Part shown: positions 1-48,959 of the stretch, piece after piece
Layout of the letters: each line of letters starts with the position of its first letter
Position numbering within the stretch: the stretch's first letter is position 1
Sequence record: DRR723986_4988
Strand: one strand, 5' to 3'
Length of the DNA stretch: 48,959 nt
Made by a program: the position numbers and the translations under genes
The notes under the pieces: generated by a model
The model's input: only the letters and a program-made list of their open reading frames with translations
The model's database searches: none
What the model was told of the DNA's origin: nothing

Positions 1-1
1 G

Positions 2-370
2 GGCGGCGGCTTCGGCCACTTCTATGCCTATGCGCCGGAAAAGTGGGAGTACCCGATCAACCGCTTCACCATGGAGGTGAAGCGCCAGCTGGACGTGCTC
101 GATCGCACCCTGGCGAACCGGCGCTACCTGTGCGGTGATGACTATACGATCGCGGATATGGCGGCCTGCCCCTGGTATGGCCAGGTGGTCAAAGGTGGCC
201 TGTACGACGCGGCCGAGTTTCTCGATGGGCCATCTTATGTGCACGTCAATCGCTGGGCCGACGAGTTTGCCGAGCGCCCGGCGGTCCGGCGGGGTAAGCG
301 GGTCAACCAGATGTGGGGGCCGGAAGAGGAGCAGGTGCCGGAACGGCATTCAGCCAGCGACCTCGACTGA
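2..370 (+). CDS. yghU: Glutathione-dependent disulfide-bond oxidoreductase (GST family), 3' part; truncated by window start
   Basis: Frame open from position 2: GGGFGHFYAYAPEKWEYPINRFTMEVKRQLDVLD...YTIAD...AAEFL...ERHSASD, the characteristic YghU C-terminal half. Confidence 0.9.
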   Translation, partial: GGGFGHFYAYAPEKWEYPINRFTMEVKRQLDVLDRTLANRRYLCGDDYTIADMAACPWYGQVVKGGLYDAAEFLDGPSYVHVNRWADEFAERPAVRRGKRVNQMWGPEEEQVPERHSASDLD

Positions 371-388
371 CCGCGAGCCGCGCGGGGT

Positions 389-1369
389 TCAGGCCGACAG
401 TAGCCGGAACGTCATGTAGGCCAGGTAGGCACTGACGAACAGCAGGCCCGTGACGCGGTTCATGCGCTTGTTGCCGGCGTAGAACACCGGCAGTATCGCG
501 GCGACAAACAGCAATGAGATCACCACGTCGATAACGCCACCCTCCGGCGTTGGGAGCGGTGCAAGCATGGCGCTGATCGGCAGTACGAACAGGCTGTTGA
601 ACAGGTTCGAGCCAATTACGTTGCCGACGCAGAGGTCCGATTCGCCTCGGATCGCGGCTATCACCGAGGTGACCAGTTCGGGCATGCTGGTGCCGACTGC
701 AACTACCACCAGACCGATAATCGCGGGAGAGACGCCCAGCGCGCCAGCCAGCGCCGAGCCGTTTTCAATGGTCAGGTGGCCGCCGATCGTCAGCCCGATC
801 ACGCCCGCGACCAGGTAGAGCCAGAGTCGTTGCGAGGGATTGCCGGGCCTGCTGGGCAGTGATACTTCGATCTCGCGCATATTCTGCATCAGGGCATCAT
901 CGCCCTGTGTGGCAAAGTCGCTTACCGAGAAATAGATGAAGATGCTGAACAGCAGCATCAGGATCACGCCATCGGAGCGGCTCAGCAGTGACGGATAGCC
1001 CTGCAGGGGGCCGTCCAGGATCATCACCGTAACGATCACCGTCGCCAGTAACAGCAGTGGCAGTTCCCGCCGAACCAGCTGGCCCTCTATGGTTACCGGT
1101 TTGATCAGTGCGGCAAGACCGAGGACCAGGCCGATGTTGGCGAGGTTCGAGCCGATCACGTTGCCGAAGGCAAGTTCGGTTACGCCTTCCAGGGCGGCCA
1201 GTACATTCACCACCAGCTCCGGGGCGCTGGTGCCGAAGGCGACCACAGTTAGACCGATCACCATTGGTGAAATCCCGTACCGGGATGCAATTCCGGAAGC
1301 GCCCGTTACCAGCCCGGTGCCGCCGGCCAGCAGCAGCACCAGCCCCAATAGCAGTAAGGCGAAAGTCAT
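389..1369 (-). CDS. Calcium/sodium antiporter (CaCA, YrbG family)
   Basis: Two alpha repeats (GTSAPEL...GNVIGSN and GTSMPEL...GNVIGSN); about 10 TM segments. Confidence 0.92.
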   Translation of the reverse strand: MTFALLLLGLVLLLAGGTGLVTGASGIASRYGISPMVIGLTVVAFGTSAPELVVNVLAALEGVTELAFGNVIGSNLANIGLVLGLAALIKPVTIEGQLVRRELPLLLLATVIVTVMILDGPLQGYPSLLSRSDGVILMLLFSIFIYFSVSDFATQGDDALMQNMREIEVSLPSRPGNPSQRLWLYLVAGVIGLTIGGHLTIENGSALAGALGVSPAIIGLVVVAVGTSMPELVTSVIAAIRGESDLCVGNVIGSNLFNSLFVLPISAMLAPLPTPEGGVIDVVISLLFVAAILPVFYAGNKRMNRVTGLLFVSAYLAYMTFRLLSA

Positions 1370-1393
1370 TAGTTATGATGCCTGGCTTGATAC

Positions 1394-1627
1394 TCAGTCA
1401 TCGTGCAGCAGCCCGTTGAGCTCATCGACAATGGGCGCCCACTTCGCATCCTGCAGGCGGCTTTCACAGAGGAATTGGCGCTGCCCTTCAGTCCAGAAGG
1501 GGGCTTCTTCCAGCGCGGTGGCGTCAGCAAGGCGGTGCGCCGCGATGAATGCCTCGATAGCTCCGGCATCGCTGTCGAGGCCAAGCTGTTCGAACAGCAG
1601 CTCAAGCGTGGGAATCTCTTCATCCAT
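1394..1627 (-). CDS. DUF2789-family small protein
   Basis: 77 aa, LFEQLGL...IEAFIAAHRL...EAPFWT..QRQFL.E....DAKWA.IVDELN pattern; 24 bp upstream of the antiporter. Confidence 0.75.
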   Translation of the reverse strand: MDEEIPTLELLFEQLGLDSDAGAIEAFIAAHRLADATALEEAPFWTEGQRQFLCESRLQDAKWAPIVDELNGLLHDD

Positions 1628-1721
1628 AATAAACCCGGTCCAGTTGTTCAGGAGTTTCTTTTCTATCCCGGTGAAACGCGATGCGATAGCAGGGCAGTTA
1701 AGGAGAGCGCGCCAGCGGCTC

Positions 1722-3104
1722 TTATGCGTCTGGCAGCGGCACGCCGGTCAGTCGCAATGGGTCCAGCAAGCGTTCAAGTTCGGCCCGGCTTAGCTGCGTT
1801 TCCTCTTCGGCAATATCCAGTACCGCCCGTCCTTCAAGATAGCATCGTTTGGCGATTGCCGCCGCCGCATCGTAGCCGATCACCCGGTTGAGCGCGGTGA
1901 CCAGGATGGGGTTACTGGCCAACGTGGCCTGTAGTCTTTCGCTATTCACGTCGAAGCCGGCTACGGTGTCTGCACTGCTTGCGCAGGCGCCGGTCAGCAG
2001 GTCGATGCTGGCCAGCAGCTTGTCCGCGATCAAGGGCAGCATCACATTGAGCTGGAAACTGCCGGACTGGGCCGCAAGCGAGAGGGTGTGGTCGTTGCCC
2101 AGCACGTCGGCGCAGGCCATCAGTACGGCTTCCGGTAGCACGGGGTTGACCTTGCCCGGCATGATGGAAGAGCCGGGCTGCAATGCCTGCAGGTGGATTT
2201 CCCCCAATCCGGCGAGGGGGCCGGAACTCATCCAGCGCAGGTCGTTGTTGATCTTGGTCAGGGTAACGGCCAGCGCTCGCAGGCCGGCGGAGCACTCAAG
2301 CGCCACGTCCTGACCGGCCATGCGGGCAAAGGGGTTGGCCGCCAGGGTGTAGTTCTTGCCGGAGAGCGTGTTCAGATGGTCGATAAACGCGTCGGTAAAC
2401 CCCTCCGGGACATTGACGCCGGTGCCGACAGCCGAGCCACCGGCAGGCAGTGCGCACAGCCGTGGCAGCAGGTCACCGAAGCGTTCACGGCAGTCTGCCA
2501 GTTGGGCTGCCCAGGCACTGATCTCCTGGCCCATGGTCAGCGGCATGGCGTCCATCAGGTGTGTGCGCCCGGTCTTCGGCACCTGGGCCAGTTCATCAGC
2601 GCGCCGGTCCAGCACTGCGCCGAGGTGCTGCATGGCAGGAAGCAACCGCTCCTGGAGGGCCTCGCTGGCCGCCACCTGGATGCAGCTTGGGATGACGTCA
2701 TTGCTACTCTGGCTTGCATTGACGTGGTCGTTAGGGTGTACCGGCTGCCCCGACGCCTTCGCCGCCAGCGTCGCCAGCACTTCATTCATATTCATGTTGG
2801 TGCTGGTGCCCGACCCGGTTTGTAGCACCGGCACCGGGAACGCCCCGTCGTGCACCCCGTCTCGTACCTCAATTGCGGCGTTTTCAATCGCCTGCGCCAG
2901 GTCTTGTGTCAGCACACCGCTAACCCGGTTGGCGTGGGCAGCAGCGGCCTTGATCAGGGCCAGGCTATGCAGGAAGCGGGGATGCATGGTCCGGCGGCTG
3001 ATGGTGAAATTATCGACGGCTCGCTGGGTTTGCGCACCGTACAGTGCCGCTGCCGGCACCTGCACCTCACCCAGGCTGTCCCGTTCAATCCTGAAGTCTG
3101 TCAT
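1722..3104 (-). CDS. fumC: Class II fumarate hydratase
   Basis: RIERDSLG, YGAQTQRA, QTGSGTSTNMN, HPNDHVNASQSSND, GRTHLMDA, GSSIMPGKVNP signature. Confidence 0.93.
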   Translation of the reverse strand: MTDFRIERDSLGEVQVPAAALYGAQTQRAVDNFTISRRTMHPRFLHSLALIKAAAAHANRVSGVLTQDLAQAIENAAIEVRDGVHDGAFPVPVLQTGSGTSTNMNMNEVLATLAAKASGQPVHPNDHVNASQSSNDVIPSCIQVAASEALQERLLPAMQHLGAVLDRRADELAQVPKTGRTHLMDAMPLTMGQEISAWAAQLADCRERFGDLLPRLCALPAGGSAVGTGVNVPEGFTDAFIDHLNTLSGKNYTLAANPFARMAGQDVALECSAGLRALAVTLTKINNDLRWMSSGPLAGLGEIHLQALQPGSSIMPGKVNPVLPEAVLMACADVLGNDHTLSLAAQSGSFQLNVMLPLIADKLLASIDLLTGACASSADTVAGFDVNSERLQATLASNPILVTALNRVIGYDAAAAIAKRCYLEGRAVLDIAEEETQLSRAELERLLDPLRLTGVPLPDA

Positions 3105-3250
3105 GGCTGTCTCCCTGACTCTTCAAGCTAGACGGTCTTGCCTTGCTGCGCCAGCCGGGTGCCCTGGGAATGCGTCTTGGTCTATCATTGTCACATGCCT
3201 GACCATGTTATCCCGGTCTGATACCCACTTATTCTTTTCGAGTCCAGTTA

Positions 3251-4450
3251 ATGAAGCTTGCTATCCTGTCTTGCAGTCCCAACGCCTATAGTACGCGGCG
3301 CCTGAAGGAGGCCGCGCTGCAACGCGATCACCAGGCGAAAGTGCTCAATACACTGAAGTTTGCGATAGATCTCGAGCGCGGGGCCCCCGATCTTTACTAC
3401 CGCCAGAAGCACCTCAGCAGCTATGACGCGGTGCTGCCGCGTATTGGCGCGTCCATTACCTATTACGGCACCGCCGTGGTTCGCCAGTTCCAGGAGATGG
3501 ATATTTTTTGTGCGAATACGGCGCACGGTATTACCAACTCCCGGGACAAGCTGCGCAGCCTGCAAATCCTGAGCCGTCACCATGTCGGTATCCCGCGGAC
3601 CACCTTTGTGCGCGACAAGAAAGATGTGCTGCCCGCCATCGAGCGAGTGGGTGGCGCACCGGTCATTATCAAGCTGATTGAGGGTACTCAGGGGATAGGG
3701 GTGCTGCTGGCCGAGTCGGTCAAGGCGGCGGAGTCGATCATCGAGTTATTGCAGAGCCAGAAGCAGAACGTGCTGATCCAGAAGTTCGTGGCGGAAAGCA
3801 AGGGGCGTGATATCCGGGCCTTCGTGGTCGGCGACCAGGTGGTGGCGGCCATGCGCCGGGTTGCCCAGGGCCAGGAATTTCGCAGCAATGTGCATCGTGG
3901 CGGCCTTGCCGAGCCGGTGGAGCTGGATGAGTCCTACCGGGAGACCGCCGTGCGCTGTACCCAGATCATGGGCCTCCGGGTCGCCGGTGTGGATATGCTG
4001 GAAGGCAAGAACGGGCCGCAGGTTATGGAGATCAATTCCTCGCCGGGGCTGGAGGGCATCGAGACCTGCACCGGGCTGGATGTGGCGGGGGCAGTCATCG
4101 ACTACATCGCGGCGCAGGTCGACTTCCCCGAGATTGATGTCCGCCAGCGGCTTACTGTGAGCAAGGGCTATGGCGTCAGTGAGATTTACGTCCCTGAGGG
4201 GTCTAACTTCGTCAACCAGACGATTGTCCAGACCGGTCTGGCGGAGAAGGATATCAATGTCCTGACCCTGTACCGCGGTGCCAAGGTTATCCCCAATCCC
4301 CGGCAGGACCGCGTCCTGGAAGCGGGGGACAAGTTGCTGTGCTTCGGCAAGCTGGAGTCGATGCGCGGCATGATCCCGGCGCGCACGCGCCGGCGCAGGA
4401 CCCCTGCGATTTCGCAACTGGAACCGGACATGCTGCCCAACGACGCATGA
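3251..4450 (+). CDS. rimK: RimK-family ATP-grasp alpha-L-glutamate ligase with C-terminal TrkA-C (RCK_C) domain
   Basis: YSTRRL, DAVLPRIG, RDKLRSLQIL, EGTQGIGV, FRSNVHRGG, EINSSPGLEGIE; extra ~100 aa ending IPNP...LEAGDKLLCFG typical of RCK_C. Confidence 0.88.
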   Translation: MKLAILSCSPNAYSTRRLKEAALQRDHQAKVLNTLKFAIDLERGAPDLYYRQKHLSSYDAVLPRIGASITYYGTAVVRQFQEMDIFCANTAHGITNSRDKLRSLQILSRHHVGIPRTTFVRDKKDVLPAIERVGGAPVIIKLIEGTQGIGVLLAESVKAAESIIELLQSQKQNVLIQKFVAESKGRDIRAFVVGDQVVAAMRRVAQGQEFRSNVHRGGLAEPVELDESYRETAVRCTQIMGLRVAGVDMLEGKNGPQVMEINSSPGLEGIETCTGLDVAGAVIDYIAAQVDFPEIDVRQRLTVSKGYGVSEIYVPEGSNFVNQTIVQTGLAEKDINVLTLYRGAKVIPNPRQDRVLEAGDKLLCFGKLESMRGMIPARTRRRRTPAISQLEPDMLPNDA

Positions 4451-4470
4451 GCCGCACAACGAGGTGGTGA

Positions 4471-5649
4471 ATGACGAGCCTTGAAATTGAAGCACTGCGT
4501 GAAGAGATCGGCGATCTAAGCCCCCTGGAAGCGGCAACCCTGCTGGGTGTCGAATCCCCTGACGCGATACGGGAAGTGCTGGCAACGCTTCCATTGGAGG
4601 AGGCGCTGTCGGTCGCCTCCCACTTATCCCACGCGGTTTCGCGTGAAGAAGCGGAATCAGCGTCACTGGTCGAGGGTATGGCGGGTTCGGTGCAGGCGCT
4701 GATGGTGCCCGCCAAGGGCTGCCTCACACCGGAGACAACGGTTGCCGGCGCCCTGGATTACCTGGTGCACGCGCTGCCGGCGGGGGGCATTACCTATCTT
4801 TACGTGGTCGACAGCTATAACCGTCTCATCGGGGTCGTGGCGATGCAGGACCTGCTGCTGTCCAAACCGGGGCAGACCCTGGAAGAAGTGATGACCCCCG
4901 AGCCCTTTGCGTTTCATGCGGACACGCCGATGACCGAGGCGATCCATGCGGCGCTCAGCCGGCGGCATCGCCTGTACCCGGTGATCTCTGATGAGCGGGT
5001 GCTGGTCGGCATGGTGTATGGCTGGCGCCTGTTTGATTACATGGCGACGGAGATCAGCGCGCAGTCCGGCACCATGGTTGGCCTGGACAAGGAGGAGCGG
5101 CTCACCACACCCATATTGGAGGCGTTCAAAATGCGCCACCCCTGGCTGCAGGTGAACCTGTTAACTGCATTCGCTGCCGCCTTTGTGGTGGGTATGTTCG
5201 AGGATACGATTACCCGGATCGTGGCGCTGGCGGCGTTTTTGCCAGTACTTGCCGGGCAGAGCGGCAATACCGGTTGCCAGGCCCTGGCGATTACCTTGCG
5301 CGGTCTCACCCTTGGTGAACTTCGGGACTTTCCGGTGTCGAAGCTGCTCAATAAGGAAATTGCCCTGGGCGCGTTGAACGGGTTTTTTGTCGGGCTTATT
5401 GCCGCTGCCGCCATGTGGGTTTATGCCGACAGTACCGGCACCGAGCAGCCGGGTGTACTGGCGCTGGTTATCCTGATAGCCATGGTGGGGGCCTGTATCG
5501 GCAGTGGCGTTTTTGGCGTCATGGTGCCCTTGACCCTGCGCCGTTTCGGCGCCGACCCCGCTATGGCGAGCAGTATTTTCCTGACCACGTTTACTGACGT
5601 ACTTGGCATGGGCCTGATGCTGTTCCTGGCGACGACCCTGCTGCTTTAG
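4471..5649 (+). CDS. mgtE: Magnesium transporter, MgtE family (CBS pair plus 5-TM domain)
   Basis: YLYVVD..RLIGVV CBS motif; R.PWL.VNL, GN.G.Q, ADPA.AS..FLTT.TD membrane motifs; GAGG RBS upstream. Confidence 0.88.
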   Translation: MTSLEIEALREEIGDLSPLEAATLLGVESPDAIREVLATLPLEEALSVASHLSHAVSREEAESASLVEGMAGSVQALMVPAKGCLTPETTVAGALDYLVHALPAGGITYLYVVDSYNRLIGVVAMQDLLLSKPGQTLEEVMTPEPFAFHADTPMTEAIHAALSRRHRLYPVISDERVLVGMVYGWRLFDYMATEISAQSGTMVGLDKEERLTTPILEAFKMRHPWLQVNLLTAFAAAFVVGMFEDTITRIVALAAFLPVLAGQSGNTGCQALAITLRGLTLGELRDFPVSKLLNKEIALGALNGFFVGLIAAAAMWVYADSTGTEQPGVLALVILIAMVGACIGSGVFGVMVPLTLRRFGADPAMASSIFLTTFTDVLGMGLMLFLATTLLL

Positions 5650-5744
5650 CTTTCCGGGGGGCGGGCTTTCTCCGCCTGCGGAGTTGCAAGCCTTCCGGTT
5701 ACATCACCTTGAAACAGGCACGGTCGATGGCAGGCTCGCGCTTA

Positions 5745-6659
5745 TCAGGGGTGTTGCTGAATAAACTGATGGATCAGCGCAGTCAGTGTCTCCGGCGCAT
5801 CCTCCTGGCAGAAGTGGCCGACGCCGGGCAGCTCCACGACCGGGGCCTTTGGGAACAGCGAACGGAAATCGGCGATCCCGTGTCGAGGGTCTATGGCCCG
5901 ATCTTCCAGGCCATAAGCGAGCATGGCCGGCTTGGCCTTCAGCGCCTCCAGGTTGCCGGTTTTCAAGCCGGCGACGATGTACTCCTGAAACCGTCCGTGA
6001 TGCACATCGAGCGGAAATTCGATGCCGCCGATGCAACTGTCACGGTCGGGGAAGGGCGCGGAGTACGCGCGAATCCAGGTGTCATCGACCGCTGCGGAAT
6101 TCTGGAAGCCGATGATTTTCATCACCGAGAGGACCGTTGAGCCCAGCTCGCCCAGGATGCCGCGCAGGGTGCCGGCTTCCTCGTGCTGTGCAATCCACTG
6201 AAACCAGGGCGTCTTCTCTGCCGGTGGTGTGGTACCGCCGTAGCCGAACAGGGTATTCATCAGGGCGAGTCGCTTCACCCGCTCCGGGTGGCGGATGGTG
6301 TAGGCCCCGGTGATCGGGCCGCCCCAGTCCTGGCAGACGAAGGTGATGTCAGTGAGTTGCAGCTCATCGATAAGTTGTTCCAGGTTTTCAACGTGGCTCT
6401 GCAGGGTGTAGACCCGGTCCTGGGGTGTCTCCGACTTGCCGAACCCCATGTGGTCGGGAACGATCACCCGGTAGTGGCGGGCGAGAACCGGAATGAAGTG
6501 ACGGTAGAGGTAGCCCCAGGTCGGCTCGCCGTGGAGGCACATAACGACCTGGCCGTCGCGGGGACCCTCGTCCACGTAATGCTGGCGAAACCCTGCCGCC
6601 GTAGAGAAGTTCGGCGCAAATGGCCAGCTGCCGTCAAAGGTCTCTTCTGCCGCTATCAC
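5745..6659 (-). CDS. Haloalkane dehalogenase-like alpha/beta hydrolase
   Basis: HYVDEG, HGEPTW oxyanion motif, QDWGG nucleophile elbow, GHFCQED catalytic His; GTG start after AGGAG. Confidence 0.82.
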   Translation of the reverse strand: MIAAEETFDGSWPFAPNFSTAAGFRQHYVDEGPRDGQVVMCLHGEPTWGYLYRHFIPVLARHYRVIVPDHMGFGKSETPQDRVYTLQSHVENLEQLIDELQLTDITFVCQDWGGPITGAYTIRHPERVKRLALMNTLFGYGGTTPPAEKTPWFQWIAQHEEAGTLRGILGELGSTVLSVMKIIGFQNSAAVDDTWIRAYSAPFPDRDSCIGGIEFPLDVHHGRFQEYIVAGLKTGNLEALKAKPAMLAYGLEDRAIDPRHGIADFRSLFPKAPVVELPGVGHFCQEDAPETLTALIHQFIQQHP

Positions 6660-6736
6660 TGTTGGTGCACTCCTTTCCTGTCGCTATTATCCGGGTACTG
6701 GTGGCGGGTCGCCGCCTGCCAGCCTGCCCCGTTCCC

Positions 6737-8227
6737 TCAGTCCAGGTAGCGTGCCTGGATGCTGGCCTTGAAGGCCGTCGTGTCGAGGCCATAGCCGGTT
6801 GCCTTTTCGATAAGTTCATCCGGCATGTACAGGCAGCCCTGGCGACGTATGTGCCGGTCCAGCCAGCCGAACAGGGGCGCCAGGTCGCCGCGGCCGAGCC
6901 CGGGCAGGATGTCGCTGTCGTCTTTCATGGCCGCGGCGAAAATCTGCGCCGCTGCCATGGCCCCGAGGGAGTAGGTGGGGAAGTAGCCGAAAATCCCCTC
7001 CGGCCAGTGCACATCCTGCATCACCCCGTCGGTATCATCTGTCGGCCTGATGCCGACCAGGTTCTCCATCAGGTCGTTCCAGGCGCCGGGCAACTCAGCC
7101 GTCGACAGCTCTCCGGAGATAATCGCTTTTTCCAGCTTGTAGCGCAGGATGACGTGCAGTGGGTAGGTCACCTCGTCCGCATAGACGCGGATCAGTCCGG
7201 GTTCGACCCGGCGGTACAGCCGCAGGATGTTGTCGGGCTCCCAGGCAGGGCCTTCGCCGCCCAGCACCCGCTGGGTGATCGGCGCCAGAAAGCGGATGAA
7301 CTCCTCGGAGCGTCCGGCCTGCATCTCCAGCAGCAGAGACTGACTCTCATGCAGGGTCATACCGCGACTGTTGCCCACCGGCTGGCCCAGCCACTCGGGC
7401 GGCCGCCCATCCTCATACAGCGCGTGACCGGTTTCATGGATGACCGCCATCAGGCTCTTGCTAAAATCATCCTCGCTGTAGCGGGTAGTGATCCGTACGT
7501 CGCCGTCAGCGCCGCCGCTGAAGGGGTGGTGTGCGGTATCCAGGCGACCCCTGTCGAAGGGGAATCCGAAAACCTTCATAACCTCGTGACTAAGTGCCTG
7601 CTGTCGCTCAATGGAAAACGGGCCCTGTGGTACGAGCGGTGCCGGCAGTGCGGCCTGCTTCTCCATGACTTGCTGGATGAAGCCCGGGAGGAAGCTCTCG
7701 AGATCACCAAAAATCCGGTCGACCTGGGGCTCGCGACGGCCCGGGTCATAGCGATCCATCATCGCTTCATAGGGCGTCACGCCCATGATGTCGGCCTTGA
7801 TCTTTGCTTCCTCGCGCTTGAGTTCGAACAGCGCATCGAGCTTCGGCGCCAGGCGTTTGAAATCGTTGGCGGGTCGCGCCTCCCGCCAGATCATGTGAGC
7901 CTCGGATTCGGCGACCACGATTTTTTCGACCAGGCTTGAGGGAATGGCGTTGGCGTGGATGAACTCGTGGCGCATCTCCCTGAGGTTGGCGCGTTGCCAG
8001 GCGTCCAGCTGGTCGACATCTGCCTCGGCGCGGTCGATCAGCTCGGCCAGCGCTTCGCCGGTCTCCATTTCATGAATCATCACACTCAGCTCGGCAAGCA
8101 CCGACGCCCGTGCGGGTGCGGCCCCGTCAGGCATCATTGTCTGCTGGTCCCAGTGCAGGATTCCCATGGCGTTATTGAGAGCGGAAACACGTTTCTTGCG
8201 CGCTTCAAGCTGCTGGTAGGCGGTCAT
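6737..8227 (-). CDS. Carboxypeptidase, M32 (Taq) family
   Basis: HPF, DVRITTRY, HETGH zinc motif, HESQS, IRVYADE, QDVHW, GYFPTY. Confidence 0.95.
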   Translation of the reverse strand: MTAYQQLEARKKRVSALNNAMGILHWDQQTMMPDGAAPARASVLAELSVMIHEMETGEALAELIDRAEADVDQLDAWQRANLREMRHEFIHANAIPSSLVEKIVVAESEAHMIWREARPANDFKRLAPKLDALFELKREEAKIKADIMGVTPYEAMMDRYDPGRREPQVDRIFGDLESFLPGFIQQVMEKQAALPAPLVPQGPFSIERQQALSHEVMKVFGFPFDRGRLDTAHHPFSGGADGDVRITTRYSEDDFSKSLMAVIHETGHALYEDGRPPEWLGQPVGNSRGMTLHESQSLLLEMQAGRSEEFIRFLAPITQRVLGGEGPAWEPDNILRLYRRVEPGLIRVYADEVTYPLHVILRYKLEKAIISGELSTAELPGAWNDLMENLVGIRPTDDTDGVMQDVHWPEGIFGYFPTYSLGAMAAAQIFAAAMKDDSDILPGLGRGDLAPLFGWLDRHIRRQGCLYMPDELIEKATGYGLDTTAFKASIQARYLD

Positions 8228-8381
8228 TCAGTGTTCTCCTGGAGGTCTGTCAGCCGTCTGCGACTGGTGCTGTCAACAAATATACCCTACCTGAGTGGCG
8301 GGCCGCTTGGCTATCCGCGCTGGTAGCCGAGTAATTGGGCCGCTATGCTTACCGGCGCTAACTTCACGGGGTAATCCTGTC

Positions 8382-9011
8382 ATGCTGACCGTACATCACC
8401 TGAACAACTCCCGCTCCCAGCGCGTGCTGTGGCTGCTGGAGGAACTGGAACTGGCCTACGATATCGCGTTTTACAATCGCAATCCGGAAACCAACCTGGC
8501 GCCGCCGGAACTTGAAGCCATCCATCCCCTGGGCAAGTCACCGGTGCTTACCGATAGCGAGGCCACGGTCATCGAGTCAGGCGCGATCATTGACTATGTG
8601 CTGCGGCATTATGGCGGCGGTCGCCTGCTGCCAGCGGCAGGCACGCCGTCCCACGAGGCCTACCTGCAGTGGCTCCATTACGCTGAAGGCAGTGCCATGC
8701 TGCCGCTGATGCTGCGCATGTACACCGGCCGGCTGCCGGACGGCGGCGAGGCGTTGCAGCCGCGTATCACCGAAGAGCTTGATCGCCACCTCGGCTATAT
8801 GAACAAGGCGCTGGAAGGCGTTGACTGGTTCGTGGACAACACCCTCAGCGGCGCTGATATCCAGCTGTCTTTCGTGGTGGAAATCGCGCCCTTGCTGCAT
8901 CCCCAGGGGGCATTCCCGAATCTCGACGCGTTCAGGAGTCGCTGTCATGCGCGACCTGCCTACCAGCGCGCCCTTGCCAAGGGAGGCGACTACGCTTTCG
9001 GGCCAGCCTGA
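8382..9011 (+). CDS. Glutathione S-transferase
   Basis: MLTVHHLNNSRSQRVLWLLEEL, HPLGKSPV, IESGAI, SGADI; start moved from 8295 to ATG 8382. Confidence 0.92.
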   Translation: MLTVHHLNNSRSQRVLWLLEELELAYDIAFYNRNPETNLAPPELEAIHPLGKSPVLTDSEATVIESGAIIDYVLRHYGGGRLLPAAGTPSHEAYLQWLHYAEGSAMLPLMLRMYTGRLPDGGEALQPRITEELDRHLGYMNKALEGVDWFVDNTLSGADIQLSFVVEIAPLLHPQGAFPNLDAFRSRCHARPAYQRALAKGGDYAFGPA

Positions 9012-9032
9012 GGAACGGCCGGGGCTCGTTGG

Positions 9033-10376
9033 CTAATCCTGCCCCTGGGCAGCCTCGATCGGATCGACGCTGTCATTCCAGTCGAGAAAGCGCACCTGGG
9101 AGGGGGGAATGGTTTCCGTGCCGGACAACACGGCGAAAAGGCGCAGGCCGTCGGTGAAGTAGGGGTCCCCGGACAGGTTCCGCGCCGGCTCGCTTTCGCT
9201 GGCCTCGCCAACGCCCCTGACGAAACCAAATTCCCGCAGGGTTCCGGAGACCAGCAGGCTTTGTAGCAGGTGTTCGCGGGACTCATCCACATTGGGGTCG
9301 ACCACGTGGGTAACGAAACCGACGCTGCCCAGGCTGGGCTTGATCCCGATGTCACGACTGACCTGGCCAATCCATACGGATCGTCCCTCCAGGAGGAACG
9401 GTAGCAGCCACAGCCGCAAGTGATTGCGCTGGAATATGGTGCTCCGGGGGCGCTGCATCGCCAGGTCCTGGGCCCTGTCCATCACATACAGCGGGCTGAT
9501 CGGCGCGACGGCGTATTCGCTGCCGGAGATACCGGCGCCAATCAGGCGTTTGATCGAATCCAGGCTGATGCGATGGGTGAAGGACCACCCGGCGCGCGCC
9601 AGCGATGCCAGAACCTCCTCACCGGTGCCTACCAGGACAAGGTTCAGGGGGTCACCGTCGCGCTCGGCGGTCTCATCCCGGGTACAGCAGTGCCAGGCTA
9701 CCAATCGACTGCGCACTTCGGCCAGCGAGAGGTCCGGGCGCTCCAGTTCGGGGTAGATCTTCGCGGGACTCATATCCTCGAAGTCAAACTCGCCGTTGTT
9801 CAGCGGGATGGCAAAGCCCATCTTCACCACGTGCTGTTCGCCGGAGAGCGCGACCTCGATATAGCGCCCACCCTCGTGTGCGGGTGCCAGGAGGTAACCC
9901 TCGTTGATCTCATTACTGCTGGTGTGAAGCGGAATTGCGAGTTCCCGGAACCGTTGGGTAAGGCGTGCTTCATCAGGCTCGCTGACCAGGCCTTTGAACA
10001 GTTCAGCCGCTTCATCTGGCGCAAAGTAGTTGGCATCCAGCGCCGATACCAGCAGCCAGTGTGAGTGGTCGGCGCGGTTGTCGATACGCAGCCAGATCGC
10101 CTGCAGGCCGACATCAGACAGGTCAACCCCGTACAGGGTGGCGGCCTGTTCATCCGTCAGGATGGCCGCTGAAACGGTGACCTGCTCCCTGGATTTGGTC
10201 TGGATCGTATCGGGATCCGGCCAGCCCGCCAGTGGCTGCGGTTCGAAGCTGGCGCAGCCGCCGGCGAGCAGGGCAGCCAGCAGTAAGGTCAGCAGCCCGA
10301 CGCGGTCGGCAAGTCTATTGGGTCTGGTCGACCGCTGCGCCGACAACTGTGCTGTTTGGGTGGCCTGGTCTGTCAT
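9033..10376 (-). CDS. Putative lipoprotein with LssY C-terminal-like domain
   Basis: Hydrophobic N-terminal stretch ending LLAGGC; GDPLNLVLVG, APISPLY...QDLA, RNHLRLW, WIGQVSRDIG, YFTDG motifs. Confidence 0.7.
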   Translation of the reverse strand: MTDQATQTAQLSAQRSTRPNRLADRVGLLTLLLAALLAGGCASFEPQPLAGWPDPDTIQTKSREQVTVSAAILTDEQAATLYGVDLSDVGLQAIWLRIDNRADHSHWLLVSALDANYFAPDEAAELFKGLVSEPDEARLTQRFRELAIPLHTSSNEINEGYLLAPAHEGGRYIEVALSGEQHVVKMGFAIPLNNGEFDFEDMSPAKIYPELERPDLSLAEVRSRLVAWHCCTRDETAERDGDPLNLVLVGTGEEVLASLARAGWSFTHRISLDSIKRLIGAGISGSEYAVAPISPLYVMDRAQDLAMQRPRSTIFQRNHLRLWLLPFLLEGRSVWIGQVSRDIGIKPSLGSVGFVTHVVDPNVDESREHLLQSLLVSGTLREFGFVRGVGEASESEPARNLSGDPYFTDGLRLFAVLSGTETIPPSQVRFLDWNDSVDPIEAAQGQD

Positions 10377-10380
10377 GTGT

Positions 10381-12225
10381 CTATCTCACTGGCTGCTCGG
10401 TATCGACCGGCGTGATTGTATCGGTCTCGGTCTCTGGCGCGTCCGCCTGTCGCTGCTGGGCCAGCCATAGCCGGGCGTAATGGCCATCGAGCGCGAGTAG
10501 GTCATCGTGGGTGCCCTGTTCGACGATGCTGCCATTATCCAGGACCACGATCTTGTCGGCATCGACAACGGTGGACAGGCGGTGGGCAATAACCAGGCTG
10601 GTGTGGTCGCGGGAAATTTCGCGCAGGGCGCTGAGAATGGCGCGCTCGGAGCGTGAGTCCAGCGATGATGTCGCCTCGTCGAATACCAGGATGGGCGGGC
10701 GCTTGAGTATGGTGCGGGCGATCGCCACCCGCTGTTTTTCGCCCCCGGACAGTTTCAGGCCGCGTTCGCCGACCATGGTGTCCCCGCCCTTCGGCAGGCG
10801 GGCGATGAAATCGTCCAGGTGGGCGAGTCGAATGGCTTCATCGACCTCGCTATCACTCGCAGCCGGGTTGCCGTAGCGAACGTTCTCAAAAATCGTATCG
10901 TTAAACAGCACGGTGTCCTGTGGGACGATGCCGATGGCCCGGCGCAGGGATGCCTGGCTTACCGTCCGAATATCCTGGCCATCGATGGTGATGCGCCCCC
11001 CGGTAACGTCGTAGAACCGGAACAGCAGCTTGACCAGGGTCGACTTGCCGGCGCCACTGGCACCAACGACCGCGACTGTCTGGCGCGCACCAATTCGGAA
11101 GTCCACGCCGGTGAGAATCGGGCGTTCGGGAGAGTAGGCGAAGCTGACATCCTCGAAATTCACTTCCCCGTTGCTGGGCTGCAGTTCAGTGGCGTCGGCG
11201 GCATCGTCAATCGCGGGCTTGATCGCCATCAGTTTGAACATGTTCTCAATGTTGGCAAGTGAGCCCTTGATTTCGCGGAACACGAAGCCGAGAAAGCCCA
11301 GCGGCATGAACAGCTGGATCATGAACTGGTTGATCAGGATGAAATCCCCCAGGGTCAGCTGACCGCTGCGCACCTGCCACGCGGCGAGTCCGATCATGCT
11401 GGTCTGTGCCAGGGCGATGATCAGGGCCTGCCCGCCATTGAGGCCGAACAGGGACAGGCGGTTCTTGCGCCGCGCGAGCTCCCAGCGTTCCAGTTCGCGA
11501 TCGTAGCGCCGGGCCTCGAATTCCTCGTTGGTGAAGTACTTCACCGTTTCAAAATTCAGCAGGCTGTCTGTTGCCCGGGTATTACTCGATGAATCCGCCT
11601 CGTTCATCTCCCGCACGAACTGGGTACGCCATTCCGTGGCGCGCAGGGAGAACAGGCCATAGGCTGCTACGGACACCAGGGTGATAAGGGCGAAGTTGAT
11701 CCCGTAATTTAACAGCAGGATGCCCACCACCATGGCGATCTCGAACAGCGTGGGGATGATATTGAATACGAAGAAGCGCATCAGGAAGCTGATGCCAGTG
11801 GTGCCCCGTTCGATGTCACGGGACAGGGCACCGGTGCGCCGGTTGAGGTGGAAGTCGAGGTCCAGTGCGTGCACGTGCCGGAATACCTGCAGGCCGATGC
11901 GACGCATGGCCCGCTCGGTGACCCGGCCGAAGATCGTGTCACGCAGTTCGCCGAAAAAGACATTGGCGAAGCGTGCCGCCCCGTAGGCGAGTACCAGTCC
12001 CAGCAACAGGCGCGGGACCAGTGTGGTGACCGATTCGCCGTCCAGCGAGTCCACAAGATCCTTGAGCAGGAAGGGGATCAGCAGGATGGCGCCCTTGGCT
12101 GCGAGCAGGCACAGCATGGCAAGTAGGACCCGTCGGCGCGATTCGCGCAGGTAGGGAACGAGGTGCGAGATAATCCGCCAGTTCAGTGGCGAGTCATTGC
12201 CGAGGTCATGGTTGCCGTGCTGCAT
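10381..12225 (-). CDS. Atm1-type ABC exporter (permease plus ATPase)
   Basis: FHLNRRTGALSRDIERG, DSLLNFETVKYF (Atm1 hallmarks); Walker A GASGAGKS; LSGGEKQR; DEATSSLD. Confidence 0.92.
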   Translation of the reverse strand: MQHGNHDLGNDSPLNWRIISHLVPYLRESRRRVLLAMLCLLAAKGAILLIPFLLKDLVDSLDGESVTTLVPRLLLGLVLAYGAARFANVFFGELRDTIFGRVTERAMRRIGLQVFRHVHALDLDFHLNRRTGALSRDIERGTTGISFLMRFFVFNIIPTLFEIAMVVGILLLNYGINFALITLVSVAAYGLFSLRATEWRTQFVREMNEADSSSNTRATDSLLNFETVKYFTNEEFEARRYDRELERWELARRKNRLSLFGLNGGQALIIALAQTSMIGLAAWQVRSGQLTLGDFILINQFMIQLFMPLGFLGFVFREIKGSLANIENMFKLMAIKPAIDDAADATELQPSNGEVNFEDVSFAYSPERPILTGVDFRIGARQTVAVVGASGAGKSTLVKLLFRFYDVTGGRITIDGQDIRTVSQASLRRAIGIVPQDTVLFNDTIFENVRYGNPAASDSEVDEAIRLAHLDDFIARLPKGGDTMVGERGLKLSGGEKQRVAIARTILKRPPILVFDEATSSLDSRSERAILSALREISRDHTSLVIAHRLSTVVDADKIVVLDNGSIVEQGTHDDLLALDGHYARLWLAQQRQADAPETETDTITPVDTEQPVR

Positions 12226-12231
12226 CAGGGG

Positions 12232-12313
12232 AGTATAACCGCTGCCGAATGACAGCTTTTGTCATCGCAAAAATCAATAAATAACATTAAATAAGCTCTA
12301 TAACTAATTGATT
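12232..12313 (-). promoter_or_regulatory. Putative promoter region of the Atm1 gene: -10 TATACT, palindrome ATGACA-N5-TGTCAT, IHF-like site(s)
   Basis: Minus-strand TATACT at 12232-12237; inverted repeat 12249-12265; minus-strand AATCAATTAGTTA (12301-12313) matches IHF consensus WATCAANNNNTTR; very AT-rich. Confidence 0.5.
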
Positions 12314-12338
12314 AATAGTATTATTTTCTATTTATATG

Positions 12339-13508
12339 TCAGGCGCTGGCCGGGTTTGCCCCGGTGTCATGCTGCTGCCGGTCTCCACCCACCCAGGTAT
12401 TGCGTACCGCGTAGTCATCGTCGAAATGAACAAGGTCGACCCGGTAGCCCGGTGCCAGCCGGCCCCGTTCATCCTCCCGGCGCAGGAAAGCGGCGGGGTA
12501 AAGCGACGCCATATTCAGGCACTCGCCGAGCTCGATGCCGGCGGCCGTGTGGGCGGTGCGTACCGCATCGATCATCCCGATAGCGCTGCCCGCCAGTTTC
12601 CCCTCGGCATTGACCAGCTTGCCGTCGCGCAGGGTAATGGTCTCCTCGTAGAGTTGAAAGCTGTCCTGGCCTGAGCCCACCGTTGCCATTGCATCGGTGA
12701 CCAGGCAGAGCTTGCCACGGGCTTTCGCGCGATGCGCCAGCAGCAGGCTGGCCGGGTGTACGTGATGACCATCGGCAATGATTCCGGCCCAGCTATGCAG
12801 ATCATCCAGTGCTGCGCCGACCACTCCGGGTTCGCGGGCGGTGACCGGGGGCATGGCGTTGTACAGGTGGGTAAAGCCCCGCAAGCCTTCCTCCAAAGCG
12901 GTTCGGGTCTGTTCGTAGCTGGCATTGGTGTGACCCGCGCAGACCAGGATGCCGGCCTCGGCCAGACGCCGCACCTGGCCGGGTTCGCAACGTTCCGGGG
13001 CAAGGGTCAGCATAAGCGGCAGGTCGGCGGCATCGACGAGCCAGTTCAGATCGTGCTCCGTGAGGTCACGCAGGCAGGCCTGGCGATGTACGCCGCGTCG
13101 GGCAGGTTCGAAAAACGGGCCTTCGATGTGCAGGCCGAGGATCGAGGCACTATGCTGCGCGCGGGTCTCGCGCACCGCTTCGATGCCTTGTCGGTAGACC
13201 TCCGGCTGGTCGGAAATCAGGGTTGGCATCATTGCCGTGGTGCCGAAGGCGCGATGGGCTGCCAGCAGGGTATGCAAGGTGCCGCTGTCGGGCTGGCTGT
13301 TGAACATCACCCCGCCGCCGCCATTGACCTGCAGGTCAATGAAACCCGGTGCAAGGATACCGTCCTCGAGATCGACTAGTGCGATGCGTGGCGGGATATT
13401 CGCCGTGGGCAGGATGTCCAGAATCAGGCCATCGTCCACTAACAGGGCGTACTCAAACAGCCAGCTGTCGCCATCGAAGATTCTGGGTGCGGTGATCGCT
13501 TCGGTCAC
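12339..13508 (-). CDS. nagA: N-acetylglucosamine-6-phosphate deacetylase
   Basis: APGFIDLQVNGGGG, GLHIEGPF, AGHTNA, FTHLYNAM, IADGHHV, VTDAM, LAGS; start placed at GTG 13508 (VTEAITAPRIFDG). Confidence 0.93.
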   Translation of the reverse strand: MTEAITAPRIFDGDSWLFEYALLVDDGLILDILPTANIPPRIALVDLEDGILAPGFIDLQVNGGGGVMFNSQPDSGTLHTLLAAHRAFGTTAMMPTLISDQPEVYRQGIEAVRETRAQHSASILGLHIEGPFFEPARRGVHRQACLRDLTEHDLNWLVDAADLPLMLTLAPERCEPGQVRRLAEAGILVCAGHTNASYEQTRTALEEGLRGFTHLYNAMPPVTAREPGVVGAALDDLHSWAGIIADGHHVHPASLLLAHRAKARGKLCLVTDAMATVGSGQDSFQLYEETITLRDGKLVNAEGKLAGSAIGMIDAVRTAHTAAGIELGECLNMASLYPAAFLRREDERGRLAPGYRVDLVHFDDDYAVRNTWVGGDRQQHDTGANPASA

Positions 13509-13657
13509 AGGTTTGCCTACAGGCTCCGGCTGGTGGTCGATTAGTAGACATCCTACGTTGCCGGAGGGTCGCCGCACAATGTTCCGTCCCCGGTCGCGTG
13601 GCCGGCCGAGTAGCACAGGAAAAGCCTTCGTCGCCGGACGAGCCGCAGGTTGATGGT

Positions 13658-13686
13658 TTGGCGGATCGCGGCTGTCGGTTTACAAT
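13658..13686 (+). promoter_or_regulatory. Putative sigma70 promoter for the leader ORF and TonB receptor
   Basis: TTGGCG (13658-13663), 17 nt spacer, TACAAT (13681-13686); 28 nt before GTG 13715. Confidence 0.5.
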
Positions 13687-13714
13687 TCGCGCTCCCCCGA
13701 TTTCGAGTTCCGCG

Positions 13715-14155
13715 GTGACCTCTACTGGCAGCACAGGGCAAGGCCGTTTAAGCGCCAGGCAGCGCTTCGGTCTGCTGTGCGCGCTGCTCGCCTATGTTCT
13801 GACCAGCGCCGTGGTTCCGGCGGGCTATATGGCCGCGCCGCTCGGCGCTGGCACCCCGGTGCACCTGTGCCCCGGTGATGCCCGCAGCGCGCTTCTTATC
13901 CAGGCACTGGCAACGCCGGCCATGGATCACCATCATCATCACCATGGCCACGGTGACGCCGGTGCCGAGGGTGGGGCGAAAGGTTCCGCCGAACCCGGTT
14001 GCAGCTTTGCCGGTTTCGGTACTGCGCTTGTCGCGGCGTCAACCAGCCTGCCTGACGGGGCAGTGGCCGGTGACATTCCGCTGCCAGCCACCGTTTCCCG
14101 GATTAATGCTCGAGCCCTCTGGCTCCGGCCACCGGTGCGTTCCCCGCCCGCCTGA
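13715..14155 (+). CDS. DUF2946-like His-rich leader protein (CruR/CutF-like candidate ribosome arrest peptide)
   Basis: N-terminal TM/signal ending VVPAGYM, HLCP, DHHHHHHGH, CSFA, C-terminal RPPVRSPPA; directly upstream of a TonB receptor; start uncertain (GTG 13715 chosen from promoter position). Confidence 0.75.
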   Translation: MTSTGSTGQGRLSARQRFGLLCALLAYVLTSAVVPAGYMAAPLGAGTPVHLCPGDARSALLIQALATPAMDHHHHHHGHGDAGAEGGAKGSAEPGCSFAGFGTALVAASTSLPDGAVAGDIPLPATVSRINARALWLRPPVRSPPA

Positions 14156-14273
14156 TTTCTCACCCATAGCAGCAGTCGCTGCACCCTGATGCCTGGCAAC
14201 TGACACGCTGGTCGGATCCTCTGCGGTCCGCCCGGCGTCTGCGGGCGTCCGAACTTTTTGCGGGAGAAATTTC
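14155..14273 (+). promoter_or_regulatory. Structured intercistronic leader: anti-SD plus GC hairpin with U-tract
   Basis: ATTTCTC(A)CC at 14155-14164 is complementary to GGGAGAAAT at 14262-14270 (receptor SD); hairpin CGCCCG/CGGGCG 14229-14247 followed by TTTTT 14255-14259. Confidence 0.5.
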
Positions 14274-16349
14274 ATGAAGTTATCACTATCCATCGCCGCC
14301 GGTGCGGCGGTGATGCTTGCCGGACCCCTGGCGGCCGAATCCCTGGAACAGGTGGTCGTATCGGCGCAGCGGGACACGCGTACAGTCGACGTCATCGAGG
14401 CGCTGGTTGTCGCGCCTGACGTATCGCGCCTGCTATTGCAGGCCCCTGGCGCCAATATCAATGCCAATGGCCCGATCACCGGCATACCCCAGTATCGTGG
14501 ACTGTTCGGTCCACGGATCGCCGTTTCCCTCGACGGTAACCAGTTGGCGCCAGCCGGGCCTAACTGGATGGATCCGCCCTTGTCGTATGCGGTGACAGCG
14601 CAGCTGGAGTCGCTGCAGGTCTACCGTGGTATTGCCCCGGTCAGTGTTGCCCAGGAGTCGCTTGGCGGTGCGGTGGAAGCCCGTACCCGGCACGGCGAAT
14701 TCGGCGAGCAGGACAGTTTCACTTTCGAGGGAAGGGTGATGGGCAGCGCCCAGAGCGTCAGTAACGGGTATCAGCTGGATGCTGACCTGTTGCTGGCCAA
14801 TCGCTCGCAGCGATTCCGGCTGGCGGGTATGACCCAGGTCGGTGACGATGCCGAGTTCCCGGGCGGCGATATCCTGCCCACCGAATATGAGCGCCAGCGC
14901 TATGACCTGGGGTATGGCGTCCGCGTGGGTAATCACACGCTGCAGCTCGACTACGGCTATAACGATACCGGTAACGCGGGCACCCCCGCGCTGCCCATGG
15001 ACATCGATTATTTCGAGGGCGACCTGCTGGCGCTCAGCTACCGTTTCGAAGCGGGACCGGCACTGGCCCTGGAAACCCGGCTGTATGGCAGTGACCTCGA
15101 TCATGGCATGACCAACTTCCATCTGCGTCCGCCACCATCGCCGACCGGATGGCGGCAGAATATTGCTACTTCCCGCAATCGCGGGCTGGAATTGCAGGCA
15201 TTGCTGAACGATGACCAGGGGAGTTGGCGTTTCGGGGTCGATGCCTTCCGCGAGACCCATGACTCGGATATCGATAACCCGAAGAATCCCATGTTTTTTG
15301 TGCAGAACTTCAACGGGGCGGAGCGTGAGGTTCTGGGCGCATTTCTTGAGCGTGAGCTGCAGTGGGGTGAACACTGGCGTACCGAATTCGGCCTGCGTTA
15401 CAACCAGGTGACCGCCGATGCAGGAGAGGTCGACGGCACCCCTGCCATGATGATGCCACCCGCGGCTTTACTCCGGGACAGCTTTAATTCAGCAGACCGG
15501 AAACAGCGGGATGACAATGTCGACCTGGTGGCGAAAGCCTGGTACTCGGTCTCCGACGCGCTTAGCCTGTATGCCGGCCTGGCCCGCAAGCAGCGCAGCC
15601 CCAGTTACCAGGAGCGTTACCTGTGGCTGCCGCTGGAGGCCACTGGCGGGCTCGCCGATGGCCAGCTTTACGTCGGCGATATAGCCCTGGAATCGGAGCG
15701 CGCGCATATTGCCGAACTGGGCCTGGATTTTGTCGGCGGACGACTGCGTCTATCGCCCCGTTTGTTCTACAACCAGATCGATGACTATATCCAGGGTACA
15801 AGCCTGGGCCCGATGCATCCCGCCACCATGATGGTGCGGATGATGAACGCGGCCAACGGCACTGATCGGGCCGATCCGCTGCGCTTTGCCAATGTCGATG
15901 CGCGACTTTACGGTTTCGATATGGACTGGTCCCTGCAGCTCGATGACCGTTGGTCGCTCTCCGGCTTGGTGAACCATGTTCGGGGAGAGCGGCGTGATAT
16001 CGATGATCACCTGTACCGGATCGCACCTGCCAACGCCACGATTCGGGTCGACTACCGCACCAGCGACTGGGGTCTCAGCCTGGAGAATGTGCTGTATGCG
16101 AGCCAGGATCGGGTGAGCGCGACCAATCGCGAGCAGGTATCTGCCGGTTACGGCACCGTGAACCTGCGCGGTACCTGGCAGGCGGCGCCCGGACTGCAGC
16201 TTGCAGCCGGGGTGGAGAACCTGTTCGACAAGGCTTATCGGGAGCATCTGGGTGGCTACAACCGGGTGGTAAATCCGGATATTGCAGTCGGCTCGCGCTT
16301 GCCGGGTTACGGGACCAATATCTTTGCCCGCGTGGCCTATGCGTTCTGA
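14274..16349 (+). CDS. TonB-dependent receptor, OprC-like metal (copper?) receptor
   Basis: Signal peptide, TonB box EQVVVSA, GPNWMDPPLSY plug motif, DHGMTNF (HxM), Met-rich loops, GVENLFDK, C-terminal Phe. Confidence 0.9.
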   Translation: MKLSLSIAAGAAVMLAGPLAAESLEQVVVSAQRDTRTVDVIEALVVAPDVSRLLLQAPGANINANGPITGIPQYRGLFGPRIAVSLDGNQLAPAGPNWMDPPLSYAVTAQLESLQVYRGIAPVSVAQESLGGAVEARTRHGEFGEQDSFTFEGRVMGSAQSVSNGYQLDADLLLANRSQRFRLAGMTQVGDDAEFPGGDILPTEYERQRYDLGYGVRVGNHTLQLDYGYNDTGNAGTPALPMDIDYFEGDLLALSYRFEAGPALALETRLYGSDLDHGMTNFHLRPPPSPTGWRQNIATSRNRGLELQALLNDDQGSWRFGVDAFRETHDSDIDNPKNPMFFVQNFNGAEREVLGAFLERELQWGEHWRTEFGLRYNQVTADAGEVDGTPAMMMPPAALLRDSFNSADRKQRDDNVDLVAKAWYSVSDALSLYAGLARKQRSPSYQERYLWLPLEATGGLADGQLYVGDIALESERAHIAELGLDFVGGRLRLSPRLFYNQIDDYIQGTSLGPMHPATMMVRMMNAANGTDRADPLRFANVDARLYGFDMDWSLQLDDRWSLSGLVNHVRGERRDIDDHLYRIAPANATIRVDYRTSDWGLSLENVLYASQDRVSATNREQVSAGYGTVNLRGTWQAAPGLQLAAGVENLFDKAYREHLGGYNRVVNPDIAVGSRLPGYGTNIFARVAYAF

Positions 16350-16354
16350 ACCGG

Positions 16355-16388
16355 GGCGGGGGTATGGAGGTGACTCAATCCCCCCGCC
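16355..16388 (+). terminator. GC-rich hairpin just downstream of the receptor gene
   Basis: GGCGGGGG (16355-16362) pairs with CCCCCGCC (16381-16388); no U-tract, large loop. Confidence 0.3.
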
Positions 16389-16398
16389 GTGGCCGTTC

Positions 16399-16497
16399 GG
16401 CAGGAGAGCCGGTTAGGGCTGCGAGCCAAGCTCCGTTGGAGTCACCGGTGGAGTACTCTGTGCTTCGATTAGCCTCTCAGGTTTTGTGACAGGGGAA
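16399..16497 (+). ncRNA. Degenerate glycine-riboswitch-like element
   Basis: GGAGAG (16403), CACCGgtGGAG (16443; consensus CACCGAAGGAG), CTCTCAGG (16474), GTGACAGGGG (16486) in canonical order; core CCGAAG is altered and P1 is not clearly formed. Confidence 0.3.
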
Positions 16498-16614
16498 GGC
16501 GCAAAAAGTAGCGCTGAGCATTGGGCCGGTCCAGACGGTGGTGCTTGCTAGGGCGCGGGGTCAGGGACTATTGTTGCGCATGTTGATCCACAATCCTCAC
16601 AGAGAGGTGTTCCC

Positions 16615-17313
16615 ATGGTTTTTATCCGTTCAACCCGGTTCCTGCGTTGGTCCCGCGAGCAGGCCTGCGCGCTGCGAGGTCTTATTTTGTTGCTGGCGAT
16701 TTCGGCAGGTCCGGCATTGGCCGATACGACAACAGCGCGCTGTGATGTCTACCCGCTCGGTGAGGACCACACCGATAACAGTGCGCCCTGTACCTTTTCC
16801 CAGCGACAGGGGCATATCCATATCGTCAGGGCGGACGGGGTAAGCCATGACCTTACTCCCGACGGGGAGACCCCCGGTAATTTCCAGGACCAGGACGGGC
16901 AGCCGGTTTACCGGCAGAGTGGGCTGGGCGATGACGGGCTGATTTTTCGGTTCCCTGGAGAGAGCCTCTTTGTCTACTGGCAGACAATGGCAGATACAGC
17001 TGCCGATCCCGACAATCCCACAGCGCCGTATTCGACAGATGACTTTGATGCAACCACGCTGTTGCCCTGCCGTGCTGAATCCGACGCAGAAATGGGCAGC
17101 TGTCCCGCCGGTATTCTGCGCATGGAAGACGGGGAGGCTTCCATTGTCGTCATGAGCCCGGCTGGTGAAGAGTTCACCATCAATTTCATGAAAGAGTACG
17201 TGAATGCCACTAACCGTGAAGTAGCGGCGGAGCTCAAGGGCGATATGTGGTTTGTTACCGTGGACGGGGTAGAGGAATACACTGTTCCGCTGGCAGCAAT
17301 CGAAGGCGGTTGA
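16615..17313 (+). CDS. Hypothetical secreted protein with two Cys pairs
   Basis: GAGAGG RBS; signal peptide ending ALA-D; acidic mature part with two apparent domains, ending YTVPLAAIEGG. Confidence 0.75.
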   Translation: MVFIRSTRFLRWSREQACALRGLILLLAISAGPALADTTTARCDVYPLGEDHTDNSAPCTFSQRQGHIHIVRADGVSHDLTPDGETPGNFQDQDGQPVYRQSGLGDDGLIFRFPGESLFVYWQTMADTAADPDNPTAPYSTDDFDATTLLPCRAESDAEMGSCPAGILRMEDGEASIVVMSPAGEEFTINFMKEYVNATNREVAAELKGDMWFVTVDGVEEYTVPLAAIEGG

Positions 17314-17459
17314 CGCGCTGCCATGGCAGAAAGTCGCCGGTTACCCGTGTTGTAGACGTTGCGCGGTGCTTCCCGCCCAGCACGCATTCTCGCTGGCGCC
17401 CTGGGCGAAAGACACGGGCTGGCGGGGCTTGGATCCGCAAGCCTTCACCTCGGACGGCG

Positions 17460-18533
17460 TTAACGCAGTAACTGCCGTGCGCCGCTGATCGGGGCGATAT
17501 CCCGCACCGTTAAGACCGCCTTTTCCGCACTGCAGACGCTGGGAATAGCGTTGACGATCCAGTTTGCCGCAGAGGCATTACCTCCACCGGCAGGTCCGGC
17601 ATCATGATGGTCCTTGCCGTGCAGGGTTACGTGCAGATCCGGGTCACCACTGATGATGACCTGGTGGCAACCGCGGCCTTCCGGCGGATAGGGCCAGTCA
17701 GTGGCGCAGTCGTCATCGATCCGGGTGACGTGTTCCAGGACATACAGTGGCTTCCCACCCACCAGGCCGCGAATTTCGAAGCGGAACGCGCCCTGCGTAC
17801 CGGCCTCGAAAACTCCCATGCCCGGTACGTCGATGGTTTTTTCCAGCGGCCGACGTTCGACGTGTACCTCGATTTCCTCAACCGGGGCAGCCAGCGCCTC
17901 ACCCACGATTCTCAGCATCGGTGCCCACACCATCTCGATAGCAAAGTCATTCAGCATCAGCGGGGTCTCCGCCATGGACTGGCCGAAGCCGATGACTTCC
18001 CGCACCACATGCGGCTGGTCATACAGGGCGTAGTTGAAGATTTCCCGCGAGCGGATTTCACGGATGCCGGAAACGGCGCCACTGAGCATGATCGGCAGCG
18101 CGTCCATGGCCCAGCCGGGATCAATGCCCGATACCAGCAGCGATGCGCCCTTGCTCTGGCAGGCGGTTTCGATGACCTTGAGTGCATCCTGCGGGCAGGA
18201 GTCCGGGTGCAGGAAGCTGTAAAAGGACGTCGATACCACGTTGATACCTGCTTCCAGGCAGGCTAACAGATCGCGCATGGCATCCACGGGACGCGTATCC
18301 GCCGTCGCCGTATAAACCACCGCATCGGCCCCGGCGGCCAGCACGCTGCGCCAGTCGTCAGTGGCCAGGACGCCCAATTTGCCGATGCCGGCGATGTCTC
18401 CGGCATCCAGTCCGACCTTTCCGGGGCTGGCGACAATCGCACCCACGAGTTCCAGGTCCTGGTGGGAGGCGATCGCCCGAATGGCGGGTCGTCCTACATT
18501 GCCTGTACCCCAGACAATAACCTTGTGTCCCAT
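17460..18533 (-). CDS. NAD(P)-dependent oxidoreductase, DapB-like / amine dehydrogenase (2,4-diaminopentanoate dehydrogenase-like) family
   Basis: VIVWGTGNVG Rossmann motif, KVGLDAG, AGINVVS, SGIDPGW, C-terminal VNAIPSVC; GGAG RBS. Confidence 0.8.
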   Translation of the reverse strand: MGHKVIVWGTGNVGRPAIRAIASHQDLELVGAIVASPGKVGLDAGDIAGIGKLGVLATDDWRSVLAAGADAVVYTATADTRPVDAMRDLLACLEAGINVVSTSFYSFLHPDSCPQDALKVIETACQSKGASLLVSGIDPGWAMDALPIMLSGAVSGIREIRSREIFNYALYDQPHVVREVIGFGQSMAETPLMLNDFAIEMVWAPMLRIVGEALAAPVEEIEVHVERRPLEKTIDVPGMGVFEAGTQGAFRFEIRGLVGGKPLYVLEHVTRIDDDCATDWPYPPEGRGCHQVIISGDPDLHVTLHGKDHHDAGPAGGGNASAANWIVNAIPSVCSAEKAVLTVRDIAPISGARQLLR

Positions 18534-18780
18534 TATTATTCTCCTGTCAGTTGCAGCGGCTGTCTGTTGCTGACAGCAGCGCAGTCGGCCTGAGTGTCAT
18601 TTAGGCACAGATTGGCGGCGGGGCTGCAGATTTTGTTGCGCGCCGCCAGATACAGCGCGGCATCGGTTATTTTTTCATACCGTAAAGCCGCGCTGCCGCT
18701 CTGGCCGGGTGGCTTTTCACAGGAGGCAGGGTTTAAGCTTGCTCCAGGATTTTTGCACTTAACGCCACAGGAGCCGCCCG

Positions 18781-19215
18781 ATGTATGAATTCACCGTTGA
18801 GAAGACCCTCGATGTCCCCAGACAGAAGCTCTGGGAGGTGGTGGCTGACTTCGCCAATCTTGACTGGTACCAGGGGGCCGAGCGGGTTGAGCGCGAGGGA
18901 GAGGGCGTCGGCCAGGTGCGACGGATATTCATGCCTGGCATGGAAGCGCCGGTAGAGGAGAAGCTGCTCGCCATCGACCCCCAGACCTCCACCCTGCAAT
19001 ACACTGTTCTTGAAGGTGCGGTGAATATCATGTGTGACTACTGCGTAACTGCCCACCTGGCTGATGCGGAAGGTGGAGCTACCCGGGCCAACTGGCAAGC
19101 CACGTTTTCCGGCGTATCGATCGAGGGTGTCGCTCCCGAGGATATGATCGCAGTGATGACATCGACCTACGATGGCATGCTGGACGCCATGGCCGAGGCG
19201 GCCAGGTCGCGCTGA
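18781..19215 (+). CDS. SRPBCC (polyketide cyclase/START-like) protein
   Basis: LWEVVADF, GEGVGQVRRI, EEKLLAID, LQYTV; 144 aa; AGGAG RBS. Confidence 0.85.
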   Translation: MYEFTVEKTLDVPRQKLWEVVADFANLDWYQGAERVEREGEGVGQVRRIFMPGMEAPVEEKLLAIDPQTSTLQYTVLEGAVNIMCDYCVTAHLADAEGGATRANWQATFSGVSIEGVAPEDMIAVMTSTYDGMLDAMAEAARSR

Positions 19216-19344
19216 TCCAGAACACCCCGGGCCGGCCTTGCCGGCGCGCCTGGCGAACACGCCAGGCAGCCCGTTGTCTCGGTCGGTTTGGGCAGTGGCG
19301 GCTCTCGCGTATAGTAGGCGGTTTAGCGCGCCAGCCCTGTAGCC

Positions 19345-21177
19345 ATGCCATTCAAATTCTTTGAGCAGTTAGTCGACCCGTTTCCGCCGGTGGCGCCGGG
19401 TCGCTCGCCGCGTTCCGTTTACCAGTTCTGTCGCCATTACGCGCGCGGCCTGGAGCCGTACCTGCTGCTGATGGCGGTGCTCAGCATGGTGATCGCGATC
19501 ATCGAAGTGTCGCTGTTCAATGTGATGGGTGCTGTCGTCGACCTGCTGGCGAGCAATACACCGGAAGCGGTAGGGCAGGGTGCCGGCCGGGATGTGTTGT
19601 GGTTCGCCCTGGGCCTGCTGGTGGCCTATCCCCTGCTGGTTGGCCTGCAGTCCCTGCTGTTACACCAGACGCTCATGGGTAACTTTCCCATGATTGTGCG
19701 GTGGTTGTCGCACCGCTACCTGTTACGGCAAAGCCTCAGTTTCTTCCATGATGAATTCGCCGGCCGGATAGCAACCCGGGTGATGCAGACCGCGCTGGCG
19801 GTGCGAACCACGGTGATCAAGCTGTTGGATATCATGGTCTATGTGACCGTGTACTTCCTGTCGGTGCTGGCTCTGTTCGCCGCGATCGACCCGCGCCTTG
19901 CTCTGCCCCTGCTGGGCTGGCTGGCCATCTACATCGGCATCCTGATGGTCGTACTCCCAAGGTTCCGGGTGGTGTCGGAGAAGCAGGCTGGTGCCCGCGC
20001 CATGATGACGGGCCGGATTGCTGACAGTTACACCAATATTGCCACCGTGAAACTGTTCTCCCACGCGCGTCGTGAGGCGGCCTATGCGCGGGAGGGCATG
20101 GAGGACTTTCTCGGTACGGTTCATCCGCAGATGCGCCTGGTCACCTGGATGGAATCGTCAGTGGCCCTGAACAACACCCTCATGCTGCTTGCGGTGGGTT
20201 TGACCGCTATTTACCTGTGGTTCACCGGTGATATTACCCCGGGCGCTATCGCCGTTGCGATTGGCCTGTGCCTGCGCATCAACGGGATCAGCGAGTGGAT
20301 AATGTGGGAGGTGTCTGACCTGTTTGAAAACATCGGCACGGTGCGCGACGGCATCAGCGCAATTTCACGCCCGATTGCGATTGAAGACTCCGCCCAGGCG
20401 CAGCCTCTGACGGTGAGCCAGGGGCAAGTGCAGTTTCGCGACGTCAGCTTTGCCTACAATGACGGTCGGCCGGTGTTCGAGGGTTTGCAGCTGGATATAG
20501 CCGCTGGCCAGAAGCTTGGCCTTATCGGGCGTTCAGGCGCCGGTAAATCCACCCTCGTGAACCTGCTGTTGCGCTTCTACGACCTCGATACCGGCAGTAT
20601 CCTGATAGATGGCCAGGATATTCGCGGCGTGACCCAGGAAAGCCTGCGGGCGAACATCGGTATGGTTACCCAGGATACGTCACTGCTGCACCGCACGGTA
20701 CGTGAAAACATCCTCTATGGCCGTCAGGACGCCACGGAGGAGCAACTGATGCAGGCGGTTCACCGGGCTCGGGCCTGGGACTTCATCAAGGACCTGCGCG
20801 ACCATTCGGGCAACCGGGGACTTGACGCAAAGGTCGGGGAGCGCGGGGTCAAACTCAGTGGCGGGCAGCGACAGCGCATCGCGATTGCAAGGGTTATCCT
20901 CAAGGACGCCCCGATCCTGATTCTGGATGAGGCAACGTCCGCACTGGACTCCGAGGTCGAACTGGCTATCCAGGACAGTCTCTACGAGCTGATGGAGGGG
21001 AAAACCGTGATCGCAATCGCTCATCGCCTGTCGACCATCGCTGCTCTCGACCGGCTTGTGGTATTAGAGGAAGGGCGGATTGTCGAGTCTGGTTCGCACG
21101 AGGAATTGCTGCACGGTAAGGGCGTCTACAAGCGCCTGTGGGATTACCAGTCTGGTGGTTTTCTGGCGCCGGACTGA
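19345..21177 (+). CDS. Multidrug-type ABC exporter, fused permease/ATPase
   Basis: FFHDEFAGRIATRVMQT, DSYTNIATVKLF, GRSGAGKS, LSGGQRQR, DEATSALD. Confidence 0.92.
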   Translation: MPFKFFEQLVDPFPPVAPGRSPRSVYQFCRHYARGLEPYLLLMAVLSMVIAIIEVSLFNVMGAVVDLLASNTPEAVGQGAGRDVLWFALGLLVAYPLLVGLQSLLLHQTLMGNFPMIVRWLSHRYLLRQSLSFFHDEFAGRIATRVMQTALAVRTTVIKLLDIMVYVTVYFLSVLALFAAIDPRLALPLLGWLAIYIGILMVVLPRFRVVSEKQAGARAMMTGRIADSYTNIATVKLFSHARREAAYAREGMEDFLGTVHPQMRLVTWMESSVALNNTLMLLAVGLTAIYLWFTGDITPGAIAVAIGLCLRINGISEWIMWEVSDLFENIGTVRDGISAISRPIAIEDSAQAQPLTVSQGQVQFRDVSFAYNDGRPVFEGLQLDIAAGQKLGLIGRSGAGKSTLVNLLLRFYDLDTGSILIDGQDIRGVTQESLRANIGMVTQDTSLLHRTVRENILYGRQDATEEQLMQAVHRARAWDFIKDLRDHSGNRGLDAKVGERGVKLSGGQRQRIAIARVILKDAPILILDEATSALDSEVELAIQDSLYELMEGKTVIAIAHRLSTIAALDRLVVLEEGRIVESGSHEELLHGKGVYKRLWDYQSGGFLAPD

Positions 21178-21201
21178 GTCGGCGCATCAAGCCGGTTCTG
21201 T

Positions 21202-22143
21202 TCAGGCAGTGGCAGCCGCCTTGTTGTCTTCGATCACCACCGTGAAGAAACCGAGCGCGCGGTATTCCTGGCAGATAATGTCCGCGTAGCTTTGGGAAAA
21301 GTAGTGCCCCACGGTGTAACCCCGCCCGCCGGCAAAGGTATGCGCCTCGACCCCTTTGAGCATCAGGCGGATAGCTTCATCCTGTTCTTCATCCTGCGGT
21401 GCGATAATGACCGGATAGCTTGCCGTTACTGCGTCGCTCGACAGGTACTGGTTGATATTGCCAGTAATTTCGTCAAAGGAGAGCTGTTCCTCGGCGGAGC
21501 AGTCATCGTCGATCTCCACCAGCAGTTTGAGCGCGTCCAGCAGTTGCGCGACCTGGGCGCTGGGCGGTGAGGTGTCAAGGTAGGCCAGCAGGGCGTCCCG
21601 GGTGTCCAGTATGCGGCTATTCTCTGGCTCGATGACCGGGATGTCGCTCCAATCGATATCGATATTCCATTCCTCTGCCATGTGTTCAATCAGTGATCGC
21701 TCCCTCGGGTCCAAAACCCCGTCCACGGCAGCCATGCTGGTCAGTACTCGCAGCAGCTGCGGTGTTGAGGCCGGATTTACCAGGGCTTTCGCGAGGCTGG
21801 ATACTTCTTTCTTTTCACGCGCAATGGAGTTCATTGCGAGGCGCCAAAAGCCCTGCTTGCGTTGGCCCTTGACCCAGAACCCGGCGCCGATCATGCACAC
21901 CAGGATGGCCGAGGTAAGCCAGATGATGCTGTCGATGATGCCCAGCAACTCGCCTTTGTAGAGGAAATAAACCCCGAAGAAGAACAGCGGTATTGATTCA
22001 ACGAGAATGCCTGGAATTGAGATGCTGTCCGCGACCTCGGGCAGGTGCTTGCGCGTCCACAGTTTATTCAGCTGAAGGTAGGCAGCACTGGCGGCGAACA
22101 ACAGGGAACCATAGGCCAATGCATTGATGATGCTTTCCAGCAT
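21202..22143 (-). CDS. Membrane protein with N-terminal 3-TM (PQ-loop-like) region and TerB-like domain
   Basis: Three hydrophobic helices, then MAAVDGVLDPRERSLI and LVEIDDDCSAEEQ (TerB-type acidic motifs). Confidence 0.65.
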   Translation of the reverse strand: MLESIINALAYGSLLFAASAAYLQLNKLWTRKHLPEVADSISIPGILVESIPLFFFGVYFLYKGELLGIIDSIIWLTSAILVCMIGAGFWVKGQRKQGFWRLAMNSIAREKKEVSSLAKALVNPASTPQLLRVLTSMAAVDGVLDPRERSLIEHMAEEWNIDIDWSDIPVIEPENSRILDTRDALLAYLDTSPPSAQVAQLLDALKLLVEIDDDCSAEEQLSFDEITGNINQYLSSDAVTASYPVIIAPQDEEQDEAIRLMLKGVEAHTFAGGRGYTVGHYFSQSYADIICQEYRALGFFTVVIEDNKAAATA

Positions 22144-22254
22144 ACGACGCGCTCAGCAGAGTCTCGACATTGCCATCAAGAGTAGCACCGCTGCCGCAGA
22201 TCAACCATTATCCGGTGGGGGCCATCGGACGAATTCCTGCCGCAGCGGGGGCCC

Positions 22255-22629
22255 TCAGCTAACCGGCCCCGGCTCCTCGAAAATCGCATACAGCTTGCGG
22301 GTGGGCTCCACCACCTCCCAGGTACCCTTGAAGCCCTTTGGAATAACGAAATAGTCGCCGGCGCGGAGGGTGTTCGCCTGGCCGGATTCGTCGGTGACCA
22401 CGCTGACCCCGGAAACCAGGTGGCAGGTTTCCTCTTCGGTATAGTCGATGGACCATTTGCCCACCTCGCTCTCCCAGAAGCCCGAGAAGTACTTCCCGCT
22501 GGCATCCGTGTAGAGGTTCCACAGGCGCTGCCGTGGATTGCCCTCAATGAGCTTTTCGGCCGGCAGGAAATACTCCTCCGCCGGTTCGGTACCGGCTTCG
22601 AGGCGCAGCAGTTTGGGCGAGTCGGGCAT
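22255..22629 (-). CDS. Cupin domain protein (Cupin_3/EutQ-like)
   Basis: GFWESEVGKW, EETCHLVSG, LRAGDYFVIPKGFKGTWEV; ATG 22629 after GGAGG. Confidence 0.88.
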   Translation of the reverse strand: MPDSPKLLRLEAGTEPAEEYFLPAEKLIEGNPRQRLWNLYTDASGKYFSGFWESEVGKWSIDYTEEETCHLVSGVSVVTDESGQANTLRAGDYFVIPKGFKGTWEVVEPTRKLYAIFEEPGPVS

Positions 22630-22675
22630 GGGTGCCTCCGTCAGCGGGCAAGTTTTGAACGCGGCATAGCCCGCG

Positions 22676-23407
22676 TTACTGGGGTAGCTCCAATTGGGCT
22701 GCGAGGCTTGTTTCCACCATAGTTCCCGCAGGCACATTGATGCTCGCGCCGCCGGTCAGGATCGATGTGCCTGCACCGACTTTCGCGCCGGTCTTGGCGC
22801 CAGAGCTGCCATTGATCAGTCCGCCAATCGCTGCTGCCCGCGCGGTGCGGCCCACGGTTCTGCCGGCTTCGTTTTCAGATTGTGCTTTCAGTCCGCTGGT
22901 GCTGATCTCAAACAGCCGGTCGTCGATCATAATGTCGGTGAATTCAATCGCCATTTCGGAGGAACCGGCCAGCCTGCCCGCCTGTTTAGCCTGGACGATG
23001 CGCCCGTGAACGAAGCTGCCGCGGGGCACCACCGTCACATTATTAACCGTGAGGGCGCCCTCCAGCTGCCCGCGAAAGCGATGCCCGACGCCGTGGCGGC
23101 GTGAGTCAATGGTGTCCGTCAGGCGAATAACCAGTCGTGTGCCTGCCGGTACCGTGAGCATCGACGGTGCGGGCGCGCTTCTTTCCTGCTGGGCGTTGGC
23201 GATACCGGCGCTGAGGAACAGGCCGACCACTTCCTCTTCCGGGAAGGCCTCGATACCGTCGCCGGTATTGAACATGATGATGCCATTGCTGCTGCCGACG
23301 AAGTCGCCCTCCAGCAAGGTGCCATCGGACAGCTCGAGCGTGTCAGCGAACAGCAGCGGAGAGGCGATGAGCAGGGCGGTGGCGACTGTCTTGAACGGGG
23401 TTTTCAT
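22676..23407 (-). CDS. Hypothetical secreted protein with TrbI/VirB10-like beta domain and glycine-zipper segment
   Basis: Signal peptide MKTPFK...LFA-D; TVPAGTRLVIRLTDTIDS, VVPRGSFVHGRI, AAAIGGLINGSSGAKTGAKVGAG, NVPAGT; TGAGG RBS. Confidence 0.7.
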   Translation of the reverse strand: MKTPFKTVATALLIASPLLFADTLELSDGTLLEGDFVGSSNGIIMFNTGDGIEAFPEEEVVGLFLSAGIANAQQERSAPAPSMLTVPAGTRLVIRLTDTIDSRRHGVGHRFRGQLEGALTVNNVTVVPRGSFVHGRIVQAKQAGRLAGSSEMAIEFTDIMIDDRLFEISTSGLKAQSENEAGRTVGRTARAAAIGGLINGSSGAKTGAKVGAGTSILTGGASINVPAGTMVETSLAAQLELPQ

Positions 23408-23607
23408 TACGGCATACCTCAATTGGGGTCATAGCATGGTGGCGGAGAAGGGAAAAGGTAACGCGATGTGGCCCACGGCTCAACTCCGGGGCCAACTCCG
23501 GCACATTCGGCGTGCGTTGCCGGGAAACATCCTGTTGTATAGTGGCCGGCCATCGGGGTGCCTGTCGCGCATGCCGGAACCGGGTGAGAACGTTGAGGGA
23601 GGCAATT

Positions 23608-24099
23608 ATGGATGCGGAGGTCGGCGAGCCCGCTGGGGCTGATGGCGCTGGCAGGAGTCTGCTGCGGCGCGCGGGCCCGGCGGATCTCCAGCGACTGCTA
23701 GTGCTGATCCGTGAGTTCTGCCTGGTAGACCAGCATGTTTACGATGAGGCGCGACTGCGGATCGCCCTCGGGCCGTTGCTGGAGGGAGATCGCTTCGGCG
23801 TGGTGTGGCTTATTGGCGAGCCGGTCTATGGCTACGCCGTGGTCTGCTGGAGTTACAGTCTGGAATCCGGCGGTCTGGAAGCCCTGCTCGACGAAATTTA
23901 TGTCGCCGACAGGGGCCGCGGGCTGGGATCCCTGGCGTTACGGGAGATTCTGGAAGATGTTGCCGCTCGCGGGATCCAGCGAATGTTCCTGGAAACCGAG
24001 GCGCATAACGCACGGGTGCGCAGTTTTTATAGTCGGGCCGGGTTCGCCGTGGAAGACTCGATCTGGATGGCCTGCGACCTTGAGCTAACGACGGAGTAG
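23608..24099 (+). CDS. GNAT family N-acetyltransferase
   Basis: LDEIYV..RGRGLGS acetyl-CoA motif, N..VRSFYSRAGF; GGGAGG RBS before ATG 23608. Confidence 0.85.
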   Translation: MDAEVGEPAGADGAGRSLLRRAGPADLQRLLVLIREFCLVDQHVYDEARLRIALGPLLEGDRFGVVWLIGEPVYGYAVVCWSYSLESGGLEALLDEIYVADRGRGLGSLALREILEDVAARGIQRMFLETEAHNARVRSFYSRAGFAVEDSIWMACDLELTTE

Positions 24100-24106
24100 A
24101 ACAATT

Positions 24107-24964
24107 ATGCTGAAACCTGAAGACATGTACCTGGAAGGGAAAACCGCACTGGTCACCGGTGCCGGGCGCGGTATTGGCTTCGCGATCGCCGAAACCCTGG
24201 CTAACTTTAAAGCGGCGGTATTGCTGATTGACCGGGACGAGGCGCTGTTGGCTGCAGCCTGCGAACGGATTACGGCCGCGGGTGGTGCCGCGCAGGCCCA
24301 TGTGCTGGATGTCACCGACAGCGATGCGGTGACTGCGCTGGCGGCGCAGTTCGCCGCCGACGGGCAGGCCATCGATATCCTGGTCAACAATGTTGGTGAT
24401 CACCTGAATCTCATCAAGCCCTTCCTGGAGTCCAGCGAGGAGGAATGGGATGCGATCTATGACATCAATCTCAAGCACATTTTCCGCTGTATTCGGGCTT
24501 TTGCGCCAATCATCCGGGATGCGGGCAGGGGAGGGAGCATCATCAACATATCCTCCATCGAGGGTTATCGGGCGATTCCTACCTGCGCCACTTATGGCGC
24601 AATGAAAACCGCGATATCCGGCTTTGTGCGCAGCCTCGCCATGGAGCTGGCTCCCTATCAGATCCGGGTAAATGCGGTGGCACCAGAGACGACTGAAACC
24701 GAGCAGGTTAATCCCCGTGCCTTTACCCACCCGCAACACCTGCACCATTGGGACATCTGGAATCCCCTCGGTCGCTGGGGGCAGCCCCGGGATACCGCGG
24801 GAGCGGTGCTCTACCTTGCTACCGGCATGGCCGACTGGGTGACCGGTACCACCATCCATGTCGACGGCGGCGCTCTGGCGGCGGCTGGCTGGTACCGCAT
24901 GCCCGGTGAGCAGCAACGTTGGACGCTGGCACCGGTTATTGAGGACAGCGGGTTTATCTACTGA
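24107..24964 (+). CDS. SDR family oxidoreductase
   Basis: ALVTGAGRGIG, NNVG, INISS, YGAMK, IRVNAVAP, VTGTTIHVDGG. Confidence 0.92.
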   Translation: MLKPEDMYLEGKTALVTGAGRGIGFAIAETLANFKAAVLLIDRDEALLAAACERITAAGGAAQAHVLDVTDSDAVTALAAQFAADGQAIDILVNNVGDHLNLIKPFLESSEEEWDAIYDINLKHIFRCIRAFAPIIRDAGRGGSIINISSIEGYRAIPTCATYGAMKTAISGFVRSLAMELAPYQIRVNAVAPETTETEQVNPRAFTHPQHLHHWDIWNPLGRWGQPRDTAGAVLYLATGMADWVTGTTIHVDGGALAAAGWYRMPGEQQRWTLAPVIEDSGFIY

Positions 24965-25117
24965 TGACAGCCTGCCGCCTGCTCATCAGCGGCGGGTCTG
25001 GGGTTCGGCACCCTGGAATTGCCCGGTGCTGGCGGAGTTAGGCGATTCAGGTTAAACCCTTGCACCGATCATGCACTACAATGGGGCCGCCTGCGGTGGT
25101 CGCAAGAGATGGTAGAA

Positions 25118-25933
25118 ATGGCTTCAGACAAACCGGTCAAGGACACGGAGTTCCTCAGTACCCTGGCTCGCGGGTTGTCAGTGCTGCGCTCGTTCTCGCG
25201 TGAGCAGCCGGCGATGACCCTCAGCGAAGTCGCCGTCGCCACCGACCTCAGTCCCGCGGTGGCCAGGCGCTGCCTGCACACGCTGCAGGAGCTTGGCTAC
25301 GTGGGCAAGAAGGGCAAGCAGTTCCTGCTGACGCCCGAGGTAATGAGCTTTGCGTCGGCATTTCTCGAGTCGATGAGCATCGAGGAAGTCATCCGGCCTC
25401 ACCTGCAGATCGTCCGGGACAAGACTGGCGACAGCTCGTCGCTGGCGGTGTTCGCCAATCCGGACGTGCTCTACCTTATTCACGTATCCACCAGTCGGAT
25501 GGTGCGTCTCGCCGCAGGGGTTGGCACCCGCTTTCCGGCCTATGCGACCTCGCTTGGCCGCATTCTCATCGCCCAGTTACCCGATGATCGTGTGGCAGCC
25601 TACCTGCGCGACACCGATATCCAGAAACACACCGACAAGACGATTACCGATCGCAGCCGCTTGCGGCAGATCCTGCTACAGGCGCGCAAGAACGATTACG
25701 CCACAATTCAGGATGAGCTGGATTACGGTATCGTGTCGGTTGCGGTTCCCATTCGCGCGGCCAACGGTGAGGCGATCGCCGCTATCAACTGCTCGACAGC
25801 GACCTCCAGAGTAGAACCGGGTGAGATGCTGTCGACGCGATTGCCGCTGTTGCGCGAGGCGGCCAAGGAAATAGAGATCGAGCTGCAGCGCTATCCGGCA
25901 CTGGTCAATTCTATTCGCGCGCAGAGCGCCTAG
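25118..25933 (+). CDS. IclR family transcriptional regulator (PcaR/PobR-like)
   Basis: STLARGLSVL, MTLSEVA..TDLSPAVARRCLHTL, VGTRFPAYATSLGR, DELDYGIVSVAVP. Confidence 0.92.
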   Translation: MASDKPVKDTEFLSTLARGLSVLRSFSREQPAMTLSEVAVATDLSPAVARRCLHTLQELGYVGKKGKQFLLTPEVMSFASAFLESMSIEEVIRPHLQIVRDKTGDSSSLAVFANPDVLYLIHVSTSRMVRLAAGVGTRFPAYATSLGRILIAQLPDDRVAAYLRDTDIQKHTDKTITDRSRLRQILLQARKNDYATIQDELDYGIVSVAVPIRAANGEAIAAINCSTATSRVEPGEMLSTRLPLLREAAKEIEIELQRYPALVNSIRAQSA

Positions 25934-26757
25934 CGCTTGGTCTCAACGCCAAGACAAAAGCTCAGCACCGCCAGATTATAGCTTTCGGCCTCGGAAAGAT
26001 TGCTCAGGTGACCGCTGTAGGGCAGCACGATCTCCCGGGCATTCGGGATCAGTTCACAGATGCGCTCGGCATGGGCCCTGCGTCCTGCGGTTTCAAGCGC
26101 ACCGGAAATGACCATCGCAGGTGCTGTGAGTTCGGCAAGGCCGGCACTGAGATCGACCGCCGGAGGCGGCGCGCTACTGGCGGTGAGATCCGCGCCGCGG
26201 TACTCACCGACAATGTCTTCGAGCATCCTGGCCAGGGTCGGGTCGCTGATGCCTGCGCTCATCAACGGGTGTTGTAACCAGTCCTCCCGCACCGCTGCCA
26301 TTTGCCCGGCTGCCGCCATGGCCTGGTAGCGGCCCAGTGGTATCTGCTCTGCTGCCGGCTCATCCACTACAAAGCCATCCAGTGGTGCGCCCTGCAGGAT
26401 CAGCGAGCGAATGCGTTCCGGTCGGCTGGCGGCGTAGCGCAGGGCCAGCCTGCCACCCTGGGACACGCCCAGCAGGTGGACGCTGTCAACCGCAAGTGCG
26501 TTAAGCAGGTCCTCAATGTCGTTCTGGTCGGCAGCGAGGTCGGGTGCGGCCTGTGACTGGCCGAAGCCCCGGCGGTCGTAGCTGATGACAGTCAGGGCCT
26601 GGCTCAGCTCCGGGATCTGCAGGTCGAAGGAGTGCCGGTCCAGGGTCCAGCCATGTACCAGCAGCAGGGGCGGGCCCTCGCCCGTAAAGTAGACCCGCAG
26701 GAGTTCGCCATCGCGGCACCGGACTGTGGTGCTGATCACGGGTGTTTCAGGGGGCAT
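25930..26757 (-). CDS. Alpha/beta hydrolase (PcaD-like fold)
   Basis: HGW, YDRRGFG, GVSQGG nucleophile, SGHL; ATG 26757 overlaps the end of the upstream gene. Confidence 0.85.
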   Translation of the reverse strand: MPPETPVISTTVRCRDGELLRVYFTGEGPPLLLVHGWTLDRHSFDLQIPELSQALTVISYDRRGFGQSQAAPDLAADQNDIEDLLNALAVDSVHLLGVSQGGRLALRYAASRPERIRSLILQGAPLDGFVVDEPAAEQIPLGRYQAMAAAGQMAAVREDWLQHPLMSAGISDPTLARMLEDIVGEYRGADLTASSAPPPAVDLSAGLAELTAPAMVISGALETAGRRAHAERICELIPNAREIVLPYSGHLSNLSEAESYNLAVLSFCLGVETKR

Positions 26758-27511
26758 AATCGATGGGTTCCTGAGCGCCTTCCCAGAGGTCGTGGGCAAT
26801 GGGGTTATTCATTTCCTCGAACAGGTGGCCAACCAGGCCGGCGCAGCGTGCGGTGAGAACGATACCGCGCATCATGCCCGCCGGGATCCCGGCTTCCGCC
26901 AGCACCGCGCCGATTGCCGCGCTGATATTCGTCACCAGTTGCTTGCCCAGCACCTCGCCGAGCGTTTGCTCGAGCAGGTTCATCGCCGCAATGTAGTCGC
27001 CCCGGGCACCGGCGTCGCGGCAAACCTGGAGCAAGCGTGCAACCCGAGGATCCAGGGCCTGGTGTATCGGATGACCGAAGCCGGGTACCGGCCGTCGGCG
27101 GGCGCGATAGTCCTCGACCTCGGCCCGAGCCTGTTGTTTGCCGTCGTCGGCCGCCACGATGCGCTCTAGGATCGCACCGCATTCGCTGGCGGTACCGGCA
27201 TAGCGGTCACCAACACCGAGCAGGCCGGCGGCGATCGCGCCCTGGAAAGACTCTGGCGCTCCGTAATGGGTTAGTCGGGTGACTATCGCTGACGGTACCA
27301 GTCCATGTTCCATGATGGTCACCAGCACCGCATCGACAATGCTTACCTGGGTTGCGCTCGGTTCCTTCCCCAGAGCCTGCAGTAGCAGCGCCTGGGTAAA
27401 GCTGCGCTGGCCGATCAGGTCATCGACCAGGTTCTTGCCACGTACATGGATTTCATCGGCATCATAGCCACAGATGGCTGTTGTTCGTGGGGCAGGGGTC
27501 TTGGCTGTCAT
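26747..27511 (-). CDS. Citryl-CoA lyase-like (citrate synthase fold) protein
   Basis: IHVRG, MEHGLVPS, AIAAGLL, VPGFGHP..DPR, ARCAGLVGH. Confidence 0.82.
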   Translation of the reverse strand: MTAKTPAPRTTAICGYDADEIHVRGKNLVDDLIGQRSFTQALLLQALGKEPSATQVSIVDAVLVTIMEHGLVPSAIVTRLTHYGAPESFQGAIAAGLLGVGDRYAGTASECGAILERIVAADDGKQQARAEVEDYRARRRPVPGFGHPIHQALDPRVARLLQVCRDAGARGDYIAAMNLLEQTLGEVLGKQLVTNISAAIGAVLAEAGIPAGMMRGIVLTARCAGLVGHLFEEMNNPIAHDLWEGAQEPIDYAP

Positions 27512-27603
27512 GACCGATCCTCGCAGGGTGTGGGCTGTGTGCAATCGTGCACGATAGCCGTGGTTGGGCGATGCCGCATATAGCTCCTTAGTGTTTATTG
27601 AAA

Positions 27604-27667
27604 TTCGTATATAACTAGAAACTATATGAATTTTCGATATGCGAAGTTGCTTTCGATATACGAAAAG
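27604..27667. promoter_or_regulatory. Tandem palindromic operators TTCG-N5-CGAA (candidate IclR sites) in a divergent promoter
   Basis: TTCGATATGCGAA (27633-27645), TTCGATATACGAA (27652-27664), partial site TTCGTATAT (27604-27612); AT-rich context. Confidence 0.6.
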
Positions 27668-27714
27668 ATTAGTCTAGGGGTGCGTTGCTCAAATATCAAG
27701 CTTGGAGAATAACT

Positions 27715-29943
27715 ATGAAGCCAGCCCTCAAGAAATCCACGGTGCTGCTCACTGCCGCTATCGTCGCCCCGCTGACTATTCCTGTTTCCTTTGCCCAGGG
27801 TGCCCTGGAAGAGGTGGTCGTTTCCGCACGGAAACGCGCTGAAACCCTCGAAGATGCGCCGGTGTCGGTGCGAGCGTTTACCGAATCGGAGATCCGCTCC
27901 GCTGGTATTGAGACGCCGCAGGATTTCATCAACCTCACGCCGAACGTGACCCTGGTCCAGACCCAGAACGCCGGTAACTCGTTCCTTAACATCCGGGGCG
28001 TATCCCAGGCGCGCAATAGCGAATTGTCGGCGGCCGTGCTGGTGGACGGCGTGTTGTTGTCCAACCCGGCCCAGTTCAACCAGCAGCTGTTCGATATCGA
28101 ACAGGTGGAAGTGCTGCGTGGCCCCCAGGGCGCGCTATATGGGCGTAACGCAATCGGTGGCGCTATCACCATCAAGACCAAGCAGCCCTCGGATGAGTTC
28201 GAGGGCCGGCTCGAACTGGGCGCCGACAGTGGCCCCGGCTACAAGGTGCGCGGCAGCGTCAGCGGCCCGCTGGCCGGACTGGATACGGTGAAGTACCGGC
28301 TGTCCGGTTCCTATGTCGATACCGATGGCTTCATTGAAAACGAGACACTGGACGAGGAGGCGGATCCCTACAAGGACACCTCCGCGCGCTTGCGCCTGCT
28401 GTGGGATGCGTCCGATACGTTCAACGCCGACCTGCGCCTGAGTTACTCCAAGCTTGAGACCCAGGCCCTGTACTTCCGGGTCGACGCGGAAGCCGACGAT
28501 ACCAGCAAAGACATTCTCAACAACAACCCCGGTAACAACGAGCGTGAGTTCATCAGTGCCAGCCTCAAGCTGGAATGGCTGTCGGATGTCGGTACCTTTA
28601 CCACTATCACAGCGTACGATGACCTGGAGGAAGTGCTCTCCGGTGATCAGTTCGAATTCGTGCCTCGCGCCGATTCGGGTTTCAACTCCAGCGACTTTGG
28701 GGGCTTCATCAAGTTTCTGACCGGCGATGACGTTACTGACCTGAGCCAGAACCAGTACCTGGAAGTCGAGTCCTGGAGTCAGGAAATCCGCTTTACCTCG
28801 CCGGAGGAAGAGCGGTTCCGCTGGATCGCGGGTGCCTATGCCATTGCCACTGACCGCTACATCTCCACCGGTAACCAGATCGATCGCGGCTTCGGCGTAT
28901 TCGACGTCAAGAAAACCTTCCGTCCGTCGGTGTTCGTCGACCCGACCGATCCCAGCCCCCAGCTGAACATCCTCGCCGACGGCCAGGATAATTTCGCCTG
29001 GGCGGTGTTCGGGCAAATGGCTTACGACGTGACCGACAACATCGAGGCCAGCTTCTCGCTGCGCTATGACGAGGACGAGCGCGAGCAGACGACCCTGACG
29101 CCGCCGCTGTACAACACCTCCGGCCTGGACCTGGTACTGGGTGAAAAGCGCAAGGAGACCTGGGATGAACTGCAGCCCAAGCTGACCGTGCGCTACCAGC
29201 CGAACGATGACATGACGCTGTACGTCGATTACAGCCGCGGCTTCCGCAGCGGTGGCTTCAACCAGTCAGGCGTCGGCGAAGCCGCCGCCACGCCGGGGAT
29301 CGATGACCTGTTCGACGAGCAGGTGTCCGAAACCTACGAGGCGGGTATCAAGAGCTTCCTCTGGGATCGCCGGGTGAGCACCTCGCTGAGCCTGTACTAC
29401 ACCGATTTTGACGGCGCTTACTTCTTCTTCTTCGACCCGGGTACCAGTACCCAGAACCTGGGCTCCATCCCGGAGACCACCTACCTTGGGCTGGAAGCGG
29501 AAGTCAACGCGGCCCTGACCGAGAATATCAGTGTGTACGGCGGCCTGGGTTACACCGACAGCGAGATTGAAAAGTCGGAAAACCCCAGCCAGGAAGGCAA
29601 CCAGGCGCCGCTGGTCTCCGAGTACACCATCAACCTGGGTGGTATGTACCGCCGGCCGATGAATATGTTCGGTGGTGGCATGGACTTCCTCGCCCGCGTG
29701 GATTACTCACGGATTGGCGAGACCTGGTGGGATCCGGACAACATCTCCTCCCGCAGCCCGATCGACCTGGTCGACCTGCGCGTTGGCTTTGAGAGCGACG
29801 AGAGCTGGTCAGTGATGCTGTGGGCCAAGAACGCGTTTGACGAGGAGTACAACACCGAGTTCTCGCCCGGTGGCCCCGGCGCGAACTTCCTGTGGCCGGC
29901 GCTGCCGGCGCGCTATGGCGTCGATATCAATTTCTGGTTCTGA
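27715..29943 (+). CDS. TonB-dependent receptor
   Basis: Signal peptide, EEVVVSARKR, DIEQVEVLRGPQGALYGRNAIGG, GFRSGGFN, C-terminal Phe; GGAG RBS before ATG 27715. Confidence 0.93.
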   Translation: MKPALKKSTVLLTAAIVAPLTIPVSFAQGALEEVVVSARKRAETLEDAPVSVRAFTESEIRSAGIETPQDFINLTPNVTLVQTQNAGNSFLNIRGVSQARNSELSAAVLVDGVLLSNPAQFNQQLFDIEQVEVLRGPQGALYGRNAIGGAITIKTKQPSDEFEGRLELGADSGPGYKVRGSVSGPLAGLDTVKYRLSGSYVDTDGFIENETLDEEADPYKDTSARLRLLWDASDTFNADLRLSYSKLETQALYFRVDAEADDTSKDILNNNPGNNEREFISASLKLEWLSDVGTFTTITAYDDLEEVLSGDQFEFVPRADSGFNSSDFGGFIKFLTGDDVTDLSQNQYLEVESWSQEIRFTSPEEERFRWIAGAYAIATDRYISTGNQIDRGFGVFDVKKTFRPSVFVDPTDPSPQLNILADGQDNFAWAVFGQMAYDVTDNIEASFSLRYDEDEREQTTLTPPLYNTSGLDLVLGEKRKETWDELQPKLTVRYQPNDDMTLYVDYSRGFRSGGFNQSGVGEAAATPGIDDLFDEQVSETYEAGIKSFLWDRRVSTSLSLYYTDFDGAYFFFFDPGTSTQNLGSIPETTYLGLEAEVNAALTENISVYGGLGYTDSEIEKSENPSQEGNQAPLVSEYTINLGGMYRRPMNMFGGGMDFLARVDYSRIGETWWDPDNISSRSPIDLVDLRVGFESDESWSVMLWAKNAFDEEYNTEFSPGGPGANFLWPALPARYGVDINFWF

Positions 29944-29973
29944 CGGACCCTTGAGTCGTATACGGAGACAGCT

Positions 29974-30516
29974 ATGAACGCACCCTTGAGTATTGACAGC
30001 AAGCTGCACCACAACGCCTATGTCACTGAGGACATGGAGGCAGTTCGGCAGTTTTACGAGGAAATCATCGGCTACCCGCTGGTGGCCACCTGGGCAGAGA
30101 AAACCGAGCTGTTCGGGAAAGAGCGCACGTACATGCACTGTTTCTTCGATATCGGTGACGGGTCCTGCCTGGCGTTCTTCCAGTTTGCCGACAAGGATGA
30201 CCACAAGGAATTTGGCCCCGAGCTGCAGCCATCAGGGTTCCGGCATCTGGCGATGAAGGTGGATCAGGAAACCCAGGACGCGATTCTCGAACGCTTGAAT
30301 GCGGCCGGTATCACCGAACCGCAGGCCTACATCCTGAACCACGGTTACTGCTACTCGCTATACGTGTTCGACCCATCCGGCCTGCTGGTTGAGTTTACTG
30401 TTGACCACGAAGCGGTCGACGAGATCAATGCGGGCAAGAAGAAGACGGCGCACGAGGACCTTGCCAAGTGGCTGGCCGGGGATCACACGCCCAATAACGA
30501 ACAGTTTCATCGCTAG
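29974..30516 (+). CDS. VOC (glyoxalase/dioxygenase) family protein
   Basis: LHHNAY, YMHCFF..GDGSCLAFF, HLAM, SLYVFDPSGLLVEF. Confidence 0.88.
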   Translation: MNAPLSIDSKLHHNAYVTEDMEAVRQFYEEIIGYPLVATWAEKTELFGKERTYMHCFFDIGDGSCLAFFQFADKDDHKEFGPELQPSGFRHLAMKVDQETQDAILERLNAAGITEPQAYILNHGYCYSLYVFDPSGLLVEFTVDHEAVDEINAGKKKTAHEDLAKWLAGDHTPNNEQFHR

Positions 30517-30540
30517 ACCGACCAGGAAGGATTCCCTGTT

Positions 30541-31131
30541 ATGAGTAAAACGGTATGTGTCGTTTACCACAGCGGCTATGGCCACACCCTGAAGCAGGCC
30601 GCGGCGATTGCCGACGGCGTGAGTTCCGTGGCGGGTGTTGAGTGCCACTTCATCGCAGTCGAGGCATTGCATGATGCCGAGGCCGGGGAGTGGGATGCGC
30701 TGGATGCGGCGGCGGCAATCGTTATGGGCTCGCCGACCTATATGGGCGCGGCTTCGGCTGACTTCAAGAAGTTCATGGAGTTGTCCTCGGCGCGCTGGAT
30801 GGAACAGCGCTGGGCGGACAAACTGGCCGCCGGGTTTACCAATTCCGGTTCGCAGAATGGAGACAAGCAGAACACGCTGGTGGAACTGCTGACCTTTGCT
30901 GCGCAACACGGCATGCTCTGGATCAGTCTGAATCAGCTCCCCGGTAACAACCATTCCGCCGGCTCGGTCGAAGACCTGAATCGACTGGGTGCCTCGCTGG
31001 GTGCCATGGCGCAGTCCAACGTCGATCAGGGTTCCGATGTAGCCCCGATAAAATCTGATCTTGAAACAGCCCGCGCGTATGGGGCGCGGGTGGCGCGCTG
31101 TGCTTTGCAGTGGAGTCCGGAAGCCGCCTGA
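30541..31131 (+). CDS. Flavodoxin-family (WrbA-like) NAD(P)H:FMN oxidoreductase
   Basis: VYHSGYGHT, GSPTYMG, KLAAGFTNSGSQNGDK, QHGMLW. Confidence 0.9.
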   Translation: MSKTVCVVYHSGYGHTLKQAAAIADGVSSVAGVECHFIAVEALHDAEAGEWDALDAAAAIVMGSPTYMGAASADFKKFMELSSARWMEQRWADKLAAGFTNSGSQNGDKQNTLVELLTFAAQHGMLWISLNQLPGNNHSAGSVEDLNRLGASLGAMAQSNVDQGSDVAPIKSDLETARAYGARVARCALQWSPEAA

Positions 31132-31180
31132 AACAAGGAAAGCCCTGAGAAACTGGAACAATCCATTGGGATGGCCAAGC

Positions 31181-32515
31181 ATGATGTATGACCCGGAAGT
31201 AGAGAAAAGGCCCGTCGAGCAGCAGTACGAAATCGACAAGGTGCAGTACAAGCGCCAGATTGCCTACCTGCTGGGCAACTCGGCCTTCTACCAGAAAAAG
31301 CTCAGGGAAGCGGGCTTCGAGTCGGCCGCGGATATAGGCGGCCTGGATGATATCGCGCGCCTGCCGTTCACTGAGAAGGACGAAATTAGGGCAACCCAGG
31401 CCCTGGCGCCGCCTTTTGGCGCGCATCTGGCTGCCCCTGAGACGGACTTGCGCCGTGTTTTCAGCACCAGCGGCACCACCGGGACCCCGTGTTACCTAGG
31501 GCTTACCGAGCGCGACCTCGAGATTTATGCCACCAACGTGGCTCGTGGCTACACCGCGGCCGGTTTCACCCGCGGCCAGAAAGTCGTGGTCGGCTTTAAC
31601 GCCGGCCCATTTGTCGCCGGCGCGGTTTACTACGGCTTTGACAAAATCGGTTGCTCGGTGATTCCTGTTGGCACCGGCAATACCGAGCGGATGGTCACCG
31701 CAATCCAGAAACTGGGTGCGACCGGGATCAGCTGTACGCCGTCATACGGTCTTTACCTGATTGACTGGTGTCACCAGCACGGCATTGAGACTGGCTCCCT
31801 CGGGCTGAAAAATATGATCACAGCGGGTGAGCCCGGTGGTGGCGACCCCATGGTGCGCGGCAAGATTGAAGAGGCCTTTGGCTGCGTTGTCCGCGAGTCC
31901 ATGGGTATTGGTGACATCACCCTGTCCGCCTGGGCGGAAGACGAGGACGGCAAGGGCATGCATTTCATGCCGCGCGGCTTTGTCCACGTCGAATTGATCG
32001 ACCCGGTCAGCGGGCAGCCGATACCCTGGGTTGACGGCGCAGAGGGAGAGTTGGTGTATACCGCGTTGCAGCGTGAAGCCATGCCACTGCTGCGATTCCG
32101 CAGTCGTGACCATGTGATCGTTACCGTGGCCGACAACCCCACCGGTCGGACCGGGCCCCGGATCCGCTGTGTCGGGCGCACGGACGATATGTTGATTGTG
32201 CGTGGCGTCAACCTGTTTCCCACGGCGATTCGCAGCATACTGGACGATTTCACGCCGGCTGTATCCGGCATGTTCCAGGTCCGGCCGAGGGAGCAAGGTG
32301 TGCTCCAGGTGCCGCCGCTGCCGGTGGTGGTGGAGTTGGGCAAGGACACACCTGAGGCGCCTGAGGGACTGCGCCAGCAGATGGTCGACGAAATTCGTTC
32401 GCGCCTGCTGGTCAGTACAGATGTCCGCTTCGTTGCCTACAATTCGCTGCCGCGAGAAACCTATAAATCCAAACTTGTCGATTACTCTGACTGCGGCCAG
32501 CCTGCGGTCGCGTAA
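31181..32515 (+). CDS. Phenylacetate-CoA ligase (PaaK) family acyl-CoA ligase
   Basis: LPFTEKDE, STSGTTG P-loop, CTPSY, GELVYT, MPLLRFR, GRTDDMLIVRGVNLFP; start ATG 31181. Confidence 0.88.
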   Translation: MMYDPEVEKRPVEQQYEIDKVQYKRQIAYLLGNSAFYQKKLREAGFESAADIGGLDDIARLPFTEKDEIRATQALAPPFGAHLAAPETDLRRVFSTSGTTGTPCYLGLTERDLEIYATNVARGYTAAGFTRGQKVVVGFNAGPFVAGAVYYGFDKIGCSVIPVGTGNTERMVTAIQKLGATGISCTPSYGLYLIDWCHQHGIETGSLGLKNMITAGEPGGGDPMVRGKIEEAFGCVVRESMGIGDITLSAWAEDEDGKGMHFMPRGFVHVELIDPVSGQPIPWVDGAEGELVYTALQREAMPLLRFRSRDHVIVTVADNPTGRTGPRIRCVGRTDDMLIVRGVNLFPTAIRSILDDFTPAVSGMFQVRPREQGVLQVPPLPVVVELGKDTPEAPEGLRQQMVDEIRSRLLVSTDVRFVAYNSLPRETYKSKLVDYSDCGQPAVA

Positions 32516-32531
32516 CTAAGGGGAAACCTCT

Positions 32532-33572
32532 ATGAACGACCTGCCATTATTTCCTTGCACCATTGTAGGCAGCTACCCGCAACCGGAGTGGCTGATAGAT
32601 CGCAAGAAGCTGGCGGGGCGTTTTCCTCCGCGTACCCGGGCCAAGGAGTTGTGGCGGATCGCTCCGGAACTGTTGCTCGAGGCGCAGCGCGACGCCACCC
32701 GTCTGGCGATTCTGGACCAGGAGCGCGCCGGCCTCGACATTATTACTGATGGTGAGGTGTGCCGGGAGAGCTACTCCAATCACTTTGCTACCGCGCTCGA
32801 CGGCATCGACCTGGACAACCCCGGAGAAGCGCTGGATCGCAGCGGAGAGCCGGTTTACGTGCCGCGCATTGTCGGCCCGATCAAGCGGCGTCACCCGGTA
32901 GGGATCGAGGATGTCAGGTTCATGCGAGCCAATACCGACCGCCAGATCAAGATCACGGTACCGGGGCCATTCACCATGGCCCAGCAGGCCCAGAATGATT
33001 TTTACCCGTCAACGCATGAGGCAGCGCTGGCCTATGCCGCCGCCGTCAACGAGGAGGTCAAAGACCTGTTCGCTGCCGGTGCCGATGTGGTCCAGCTGGA
33101 TGAGCCCTATATGCAGGCACGCCCGGAGCAGGCGCGTGAGTACGGCCTGGAGGCGCTGAACCGGGCGCTCGACGGAGTGGATGGCAAAACCTGTGTGCAT
33201 ATCTGCTTCGGCTACGCCGCGCTGATCCATGCACGGCCTGAAGGCTACTCCTACCTGCCCGAACTGGCCGGTGCCTGCTGTAACCAGCTGTCGATTGAAA
33301 CTGCCCAGAGCAACCTCGACTGTACGGTACTGGATGCGCTCCCCAACAAGGACATCCTGCTCGGTGTGATCGATCTCTCTACCGAAGAGGTGGAAAGCGT
33401 GGAAACGATCAAGAACCGTGTGCTGCGAGCCTTGACTCATGTCGATGAGCGTCGGGTGATTCTCGCGCCGGACTGCGGCATGAAGTACTTGCCGCGTGAA
33501 TCTGCTTTCGGCAAGCTCCAGGCCATGGTGCAGGCTGCCCGGGAGCTGAGGGAAACCTTCAAGGCCGGCTGA
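32532..33572 (+). CDS. Half-size cobalamin-independent methionine synthase-like (MetE C-terminal domain) Zn enzyme
   Basis: VGSYPQP, QERAGLDIITDGE, GPFT, QLDEP, HICFG, APDCG; only 346 aa. Confidence 0.88.
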   Translation: MNDLPLFPCTIVGSYPQPEWLIDRKKLAGRFPPRTRAKELWRIAPELLLEAQRDATRLAILDQERAGLDIITDGEVCRESYSNHFATALDGIDLDNPGEALDRSGEPVYVPRIVGPIKRRHPVGIEDVRFMRANTDRQIKITVPGPFTMAQQAQNDFYPSTHEAALAYAAAVNEEVKDLFAAGADVVQLDEPYMQARPEQAREYGLEALNRALDGVDGKTCVHICFGYAALIHARPEGYSYLPELAGACCNQLSIETAQSNLDCTVLDALPNKDILLGVIDLSTEEVESVETIKNRVLRALTHVDERRVILAPDCGMKYLPRESAFGKLQAMVQAARELRETFKAG

Positions 33573-33583
33573 ACCGGCAGTGC

Positions 33584-34345
33584 CTACCAGGGCAGTGGCT
33601 TGCCCTGCCAGTCGTAATATCTCCCGTTATCGGCGGCGTCCAGGCCGCTGATAACGGCGAACAGCCCCGTCGCGCTCTGCTCGGGCGTGATATTGCCCTT
33701 GCCTTCGTTCATGTCGGTCTGCACGTAACCCGGGTGGAGCACGACGAAGCTCATGCCCTCCTTGCCGAAGTCCACTGCCAGGGTAGTGTTGATTGCGTTT
33801 AAAGCTGCCTTGCTCGCCCGGTAGCCGGCGCAACATCCCCAGGTGTTCAGCTCGTTACTGCCCATCATGCTGCTGATGTTGGCGAAGACCTTGCGCTGGC
33901 CCGCCGCCACGTTGGGGTAGAGGGCCTGGATCACCCGCAAGGGTCCCAGCGTGTTCACGTCCAGGGTCTGCATGATGGCATCCACGTCCAGCTCAGCGAG
34001 ATCACCGGAGTCCTCGCCTGCAATGCCTGCGTTGTTGATTACGATGTCGATCGGCACGCCCTTCAGGGTAGCGGCCAGCGCAGTGACGCTGGCCCCATCG
34101 GTCACATCGAGCTGTTCGACCCGGGACCCGGTCGCGGCCAGTGCCGTGGCCTCGCCCGGTTTACGCGCGGTGCCGATCACGGTATAGCCACCGGCGATAA
34201 ATTGTTCAGCCAGGGCGAGACCAATGCCACGGTTGGCGCCGGTAATGAGAACGGTGCCCGGCGGGTCCTCGGCAATAGCGGACGGGGCGGCGAGGCTGGT
34301 AAGCAGCACCAGTGGTAGGCACAGTCTAGCGAGCAGCTGTTTCAT
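33584..34345 (-). CDS. CsgA-like SDR oxidoreductase with N-terminal signal peptide
   Basis: MKQLLARLCLPLVLL...AIA-E leader; TGANRGIG, NNAG, YRASK, LHPGYVQTDM. Confidence 0.88.
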   Translation of the reverse strand: MKQLLARLCLPLVLLTSLAAPSAIAEDPPGTVLITGANRGIGLALAEQFIAGGYTVIGTARKPGEATALAATGSRVEQLDVTDGASVTALAATLKGVPIDIVINNAGIAGEDSGDLAELDVDAIMQTLDVNTLGPLRVIQALYPNVAAGQRKVFANISSMMGSNELNTWGCCAGYRASKAALNAINTTLAVDFGKEGMSFVVLHPGYVQTDMNEGKGNITPEQSATGLFAVISGLDAADNGRYYDWQGKPLPW

Positions 34346-34414
34346 GGTAGTGATTCCCTGTTGTCCGGTTGTCATCAAACGCGATCTTGTCTATCCGCCA
34401 GGTCTGGGCGCAGG

Positions 34415-35107
34415 CTACCAGTCGTGGGTTTCCCCGTTCCATTTCCAGAAGCTGCCGGTGTTGCCACGGTCGAGCTTGCTGACGGTCTGTACAATGCCCG
34501 CGGCACTTTCCTCGGGGGTGAGGTCGGCCGACTTGCCGCCCATATCTGTTTGCACCCAGCCGGGGTGAATCAGGCAGACCAGGACGTCATCGCTGGCCAG
34601 TTCAATCGCCGCCATGCGCATGTACTTGTTGAGTGCGGCTTTCGAACTGCAGTAGGCATAGGCCACGGTCATGTCCAGGGAAATGGCGCCCATCTGGCTG
34701 GTGATATTCACGACCTTCGCCAGCGGCGCGGCAAGCAGGTTGGGCATCAGCGCGTGCATTACGCGAACCGGGGCGTAGGCATTGATGTTCATGGTCTCGG
34801 CCCAGCCATCGAAGTCCATCACCCGGGCTGACTGCTGTTCCCGCGGTGGGCCGCCGGCGCCGGCATTGTTGACCAGGATATCCACGGCAACCCCTGCCAG
34901 GCGTTTCGCCAGCGCGTCTACCGAGGCCTGCTCACCGACCGCTACCTCCAGTACCTCGATCTCCGCGCCGGCAGCCAGTTCGTTCAGCGCGGCCGTATCG
35001 GCGCTCGCGCGGCAACAAGCGTAAACGGTGTGACCCTGGGCGGCGTACTGGCGCACCAACTCGAGTCCAATACCCCGGTTGGCGCCGGTGATGACGATAG
35101 TAGACAT
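34415..35107 (-). CDS. CsgA-like SDR oxidoreductase
   Basis: MSTIVITGANRGIG, NNAG, YCSSK, IHPGWVQTDMGG; ATG 35107. Confidence 0.9.
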   Translation of the reverse strand: MSTIVITGANRGIGLELVRQYAAQGHTVYACCRASADTAALNELAAGAEIEVLEVAVGEQASVDALAKRLAGVAVDILVNNAGAGGPPREQQSARVMDFDGWAETMNINAYAPVRVMHALMPNLLAAPLAKVVNITSQMGAISLDMTVAYAYCSSKAALNKYMRMAAIELASDDVLVCLIHPGWVQTDMGGKSADLTPEESAAGIVQTVSKLDRGNTGSFWKWNGETHDW

Positions 35108-35330
35108 GTGGTTCCCTGCGGTTTGCCGGTGGGCGATCAGACCCAGCTTATAAACAAGCCTTACCGCGGCGCAAGTGTAATGCTGGCTGTGGATCATTAA
35201 ATGCGGGTGAAACTGGCTCGGGAGAATGACTTGAAACCGGCATGGTGCGCTGGGCACAATGGCAGCCCCCGTGACCGCTGCCTGCATCGCCGTGGCCGGG
35301 ATCATCCGGTTTCCACCCCGAGGACCTGTC

Positions 35331-35861
35331 ATGGCAATGAAAGCTGTTCCCCTCTGTTCGCTCGCACTCAGCGCGGTAGTGTTCTGCGAGCTTTCGCTGG
35401 CGGCACCATCCGCAGAGCTGGAGGAGCTCAAGGCCTGTGCCAGGGTGGAGGATCGGGAGGCGCGTTTTAGCTGTTATGAGGCGCTCGGCCAGCGGGTGTT
35501 GGCCGCCGACAGTGAGGCCGGTGCAACCCCGGCAGCCGCAGCCGCGGCGACGTCTGCGGTGGCAGCGCCGGCGGCGGAGGACAGCGCGACGGCTGACACG
35601 ATCGGCGGCTACCGCTTCGAGCAGCGTGAATCCGATGAGGACCCGGACGCGCTGGCGACCCGGGTAGTGGAGTGCCAGAAAAATGTCGAAGGCACCTGGT
35701 ACTTCCGCCTTGAGAACGGCCAGGTCTGGAAGCAGGTCGATCGCCAGACCCTGAATTTCCAGGCTTGTGATTTTCCGGCAACGGTAGGCAAGGACGGCCT
35801 CGGTTACGTGCTAAAGATCGAGGGCCGCAAGGGCAAGATCCGGATTTCCCGGCGTAAATAG
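35331..35861 (+). CDS. Hypothetical secreted protein
   Basis: GAGGA RBS, signal peptide, C-x-rich helix LKACARVEDREARFSCYE, Ala-rich linker, FRLENGQVWKQ beta domain. Confidence 0.75.
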   Translation: MAMKAVPLCSLALSAVVFCELSLAAPSAELEELKACARVEDREARFSCYEALGQRVLAADSEAGATPAAAAAATSAVAAPAAEDSATADTIGGYRFEQRESDEDPDALATRVVECQKNVEGTWYFRLENGQVWKQVDRQTLNFQACDFPATVGKDGLGYVLKIEGRKGKIRISRRK

Positions 35862-35894
35862 CCGCCTGTAATCCCGGCGGACAGGGCGGACTGA

Positions 35895-36119
35895 TCAGGG
35901 TTTACGCCGGTTTTTGCCGGTTCGCTCGTTGCCAAACTTGTACTTGCCGGTCGCCCGGGCCATCTCCCGTTGTGCCTGGTCTTCCGACAGGCTTGCCACC
36001 CGATTCAGAAATTGCGCGCTGTCACGTTCTCCAAGGGTGGTCACCAGGCGGCCCTGCCGGTAGATCTGGACCTTACCGTGCCCGCTACAATTGAAACTGA
36101 AGCCCAGGTCGTCGGTCAT
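35895..36119 (-). CDS. Small hypothetical protein (74 aa)
   Basis: GAGG RBS, ATG 4 bp after the VOC stop; MTDDLGFSF...GRLVTTL...MARATGKYKFGNER. Confidence 0.65.
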   Translation of the reverse strand: MTDDLGFSFNCSGHGKVQIYRQGRLVTTLGERDSAQFLNRVASLSEDQAQREMARATGKYKFGNERTGKNRRKP

Positions 36120-36123
36120 CGCC

Positions 36124-36537
36124 TCAGCCTGAGCCAAGCCGATGACGCAATTCCACCGTGTTACCGTCGGGATCCTTGATGTAGAGCGAATTGCCGAATC
36201 CCTGCGCACCATAGCGCGGCGCGAAGTCGCCCATCTCAACGCCGTGCCGCCGCAGGTGCTCGCGGAGCTCTGGCTCGGGCAGGGGTTCGATCTGCAGGCA
36301 AAAATGATCCATGTTGTTGCCCAGCGTACCCGGGGCCTCGCCACCCTGGCGGCCGAGTTTGCCTGCGACCGAGACGAGGTCGATCAGTGCGCTGCCGGCC
36401 CGTAATTGCCACAGGCCAAACTCTTCAGAGGCGTCGCGCTCCAGCGTGCAACCCAGGACCTCACCGTAGAAGGCGAGCATCTCGTTGATACGGTCTGTCC
36501 TGAGCACGATGTGGTCTATACCCGCTATGCTGATCAT
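36124..36537 (-). CDS. VOC/glyoxalase family protein
   Basis: IDHIVLR, FYGEVLG, NMDHFCL, RYGAQG, SLYIKDPDGNTVEL. Confidence 0.9.
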   Translation of the reverse strand: MISIAGIDHIVLRTDRINEMLAFYGEVLGCTLERDASEEFGLWQLRAGSALIDLVSVAGKLGRQGGEAPGTLGNNMDHFCLQIEPLPEPELREHLRRHGVEMGDFAPRYGAQGFGNSLYIKDPDGNTVELRHRLGSG

Positions 36538-36651
36538 CGCTGCCTTCCTGTTGGTGGCGCCGGTCCGGCGGTTCGGGTGGGCAAGCCCCCGGCCCCGCTG
36601 CTGGCCCTTGCTTTAGTGTATACTGGCCCGCCCTCCAGTACAGATATCATC

Positions 36652-38454
36652 ATGGCTTCGGAAACAACGGCAAGCAGCTTCGCCCAGCTGAACTTGCCAG
36701 CACCGCTTATGCAGGCGCTTGACGATGTGGGTTACGAAACCCCGTCAGCAATCCAGGCCCTGTGTATTCCCCATCTGCTCAGCGGCAGGGACCTGCTCGG
36801 CCAGGCCCAGACCGGGACCGGCAAAACCGCCGCGTTCGCCCTGCCGTTGCTGGCTCGCCTGGACCTGCGCAAGAAGGATCCACAGGTGCTGGTGCTGGCG
36901 CCCACGCGGGAGCTGGCCATCCAGGTAGCCGAGGCGTTCCAGCGCTATGCAGCACACCTGCCCGGGTTCCATGTGCTGCCGATCTACGGCGGCCAGGATT
37001 ACCGGCCCCAGCTGAAGGCGCTGCAGCGCGGTTGTCATGTCATTGTCGGAACCCCCGGGCGGGTCATGGACCATATGCGCAAGGGCTCGCTAAAACTGGA
37101 TGACCTGCAGTGCCTGGTGCTCGACGAGGCCGATGAAATGCTGCGCATGGGATTTATCGATGACGTGGAGTGGATTCTCGAGCAGACGCCGGAACAGCGC
37201 CAGGTCGTGCTGTTTTCCGCCACCATGCCCCAGGCCATCAAGCGCATTACCCAGCGTTACCTGAAAGACCCGGAAGAGGTCATCATTGAGGTAAGGCAAA
37301 AAACGGCCGACACGATACGCCAGCGGGTGTGGATGGTCAGCGGCCTGCACAAGCTCGATGCGCTGACCCGCATCCTGGAGGTTGAGGAGTACGACGGGAT
37401 CATTGTTTTTGTCCGTACCCGTATCGCAACCACGGAACTTGCCGAGAAGCTGCAGGCACGGGGCTATTCGGCGGTCGCCCTGAACGGTGATATCGCCCAG
37501 GCCCAGCGCGAAAAGACCATCGATGGCCTGAAAAGCGGTCGTATCGATATTCTGGTGGCCACCGACGTCGCTGCCCGCGGGCTGGACGTAGACCGGATCT
37601 CCCACGTGATCAACTACGACATTCCCTACGATGTGGAGGCTTATGTCCACCGCATAGGCCGTACCGGTCGGGCCGGGCGCACCGGGGAAGCGATCCTTTT
37701 TGCGTCCAACCGGGAGCGCCGATTGCTGCGGGCGATCGAAAAATCCACCGGCAAGGACATCGAGAAGATGGAACTGCCCAGCGCTGCAGATGTTGCAGTG
37801 ACCCGGGTCAAGCGCTTTAAGGACAAGATAAGCGCCACCCTCGATGCCACCGAACTCGCCGAATTCCGCAGGATTGTCGAAGACTACCAGCAGGAGTATG
37901 GCGTTCCGGTTATTGAGATTGCTGCTGCCCTGGCCGCGATGTCAGCAGGCAAGTCGCTGGAGGTCGCGAAGGAGAAGCCGGTGCGGGAAGACGCCCCGGC
38001 ACGCTCCAGGCCTGACACCCGCGAGCGGCCGCCGCGCCGTGAGCGCGCGGACCGACCGCCCAAATCGGAAGATTCGGTGGCGCCGGCTGAGAAAGGCCTG
38101 GACCGCTACCGGATCGAGGTCGGTCACAGTCACGGGGTAAAGCCCGGGAATATTGTCGGCGCCATCGCCAACGAGGCGGAAATCGATGCGGAATACATCG
38201 GGCGCATCGAGATATACGAAAACTACAGTACGGTCGACCTGCCGGAAGGCATGCCGCGTGAGATATTCGAGCACCTGAAGAAGGTCTGGGTATCCGGCCA
38301 GCGCCTGCAGATTACGCGACCGGGCCAGAGTACCCTGCGCGCCGATAAGCCAGCCAAAAAGGCCAAAACCGGCAGCCGGAAAGGGGCGGGGGGTGCCGCC
38401 GCCGGGAAGAAATCCGGCAAGCGCCGCAAGCCCAACCTGCCGGTCAAGGACTAG
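36652..38454 (+). CDS. deaD: ATP-dependent RNA helicase DeaD/CsdA
   Basis: Q motif, AQTGTGKT, PTRELA, DEAD, SAT, ARGLD, HRIGRTGR, C-terminal RNA-binding domain (VKPGNIVGAIANE); start ATG 36652. Confidence 0.95.
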   Translation: MASETTASSFAQLNLPAPLMQALDDVGYETPSAIQALCIPHLLSGRDLLGQAQTGTGKTAAFALPLLARLDLRKKDPQVLVLAPTRELAIQVAEAFQRYAAHLPGFHVLPIYGGQDYRPQLKALQRGCHVIVGTPGRVMDHMRKGSLKLDDLQCLVLDEADEMLRMGFIDDVEWILEQTPEQRQVVLFSATMPQAIKRITQRYLKDPEEVIIEVRQKTADTIRQRVWMVSGLHKLDALTRILEVEEYDGIIVFVRTRIATTELAEKLQARGYSAVALNGDIAQAQREKTIDGLKSGRIDILVATDVAARGLDVDRISHVINYDIPYDVEAYVHRIGRTGRAGRTGEAILFASNRERRLLRAIEKSTGKDIEKMELPSAADVAVTRVKRFKDKISATLDATELAEFRRIVEDYQQEYGVPVIEIAAALAAMSAGKSLEVAKEKPVREDAPARSRPDTRERPPRRERADRPPKSEDSVAPAEKGLDRYRIEVGHSHGVKPGNIVGAIANEAEIDAEYIGRIEIYENYSTVDLPEGMPREIFEHLKKVWVSGQRLQITRPGQSTLRADKPAKKAKTGSRKGAGGAAAGKKSGKRRKPNLPVKD

Positions 38455-40079
38455 GCGCCGGCCGGCTGGGCCGCGACATTGACCACAGCTCGCTTCCTTC
38501 CGCGCAGCAGCCAGACTGGCAGCAGCGCGGCGACAAAGGTGAGCGCAAGAATCATGAAGCTGTCCCTGAAGCCGACGATTAATGCCTCAGCCTGCACCAG
38601 CATGCCCAGCTGCACCAGGGCCATATTCCAGCTTTCCACGCCGACGTGCCCCAGCGCCGTCGCATAACGTTCCAGTACCATCAGTGACGAGGTAGTCAGC
38701 CCGTTGTCGTAGCGCTGGGTATCGGCCAGGGCCTGGAAGTGGAAGCTGGTGCGATGGTCCAGGAACACGGAACTCAGGTTCACGCCGAACACCCCGCCGA
38801 GTTGGCGAACGAAGCTGAAACCGCCTGATGCCTGGGTGATTTTCAGGGGCTCGATGCCCTGCAGCGCACCCATTTGCAGCGCCGGCATGACCAGCCCGAT
38901 CCCGACCCTGCTCAGAATCACCCAGAAGGCAAAGGTCCAGAAACTGGTGCCGGCCCCGGCCCCCGCCATCAGGCCGAAGGCCAGGGCGAAAAACAGCACG
39001 CCGGTGGTCATGATCAGCCGCAGGTCCACCAGGTCAGCCAGGCGCCCCGACAGGGGAAAGATCACCACCATCATAAAGCCAGCGGGCATCAGCAGGGCGC
39101 CGGATTCGGTCGGTGACATGTGCTGCACCAGTTGCAGGAACAACGGCACCAGATAGGTCGAGGCATAGAGCCCGGCGCCGAACAGGAAGCCGATGATCGA
39201 CATCACCAGGAACTGGCGGCGCAGGAACAGGGTGAGATCCAGCAGCGGATGTGGGCAGCGCAGCTCCCGCGCAACGAACAAGGCGCCGAACAGGGCAAAC
39301 ACGGCGAGCAGGGACAGCACATAGTTGGACGACCAGCCCTGGCGTTCGCCGTTGCTGAGGGCGATGAGCAGGCTGGTGACCGCAACGACCAGCAGGCCAA
39401 GGCCGACGGTATCGAAGGCGGGAATCGGGATTTTCGGGTTGCGGCCGGGAAGGAAAAGAACCGCGAGCAGCATGGTGAATAGTGAAAACGGAATGCCGAA
39501 GAAGAACACGTAGCGCCAGTTGAACATGTCTACCGCGAGTCCGCCGACCGCCGGTCCGATTGCCGGCGCCAGCACGATACCGATCGCGCTGATCCCCATC
39601 GCCACGCCCTGTTTGCCGGGCGGGAATACCTGGAAAATGATGGTGATCGACAGGGGCATCAACAGGCCGGCGGGAATGCCCTGGAGAATGCGGGCCAGGA
39701 TCATCACTTCCGGGTTGGTGGCCAGGCCACCCAGTACCGAGCCCGCCAGGAACAGGACCATCATCCAGAATACGGTACTGCGCAGGCCTATCGCCTGTAC
39801 CGACCAGCTGCCGCACAGCATGGCGATGGTGCAGGCAGCGAGGTTGGCGGTGGACAGCCACTGGGCCTCTTCCTGGCCGATGCCGAATGCACCCATGATC
39901 GAGGGAATGGCGACATTGATAATCGTGCTGGCCAGCACCGCCGCGATGTTGCCGGAGATAATGGCGACGACGGCATACCAGCGGTAGCGGTGGCCGTAGC
40001 GCCGGAAAAGTTCCTTGAATTCCTCCCCGGCGGTCAGCGTGGAGAGGTAGGCCTCCAGGTCAATCGTGCTCAAGCGCAA
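38451..40079 (-). CDS. DHA2 (EmrB/QacA) MFS efflux transporter
   Basis: STIINVAIP, ARILQG, APAIGPAVGG, NWRYVFF, PLLDL, RQLGG; about 14 TM; start approximate. Confidence 0.92.
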   Translation of the reverse strand: MRLSTIDLEAYLSTLTAGEEFKELFRRYGHRYRWYAVVAIISGNIAAVLASTIINVAIPSIMGAFGIGQEEAQWLSTANLAACTIAMLCGSWSVQAIGLRSTVFWMMVLFLAGSVLGGLATNPEVMILARILQGIPAGLLMPLSITIIFQVFPPGKQGVAMGISAIGIVLAPAIGPAVGGLAVDMFNWRYVFFFGIPFSLFTMLLAVLFLPGRNPKIPIPAFDTVGLGLLVVAVTSLLIALSNGERQGWSSNYVLSLLAVFALFGALFVARELRCPHPLLDLTLFLRRQFLVMSIIGFLFGAGLYASTYLVPLFLQLVQHMSPTESGALLMPAGFMMVVIFPLSGRLADLVDLRLIMTTGVLFFALAFGLMAGAGAGTSFWTFAFWVILSRVGIGLVMPALQMGALQGIEPLKITQASGGFSFVRQLGGVFGVNLSSVFLDHRTSFHFQALADTQRYDNGLTTSSLMVLERYATALGHVGVESWNMALVQLGMLVQAEALIVGFRDSFMILALTFVAALLPVWLLRGRKRAVVNVAAQPAGA

Positions 40080-41202
40080 CCTCGACCATCATGCCGGGAC
40101 GCAGGCGATCCTCTACCTGCTCGATCGAAATCTTGATCGGGATGCGCTGGGTGACCTTGGTGAAATTGCCGCTGGGATTGGCGCTCGGCAGCAGGGAAAA
40201 CTGGCTGGTGGCCGCACCGCCAATTTCGTAAACCTCCCCCTCAAATACCCGGTCCGGGTAGCTGTCGACGGCGAGTTGCGCCCGGGTGCCGATGCGCAGG
40301 TGACGAATCTCGGTCTCCTTGATATTAGCCGCCACCCAGAGGCGCTCGGGGTTGTGGATGAGTACCAGGCGTTGCCCGGGAACCACATATTCACCCTGGT
40401 CAACGAAGGATTTGTCCACGACGCCGGATTCCGGTGCCACGATGCGCAGTTTGTCCATCGCCACCTGCTGGCGATCGATGCGTGCCCGGATCCGGCTCTG
40501 CCCGTGCTCGATGGCGATGCGCTCCTGGGCCAGGACGTTCAACTCGGACTGGGCAGCCTGTGCCTCCAGTACCCCGGCGCGGGCGTTGGCGACATCCGCG
40601 GTGGCGCGTTGCAGCTGCTGGTCGGCCTGGTGCTCGGCGTTGCGGGCACTTTCCCAGCTCTGGGTGGAGATGATCTTCCGTGCCAGCAGCGCTTCGGCGC
40701 GCTCCCATTCGCTGAGCTTGAGCTCCAGGTCGTAGCGCGCGGCTTCCTGTGAGGCCAGGGCGGCCTGCAGTTTGGACTCGGCGGCGGCCAGCGAGCCACC
40801 GGTGCGCTGGGTGACCTGTTCGATCTGCGCCTGCAGCTTGGCCGAACTGGCGATGCTCGCGTCCAGTTCCGCCCGCAGTTCAGCGAGGGTGAAGCGTGCC
40901 TCGCTGTCGTCAATCTGGGCAATCAAGTCGCCGGCAGCAAGTGACTGGCCCTGCTCGATAGGGAAGTGCACCAGCTGGCCGGCCGCCTCTGCGCTCACTT
41001 CGATCATACGCGAGGCAATGCGCGCATCATCGCTATAGACGTGGGTCGCGCGCTGCTGGATCCAGTAGGCCGCAAGCGCGACCAGGCTGACAACCAGCCC
41101 CAGGACGCCGATGGCCTGGAGCTGTCGCTTCCTGCCGACGGGTAACAGGTGCCGGGATCGGGTCTGCTCACTGGCTGTAGTGGTGGGTTCTGGTGCGGTC
41201 AT
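40060..41202 (-). CDS. HlyD/EmrA-type membrane fusion protein
   Basis: VYSDDA, N-terminal TM, coiled coil, ANIKET, FSLLP..N.SGNFTKVTQRIP. Confidence 0.92.
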   Translation of the reverse strand: MTAPEPTTTASEQTRSRHLLPVGRKRQLQAIGVLGLVVSLVALAAYWIQQRATHVYSDDARIASRMIEVSAEAAGQLVHFPIEQGQSLAAGDLIAQIDDSEARFTLAELRAELDASIASSAKLQAQIEQVTQRTGGSLAAAESKLQAALASQEAARYDLELKLSEWERAEALLARKIISTQSWESARNAEHQADQQLQRATADVANARAGVLEAQAAQSELNVLAQERIAIEHGQSRIRARIDRQQVAMDKLRIVAPESGVVDKSFVDQGEYVVPGQRLVLIHNPERLWVAANIKETEIRHLRIGTRAQLAVDSYPDRVFEGEVYEIGGAATSQFSLLPSANPSGNFTKVTQRIPIKISIEQVEDRLRPGMMVEVALEHD

Positions 41203-42074
41203 GCGTAGTCGTCCTTAAGCAGGGTCCGAATTGTGTCGAGGCTGCGGGATAGTTGTTCCCGCTCGGCGGGGTCGAGTACCGCCACCAGCATGCTGTGGTT
41301 CTGGTCGAAGCGCTGGCGGATGTCGGCAATTTCCGGCAAGCCCTCGGGGGTGATGGCAAGGCGCCTGACCCGGCGATCGTCCGGGTCGAAACGCCGGGCT
41401 ATCCAGCCATCGCGCTCCAGTTGGTCGAGCTGTTTGCCGAGCAGGGCAGCGGACATATCCAGCTGCCGTGCCAGGTCGATCTGGGTGATATCGCGGTCGT
41501 GGTACAGCGCATTGAGGATGAACCACTGCAGCCGGGAAAAGCCCAGTTCCTCCAGGCGAGCATCGAGGCGTCGCATCAGGTGCCGGGCACAGTCCATCAG
41601 CAACCAGATGGGCGTCTCGTCGCTCACCTCAATGCCTTCGAGCGCGCTATCACGCAGTGCATCGCGGATCCTGCGCAGGCCGCCGGGTAGGGCCCGGCTG
41701 GCGTCATCATCGAGTGCGGCCAGCAGCGTGGCCTCCAATTGCTCAAACGTCGCGGCCAGGCGCTCGATGACCGGCGCCGCTCGGGGGCTGAGCATGACCT
41801 CCCTGGCGCGGCGATCATCCGGCAGCGGCCGGCGCAGAATCCAGCCGTCCTGCTCCAGTTCGTTCAGGGCCTTGCCCACGGGCACCTTGTGCAGGACCAG
41901 CAGGTCCGCAACCTGGGACTGCTGCAAGGGGCCGGTGCGGCTGAGGAAGCCCAGGATGCGCCAGTGGGTCTGGGTAAAGCCCAGTTCCGCAATCGCCCGG
42001 CCGAAGCGGCGCCGGAACGACTGGGCGGCGTCGTGAATCAGGTAGGCGCAGCTGGTGTGGAAGTTACTCGCCAT
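41199..42074 (-). CDS. MarR family regulator with two tandem MarR domains
   Basis: LEQDGWILRRPLPDDRRAREV and LERDGWIARRFDPDDRRVRRL; 291 aa. Confidence 0.9.
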   Translation of the reverse strand: MASNFHTSCAYLIHDAAQSFRRRFGRAIAELGFTQTHWRILGFLSRTGPLQQSQVADLLVLHKVPVGKALNELEQDGWILRRPLPDDRRAREVMLSPRAAPVIERLAATFEQLEATLLAALDDDASRALPGGLRRIRDALRDSALEGIEVSDETPIWLLMDCARHLMRRLDARLEELGFSRLQWFILNALYHDRDITQIDLARQLDMSAALLGKQLDQLERDGWIARRFDPDDRRVRRLAITPEGLPEIADIRQRFDQNHSMLVAVLDPAEREQLSRSLDTIRTLLKDDYA

Positions 42075-42090
42075 GAAACGGCCGAAAGTG

Positions 42091-42121
42091 GTAATAAAAG
42101 TAAATCATATACTTTAATTAC
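42091..42121. promoter_or_regulatory. 31-bp AT-rich inverted repeat, candidate MarR operator
   Basis: GTAATAAAAGTA-N7-TACTTTAATTAC (11 of 12 arm positions match), 16 bp upstream of the marR start. Confidence 0.6.
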
Positions 42122-42225
42122 TATATAGGGAAGCGGGGGATGTCCTGGCGAGGCCTGGACCCCGGGCCGCTTGGGTGCGGATCAGGGGGAGCCGGTTTCA
42201 GGCGCCCGGCGCCAGGGGTGGCTGC

Positions 42226-43503
42226 TCAGCGGGACCCGGGCAGGGGCCGATTGGCCAGGACCTGTCCGGCGGCCTCGCCAAAGCCGATGCGACGATGCGT
42301 CGGCGACAGGCAATGCGCGCGCAGGCGTACAGTATCCCCGTCCTCGAGAAAGGTGCGGGTGTTAGTCGTACCGGCCAGTGGGACTGGCATCGTGCCCGCT
42401 ACCGAGAGCTCCAGCAGGGAGCCGGCCTGGTGCGGCGCGGGCCCGGATATTGTGCCGGTGCCAAGGATATCGCCGGGCCGCATCGGGCAGCCATTGGAAC
42501 TGTGGTGTGCCAGCAGCTGGGCGGGGGTCCAGTAACTACTGGCATAGCTGGCGCTGGACAGCTGCAGTGAGTCCTCCGTGCCCGCTGCCTGCAGCCAGGC
42601 CTCGACCTGGATAGCCAGGTGGCCACAGCGGTCATTGTGGGGTGAATGCAGGTGCGCGAGGGTCGGCGGATCGCCCGGTTCCCGGTCCAGCGGTGCCCGG
42701 AACGGTGCCAGCGCGTCCAGGGTCACTACCCAGGGCGACAGTGTGGTGGCAAAACTTTTTGCCAGGAACGGCCCCAGGGGCTGGTATTCCCAGGCCTGGA
42801 TGTCCCTCGCCGACCAGTCATTGAGCAGGACAAGGCCAAACAGGTGCTGCTCCGCTTGCTCGATCGGGATGGTGCTGCCCGGGGCGTTTCCAGGCCCCAT
42901 GACCAGGCCCAGCTCCACCTCGTAATCCAGCCAGTTGCAAGGTCCCACCGTCGGTGGCGCCCCGGCCTCGAGCTGTCGCTGCCCCCAGGGCCTGGTAATC
43001 GGGGTCCCGCTGGCGAACAGGGAGGAGGCCCGGCCATGGTAGGCGATCGGCAGCCATTTGAAGTTCCCGGTGACGGGTGCGTCGGGACGAAAGATCTTTC
43101 CGGCGTTGTAGGCGTGGTGATAGGACGTGAAGAAGTCCGTGTAGTCACCGCATGCCACCGGCAGACCGAGTTCCACTTCCGCCTGCGGCACAAGATACTG
43201 TTGTAAGCGGGGCGCGCGCCCCGGGTCGGTCAGTGCTTGCGACAGCTCCCGTCGCAGTGCGCGCCAGGTAGGCTGGCCGGCGGCCGCAAGTTCATTCAGG
43301 GTCGGTCCCATGGCCGCGTCGACGCCGGCCAGGTCGAACACCTGGTCGCCAATGGCCACGGCGCAGCGGAACGCCTCGTCGGTGCCTGCCTTGCGGTACA
43401 CGCCGAAGGGGAGGTTCTGTACCGGGAAATCAGTCCCGGGCGCATTGGCGCTGGCTACCCAGCTGACCAACTCTGGGTCATGGGTTTCATCGATCGCGTC
43501 CAT
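42226..43503 (-). CDS. fahA: Fumarylacetoacetase
   Basis: SWVASAN..DFPVQNLPFG, GDYTDF, PIAYHGRASS, LDYEVE, NDWSARDIQAWEYQPLGPF, GTGTISG. Confidence 0.93.
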   Translation of the reverse strand: MDAIDETHDPELVSWVASANAPGTDFPVQNLPFGVYRKAGTDEAFRCAVAIGDQVFDLAGVDAAMGPTLNELAAAGQPTWRALRRELSQALTDPGRAPRLQQYLVPQAEVELGLPVACGDYTDFFTSYHHAYNAGKIFRPDAPVTGNFKWLPIAYHGRASSLFASGTPITRPWGQRQLEAGAPPTVGPCNWLDYEVELGLVMGPGNAPGSTIPIEQAEQHLFGLVLLNDWSARDIQAWEYQPLGPFLAKSFATTLSPWVVTLDALAPFRAPLDREPGDPPTLAHLHSPHNDRCGHLAIQVEAWLQAAGTEDSLQLSSASYASSYWTPAQLLAHHSSNGCPMRPGDILGTGTISGPAPHQAGSLLELSVAGTMPVPLAGTTNTRTFLEDGDTVRLRAHCLSPTHRRIGFGEAAGQVLANRPLPGSR

Positions 43504-43539
43504 CGAGTCGTCACCTGGCCCGGGTCATGCGCAGGCCCG

Positions 43540-44808
43540 TCACTCGTCCGCCTGGGACTGGGCGACGCTCGACATTACACCGGCGATCATGGTGGCGGCG
43601 AAGTTGCCGACCAAAGCGCCGGAGGCCTCGAGTTGCCTGATCTCGTCGGCGCTGAGGCCCAGCTTGCCGCAGACATCGGCATTGTGCTCGCCCTGCAGTG
43701 CCGGTGCGCCGGGTAGCGGCAGCTCGGCATCAGAGAATTTCCAGGGGCGGCCCGGCAGCCGGAACACGCCGCCCTGGCGATCAGGCACTTCCAGGGTTGC
43801 TGTCCAGTACTCCGCCCACTCCGACTCGGCAATATCGTCCAGCGTGCGTATCTCACCGATGGCGATCTTGGCCTCGTCCAGCTGCGCATCGAGCGTGGCC
43901 ATGTCGGGGAAGGACCAGATCCACGCTTGCACGATCTGCTTGAGCGCGGCGAGATTGGCCCGTCGCAGTCCCGGTGTCTTGAAGCGTGGATCCCTGGCCA
44001 GGTCAGGGCGGCGCATCGCAGCCATGAAAAACCGGAAAGTGATGGTGCCGACCAGGCTGATTGCCGAGATGAAGGATTCGCCGCCGGGGCCGGTGAAGAA
44101 GGAGCCATCGGTCGCGCCGAGTATCGCCGGTTCATCGGCCAGGTCCAGGTGGTTGAGGTCGACGTGGGCGCGCTCATTGATCGCCATGATCGTGGCGGCC
44201 ATGGCCACATCGACATGTTGCCCGCGGCCGGTCCGCTCGCGTTGTTTCAGCGCTGCCAGGACCGCGATCACGGCCTGCAGGCCAGCGTAAACGTCGGCAT
44301 GCGACAGGGCATCGGTTTGCGGCGCCTGCAGATTTTCGTCGAAGTGGCGCAGGCTGTGATGGGTGAAGCCCGCCTCGGCCTGGACCGTGGGTGCGTAGGC
44401 CATCCGGCCGCGCCAGGGTCCGCCCTGGCCATAGCCTGAGATGGAGACATAAATGAGCCCCGGGTTGCGCTCGGCCAGGGTCGCGTAATCGAGGCCGAAG
44501 GAATCCAGGGTGCCGGGCCGGAAATTCTCCACCAGCACATCCGCCTGGTCGCACAGCTTGAGCGCAATCTCTTTGGCCTCAGCCACATTGAGATCGATGG
44601 AGATATTCTGTTTGCCGGCGTTTTGCTGCGCGTAGTAGCCCGACACGCCGTTCGGATTCACCGGTGATGCGAAGCGCGCAACGTCGGCCCGCGGCGGCTC
44701 TATCTTGGTTACCTCGGCGCCCAGGTCCTGCAGGGTACGGGCGCACAGGGGGCCCGCCAGCACCCGCGAGAAATCGACGATCTTCAAGCCTTCCAATGGT
44801 CCGGACAT
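43540..44808 (-). CDS. Family III CoA-transferase (CaiB/BaiF)
   Basis: GPLEGLKIVDFSRVLAGP, DLGAEV.KIE, DVLVENFRPG, ISGYGQ.GP, catalytic Asp in HADV, GQHVDVAM, APALQGEH. Confidence 0.92.
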   Translation of the reverse strand: MSGPLEGLKIVDFSRVLAGPLCARTLQDLGAEVTKIEPPRADVARFASPVNPNGVSGYYAQQNAGKQNISIDLNVAEAKEIALKLCDQADVLVENFRPGTLDSFGLDYATLAERNPGLIYVSISGYGQGGPWRGRMAYAPTVQAEAGFTHHSLRHFDENLQAPQTDALSHADVYAGLQAVIAVLAALKQRERTGRGQHVDVAMAATIMAINERAHVDLNHLDLADEPAILGATDGSFFTGPGGESFISAISLVGTITFRFFMAAMRRPDLARDPRFKTPGLRRANLAALKQIVQAWIWSFPDMATLDAQLDEAKIAIGEIRTLDDIAESEWAEYWTATLEVPDRQGGVFRLPGRPWKFSDAELPLPGAPALQGEHNADVCGKLGLSADEIRQLEASGALVGNFAATMIAGVMSSVAQSQADE

Positions 44809-44811
44809 GGT

Positions 44812-45591
44812 CTATACCCCTTTGAAATTAGCCAGGCCCGGCCCGTTTTTCATCAATGAGTCGATGCCGATTGCCAGGTCCTCGGAGCTCCACAGCGCCA
44901 TCTGTTTCTCCTCCATGACGGCATCCGCTGCGGCTACGCCCTCGTTGGCGGCAATGGCGGCCAGCTCCTTGGTGATGCGATGCGCCACGGTGGGGCCGTT
45001 GGCAAGTTCCATCGCCACGGCCAGGGCAGCGTCGTCCAGATTTTCATCGTCAACTACCCGATTGATCAGGTTCCAGCGCTCCATGGTCTCGGCGTCATAA
45101 CGCCGGCCGAGCATGGATATCTCCTTGGCGCGCAGGGCTCCCGCCCGCTGTACCTGACGCTGTACCGCACCCATCAGCGGGTTGAGTCCGATAGTGGCTT
45201 CCACGGAACCGATCTTGGCGGAGCGTGCCGCGATGATGAAATCGCAGCACATCGCCAGTTCAAAACCGCCGCCAACACAGACGCCGTGAACCGCCGCCAC
45301 GATTGGCAGGGGGAATGACTCCAGCTTTTGCAGAAACGCCACCGGCGACAGCGCCAGTCCGTCACCGCCACCCATGGCGCCCTCAAACAGCGCGATATCG
45401 GCGCCGGCGGAAAAATGCCGGAGGTCGCTTTTCAGCAGGACGGCGCGCGCGCCGTTGGCGGTGGCCGTGTCCAGGGCATCGAGTACGCCCTGCATCAGGT
45501 CCGGGCCCAGCAGGTTATGCGGTGCGAAGTGCATGTGCAGGATTGCCAGAGGTCCCTGTTGTTCACAGCTTACGGCGGAATTTGTGCTCAT
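44812..45591 (-). CDS. Enoyl-CoA hydratase/isomerase (crotonase) family protein
   Basis: FSAGADI, PIVAAVHGVCVGGGFELAMCCD, VEATIGL. Confidence 0.92.
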   Translation of the reverse strand: MSTNSAVSCEQQGPLAILHMHFAPHNLLGPDLMQGVLDALDTATANGARAVLLKSDLRHFSAGADIALFEGAMGGGDGLALSPVAFLQKLESFPLPIVAAVHGVCVGGGFELAMCCDFIIAARSAKIGSVEATIGLNPLMGAVQRQVQRAGALRAKEISMLGRRYDAETMERWNLINRVVDDENLDDAALAVAMELANGPTVAHRITKELAAIAANEGVAAADAVMEEKQMALWSSEDLAIGIDSLMKNGPGLANFKGV

Positions 45592-45620
45592 GATCTTGAT
45601 CCTCGATGAGTGTGGTTTGG

Positions 45621-47039
45621 CTAGATGATGCGACGCAACAGGCTCAGCAGCGCCATGGTGCGACCGGAGTAGGGTGGTTGGAACATGCCCAGCGAGTAGG
45701 GCCAGGAGGGCGAGTAGAACACCGGCTTCTCCTTGGAAAAAGTACGAAACCCGGCCTCGCCGTGATAGGCGCCGGAGCCGCTGGCACCGACCCCACCGAA
45801 GGGCTGGTCTTCCTGGGCAAAGTGCCAGATGGCGTCATTGATTGTCACGCCGCCGCTGATGGTTTCGCGCAGCACCTGCTCGCGACGGGCCTTGTCCCGG
45901 CCAAACCAGTACAGGGCGAGCGGACGCGGGCGGGCATTGACGTAAGCCAGGGCGTCCTCTGCTGTGTCGTAAGACACAAGCGGCAGCAGGGGTCCGAAGA
46001 TTTCCTCCTGCATGACCGCCAGGGACGGGTCGGGGTCCAGCAGCAGTTGCAGTGGCATCCGCCGCTCTTTATCGGTCGTCGGCTCCCCGGCGGACAGGAT
46101 CTCGGTGCCTGCGCTGCGGGCTGTTTGCAACAGCTCCCTGAGCCGTCCGTAGTGGCGGGGTGACACGATAGAACACAGGTCAGTGTTGTACTCCGGGTTG
46201 GGATACAGTGCCTGCGATTCGGCGATAACTGACCTGGCGAACTCATCACGCAGCTTGCGCGGGACCAGGACATAGTCCGGGGCGATACAAATCTGGCCGC
46301 CGTTGAACAGTTTGGCAAAGGCCAGCCGGCGTGCGGCTGCTTTAAGGTCGGCCGACTCGTCGATGATGACCGGGCTTTTGCCGCCCAGTTCCAGGGTGAC
46401 CGGGGTAAGGTTTTCCGCCGCCGCCTTCGCGACCAGGCGTCCGACCGTAGTCGAGCCGGTGTAGAGCAGGTGATCGAAGGGCAGCGAACTGAAAGCCCCG
46501 GCCAGTTCCGGCGGTCCGGGAAAGACTGCAAATTCGTCGGCGTCGAAGTTCTCCGCGACCATTTGCGCTATCAGGCCGGCCGTGTTCGGAGTGATTTCGC
46601 TCGGTTTCAACATGACCCGATTGCCGGCCGCTAGCGCCGCAATGGCCGGACCGATCGCCAGGTTGTAGGCGAGATTCCAGGGGGCGACGATACCCACCAC
46701 CCCCAGGGGTTGGGGCAGCAGGCGGTTGTATCCCGGGCGAAATGGCGGTGCCGTCGGCATCCGCTTGACCTGCATCCACTGCTTCAGCCGCCGACGGGTA
46801 TTACGCGCATTCGCGGTTGTGCCGAAGACTTCCACCATGGTGGTTTCCACGGGTGCCCGATTACCGAAATCCGCCGAGGCCGCCTCGATAATCTGCGTCT
46901 GGTAACGCGCCGTCATATCGATGATGCGGTCGATTTTCTCCCTGCGTTGCGCGAGGCTGGGGTACGGATTCTGGGCAAATGCCGCGCGCTGACTCTGCAG
47001 GTGCTCCTGCAATACTTCCTGGTGATCCTGTTGCAACAT
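45621..47039 (-). CDS. Coniferyl aldehyde dehydrogenase-like (CalB/ALDH3 family)
   Basis: PQPLGVVGIVAPWN, KPSE, FDHLLYTGS, LELGGKSP, GQICIAPDY, EEIFGP, PFGGVG.SG; ATG 47039 after AGGAG. Confidence 0.9.
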   Translation of the reverse strand: MLQQDHQEVLQEHLQSQRAAFAQNPYPSLAQRREKIDRIIDMTARYQTQIIEAASADFGNRAPVETTMVEVFGTTANARNTRRRLKQWMQVKRMPTAPPFRPGYNRLLPQPLGVVGIVAPWNLAYNLAIGPAIAALAAGNRVMLKPSEITPNTAGLIAQMVAENFDADEFAVFPGPPELAGAFSSLPFDHLLYTGSTTVGRLVAKAAAENLTPVTLELGGKSPVIIDESADLKAAARRLAFAKLFNGGQICIAPDYVLVPRKLRDEFARSVIAESQALYPNPEYNTDLCSIVSPRHYGRLRELLQTARSAGTEILSAGEPTTDKERRMPLQLLLDPDPSLAVMQEEIFGPLLPLVSYDTAEDALAYVNARPRPLALYWFGRDKARREQVLRETISGGVTINDAIWHFAQEDQPFGGVGASGSGAYHGEAGFRTFSKEKPVFYSPSWPYSLGMFQPPYSGRTMALLSLLRRII

Positions 47040-47178
47040 TGGACGCTCCTGACAGGCTGTCCCGGCTGGTGGATGGTGTGCTGCTATGTTGCCGATCAGG
47101 GTCTTGCAAGCGCGCTTCCCGGACAAGGTTGCCAAGTGCCACGCGGGGGGTGAAAATGTGCCACATCAGGAGGGTGAT

Positions 47179-48252
47179 ATGGCACAGAGCCAGCAGACGG
47201 CTGCGTCGGAGTGGCCGCCGCGACAGGGCGACAGGGACCAGGGCTTGCTTGGCTTGCGCGCTCTGGTTGACGAAATGGCTGCACAGGGAGTGAGCGAGGA
47301 GCTGCTGTTCAGCGGCACAGCAATGACGCCCGAGTTGCTGGACGAGCCGGGGCTGTCGCTGACCACCGAGCAGAAATTGCGCATCTTCGCCAACGCCCGT
47401 GATGCCGCCCAGCTGAGCGACTTTGCTTTGCGGGCCGGCCAGCGCCAGCGGGTCAGCGATTTCGGTATCTATGGTTACGCCATGGCGAGCAGCGCCACCA
47501 TGGGTGATGCCCTCAGTATGGGTTTCCGGCACCTGCCGCTCGCCGGCCCGGTGCTGAATATCAGCTTTGAACTCACCGCCGAAGAGGGCATATTCCGCAG
47601 CCATGAGCCGGAGCAACTCGGTGATTTGCTGCCGATTGCCGCCGAGTTCTGGCGCGCGTCCATGCACACCCTGTTAAGCGCGATTCTTGAAGCGCCATTT
47701 CCCAACACGCGGATGCTGCTGCCGTATAAACGACCGGCGCACTGGCGTGTTTACGAGCAGCTCTTCGCCTGCCCGGTGCTGTTTGAGCAGGATGCCATGG
47801 AATGGCACTTTGACCGGGCCGTCATCGAACAGTCCTGCCCCAGTGCGAACCCGGTTACGGCGCAGATGTGCCAGCGGCTCTGTGACCAGATCCTGCAGGA
47901 GGCTATCGATGACGCGCCGCTGGTCAGGGAAGTTCGCGCCGTCTGCCTCAATGCTTCCGGCGCGTTTCCCGATGCCAGAGCCATGTCCGAACGGCTCGGG
48001 ATGTCCCTGCGCACGCTGCACCGGCGGTTGGCACGTGAGGGGTTCAGCTATAAACAGGTGGTCGATGGTGTCCGTAAATCGCTGGCGCTGGAATTCCTGT
48101 CCGCCACGTCGATAACGGTTGAGGAAGTGGCCGACCGGGTTGGCTATTCGGATGCGGCCAATTTTCGCAAAGCCTTCAGGCGCTGGACGGGACAGGCTCC
48201 GGCCGAGTACCGCGCCCATTTGCACAGCGACAGGGCGCCGGGCCTGGGCTGA
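47179..48252 (+). CDS. AraC family transcriptional regulator (OruR-like N-terminal domain)
   Basis: DFGIYGYAMASS, LFACPVLF, LGMSLRTLHRRL, EVADRVGYSDAANFRKAFRRWTG; AGGAGG RBS. Confidence 0.93.
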   Translation: MAQSQQTAASEWPPRQGDRDQGLLGLRALVDEMAAQGVSEELLFSGTAMTPELLDEPGLSLTTEQKLRIFANARDAAQLSDFALRAGQRQRVSDFGIYGYAMASSATMGDALSMGFRHLPLAGPVLNISFELTAEEGIFRSHEPEQLGDLLPIAAEFWRASMHTLLSAILEAPFPNTRMLLPYKRPAHWRVYEQLFACPVLFEQDAMEWHFDRAVIEQSCPSANPVTAQMCQRLCDQILQEAIDDAPLVREVRAVCLNASGAFPDARAMSERLGMSLRTLHRRLAREGFSYKQVVDGVRKSLALEFLSATSITVEEVADRVGYSDAANFRKAFRRWTGQAPAEYRAHLHSDRAPGLG

Positions 48253-48272
48253 CCCGGTTGTGGGGACGAGGC

Positions 48273-48959
48273 TCAGGCGACCGCGTCTTCCGCCACGAAG
48301 TACTGTGGGTCCTCGATGACATTGACTTCCACGAGGCTGCCGGCCTTTTTCAACAGCTGGCGGCAGTCGGCGCTCAGGTGAACAAGGTGCAGGGTTTTGC
48401 CCGCGTTGAGATAGCGTTCCGCCAGGGTATCTATAGCCTCGAGGCCTGAGTGATCACACACGCGTGACCCTGCGAAGTCAACGATCACGTCATCGTTCGC
48501 CCCAGCGGGATCGAACTGTTCCATGAACGAGGTAACCGAGCCGAAAAACAGGGGCCCGTGCACGGCATAGACGGTGGAGCCCTTGTGATCTTCCATGGTG
48601 TCGACCCGGATCTGCTTGGCGTGCTCCCAGGCAAACACCAGGGCCGAGACAATCACACCCACGACCACGGCGACCGCGAGATCAGTCGCAACCGTGACCG
48701 CCGATACCAGAACCAGCACCAGGGCATCGCTGCGGGGTACCTTGCGGATGACGCGGAAGCTACTCCATTCGAACGTGCCTATCACGACGATGAACATCAC
48801 GCCGATCAGCGCAGCCAGGGGTATCTGTTCAATCAGTGGGGATGCCACCAGGATGAACACCAGCAGGAACAACGCTGCCGCTATCCCGGAAAGCCGACCG
48901 CGACCGCCGGAATTCACATTGATCATACTCTGGCCGATCATGGCGCAGCCGCCCATGCC
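48273..48959 (-). CDS. SulP family anion transporter with STAS domain, 3' part; truncated by window end
   Basis: [39 protein letters not shown] motif DF..SRV.DHSG. Confidence 0.93.

Follow-up and report, generated by a model that had tools for sequence, protein, structure and literature searches.

A leader ORF with a conserved RSPP tail and a predicted SD-masking helix ahead of an OprC-like receptor: a putative new branch of the CruR/CutF metal-sensing switches

Only two switches that sense metal through a nascent peptide have been worked out, CruR of Bordetella pertussis and CutF of Rhodobacter capsulatus, and these differ in polarity as well as in output, which is Rho termination or SD unmasking. 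According to the available text of the published accounts, the CruR arrest has been toeprinted in vitro, one Pro codon standing in the P site and the other in the A site (PMC12992588), and altered CXXC–RAPP spacing impaired regulation (PMC9426467). The RSPP sequence is reported as partly permissive in Ala-to-Ser mutants of ApdA and ApdP, weaker there than RAPP or RGPP, and recovered in random screens; it is under-represented in proteomes, RxPP motifs being avoided in ordinary proteins (PMC12992588, available portions). A preliminary description of the DNA studied here had offered RSPP as a variant; the sequence is no new arrest motif, being already in print as this partly permissive, under-represented RAPP-like motif, and is RAPP-like in function by that account. 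The accessible parts of the literature on RAPP-like arrest peptides document RSPP solely as a mutant, screen or search motif and describe no natural RSPP family ahead of a metal receptor. Here we analyse a stretch of 48,959 nucleotides (sequence record DRR723986_4988; hereafter the window) in which RSPP appears to be used naturally, at the end of a leader peptide.

Positions 13715–16349 of the window can be read as two genes that form a module of their own: a leader ORF with a regulatory role and, behind it, an OprC-like importer of metal across the outer membrane. The pair most likely represents a new branch of the CruR/CutF metal-sensing leader switches. The leader ORF (13715–14155, plus strand; 146 aa) runs from a GTG start at 13715 to a TGA stop at 14153–14155. 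We found 35 homologues, the closest of which (P0001) is likewise 146 aa; in the alignment of 36 leader sequences, 39–70% identical to the window's leader, 16 columns are invariant, among them W136, P140, R142, S143, P144 and P145. Hydropathy and alignment place an N-terminal hydrophobic segment at residues 18–36 (13766–13822, plus strand; mean Kyte–Doolittle 2.07 over 19 residues), preceded by an Arg-rich stretch and conserved in the alignment; a signal anchor or signal peptide is predicted, giving the leader the putative N-terminal export signal of CruR/CutF-like peptides. Beyond it lie an invariant HLCP (H50, L51, C52 and P53; 13862–13873, plus strand), whose Cys position matches C51, the 'semiconserved Cys' in the available text on CruR (PMC9426467), and a His tract, HHHHHHGH (13928–13951, plus strand). 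Between HLCP and the later Cys, the 56 family members have 3–14 His, with a median of 7. That single later Cys sits in EPGC-SFA as part of a [DE]xxC motif (E93-P-G-C96; 13991–14002, plus strand): C96 is invariant in the alignment, D or E occupies Cys-3 in 52/56 members, and the Cys precedes the R of RSPP by 45 residues in 49/56 (41–47 in the remainder). The leader's middle ranges from 36 to 129 residues, and the mature N-terminal part, VPxGHMAAPLxSGTxFHLCPGDxRS, is conserved as strongly as the tail. These findings agree with the preliminary description in its leader ORF, signal or transmembrane segment, HLCP, His tract, CSFA and R-S-P-P-A-stop; its report that CxxC is absent also holds, with the amendment that a conserved [DE]-x-x-C is present, whose Cys corresponds to the second Cys of the CruR CXXC.

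The related loci come from Halieaceae and marine metagenomes. The sequencing runs listed comprise 11 DNA metagenome runs from 5 studies, with no RNA run among them. A leader-profile search of 401 class genomes (400 scored, 9 candidates per genome) returned 2 matches, including the centre genome itself. The tail carries a putative arrest sequence, W-L-R-P-P-V-R-S-P-P (14120–14149, plus strand), recognized from its invariant columns and codon variety, and closes as R-S-P-P-A-stop (CGT TCC CCG CCC GCC TGA; 14138–14155, plus strand), the stop codon lying one codon past Pro-Pro; exactly one residue follows PP in 50/56 family members. Across the family WLRPPxRSPP is near-invariant despite synonymous codon changes, with R written by 5 codons, S by 4 and the two P by 4 and 3 in 28 loci, and the peptide tail itself is probably under selection. 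Motif counts for 59 members are 55 RSPP, one RTPP and three with none. In silico, these features speak for an exported leader of the CruR/CutF-like kind whose RxPP tail is conserved and of arrest type.

The HMM search for DUF2946 proposed in the preliminary description gave no hit above threshold: against Pfam PF11162 the window's leader scores 9.7 bits over its full length (E = 1.9), below the gathering cut-off of 23.7. Matches at E ≤ 10 extend to 10/36 family members (best 0.12), and to 6/10 of the RAPP/RGPP relatives at E = 0.0008–0.073, with 0 of these relatives above the cut-off; a PF11162 search of five Halieaceae genomes did not find the leader. An hhalign comparison of the leader alignment with three canonical DUF2946 sequences, a thin template, gave 15% probability over the N-terminal 42 columns only, and the protein-language-model neighbours fall in DUF2946-labelled clusters (score 0.96, the family being named on 26–43% of members), which is a lead only. 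The CXXC of DUF2946 is replaced by E-P-G-C here, with D/E first in 52/56 (the canonical L040–L042 have CPxC), and the C-terminal RAPP by RSPP in 55/59, and the DUF2946 spacing of about 45 residues between Cys motif and RxPP is retained. Judged from sequence, the leader family is probably a sub-threshold sister group of DUF2946, with [DE]xxC for CXXC, and a large one that the Pfam model passes over (387 cluster representatives at E ≤ 0.001 in a profile search for the family).

Downstream of the motif the mRNA is predicted to fold back onto the ribosome binding region of the receptor. The sequence ATTTCTCACC lies at 14155–14164 and GGGAGAAAT at 14262–14270, ahead of the receptor ATG at 14274. 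In the MFE fold of 14130–14290, the strand 14154–14166 (anti-SD, 5' strand of helix P1, plus strand, at +11 to +23 from the first Pro codon) forms 12 pairs with 14259–14271 (3' strand of P1, plus strand, containing the SD GGGAGA at 14262–14267), so the anti-SD/SD complementarity first noticed in this window is indeed predicted to pair where it had been placed. Taken alone, the window's pairing is weak, within chance: its whole-region fold has z = −1.72, with 12/200 shuffles folding equally well, and its duplex z = −0.92 against shuffled 5' windows. What makes the pairing convincing is comparison across related loci. Rfam 15 covariance models found nothing in 13550–14400 apart from one chance-level miRNA hit on the other strand (E = 0.4). 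The predicted unpaired probability of the window's SD is 0.01 when the RNA is free, still 0.01 when masked to +13 and 0.35 when masked to +16, so a ribosome with the first Pro codon in the P site would sit at the helix edge, not squarely on the helix. Overall, the interpretation in the preliminary description is partly supported in silico.

The comparison across loci used 28 distinct intergenic regions. Left out were L017/L055 (334-nt spacer), L015 (incomplete leader), L027 (no downstream start found) and the exact duplicates L021, L022, L023 and L028; from L043–L059 only L046, L050, L058 and L059 were added, the others being taken as L001–L014/L017 loci by identical peptide tails and receptor N-termini, not by DNA comparison. 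In 28/28 the MFE pairs the SD region with a strand at or adjoining the RSPP codons, and relative to the first Pro codon this strand always falls within −25 to +23. Cognate combinations form duplexes averaging −13.95 kcal/mol, non-cognate ones −11.53 kcal/mol, and 0/50,000 permutations reach the cognate value, although the loci are related and this figure overstates independence; covariation of anti-SD and SD in homologues, proposed earlier as a check, thus comes out in favour of the cognate pairs. Counted in fixed register over 13 loci, covariation scores 0.259, where shuffles score 0.159 ± 0.024 (0/500), and 13 cells are doubly changed against 6.5; in fixed columns of these 13 loci 63% of cells pair, and still 60% with the partner slid by −1.

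Two classes of arrangement are seen. In the downstream class (15 loci) the masking strand has its 5' end at +8 to +14 and its 3' end at +17 to +23. L060 and L061 have their stop codons at +25 and +16, not +10, and their masking strand keeps the downstream-class distance, from which it follows that the anti-SD distance is held to RSPP and not to the stop codon. In the in-motif class (13 loci) UCU encodes the Ser in 10/13 and so creates UCUCC, against 1/15 with UCU in the downstream class (Fisher p = 2.7e-4, a value likewise inflated by relatedness of the loci). Codons for S-P-P and A-P-P are C-rich and pair easily with GGAG-type SDs, and coding alone could therefore partly account for the in-motif class. 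The stall codons of RAPP relatives from the same bacterial family (L064–L067, L071 and L072) mask the SD likewise. When a ribosome is modelled as a mask, the median SD unpaired probability rises from 0.03 in free RNA to 0.31 with masking to +16, and is 0.06 with the ribosome four codons earlier; in most loci the SD is at most about one-third to one-half free at equilibrium. The models support, in silico, an SD-masking strand that co-varies with the SD and falls inside the footprint of a ribosome on Pro-Pro or at its front edge; as in CutF, a predicted anti-SD pairs with the downstream SD within a stalled ribosome's reach. RNAalifold on MAFFT alignments recovered 3 pairs from whole intergenic regions of 13 loci, 0 from the last 48 nt of 24 loci and 20 from a 6-locus subset; because region lengths differ too much for a sequence aligner, we read the blanks as alignment failures, not as counter-evidence. 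A covariance model (R1) built on 6 loci is too narrow, giving 16 matches in 29 sources, one probably false, and it does not find the window.

P1 encloses three hairpins in a tightly structured intergenic region. A small hairpin, P2 (GCAGC AGUC GCUGC; 14169–14182, plus strand), has an equivalent in the RNAalifold consensus of 6 loci, and a GC-rich hairpin stands ahead of the SD (14224–14251, plus strand); hairpins directly 5' of the SD occur in 24/28 loci, with 20 different stem sequences. The T5 tract (14255–14259, plus strand) is not conserved: the GC hairpin and U5 of the preliminary description are both present in the window, but a hairpin plus U4 recurs in 10/28 regions, without forming a conserved terminator. 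With 1 terminator-like site in the window against 2.1 expected, we ruled out an intrinsic terminator as a general part of the mechanism. Upstream, a sigma-70-like promoter (TTGGCG, 17-nt spacer, TACAAT; 13658–13686, plus strand; 9/12 matches) is weak alone, since 1 site was found against 1.1 expected. By eye, a TAnAAT-like box lies about 25–35 nt upstream of the start in many related loci, and 24 upstream regions show −10-like boxes only, with no shared palindrome or operator seen.

A C>G stretch extends from about 14040 to 14220 (GC skew −0.16 to −0.35, peak at 14140–14199), and would suit CruR-type attenuation as the main mechanism, in which the arrest shields a C-rich Rho-loading site, release leads to Rho termination and the SD helix is secondary or reinforcing. 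CruR is described as showing Rho-dependent termination with its rut site located within the leader ORF, where C exceeds G (PMC9426467, available text), and our modelled ribosome opens the SD only partly at equilibrium. We nevertheless judge a primary role for Rho quite unlikely: a region so tightly structured, P1 enclosing three hairpins, does not resemble an unstructured rut site, and the feature that is conserved and co-varies is the SD pairing. The available text of the CruR paper contains 0 occurrences of SD or ribosome binding site, so nothing in it ties the CruR mechanism to an SD-masking helix; Rho and SD layers are in any case not mutually exclusive.

The second gene encodes an OprC-like TonB-dependent receptor (14274–16349, plus strand; 691 aa; PF00593 and PF07715). 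Its best NCBIfam model is TIGR01778 (TonB-copper; 195.8 bits, below the curated cut-off of 472), and the ZnuD model scores only 24 bits; OprC chains are the only solved relatives found at E ≤ 1e-5 (best E = 8e-30). The OprC copper-site positions read G/M/H/M: equivalents of M147, H323 and M325 are present in 24/24 receptors and Gly replaces Cys143 in 24/24, giving GxxxM-HxM in place of the full CxxxM-HxM site of OprC/NosA. In the available text, OprC requires Cys143 for Cu(II) binding, and the C143A variant retains binding of Ag(I), and by extension of Cu(I) (PMC8610252). Retention of three of the four OprC copper ligands makes copper likelier than Ni, Co or Zn, and on sequence the metal sensed and imported is most likely copper. 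An OprC-like receptor follows the leader in 25/26 leader-bearing loci, L019 ending ahead of the gene, and leader and receptor are the only genes conserved together; no other conserved neighbours, Ni, Co or Zn genes included, were found in the compared loci. Neighbour clusters 2–6 were rejected as conserved genes, being antisense ORFs within the receptor gene. The leader thus appears to head a same-strand metal-homeostasis operon, as CruR- and CutF-like leaders do.

The same mechanism could instead serve Ni, Co or Zn, bound through the His tract and the carboxylate–thiolate [DE]xxC, and the preliminary description had suggested these metals as candidates. Replacement of the first CXXC Cys by Asp/Glu in most members, with the His tract kept, agrees with such a ligand, as do the loss of OprC's Cys143 and the published His-only CutF-like clusters beside HupE/UreJ genes, where Ni/Co homeostasis is implicated (PMC9973294, available text). 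The receptor argues against it, through its invariant Met, His and Met, its OprC-only solved relatives, its best NCBIfam model and the Cu(I) binding expected of an OprC without Cys143, as does the lack of conserved Ni, Co or Zn genes nearby in the compared loci; we therefore consider a non-copper ligand unlikely. A wider proposal, which we put forward tentatively as less likely than not, is that the leader and the Cys-less OprC-like receptor co-evolved as a regulator-free sensor–importer pair with a ligand preference unlike CXXC/RAPP copper systems, for which Cu(I) only or Ni/Co/Zn are the candidates.

As a whole explanation we find it reasonably probable that the locus is an arrest-controlled SD-masking switch that turns the importer off when metal, likely copper, is plentiful; the sequence anatomy, conservation, co-variation and geometry are shown here, and the arrest, the binding of metal, the direction of control and the metal's identity are inferred. 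The leader would be translated and targeted to the membrane by its N-terminal hydrophobic segment. By analogy with CruR, the ribosome would arrest at R-S-P-P, holding the first Pro codon (14144) in its P site and the next one in its A site, and would occupy the anti-SD strand (14154–14166) or pry it open, away from 14259–14271, such that the receptor is translated only while the leader ribosome stays held. Plentiful metal, most likely copper, would then bind the nascent chain, for which HLCP, the His tract and [DE]xxC are candidate ligands, the Cys of the last, which the arrest point follows by 45 residues, having just emerged from the exit tunnel. Compaction or pull may release the arrest, termination would follow two codons on, P1 would close and the importer would be switched off.

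The polarity might be reversed, with metal on the nascent chain prolonging the stall and the receptor being metal-induced. CutF is described as working in this way, with a stem-loop shielding the cutO SD (PMC9973294; bioRxiv 10.1101/2025.02.05.636593; available text); at this locus, however, the controlled gene is an OprC-type importer, expected to be repressed by its own cargo, the CruR-controlled TonB transporter is reported to be copper-repressed (PMC9426467, available text) and the Cys-to-RxPP spacing is as in CruR, all of which makes metal induction improbable. Sensing by arrest could also be absent altogether, the leader being an exported His/Cys metal-binding protein, such as a partner or chaperone of the receptor, with P1 doing no more than coupling translation of the receptor to that of the leader. 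Strong conservation of the mature N-terminal part and the constant company of the two genes are what a working protein would give, and any ribosome at the stop codon would open P1 transiently. Such a protein does not explain an invariant RSPP fixed 45 residues past a Cys, an anti-SD distance that follows RSPP and not the stop codon in L060 and L061, the use of a motif that ordinary proteins avoid (PMC12992588, available text) or a middle of such variable length, and we hold it to be highly improbable.

In a co-evolved sensor–importer pair of the kind proposed above, one short run of nucleotides would carry the arrest motif and also, either directly or 10 nt on, the anti-SD, combining a peptide brake with an RNA lock. 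The clade would replace one sensor thiolate by a carboxylate and has lost the receptor thiolate, and could reveal how nascent-chain ligand chemistry sets metal specificity. Its cultured and harmless marine hosts include Chromatocurvus halotolerans, Parahalioglobus pacificus, Haliea sp., Seongchinamella unica and strain NOR5-3, which makes the model directly testable.

Compared with OprC/NosA copper transporters (PMC8610252), the receptor conserves the Met147, His323 and Met325 equivalents and differs in its Gly for Cys143 and in its sub-cut-off TIGR01778 score. The leader resembles ApdA, ApdP, the RQH family and SecM (PMC7897499, PMC10987492 and PMC10951233, available text) in placing a C-terminal R-x-P-P core behind an N-terminal localization signal, with a conserved adjoining N-terminal stretch (WLRPPV here) and control of a downstream gene; those peptides report on Sec/YidC and stand ahead of secA, secDF or yidC, and RSPP is there a search motif and a mutant sequence only. 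CruR (Bp2923)/bfrG of B. pertussis, as its available text describes it (PMC9426467), has these features in common with our locus: the leader measures about 145 aa and carries an export signal and a first Cys that is semi-conserved; a further Cys precedes the C-terminal RxPP by 45 residues; the next gene codes for a TonB-dependent transporter; the intergenic region exceeds 100 nt; and the leader ends in a C>G stretch. Our locus departs from it in having RSPP for RAPP, [DE]xxC and a His tract for CXXC, a stop one residue past PP rather than three, a leader below the Pfam DUF2946 cut-off, no third (four-TM) gene and a conserved SD-masking helix, where the described output of CruR is Rho-dependent termination. 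With CutF/cutO of R. capsulatus (PMC9973294; bioRxiv 10.1101/2025.02.05.636593; available text) it shares an exported leader of probable DUF2946 type, a C-terminal Pro motif and an anti-SD that shields the next gene's SD, in CutF within a stem-loop melted by the stalled ribosome. CutF carries CxxxC and a PPP motif, its intergenic stem-loop is short and the gene under its control encodes a copper-induced detoxifying oxidase, whereas the present locus has RSPP, a long-range helix (about 90–130 nt) enclosing three hairpins and an importer under its control. The RSPP leader clade may therefore provide a third natural test case, joining the geometry and cargo type of CruR to the SD-masking output of CutF.

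The leader is a 146-residue frame on the + strand (GTG at 13715 to TGA at 14153–14155), with an Arg-rich amino terminus ahead of a 19-residue hydrophobic segment (mean Kyte–Doolittle 2.07), followed by HLCP (13862–13873), a His tract HHHHHHGH (13928–13951), E-P-G-C (13991–14002) and the tail W-L-R-P-P-V-R-S-P-P-A (14120–14152). Re-reading the window sequence confirmed all coordinates of the preliminary description. Upstream lies a promoter-like TTGGCG-17-TACAAT (13658–13686), and the gene 5′ of the leader is divergent in orientation. In window 13687–13714 and the upstream regions of related loci L001–L026, an ATG, GTG or TTG start lies 45–52 codons 5′ of HLCP, with no clear SD seen for the leader's own start. 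A TAnAAT-like box sits ~25–35 nt 5′ of the start across these regions; in L002, L017 and L026 it is just ~6–9 nt away, which suggests short or missing 5′ leaders there.

A word-indexed search returned 35 leader homologues, and those bearing a source name are from Halieaceae, Haliea, Congregibacter, Chromatocurvus or strain NOR5-3. The 36-sequence alignment gives 39–70% identity to the window leader and 16 invariant columns (M39, A41, G46, H50, L51, C52, P53, D55, S58, C96, W136, P140, R142, S143, P144 and P145). Codon use at the invariant R-S-P-P in 28 distinct loci is varied, with five Arg codons (AGA beside CGN), four for Ser, and four and three for the two prolines; this synonymous variety argues that selection acts on the leader peptide, not on the RNA alone. 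Among 1.84 billion representatives, a profile search gave 387 proteins at E ≤ 0.001, and motif and tail counts cover 173 proteins (the 35 word-search homologues plus 138 new). H[LW]C[PG] is present in 59 of the 173, ending in RSPP (55), RTPP (1) or no RxPP (3); P0040 and P0053, two of the last three, carry RSPT instead and, should arrest need the second Pro, would be natural variants expected not to stall. Within the 56 RxPP members of this set, a single residue follows PP in 50 and the Cys-to-Arg distance is 45 residues in 49. The remaining 114 matches carry RAPP (79), RGPP (25), RSPP (7), REPP (1) or none (2); most have one Cys, 45–48 residues ahead of the motif, and CxxC occurs in none of the 114.

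The relation to DUF2946, which the available text of the CruR paper characterises by CXXC and RAPP (PMC9426467), is that of a putative sub-threshold sister group and not of a member. PF11162 scores the window leader at 9.7 bits, under the 23.7 cut-off, so the DUF2946 link of the preliminary description fails at that level; 10/36 family members match at E ≤ 10 (best E 0.12), hhalign of the leader family against only three canonical members gives 15% probability, and the protein-language-model neighbours, which are DUF2946-labelled clusters, serve as a lead only. Six of ten RAPP/RGPP relatives match PF11162 at full length (E = 0.0008–0.073), and the canonical members L040–L042 have CPxC plus RAPP. 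That the leader lacks CxxC was correctly noted before: E-P-G-C stands there, and Asp or Glu occupies Cys−3 in 52/56 RxPP members of the H[LW]C[PG] set. Its Cys-to-RxPP spacing equals that of CruR, which puts C96 where CruR has the second cysteine of its CXXC, with a carboxylate in place of the first. In functional terms, the leader is a putative equivalent of a DUF2946 member.

RSPP is not new as an arrest-type motif. The accessible portions of PMC12992588 report that Ala-to-Ser mutants of ApdA and ApdP (RSPP) partly permit arrest and that random stalling-sequence screens yielded RSPP, and those of PMC10987492 that it was searched for, given its presence in uORFs clustering with RAPP ones. PMC12992588, in the same portions, also finds RSPP strongly under-represented in proteomes and shows that CruR arrest in a PURE system leaves the P and A sites occupied by its two Pro codons. 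Within these portions of both papers, we found no description of a natural, near-invariant RSPP family ahead of a metal receptor.

A 118-nt spacer separates leader and receptor and holds the strong receptor SD GGGAGA (14262–14267, + strand), whose predicted partner in a long-range helix is an anti-SD strand at 14154–14166. Taken alone, the window gives no significant signal (pairing z = −0.92, fold z = −1.72), and Rfam has no matching family for the region. Related loci came from genome contigs (17), metagenome contigs (11) and a Halieaceae genome sample; leader matches occur in 27/151 sampled Halieaceae genomes and in 2/400 scored genomes from a sample of the class. After removal of duplicates and incomplete cases, 28 distinct intergenic regions were analysed, and in the minimum-energy folds of all 28 the SD region pairs with a strand between −25 and +23, counted from the first Pro codon of RSPP (14144). 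Fifteen loci including the window form a downstream class, with a strand whose first base falls between +8 and +14 and whose last falls between +17 and +23 (for example, GAUUUCUCACCCA/UGCGGGAGAAAUU in the window, UGAUUCUCCC/GGGAGAAUCA in L026 and CUGAUACUCC/GGAGUAACAG in L013). The stop codon is usually at +10 in this class, at +16 in L061 and at +25 in L060; the strand of the latter two still runs from +10 or +11 to +21, indicating that it is anchored to RSPP, not to the stop codon. The other 13 loci form an in-motif class, with the strand in or around the R-S-P-P codons; a UCU Ser codon, creating UCUCC, is found in 10/13 of these versus 1/15 downstream loci (Fisher p = 2.7e-4, inflated by relatedness). 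The covariation of anti-SD and SD proposed as a check was borne out: cognate duplexes average −13.95 versus −11.53 kcal/mol for non-cognate ones, with 0/50,000 permutations as good, and an earlier cognate-pair test on 16 loci gave p = 0.0009. A fixed-register count over 13 loci of the downstream class scores covariation at 0.259 versus 0.159 ± 0.024 (0/500 shuffles), with 13 versus 6.5 doubly changed cells; fixed-register pairing covers 63% of cells, and sliding by −1 leaves 60%. The GC hairpin with a U5 tract described earlier generalises in part: hairpins are enclosed by the long-range helix, with one directly 5′ of the SD in 24/28 loci (20 different stem sequences), whereas the U tract is present in just 10/28.

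Ribosome footprints and toeprints put the far end of the mRNA channel at about +13 to +16, counted from the P site. To imitate a stalled ribosome, we truncated each mRNA from the 5′ side to a set position before folding it. The median SD unpaired probability rises from 0.03 in free mRNA through 0.06 with the ribosome four codons upstream to 0.23, 0.31 and 0.34 when masked to +13, +16 and +19; the corresponding window values are 0.01, 0.01, 0.01, 0.35 and 0.42. The folding proposed in the preliminary description therefore agrees with its model in direction, the predicted opening being partial in extent and requiring the longer reach of +16 in the window. Kinetics could matter more than equilibrium, as transcription would deliver the SD before its partner strand is free again.

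Only leader and receptor are conserved together. The receptor (ATG at 14274, + strand, 691 aa) is TonB-dependent with barrel and plug domains. Its top NCBIfam model is TonB-copper TIGR01778 (195.8 bits, below the 472 cut-off), and among solved structures OprC chains alone match it at E ≤ 1e-5 (best E = 8e-30). The OprC copper ligands C143, M147, H323 and M325 align here with G, M, H and M, a pattern kept in 24/24 clade receptors; the available text on OprC reports that C143A loses Cu(II) binding and still binds Ag(I), which is used there as a proxy for Cu(I) (PMC8610252). Together these make copper, perhaps Cu(I), the most economical guess, in place of the Ni, Co or Zn suggested earlier. Sensor and receptor have each lost a thiolate in parallel, which leaves room for another ligand, and we give this alternative more weight than opposite polarity or plain translational coupling.

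Elsewhere in the window, 265 nt separate the receptor from a 232-aa ORF (16615–17313, + strand) whose amino terminus resembles a signal peptide; Pfam and NCBIfam assign it no family, and the related loci all lack a counterpart. Two ABC-transporter-like ORFs (10381–12225, − strand, 614 aa; 19345–21177, + strand, 610 aa) flank the region, each apparently a permease fused to an ATPase. A frameshift or an assembly error breaks the receptor ORF near its start in L002 (5536–7611) and L011 (5437–8752), leaving an 88–109-aa piece and the rest in another frame, and L017 (871–1210, the L055 locus) has a leader–receptor gap of 334 nt against the usual 90–140 nt or so. In Halieaceae loci L060–L072, related RxPP leaders precede other outer-membrane proteins: siderophore-type receptors (L063, L066 and L071), another TonB-copper-like receptor (L069) and a 350-aa Phenol_MetA_deg β-barrel (L060 with RSPP, L067 with RAPP). 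L062 has a similar amino terminus and no Pfam match. The SD in several of these loci has the R-A-P codons (GCUCC) as its pairing partner. In the RAPP relatives L064–L067, L071 and L072, stall codons or the following RNA likewise mask the downstream SD.

The observations of the preliminary description thus stand, and its interpretation is supported in part, for SD masking and the RxPP family but not for DUF2946 at the cut-off. The best-supported reading is a hybrid in which arrest would turn the receptor on by unmasking its SD, and metal would free the arrest and turn it off. A switch of opposite polarity, as in CutF, and plain translational coupling are both less likely. A Rho layer may be added to the hybrid: the window has a C>G stretch at 14040–14220 (GC skew to −0.35), spanning the leader end and first half of the intergenic region, which resembles the 'C>G bubble' that, according to the available text (PMC9426467), contains the rut site of CruR. 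The type of system is already known; new here is the combination of RSPP, [DE]xxC, a His tract and a Cys-less OprC-like receptor. With CruR the leader would share its geometry and cargo logic (arrest as on, metal release as off), and with CutF its output, SD unmasking.

Follow-up and report, generated by a model that had tools for sequence, protein, structure and literature searches.

A recurrent IclR-controlled gene cluster of marine and soil bacteria, most likely for uptake and degradation of an easily oxidised aromatic acid

An eight-gene cluster at positions 25109-33572 of a 48,959-nucleotide stretch of DNA from sequence record DRR723986_4988 (here, the window) raises the question of which compound it serves. 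Genes for an IclR-family regulator, a hydrolase and a citryl-CoA-lyase-like protein face a five-gene operon that starts with a TonB-dependent receptor and continues with a VOC-fold protein, a WrbA-type flavoprotein, a PaaK-like CoA ligase and a half-size MetE-like zinc enzyme, MetE-A. The cluster is genuine and repressor-controlled, and it occurs in marine and soil bacteria; its enzyme set is unusual and matches no pathway found in print. Most likely, it imports and degrades an easily oxidised aromatic acid.

Layout, recurrence and probable common control of the cluster

All nine family calls made in an earlier note on this DNA were recovered by Pfam and NCBIfam profile searches (Table 1). Gene starts were refined by alignment against four orthologous loci, L001-L004 (IclR, 25109; hydrolase, 26757; lyase, 27511; receptor, 27715). 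With these starts, the hydrolase gene overlaps the lyase gene by 11 bp and the IclR gene, on which it converges, by 4 bp, as had been described in outline. The gaps of 30, 24, 49 and 16 bp given for the rightward operon are exact, provided that the ligase starts at ATG 31181. The longest IclR ORF begins at TTG 25019; ATG 25109 is preferred by the alignment. The SDR gene that had been placed upstream of the IclR gene is present, but it is conserved with the cluster in no related locus and does not belong to the unit. The description of the cluster as self-contained does not hold either: it has no inner-membrane transporter, which counts against the explanation preferred below, and MetE-B, a second MetE-like protein encoded in most relatives, is absent from the window; a search of the genomes that carry the two closest loci did not reveal it either.

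Table 1. Features of the cluster and its immediate surroundings in the window
Feature	Position	Strand	Length	Profile, relative or remark
SDR	24107-24964			Family call reproduced
IclR-family regulator, PcaR/PcaU/PobR-like	25109..25933	+	274 aa	Pfam HTH_IclR + IclR_C
Alpha/beta-fold hydrolase	25930..26757	-	275 aa	Pfam Abhydrolase_1, 97 bits
Short citrate-synthase-fold protein, citryl-CoA-lyase-like	26747..27511	-	254 aa	NF004868
Divergent control region	27512..27714	.		43% G+C; between lyase and receptor start codons
Tandem operator boxes TTTCG-N5-CGAA	27632-27645 and 27651-27664	.		19 bp start to start
TonB-dependent outer-membrane receptor	27715..29943	+	742 aa	Pfam Plug + TonB_dep_Rec_b-barrel
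Small VOC-fold protein	29974..30516	+	180 aa	PDB 9u42, 7.3e-15 by sequence
WrbA-like FMN flavoprotein	30541..31131	+	196 aa	Pfam FMN_red
PaaK-family acid-CoA ligase	31181..32515	+	444 aa	TIGR02155
Half-size MetE-like zinc enzyme, MetE-A	32532..33572	+	346 aa	Pfam Meth_synt_2, 130 bits

The genes had been proposed to form one unit, and the same set indeed recurs among related loci. When 80 genome loci were anchored on MetE-A and those with a lyase or VOC orthologue were counted as cluster loci, 23 qualified; the lyase and the VOC protein were each present in 21 of these, MetE-B in 18, and the IclR orthologue together with the receptor in 14. In an independent metagenome sample of 80 loci anchored on the VOC protein, 63 carried at least one other cluster member; among the 37 loci of at least 8 kb, a MetE-type gene was present in 33, accompanied in 28 by a CoA enzyme or the lyase. 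All-against-all clustering of the genes in 27 loci (25 with the cluster, among them the window and L005, and two, L063 and L068, with the MetE-A/MetE-B pair alone) yielded no further recurrent family in more than five loci. That the genes are chance neighbours not acting together deserves next to no credence: the set recurs in at least two phyla and in both samples, whose anchors were independent, and the same operator precedes each unit, so that the comparative data already contradict it.

The divergent promoter is AT-rich, as had been noted (core 27575-27690 at 35% G+C, compared with 62% for the window), and where operator palindromes had been reported it holds the two tandem TTTCG-N5-CGAA boxes, which sit 51-83 bp 5' of the receptor ATG. 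All box bases are invariant in the L001-L004 alignment, where mean column identity is just 47%. The window contains three matches to the motif against 0.21 expected, a number reached in 2 of 100 shuffles. Across the MetE-A-anchored sample, the motif was detected in all 14 loci with an IclR orthologue (39 sites, 0.154 per kb) compared with 7 of the 66 loci without one (9 sites, 0.009 per kb). In a by-eye reading of the site list, 36 of the 39 sites fall no more than about 130 bp from the start of a receptor, lyase, hydrolase, VOC, MetE-B or IclR gene, almost always on the upstream side. The common operator thus points to co-regulation of the cluster genes. The regulator itself scores 264.7 bits against TIGR02431 (PcaR/PcaU/PobR), slightly below the cut-off of 284.75.

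Predicted functions of the cluster proteins

The VOC protein, for which only generic metal-dependent chemistry had been suggested, is better read as a ring-cleaving enzyme, probably an Fe(II) dioxygenase acting on a para-diol aromatic. Among solved structures, a VOC-type homogentisate 1,2-dioxygenase is closest to it in both sequence and fold. Residues H12, H13, H55, H91, H123, Y130 and E140 occur without change in 21 orthologues and are also present in 9u42. In the fold comparison of the AlphaFold model (pLDDT 87.8), the match after the homogentisate dioxygenase has a Z score of 13.2 with 119 residues aligned, and the homogentisate dioxygenase match, at 28% identity, exceeds those to glyoxalase I by just 1.6 Z units, which counts against the preferred explanation. 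This homogentisate dioxygenase is described in PMC13572102, with reference to Seo et al. 2025.

The flavoprotein, previously called a flavodoxin, is probably an NAD(P)H:quinone oxidoreductase of the WrbA type. It scores 78.8 bits against NF002999 (cut-off, 141), and its best PDB match is the WrbA-like 3d7n (7.4e-47), with NAD(P)H dehydrogenases (quinone) next. The actinobacterial loci L018 and L051 carry a LigB-type extradiol dioxygenase instead of the VOC protein; both lack a WrbA orthologue, and L051 has a PIG3-type quinone oxidoreductase. An intradiol dioxygenase adjoins the VOC gene in L010, L050, L138, L139, L143, L155 and L170; altogether, ring-cleaving dioxygenases lie within or beside 10 related loci. 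Flavin-dependent aromatic-ring hydroxylases flank 6 of 28 loci (93 of 156 unassigned flanking ORFs scanned), and one more is present in L018. An oxidation-prone phenolic acid is therefore far more likely as the substrate than a small aliphatic acid or the epoxide or sulfur compound considered earlier, given the dioxygenase and quinone oxidoreductase readings together with these neighbouring dioxygenases and hydroxylases.

The receptor has a signal-peptide-like N terminus and reaches 193.9 bits against the siderophore-receptor subfamily TIGR01783 (cut-off, 223.5). The hydrolase appears distantly PcaD-like (77.8 bits against TIGR02427; cut-off, 255.85) and may be an esterase, lactonase or C-C hydrolase; its best solved relatives are the probable hydrolase 3om8 (1e-20), esterases, arylesterases and PcaD 2xua (3.1e-12). 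The CoA-ester lyase expected in the unit was recovered as the citryl-CoA-lyase-like protein, which exceeds the cut-off of the citryl-CoA lyase subfamily NF004868 (294.6 bits; cut-off, 193) and matches citryl-CoA lyase 6hxp at 2.6e-32. In an 18-sequence alignment, PGxGH, DPR and a later Arg are invariant in the family; the stretch matching HGGA of the solved citryl-CoA lyase is unconserved, which counts against the preferred explanation.

The ligase falls well short of the TIGR02155 cut-off (231 versus 646.3 bits). Its PDB matches are phenylacetate-CoA ligases at 191 bits and 2-hydroxyisobutyryl-CoA synthetase at 163 bits; the near-equal closeness to PaaK and to an aliphatic 2-hydroxyisobutyrate ligase counts against the preferred explanation. 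In most versions of the cluster, its place is taken by a family III CoA-transferase, encoded adjacent or divergent to the lyase gene and nearest to formyl-, succinate-glutarate and mesaconate CoA-transferases. Ligase and transferase occurred together in none of the 35 VOC-anchored loci with a CoA-activating gene and in no locus of the MetE-A-anchored sample at equal thresholds.

The zinc-thiol alkyl-transfer enzyme predicted earlier corresponds to MetE-A, probably a homocysteine S-methyltransferase. All 83 family members share the zinc ligands H223, C225, E256 and C315 and the homocysteine-binding S14, E75, D190 and Y228, and all 26 members of MetE-B retain H, C, E, C and S, E, D. MetE-A homologues (61-72% identity) that stand by themselves make up 57 of the 83 tree rows and are scattered among the cluster copies, and homologues are also found in genomes without a close VOC orthologue; the methyl donor of these proteins may therefore be of a general kind and not an intermediate of the pathway.

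A proposed route and its rivals

We propose that 25109-33572 forms one regulon, repressed by IclR, through which an oxidation-prone phenolic acid is taken up and catabolised; the acid is probably of the para-hydroquinone or hydroxyquinol type and probably O-methylated. We give this reading about an even chance. The site between the divergent units is conserved; IclR would bind its tandem boxes and be released by the substrate or an intermediate, and the receptor, judging by its family, would take up the compound. The substrate identity and the order of the steps that follow are a proposal only. MetE-A would activate L-homocysteine as a zinc thiolate and demethylate either the substrate or a methyl ester formed by ring fission, giving methionine and a free hydroxyl or carboxylate. 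To our knowledge, no MetE-family enzyme takes its methyl group from an aryl methyl ether or a methyl ester, which would make this step unprecedented. The flavoprotein would re-reduce the quinone arising from autoxidation of the diol or triol, as its family and its replacement by a quinone oxidoreductase elsewhere suggest. By homology to VOC-type homogentisate 1,2-dioxygenase, the VOC protein would open the ring with O2, and the hydrolase could cut an ester, lactone or C-C bond of the product. Finally, the ligase (in most relatives, the CoA-transferase) would convert the acid product to a CoA ester, which the lyase-like protein may split into acetyl-CoA and a 2-oxo acid; the families and the conserved pairing of a CoA-activating gene with the lyase are consistent with this step, although no ring-fission product known to us would yield a substrate of the citryl-CoA-lyase type.

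The closest solved relative of the VOC protein could instead indicate a variant homogentisate pathway of the tyrosine or phenylacetate type, with the VOC protein as its homogentisate dioxygenase, the hydrolase in place of fumarylacetoacetase, the CoA enzyme and lyase handling C4 products, and MetE-A as a thiol-dependent helper, for example a homocysteine-using maleyl-to-fumaryl isomerase, rather than a methyltransferase. The ligase is a member of the arylacetate-CoA ligase family, an Acinetobacter homogentisate cluster is likewise under IclR control (PMC13572102), and among five cluster genomes, 4-hydroxyphenylpyruvate dioxygenase scores above its cut-off in four and canonical HmgA in only one. 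Because the metagenome-assembled genomes are incomplete, however, the absence of HmgA is weak evidence, and genome G004 holds the cluster together with canonical HmgA and an adjoining FAH-family hydrolase gene. The VOC protein is just 28% identical to the Acinetobacter enzyme, maleylacetoacetate isomerase and fumarylacetoacetase are absent from the cluster, and a TonB receptor would be unexpected for an internal tyrosine catabolite. We know of no thiol-dependent isomerase in the MetE fold, and overall, we consider this pathway unlikely.

Methionine supply is a still less probable main purpose. Here, the VOC oxygenase and flavoprotein would make a methyl donor from an imported compound for a methionine synthase system, analogous to MesD/MesX, that depends on oxygen but on neither folate nor cobalamin, and the other genes would dispose of the carbon skeleton. 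MesD requires O2 and MesX and is frequently encoded beside a flavin reductase (Price et al.); MetE-A is related to it, keeps every ligand and is encoded alongside a flavoprotein and a VOC protein that would use O2, and the VOC/MetE-type linkage is tight (33 of the 37 long VOC-anchored loci). Against this, the regulator is a PcaR-like IclR with catabolic-style operators rather than a methionine regulator; no riboswitch was found in the window, which argues that MetE-A is not wired for methionine biosynthesis here. Furthermore, receptor, hydrolase, CoA enzyme and lyase exceed the needs of a methyl-donor system, and the patchy distribution and variable flanks fit an accessory catabolic trait.

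Similarly doubtful is a small non-aromatic substrate, that is, a hydroxy or branched di- or tricarboxylic acid (citramalate-, 2-hydroxyisobutyrate- or citrate-like, a methyl ester or a lactone), in which case the VOC protein would epimerise or isomerise a CoA ester and the flavoprotein would have a side role. The ligase match to 2-hydroxyisobutyryl-CoA synthetase, the types of the replacing CoA-transferases, the citryl-CoA-lyase character of the lyase and the aconitase-family hydratase genes flanking L006 and L158 all fit such a substrate, as does the spacing of the VOC metal ligands, which resembles that of methylmalonyl-CoA epimerase. Conversely, the best VOC relative is a dioxygenase, a LigB dioxygenase replaces the VOC protein in L018 and L051, L051 has a quinone oxidoreductase where both of these loci lack WrbA, intradiol dioxygenases and aromatic hydroxylases are repeatedly found next to the cluster, and the regulator is of the aromatic PcaR/PcaU/PobR type.

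Relation to known pathways and to MesD

As had been stated, the window contains no paa, pca, box or hmf sets; a separate fumarylacetoacetase operon occupies 42226-47135. Full-text literature searches found no published pathway matching the enzyme set of the cluster, in line with the earlier suggestion of an undescribed route. Thus, the recurrent unit, the alkyl-transfer enzyme, the CoA-ester lyase and the unpublished route survive from that interpretation; the VOC, flavodoxin and substrate assignments, SDR membership and self-containment do not. MetE-A matches PDB 3rpd (1.8e-54, 188 bits), named a MesD by Price et al. It is a distant relative of MesD, a folate-independent methionine synthase, and keeps all of the residues (Ser, Glu, Asp and Tyr) with which that enzyme binds the amino acid.

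Gene content and recurrence of the cluster

All protein families named in the earlier note were recovered by ORF listing and two profile libraries, and the intergenic gaps that it gave for the rightward genes (30, 24, 49, and 16 bp) proved exact. To refine the start codons, translations running from stop to stop were aligned against the four closest loci. The unit is taken to run from the IclR gene through MetE-A, the half-size MetE-like zinc protein, because the SDR gene that the earlier note had placed in the cluster (24107-24964) and two SDR genes downstream have no counterparts in any related locus.

Features of the cluster (genes identified by ORF listing and two profile libraries)
Feature	Coordinates	Strand
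IclR	25109-25933	+
Alpha/beta hydrolase	25930-26757	-
Citryl-CoA-lyase-like protein	26747-27511	-
Control region, 203 bp	27512-27714	
TonB-dependent receptor	27715-29943	+
VOC protein	29974-30516	+
WrbA-like flavoprotein	30541-31131	+
PaaK-like ligase	31181-32515	+
MetE-A, half-size MetE-like protein	32532-33572	+

Several other genes surround the unit. The downstream SDR genes are tandem paralogs on the minus strand (33584-34378 and 34415-35431), directly after MetE-A and not conserved with the cluster; their matches to the model of the isoprene-pathway dehydrogenase IsoH are weak (135 and 102 bits, far below the cutoff of 350). Upstream of the GNAT and SDR genes lie two minus-strand ORFs (21202-22143, 313 amino acids [aa]; 22676-23422, 248 aa) without a Pfam or NCBIfam match. 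Farther along, at a distance of 9 kb from the cluster of the VOC protein, is a separate minus-strand operon followed by a divergent AraC regulator (42226-48252 in all). The operon encodes a bona fide fumarylacetoacetase (FAH; TIGR01266, 442 bits against a cutoff of 375), and FAH has unusual partners in it, namely, an enoyl-CoA hydratase, a family III CoA-transferase, and a benzaldehyde-dehydrogenase-like ALDH. Between the two is an efflux-pump-like operon (38451-42074) with a MarR regulator, an HlyD-type membrane fusion protein, and an MFS transporter.

Scanning for MetE-A, with one genome per species, yielded 80 loci (61 to 87% identity), which were scored on six-frame ORFs by phmmer against the window proteins and the proteins from a first pass; gene calls in the loci follow a GC3-based heuristic, and families were assigned by phmmer score thresholds. 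An ortholog of the citryl-CoA-lyase-like protein (here, the lyase) or of the VOC protein adjoins MetE-A in 23 of these 80 MetE-A-anchored loci, and the four nearest reproduce the exact gene order of the window (L001, Halioglobus; L002, Congregibacter; L003 and L004, Woeseiaceae). Among the 23 cluster loci, the lyase and the VOC protein are each found in 21, a second, divergent MetE-like gene of ∼375 aa (MetE-B) in 18, and the IclR ortholog plus receptor in 14. CoA activation is represented by a PaaK-like ligase in 6 and by a family III CoA-transferase in 17 of them, and by both in none. A minimal form, in Erythrobacteraceae, consists of lyase | CoA-transferase, VOC protein, MetE-A, and MetE-B.

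The second sample, a metagenome scan anchored on the VOC family, comprised 80 contigs. At least one other cluster member is present on 63 of them, and 14 of the remaining 17 are shorter than 3.5 kb. Among the contigs of at least 8 kb (n = 37), 33 carry a MetE-type gene, and 28 combine it with a CoA enzyme or the lyase; ligase and transferase occur together on none of the 35 VOC-anchored contigs that have a CoA-activating gene. Thus, the gene-neighborhood analysis that the earlier note had proposed finds the gene set recurring in two independently anchored samples. Clustering of all called genes from 27 loci yielded no further family common to more than five of them; besides 25 cluster loci, with the window and L005 counted among these, the set comprised L063 and L068, in which only the MetE-A/MetE-B pair is present.

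The related loci belong to Halieaceae, Woeseiaceae, Erythrobacteraceae, Sphingomonadaceae, Steroidobacteraceae, and several Actinomycetota, spanning marine and soil-type lineages. An experimental test is practical because cultured carriers exist among the MetE-A loci, namely, Alteraurantiacibacter aestuarii JCM 16339, Croceibacterium selenioxidans LX-88, and Pseudonocardia kunmingensis DSM 45301. In a locus labeled Erythrobacter sanguineus, a gene for a phage-type integrase (L045:13386-14762) is found ∼1.2 kb downstream of MetE-B; this neighbor and the variability of the flanks suggest horizontal movement of the cluster.

Control region and regulator

The control region has a G+C content of 43% (35% in its core) compared with 62% for the window, and it contains TTTCG-N5-CGAA twice, as direct repeats spaced 19 bp from start to start. 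The motif has three matches in the window versus 0.21 expected by shuffling. When the control regions of the window and of L001 to L004 were aligned, all bases of both boxes were invariant, against a mean column identity of 47%. Across the 80 genome loci, the motif is present in all 14 with an IclR ortholog (39 sites, 0.154 per kb) and in 7 of the 66 without one (9 sites, 0.009 per kb). As read from the site list, 36 of the 39 sites are no more than ∼130 bp from a gene start, nearly always on its upstream side; the genes concerned encode the receptor, lyase, hydrolase, VOC protein, MetE-B, or IclR. This comparative evidence indicates that the two divergent units, along with MetE-B where present, probably form one regulon, with IclR as the likely protein binding the boxes.

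Promoter and terminator scans detected one weak minus-strand promoter-like site within 27400-27800 and nothing within 33400-33800; no riboswitch or other Rfam RNA reached its gathering score in the whole window. The sequencing runs listed for this DNA are all DNA runs, from marine plankton and other marine metagenomes. The regulator scores 264.7 bits against the PcaR/PcaU/PobR subfamily model TIGR02431, narrowly below the cutoff of 284.75. The hydrolase was rejected as the 3-oxoadipate enol-lactonase PcaD (TIGR02427, 77.8 bits against 255.85).

Proposed ring cleavage, methyl transfer, and CoA chemistry

In a sequence search of solved structures, PDB 9u42 was the sole clear relative of the VOC protein (7.3e-15). 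A model built on 21 orthologs (pLDDT 87.8) also has 9u42 as its best fold match (Z 14.8, rmsd 2.7, 157 residues aligned, 28% identity), followed by glyoxalase I proteins (Z of 13.2 or less, ∼120 residues aligned). Residues H12, H13, H55, H91, H123, Y130, and E140 are invariant in the 21 orthologs and common with 9u42. According to the available part of a 2026 paper on Acinetobacter sp. Tol 5, which cites Seo et al. 2025, a glyoxalase-like protein is the homogentisate dioxygenase there, and its gene is clustered with that of an IclR-type repressor (PMC13572102).

The content of individual loci agrees with ring cleavage of an oxidizable diol or triol. For example, a LigB-type extradiol dioxygenase occupies the place of the VOC protein in two Actinomycetota loci (L018 and L051), neither of which has the WrbA ortholog; L051 also encodes a PIG3-type quinone oxidoreductase. 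An intradiol dioxygenase adjoins the VOC gene in seven loci, and a scan covering 93 of the 156 unassigned ORFs in the flanks of 28 loci found class A flavin aromatic hydroxylases beside 6 of these loci. The flavoprotein is most similar to the WrbA-like structure 3d7n (7.4e-47, 162.7 bits), followed by NAD(P)H:quinone dehydrogenases; given this match, it is considered a divergent member of the wider WrbA family, even though it falls below the cutoff of the WrbA NAD(P)H:quinone oxidoreductase equivalog NF002999 (78.8 bits against 141).

A variant of the homogentisate pathway is the alternative that survives best, although it is unlikely. It would account for the presence of 4-HPPD in four of five carrier genomes versus canonical HmgA in one, a contrast weakened by the incompleteness of the MAGs; moreover, one carrier genome (G004) has both the canonical homogentisate genes and the cluster. 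Homogentisate dioxygenase of the canonical type was not found in the incomplete Halioglobus genome G001. No match above the TIGR01266 cutoff for canonical fumarylacetoacetase was found in the five carrier genomes, which says little because the bacterial type of FAH in G004 escapes this model. At another locus of G001 (L084:7660-9439), with a divergent Lrp regulator, the gene after 4-HPPD encodes a GST that is possibly a maleylacetoacetate isomerase.

The best solved relative of MetE-A is 3rpd (188 bits). The zinc ligands H223, C225, E256, and C315 are the same in all 83 sequences and align with those of 3rpd and of Thermotoga maritima MetE. Equally invariant (83/83) are the homocysteine-binding S14, E75, and D190 and the MesD-specific Tyr Y228, as mapped by eye from the 3rpd alignment under the assumption of a three-residue tag offset in the PDB chain. 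In MetE-B, the H, C, E, C and S, E, D sets are invariant in 26 of 26 sequences. From these invariant zinc and amino acid ligands, MetE-A and MetE-B are very probably S-alkyltransferases acting on homocysteine or a close analog. No NCBIfam methionine-synthase equivalog matched MetE-A at its cutoff.

That the cluster is a methionine-supply system like MesD/MesX is improbable. The O2 requirement and neighboring flavin reductase of MesD/MesX, as given in the accessible text of Price et al. 2021 (PMC7857596), speak for this possibility. There, 3rpd is treated as MesD bound to selenomethionine, MesD is recognized by at least ∼55% identity (390 bits) to ACIAD3523, and its gene adjoins MesX (DUF1852, PF08908). 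MetE-A was rejected as MesD: judged by 3rpd as a proxy for ACIAD3523, it is well below ∼55% identity, and the loci scanned have no neighboring DUF1852. This domain is absent from the window, from the scanned genes of nine cluster loci, and from 56 neighbors of 18 stand-alone loci. A search of five carrier genomes gave no match, but neither did the control genomes.

In a quick tree of MetE-A (SH-aLRT support only), the ligase-type clusters form one clade (support 100) of eight rows, comprising seven in clusters and L005, a short contig with ligase and MetE-A. Elsewhere in the tree, cluster and stand-alone copies are interleaved, the cluster label changing 10 times versus 20.9 for shuffled labels. 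The contexts of the stand-alone copies vary, including a Rieske LigXa-like oxygenase, a flavin hydroxylase, and a formate-THF ligase with an RraA-like aldolase. MetE-B is present in the Woeseiaceae and Alteraurantiacibacter genomes, whereas the MetE-B query found no match at E of 1e-20 or better in the two Halieaceae genomes; it is also absent from the window.

Other genes near the MetE-type genes were also recorded. A soluble protein of ∼457 aa without a Pfam match adjoins MetE-B (L004:10158-11606 and L006:12248-13621, with homologs in L050 and L068). Its FDAGMGDGT stretch resembles the glycine-rich motif of SAM-dependent methyltransferases, another hint of methyl chemistry. Plant-type O-methyltransferase-family genes (Methyltransf_2; L123:12992-14059 and L168:11699-12763) and a gene for a GcvT-family folate-binding aminomethyltransferase (L150:13933-15327) lie a few kilobases from VOC and MetE-type genes.

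Novosphingobium DmtS was discarded as a MetE-like precedent, being VanA-like in the part of the source available (PMC8091115). Tentatively, MetE-A and MetE-B may represent new families of folate- and cobalamin-independent methionine synthases that would take the methyl group directly from a catabolized methoxylated aromatic, either the methoxy-quinone or aryl ether itself or a ring-cleavage methyl ester.

The lyase scores 294.6 bits against the citryl-CoA lyase subfamily NF004868, above the cutoff of 193, and matches the Hydrogenobacter citryl-CoA lyase 6hxp at 2.6e-32; PGxGH, DPR, and a later Arg do not vary within the family (n = 18). HGGA is the oxaloacetate/citrate-site motif in the solved lyase and in citrate synthases, and the role of NVD is likewise known from work on citrate synthase. 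The saHGGAle stretch of 6hxp aligns with drYAGTas of the window lyase, and the family has no conserved His there: the aligned stretch reads DRYAGT in the window and GSVVLGS in most relatives, and NVD is changed to NIS, NVN, or NVS. Because both stretches are replaced, the acyl-CoA substrate is probably not citryl-CoA itself.

The ligase is roughly as far from phenylacetate-CoA ligases (191 bits) as it is from 2-hydroxyisobutyryl-CoA synthetase (163 bits). It was rejected as the phenylacetate-CoA ligase PaaK (TIGR02155, 231 bits against 646.3), and the window has no other paa genes. That a CoA-transferase takes the place of the ligase, and that it is encoded next to the lyase, suggests that the acid being activated would be the lyase substrate or a near precursor. 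Genes for large subunits of the aconitase family flank the cluster in two loci (L006:14502-15914 and L158:12741-14111); their products could be hydratases for maleate- or citraconate-type products feeding the CoA-transferase and lyase. A route for a nonaromatic hydroxy acid is given a low probability. Finally, chance juxtaposition of the genes, with a probability of practically nil, is excluded by the comparative data.

Proposed route and comparison with known systems

The cluster is rated as an IclR-controlled aromatic catabolic regulon, and there is a real chance that it contains a new enzyme reaction. Gene content, recurrence, homologies, and conservation of operators and ligands are observed; the catalytic steps, their order, and the substrate we infer. 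The compound would be imported, its methyl group transferred to homocysteine, the quinone re-reduced, and the ring opened with O2; the ring-fission product would then be hydrolyzed, the acid product activated with CoA, and the CoA ester split to acetyl-CoA and a 2-oxo acid, with all steps controlled by the IclR repressor. As a whole, this reading, with an oxidation-prone and probably O-methylated phenolic acid as the substrate, is given an even chance. Its weakest link is that no citrate-like intermediate can be derived from standard ring-fission products.

A search of full-text literature, with subscription journals and supplements largely outside its coverage, found no published pathway that joins a MetE-like enzyme, a citryl-CoA-lyase-like protein, a VOC protein, and an IclR regulator. 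Two candidate matches were discarded: in the parts of these sources available, the genes of a Caulobacter iron paper are unrelated (PMC3751524), and an mlp gene-cluster preprint concerns anoxic corrinoid systems (PMC10418091).

Should this reading hold, phenolic carbon has a widespread route that is as yet undescribed, and the newly recognized VOC-type para-diol dioxygenases extend beyond homogentisate. The route would also use two types of enzyme not known to have been linked to aromatic catabolism, namely, a short citrate-synthase-fold lyase and a MesD-like core methionine synthase. Methyl transfer of the proposed kind would amount to aerobic, cofactor-free O-demethylation, with the methyl group saved as methionine rather than lost as formaldehyde or methanol, and would hint at the type of donor used by the unexplained MesD/MesX system. 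The cluster thus offers a concrete, testable handle on the methyl donor of folate-independent methionine synthases in aerobes.

Among known systems, the beta-ketoadipate (pca) regulon under PcaR/PcaU shares the regulator subfamily and the TTCG...CGAA arms of the operator and is similar in logic, leading from an enol-lactonase-family hydrolase through CoA activation to C-C cleavage to acetyl-CoA. However, the regulator and hydrolase of the cluster both fall below the equivalog cutoffs, the PcaIJ, PcaF, PcaB, PcaC, and PcaGH genes are all missing, and the cleaving enzyme would be a citrate-synthase-fold lyase rather than a thiolase. The Hydrogenobacter citryl-CoA lyase (6hxp), which acts in two-step citrate cleavage, has the same short citrate-synthase fold (∼255 to 265 aa) with PGxGH, DPR, and the later Arg, whereas the cluster lyase belongs to aerobic heterotrophs, where its partner is a CoA-transferase or PaaK-like ligase and not citryl-CoA synthetase. 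Sets of genes for quinone and hydroquinone detoxification are exemplified by the Bacillus subtilis MhqR regulon. Like such sets, the cluster would combine an alpha/beta hydrolase with a flavin quinone reductase and a VOC-type dioxygenase; to these it would add uptake, CoA chemistry, and a MetE-like enzyme, under a regulator of the IclR type.

The Acinetobacter homogentisate system, as far as the source available describes it, shares a VOC protein of ∼180 residues with the same conserved His and Glu set (the homogentisate 1,2-dioxygenase, 9u42), IclR-type control, and a link to CoA activation (PMC13572102). Conversely, identity between the VOC proteins is 28%, and the cluster lacks 4-HPPD, maleylacetoacetate isomerase, and fumarylacetoacetase while adding the TonB receptor, MetE-like enzyme, WrbA-like protein, and citrate-synthase-fold lyase. 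MesD, in the portion of its description available, is likewise a half-size MetE without the folate domain; its zinc ligands are the same, and homocysteine or methionine is contacted by the same Ser, Glu, Asp, and Tyr residues. MesD/MesX also share aerobic hosts, a nearby flavoprotein gene, and an O2-using partner, the last by context in the cluster (PMC7857596). MetE-A differs in its score against 3rpd, as MesD is defined by identity of ∼55% (PMC7857596), and in its place within an IclR-controlled catabolic operon with a receptor, a putative dioxygenase, and CoA enzymes.
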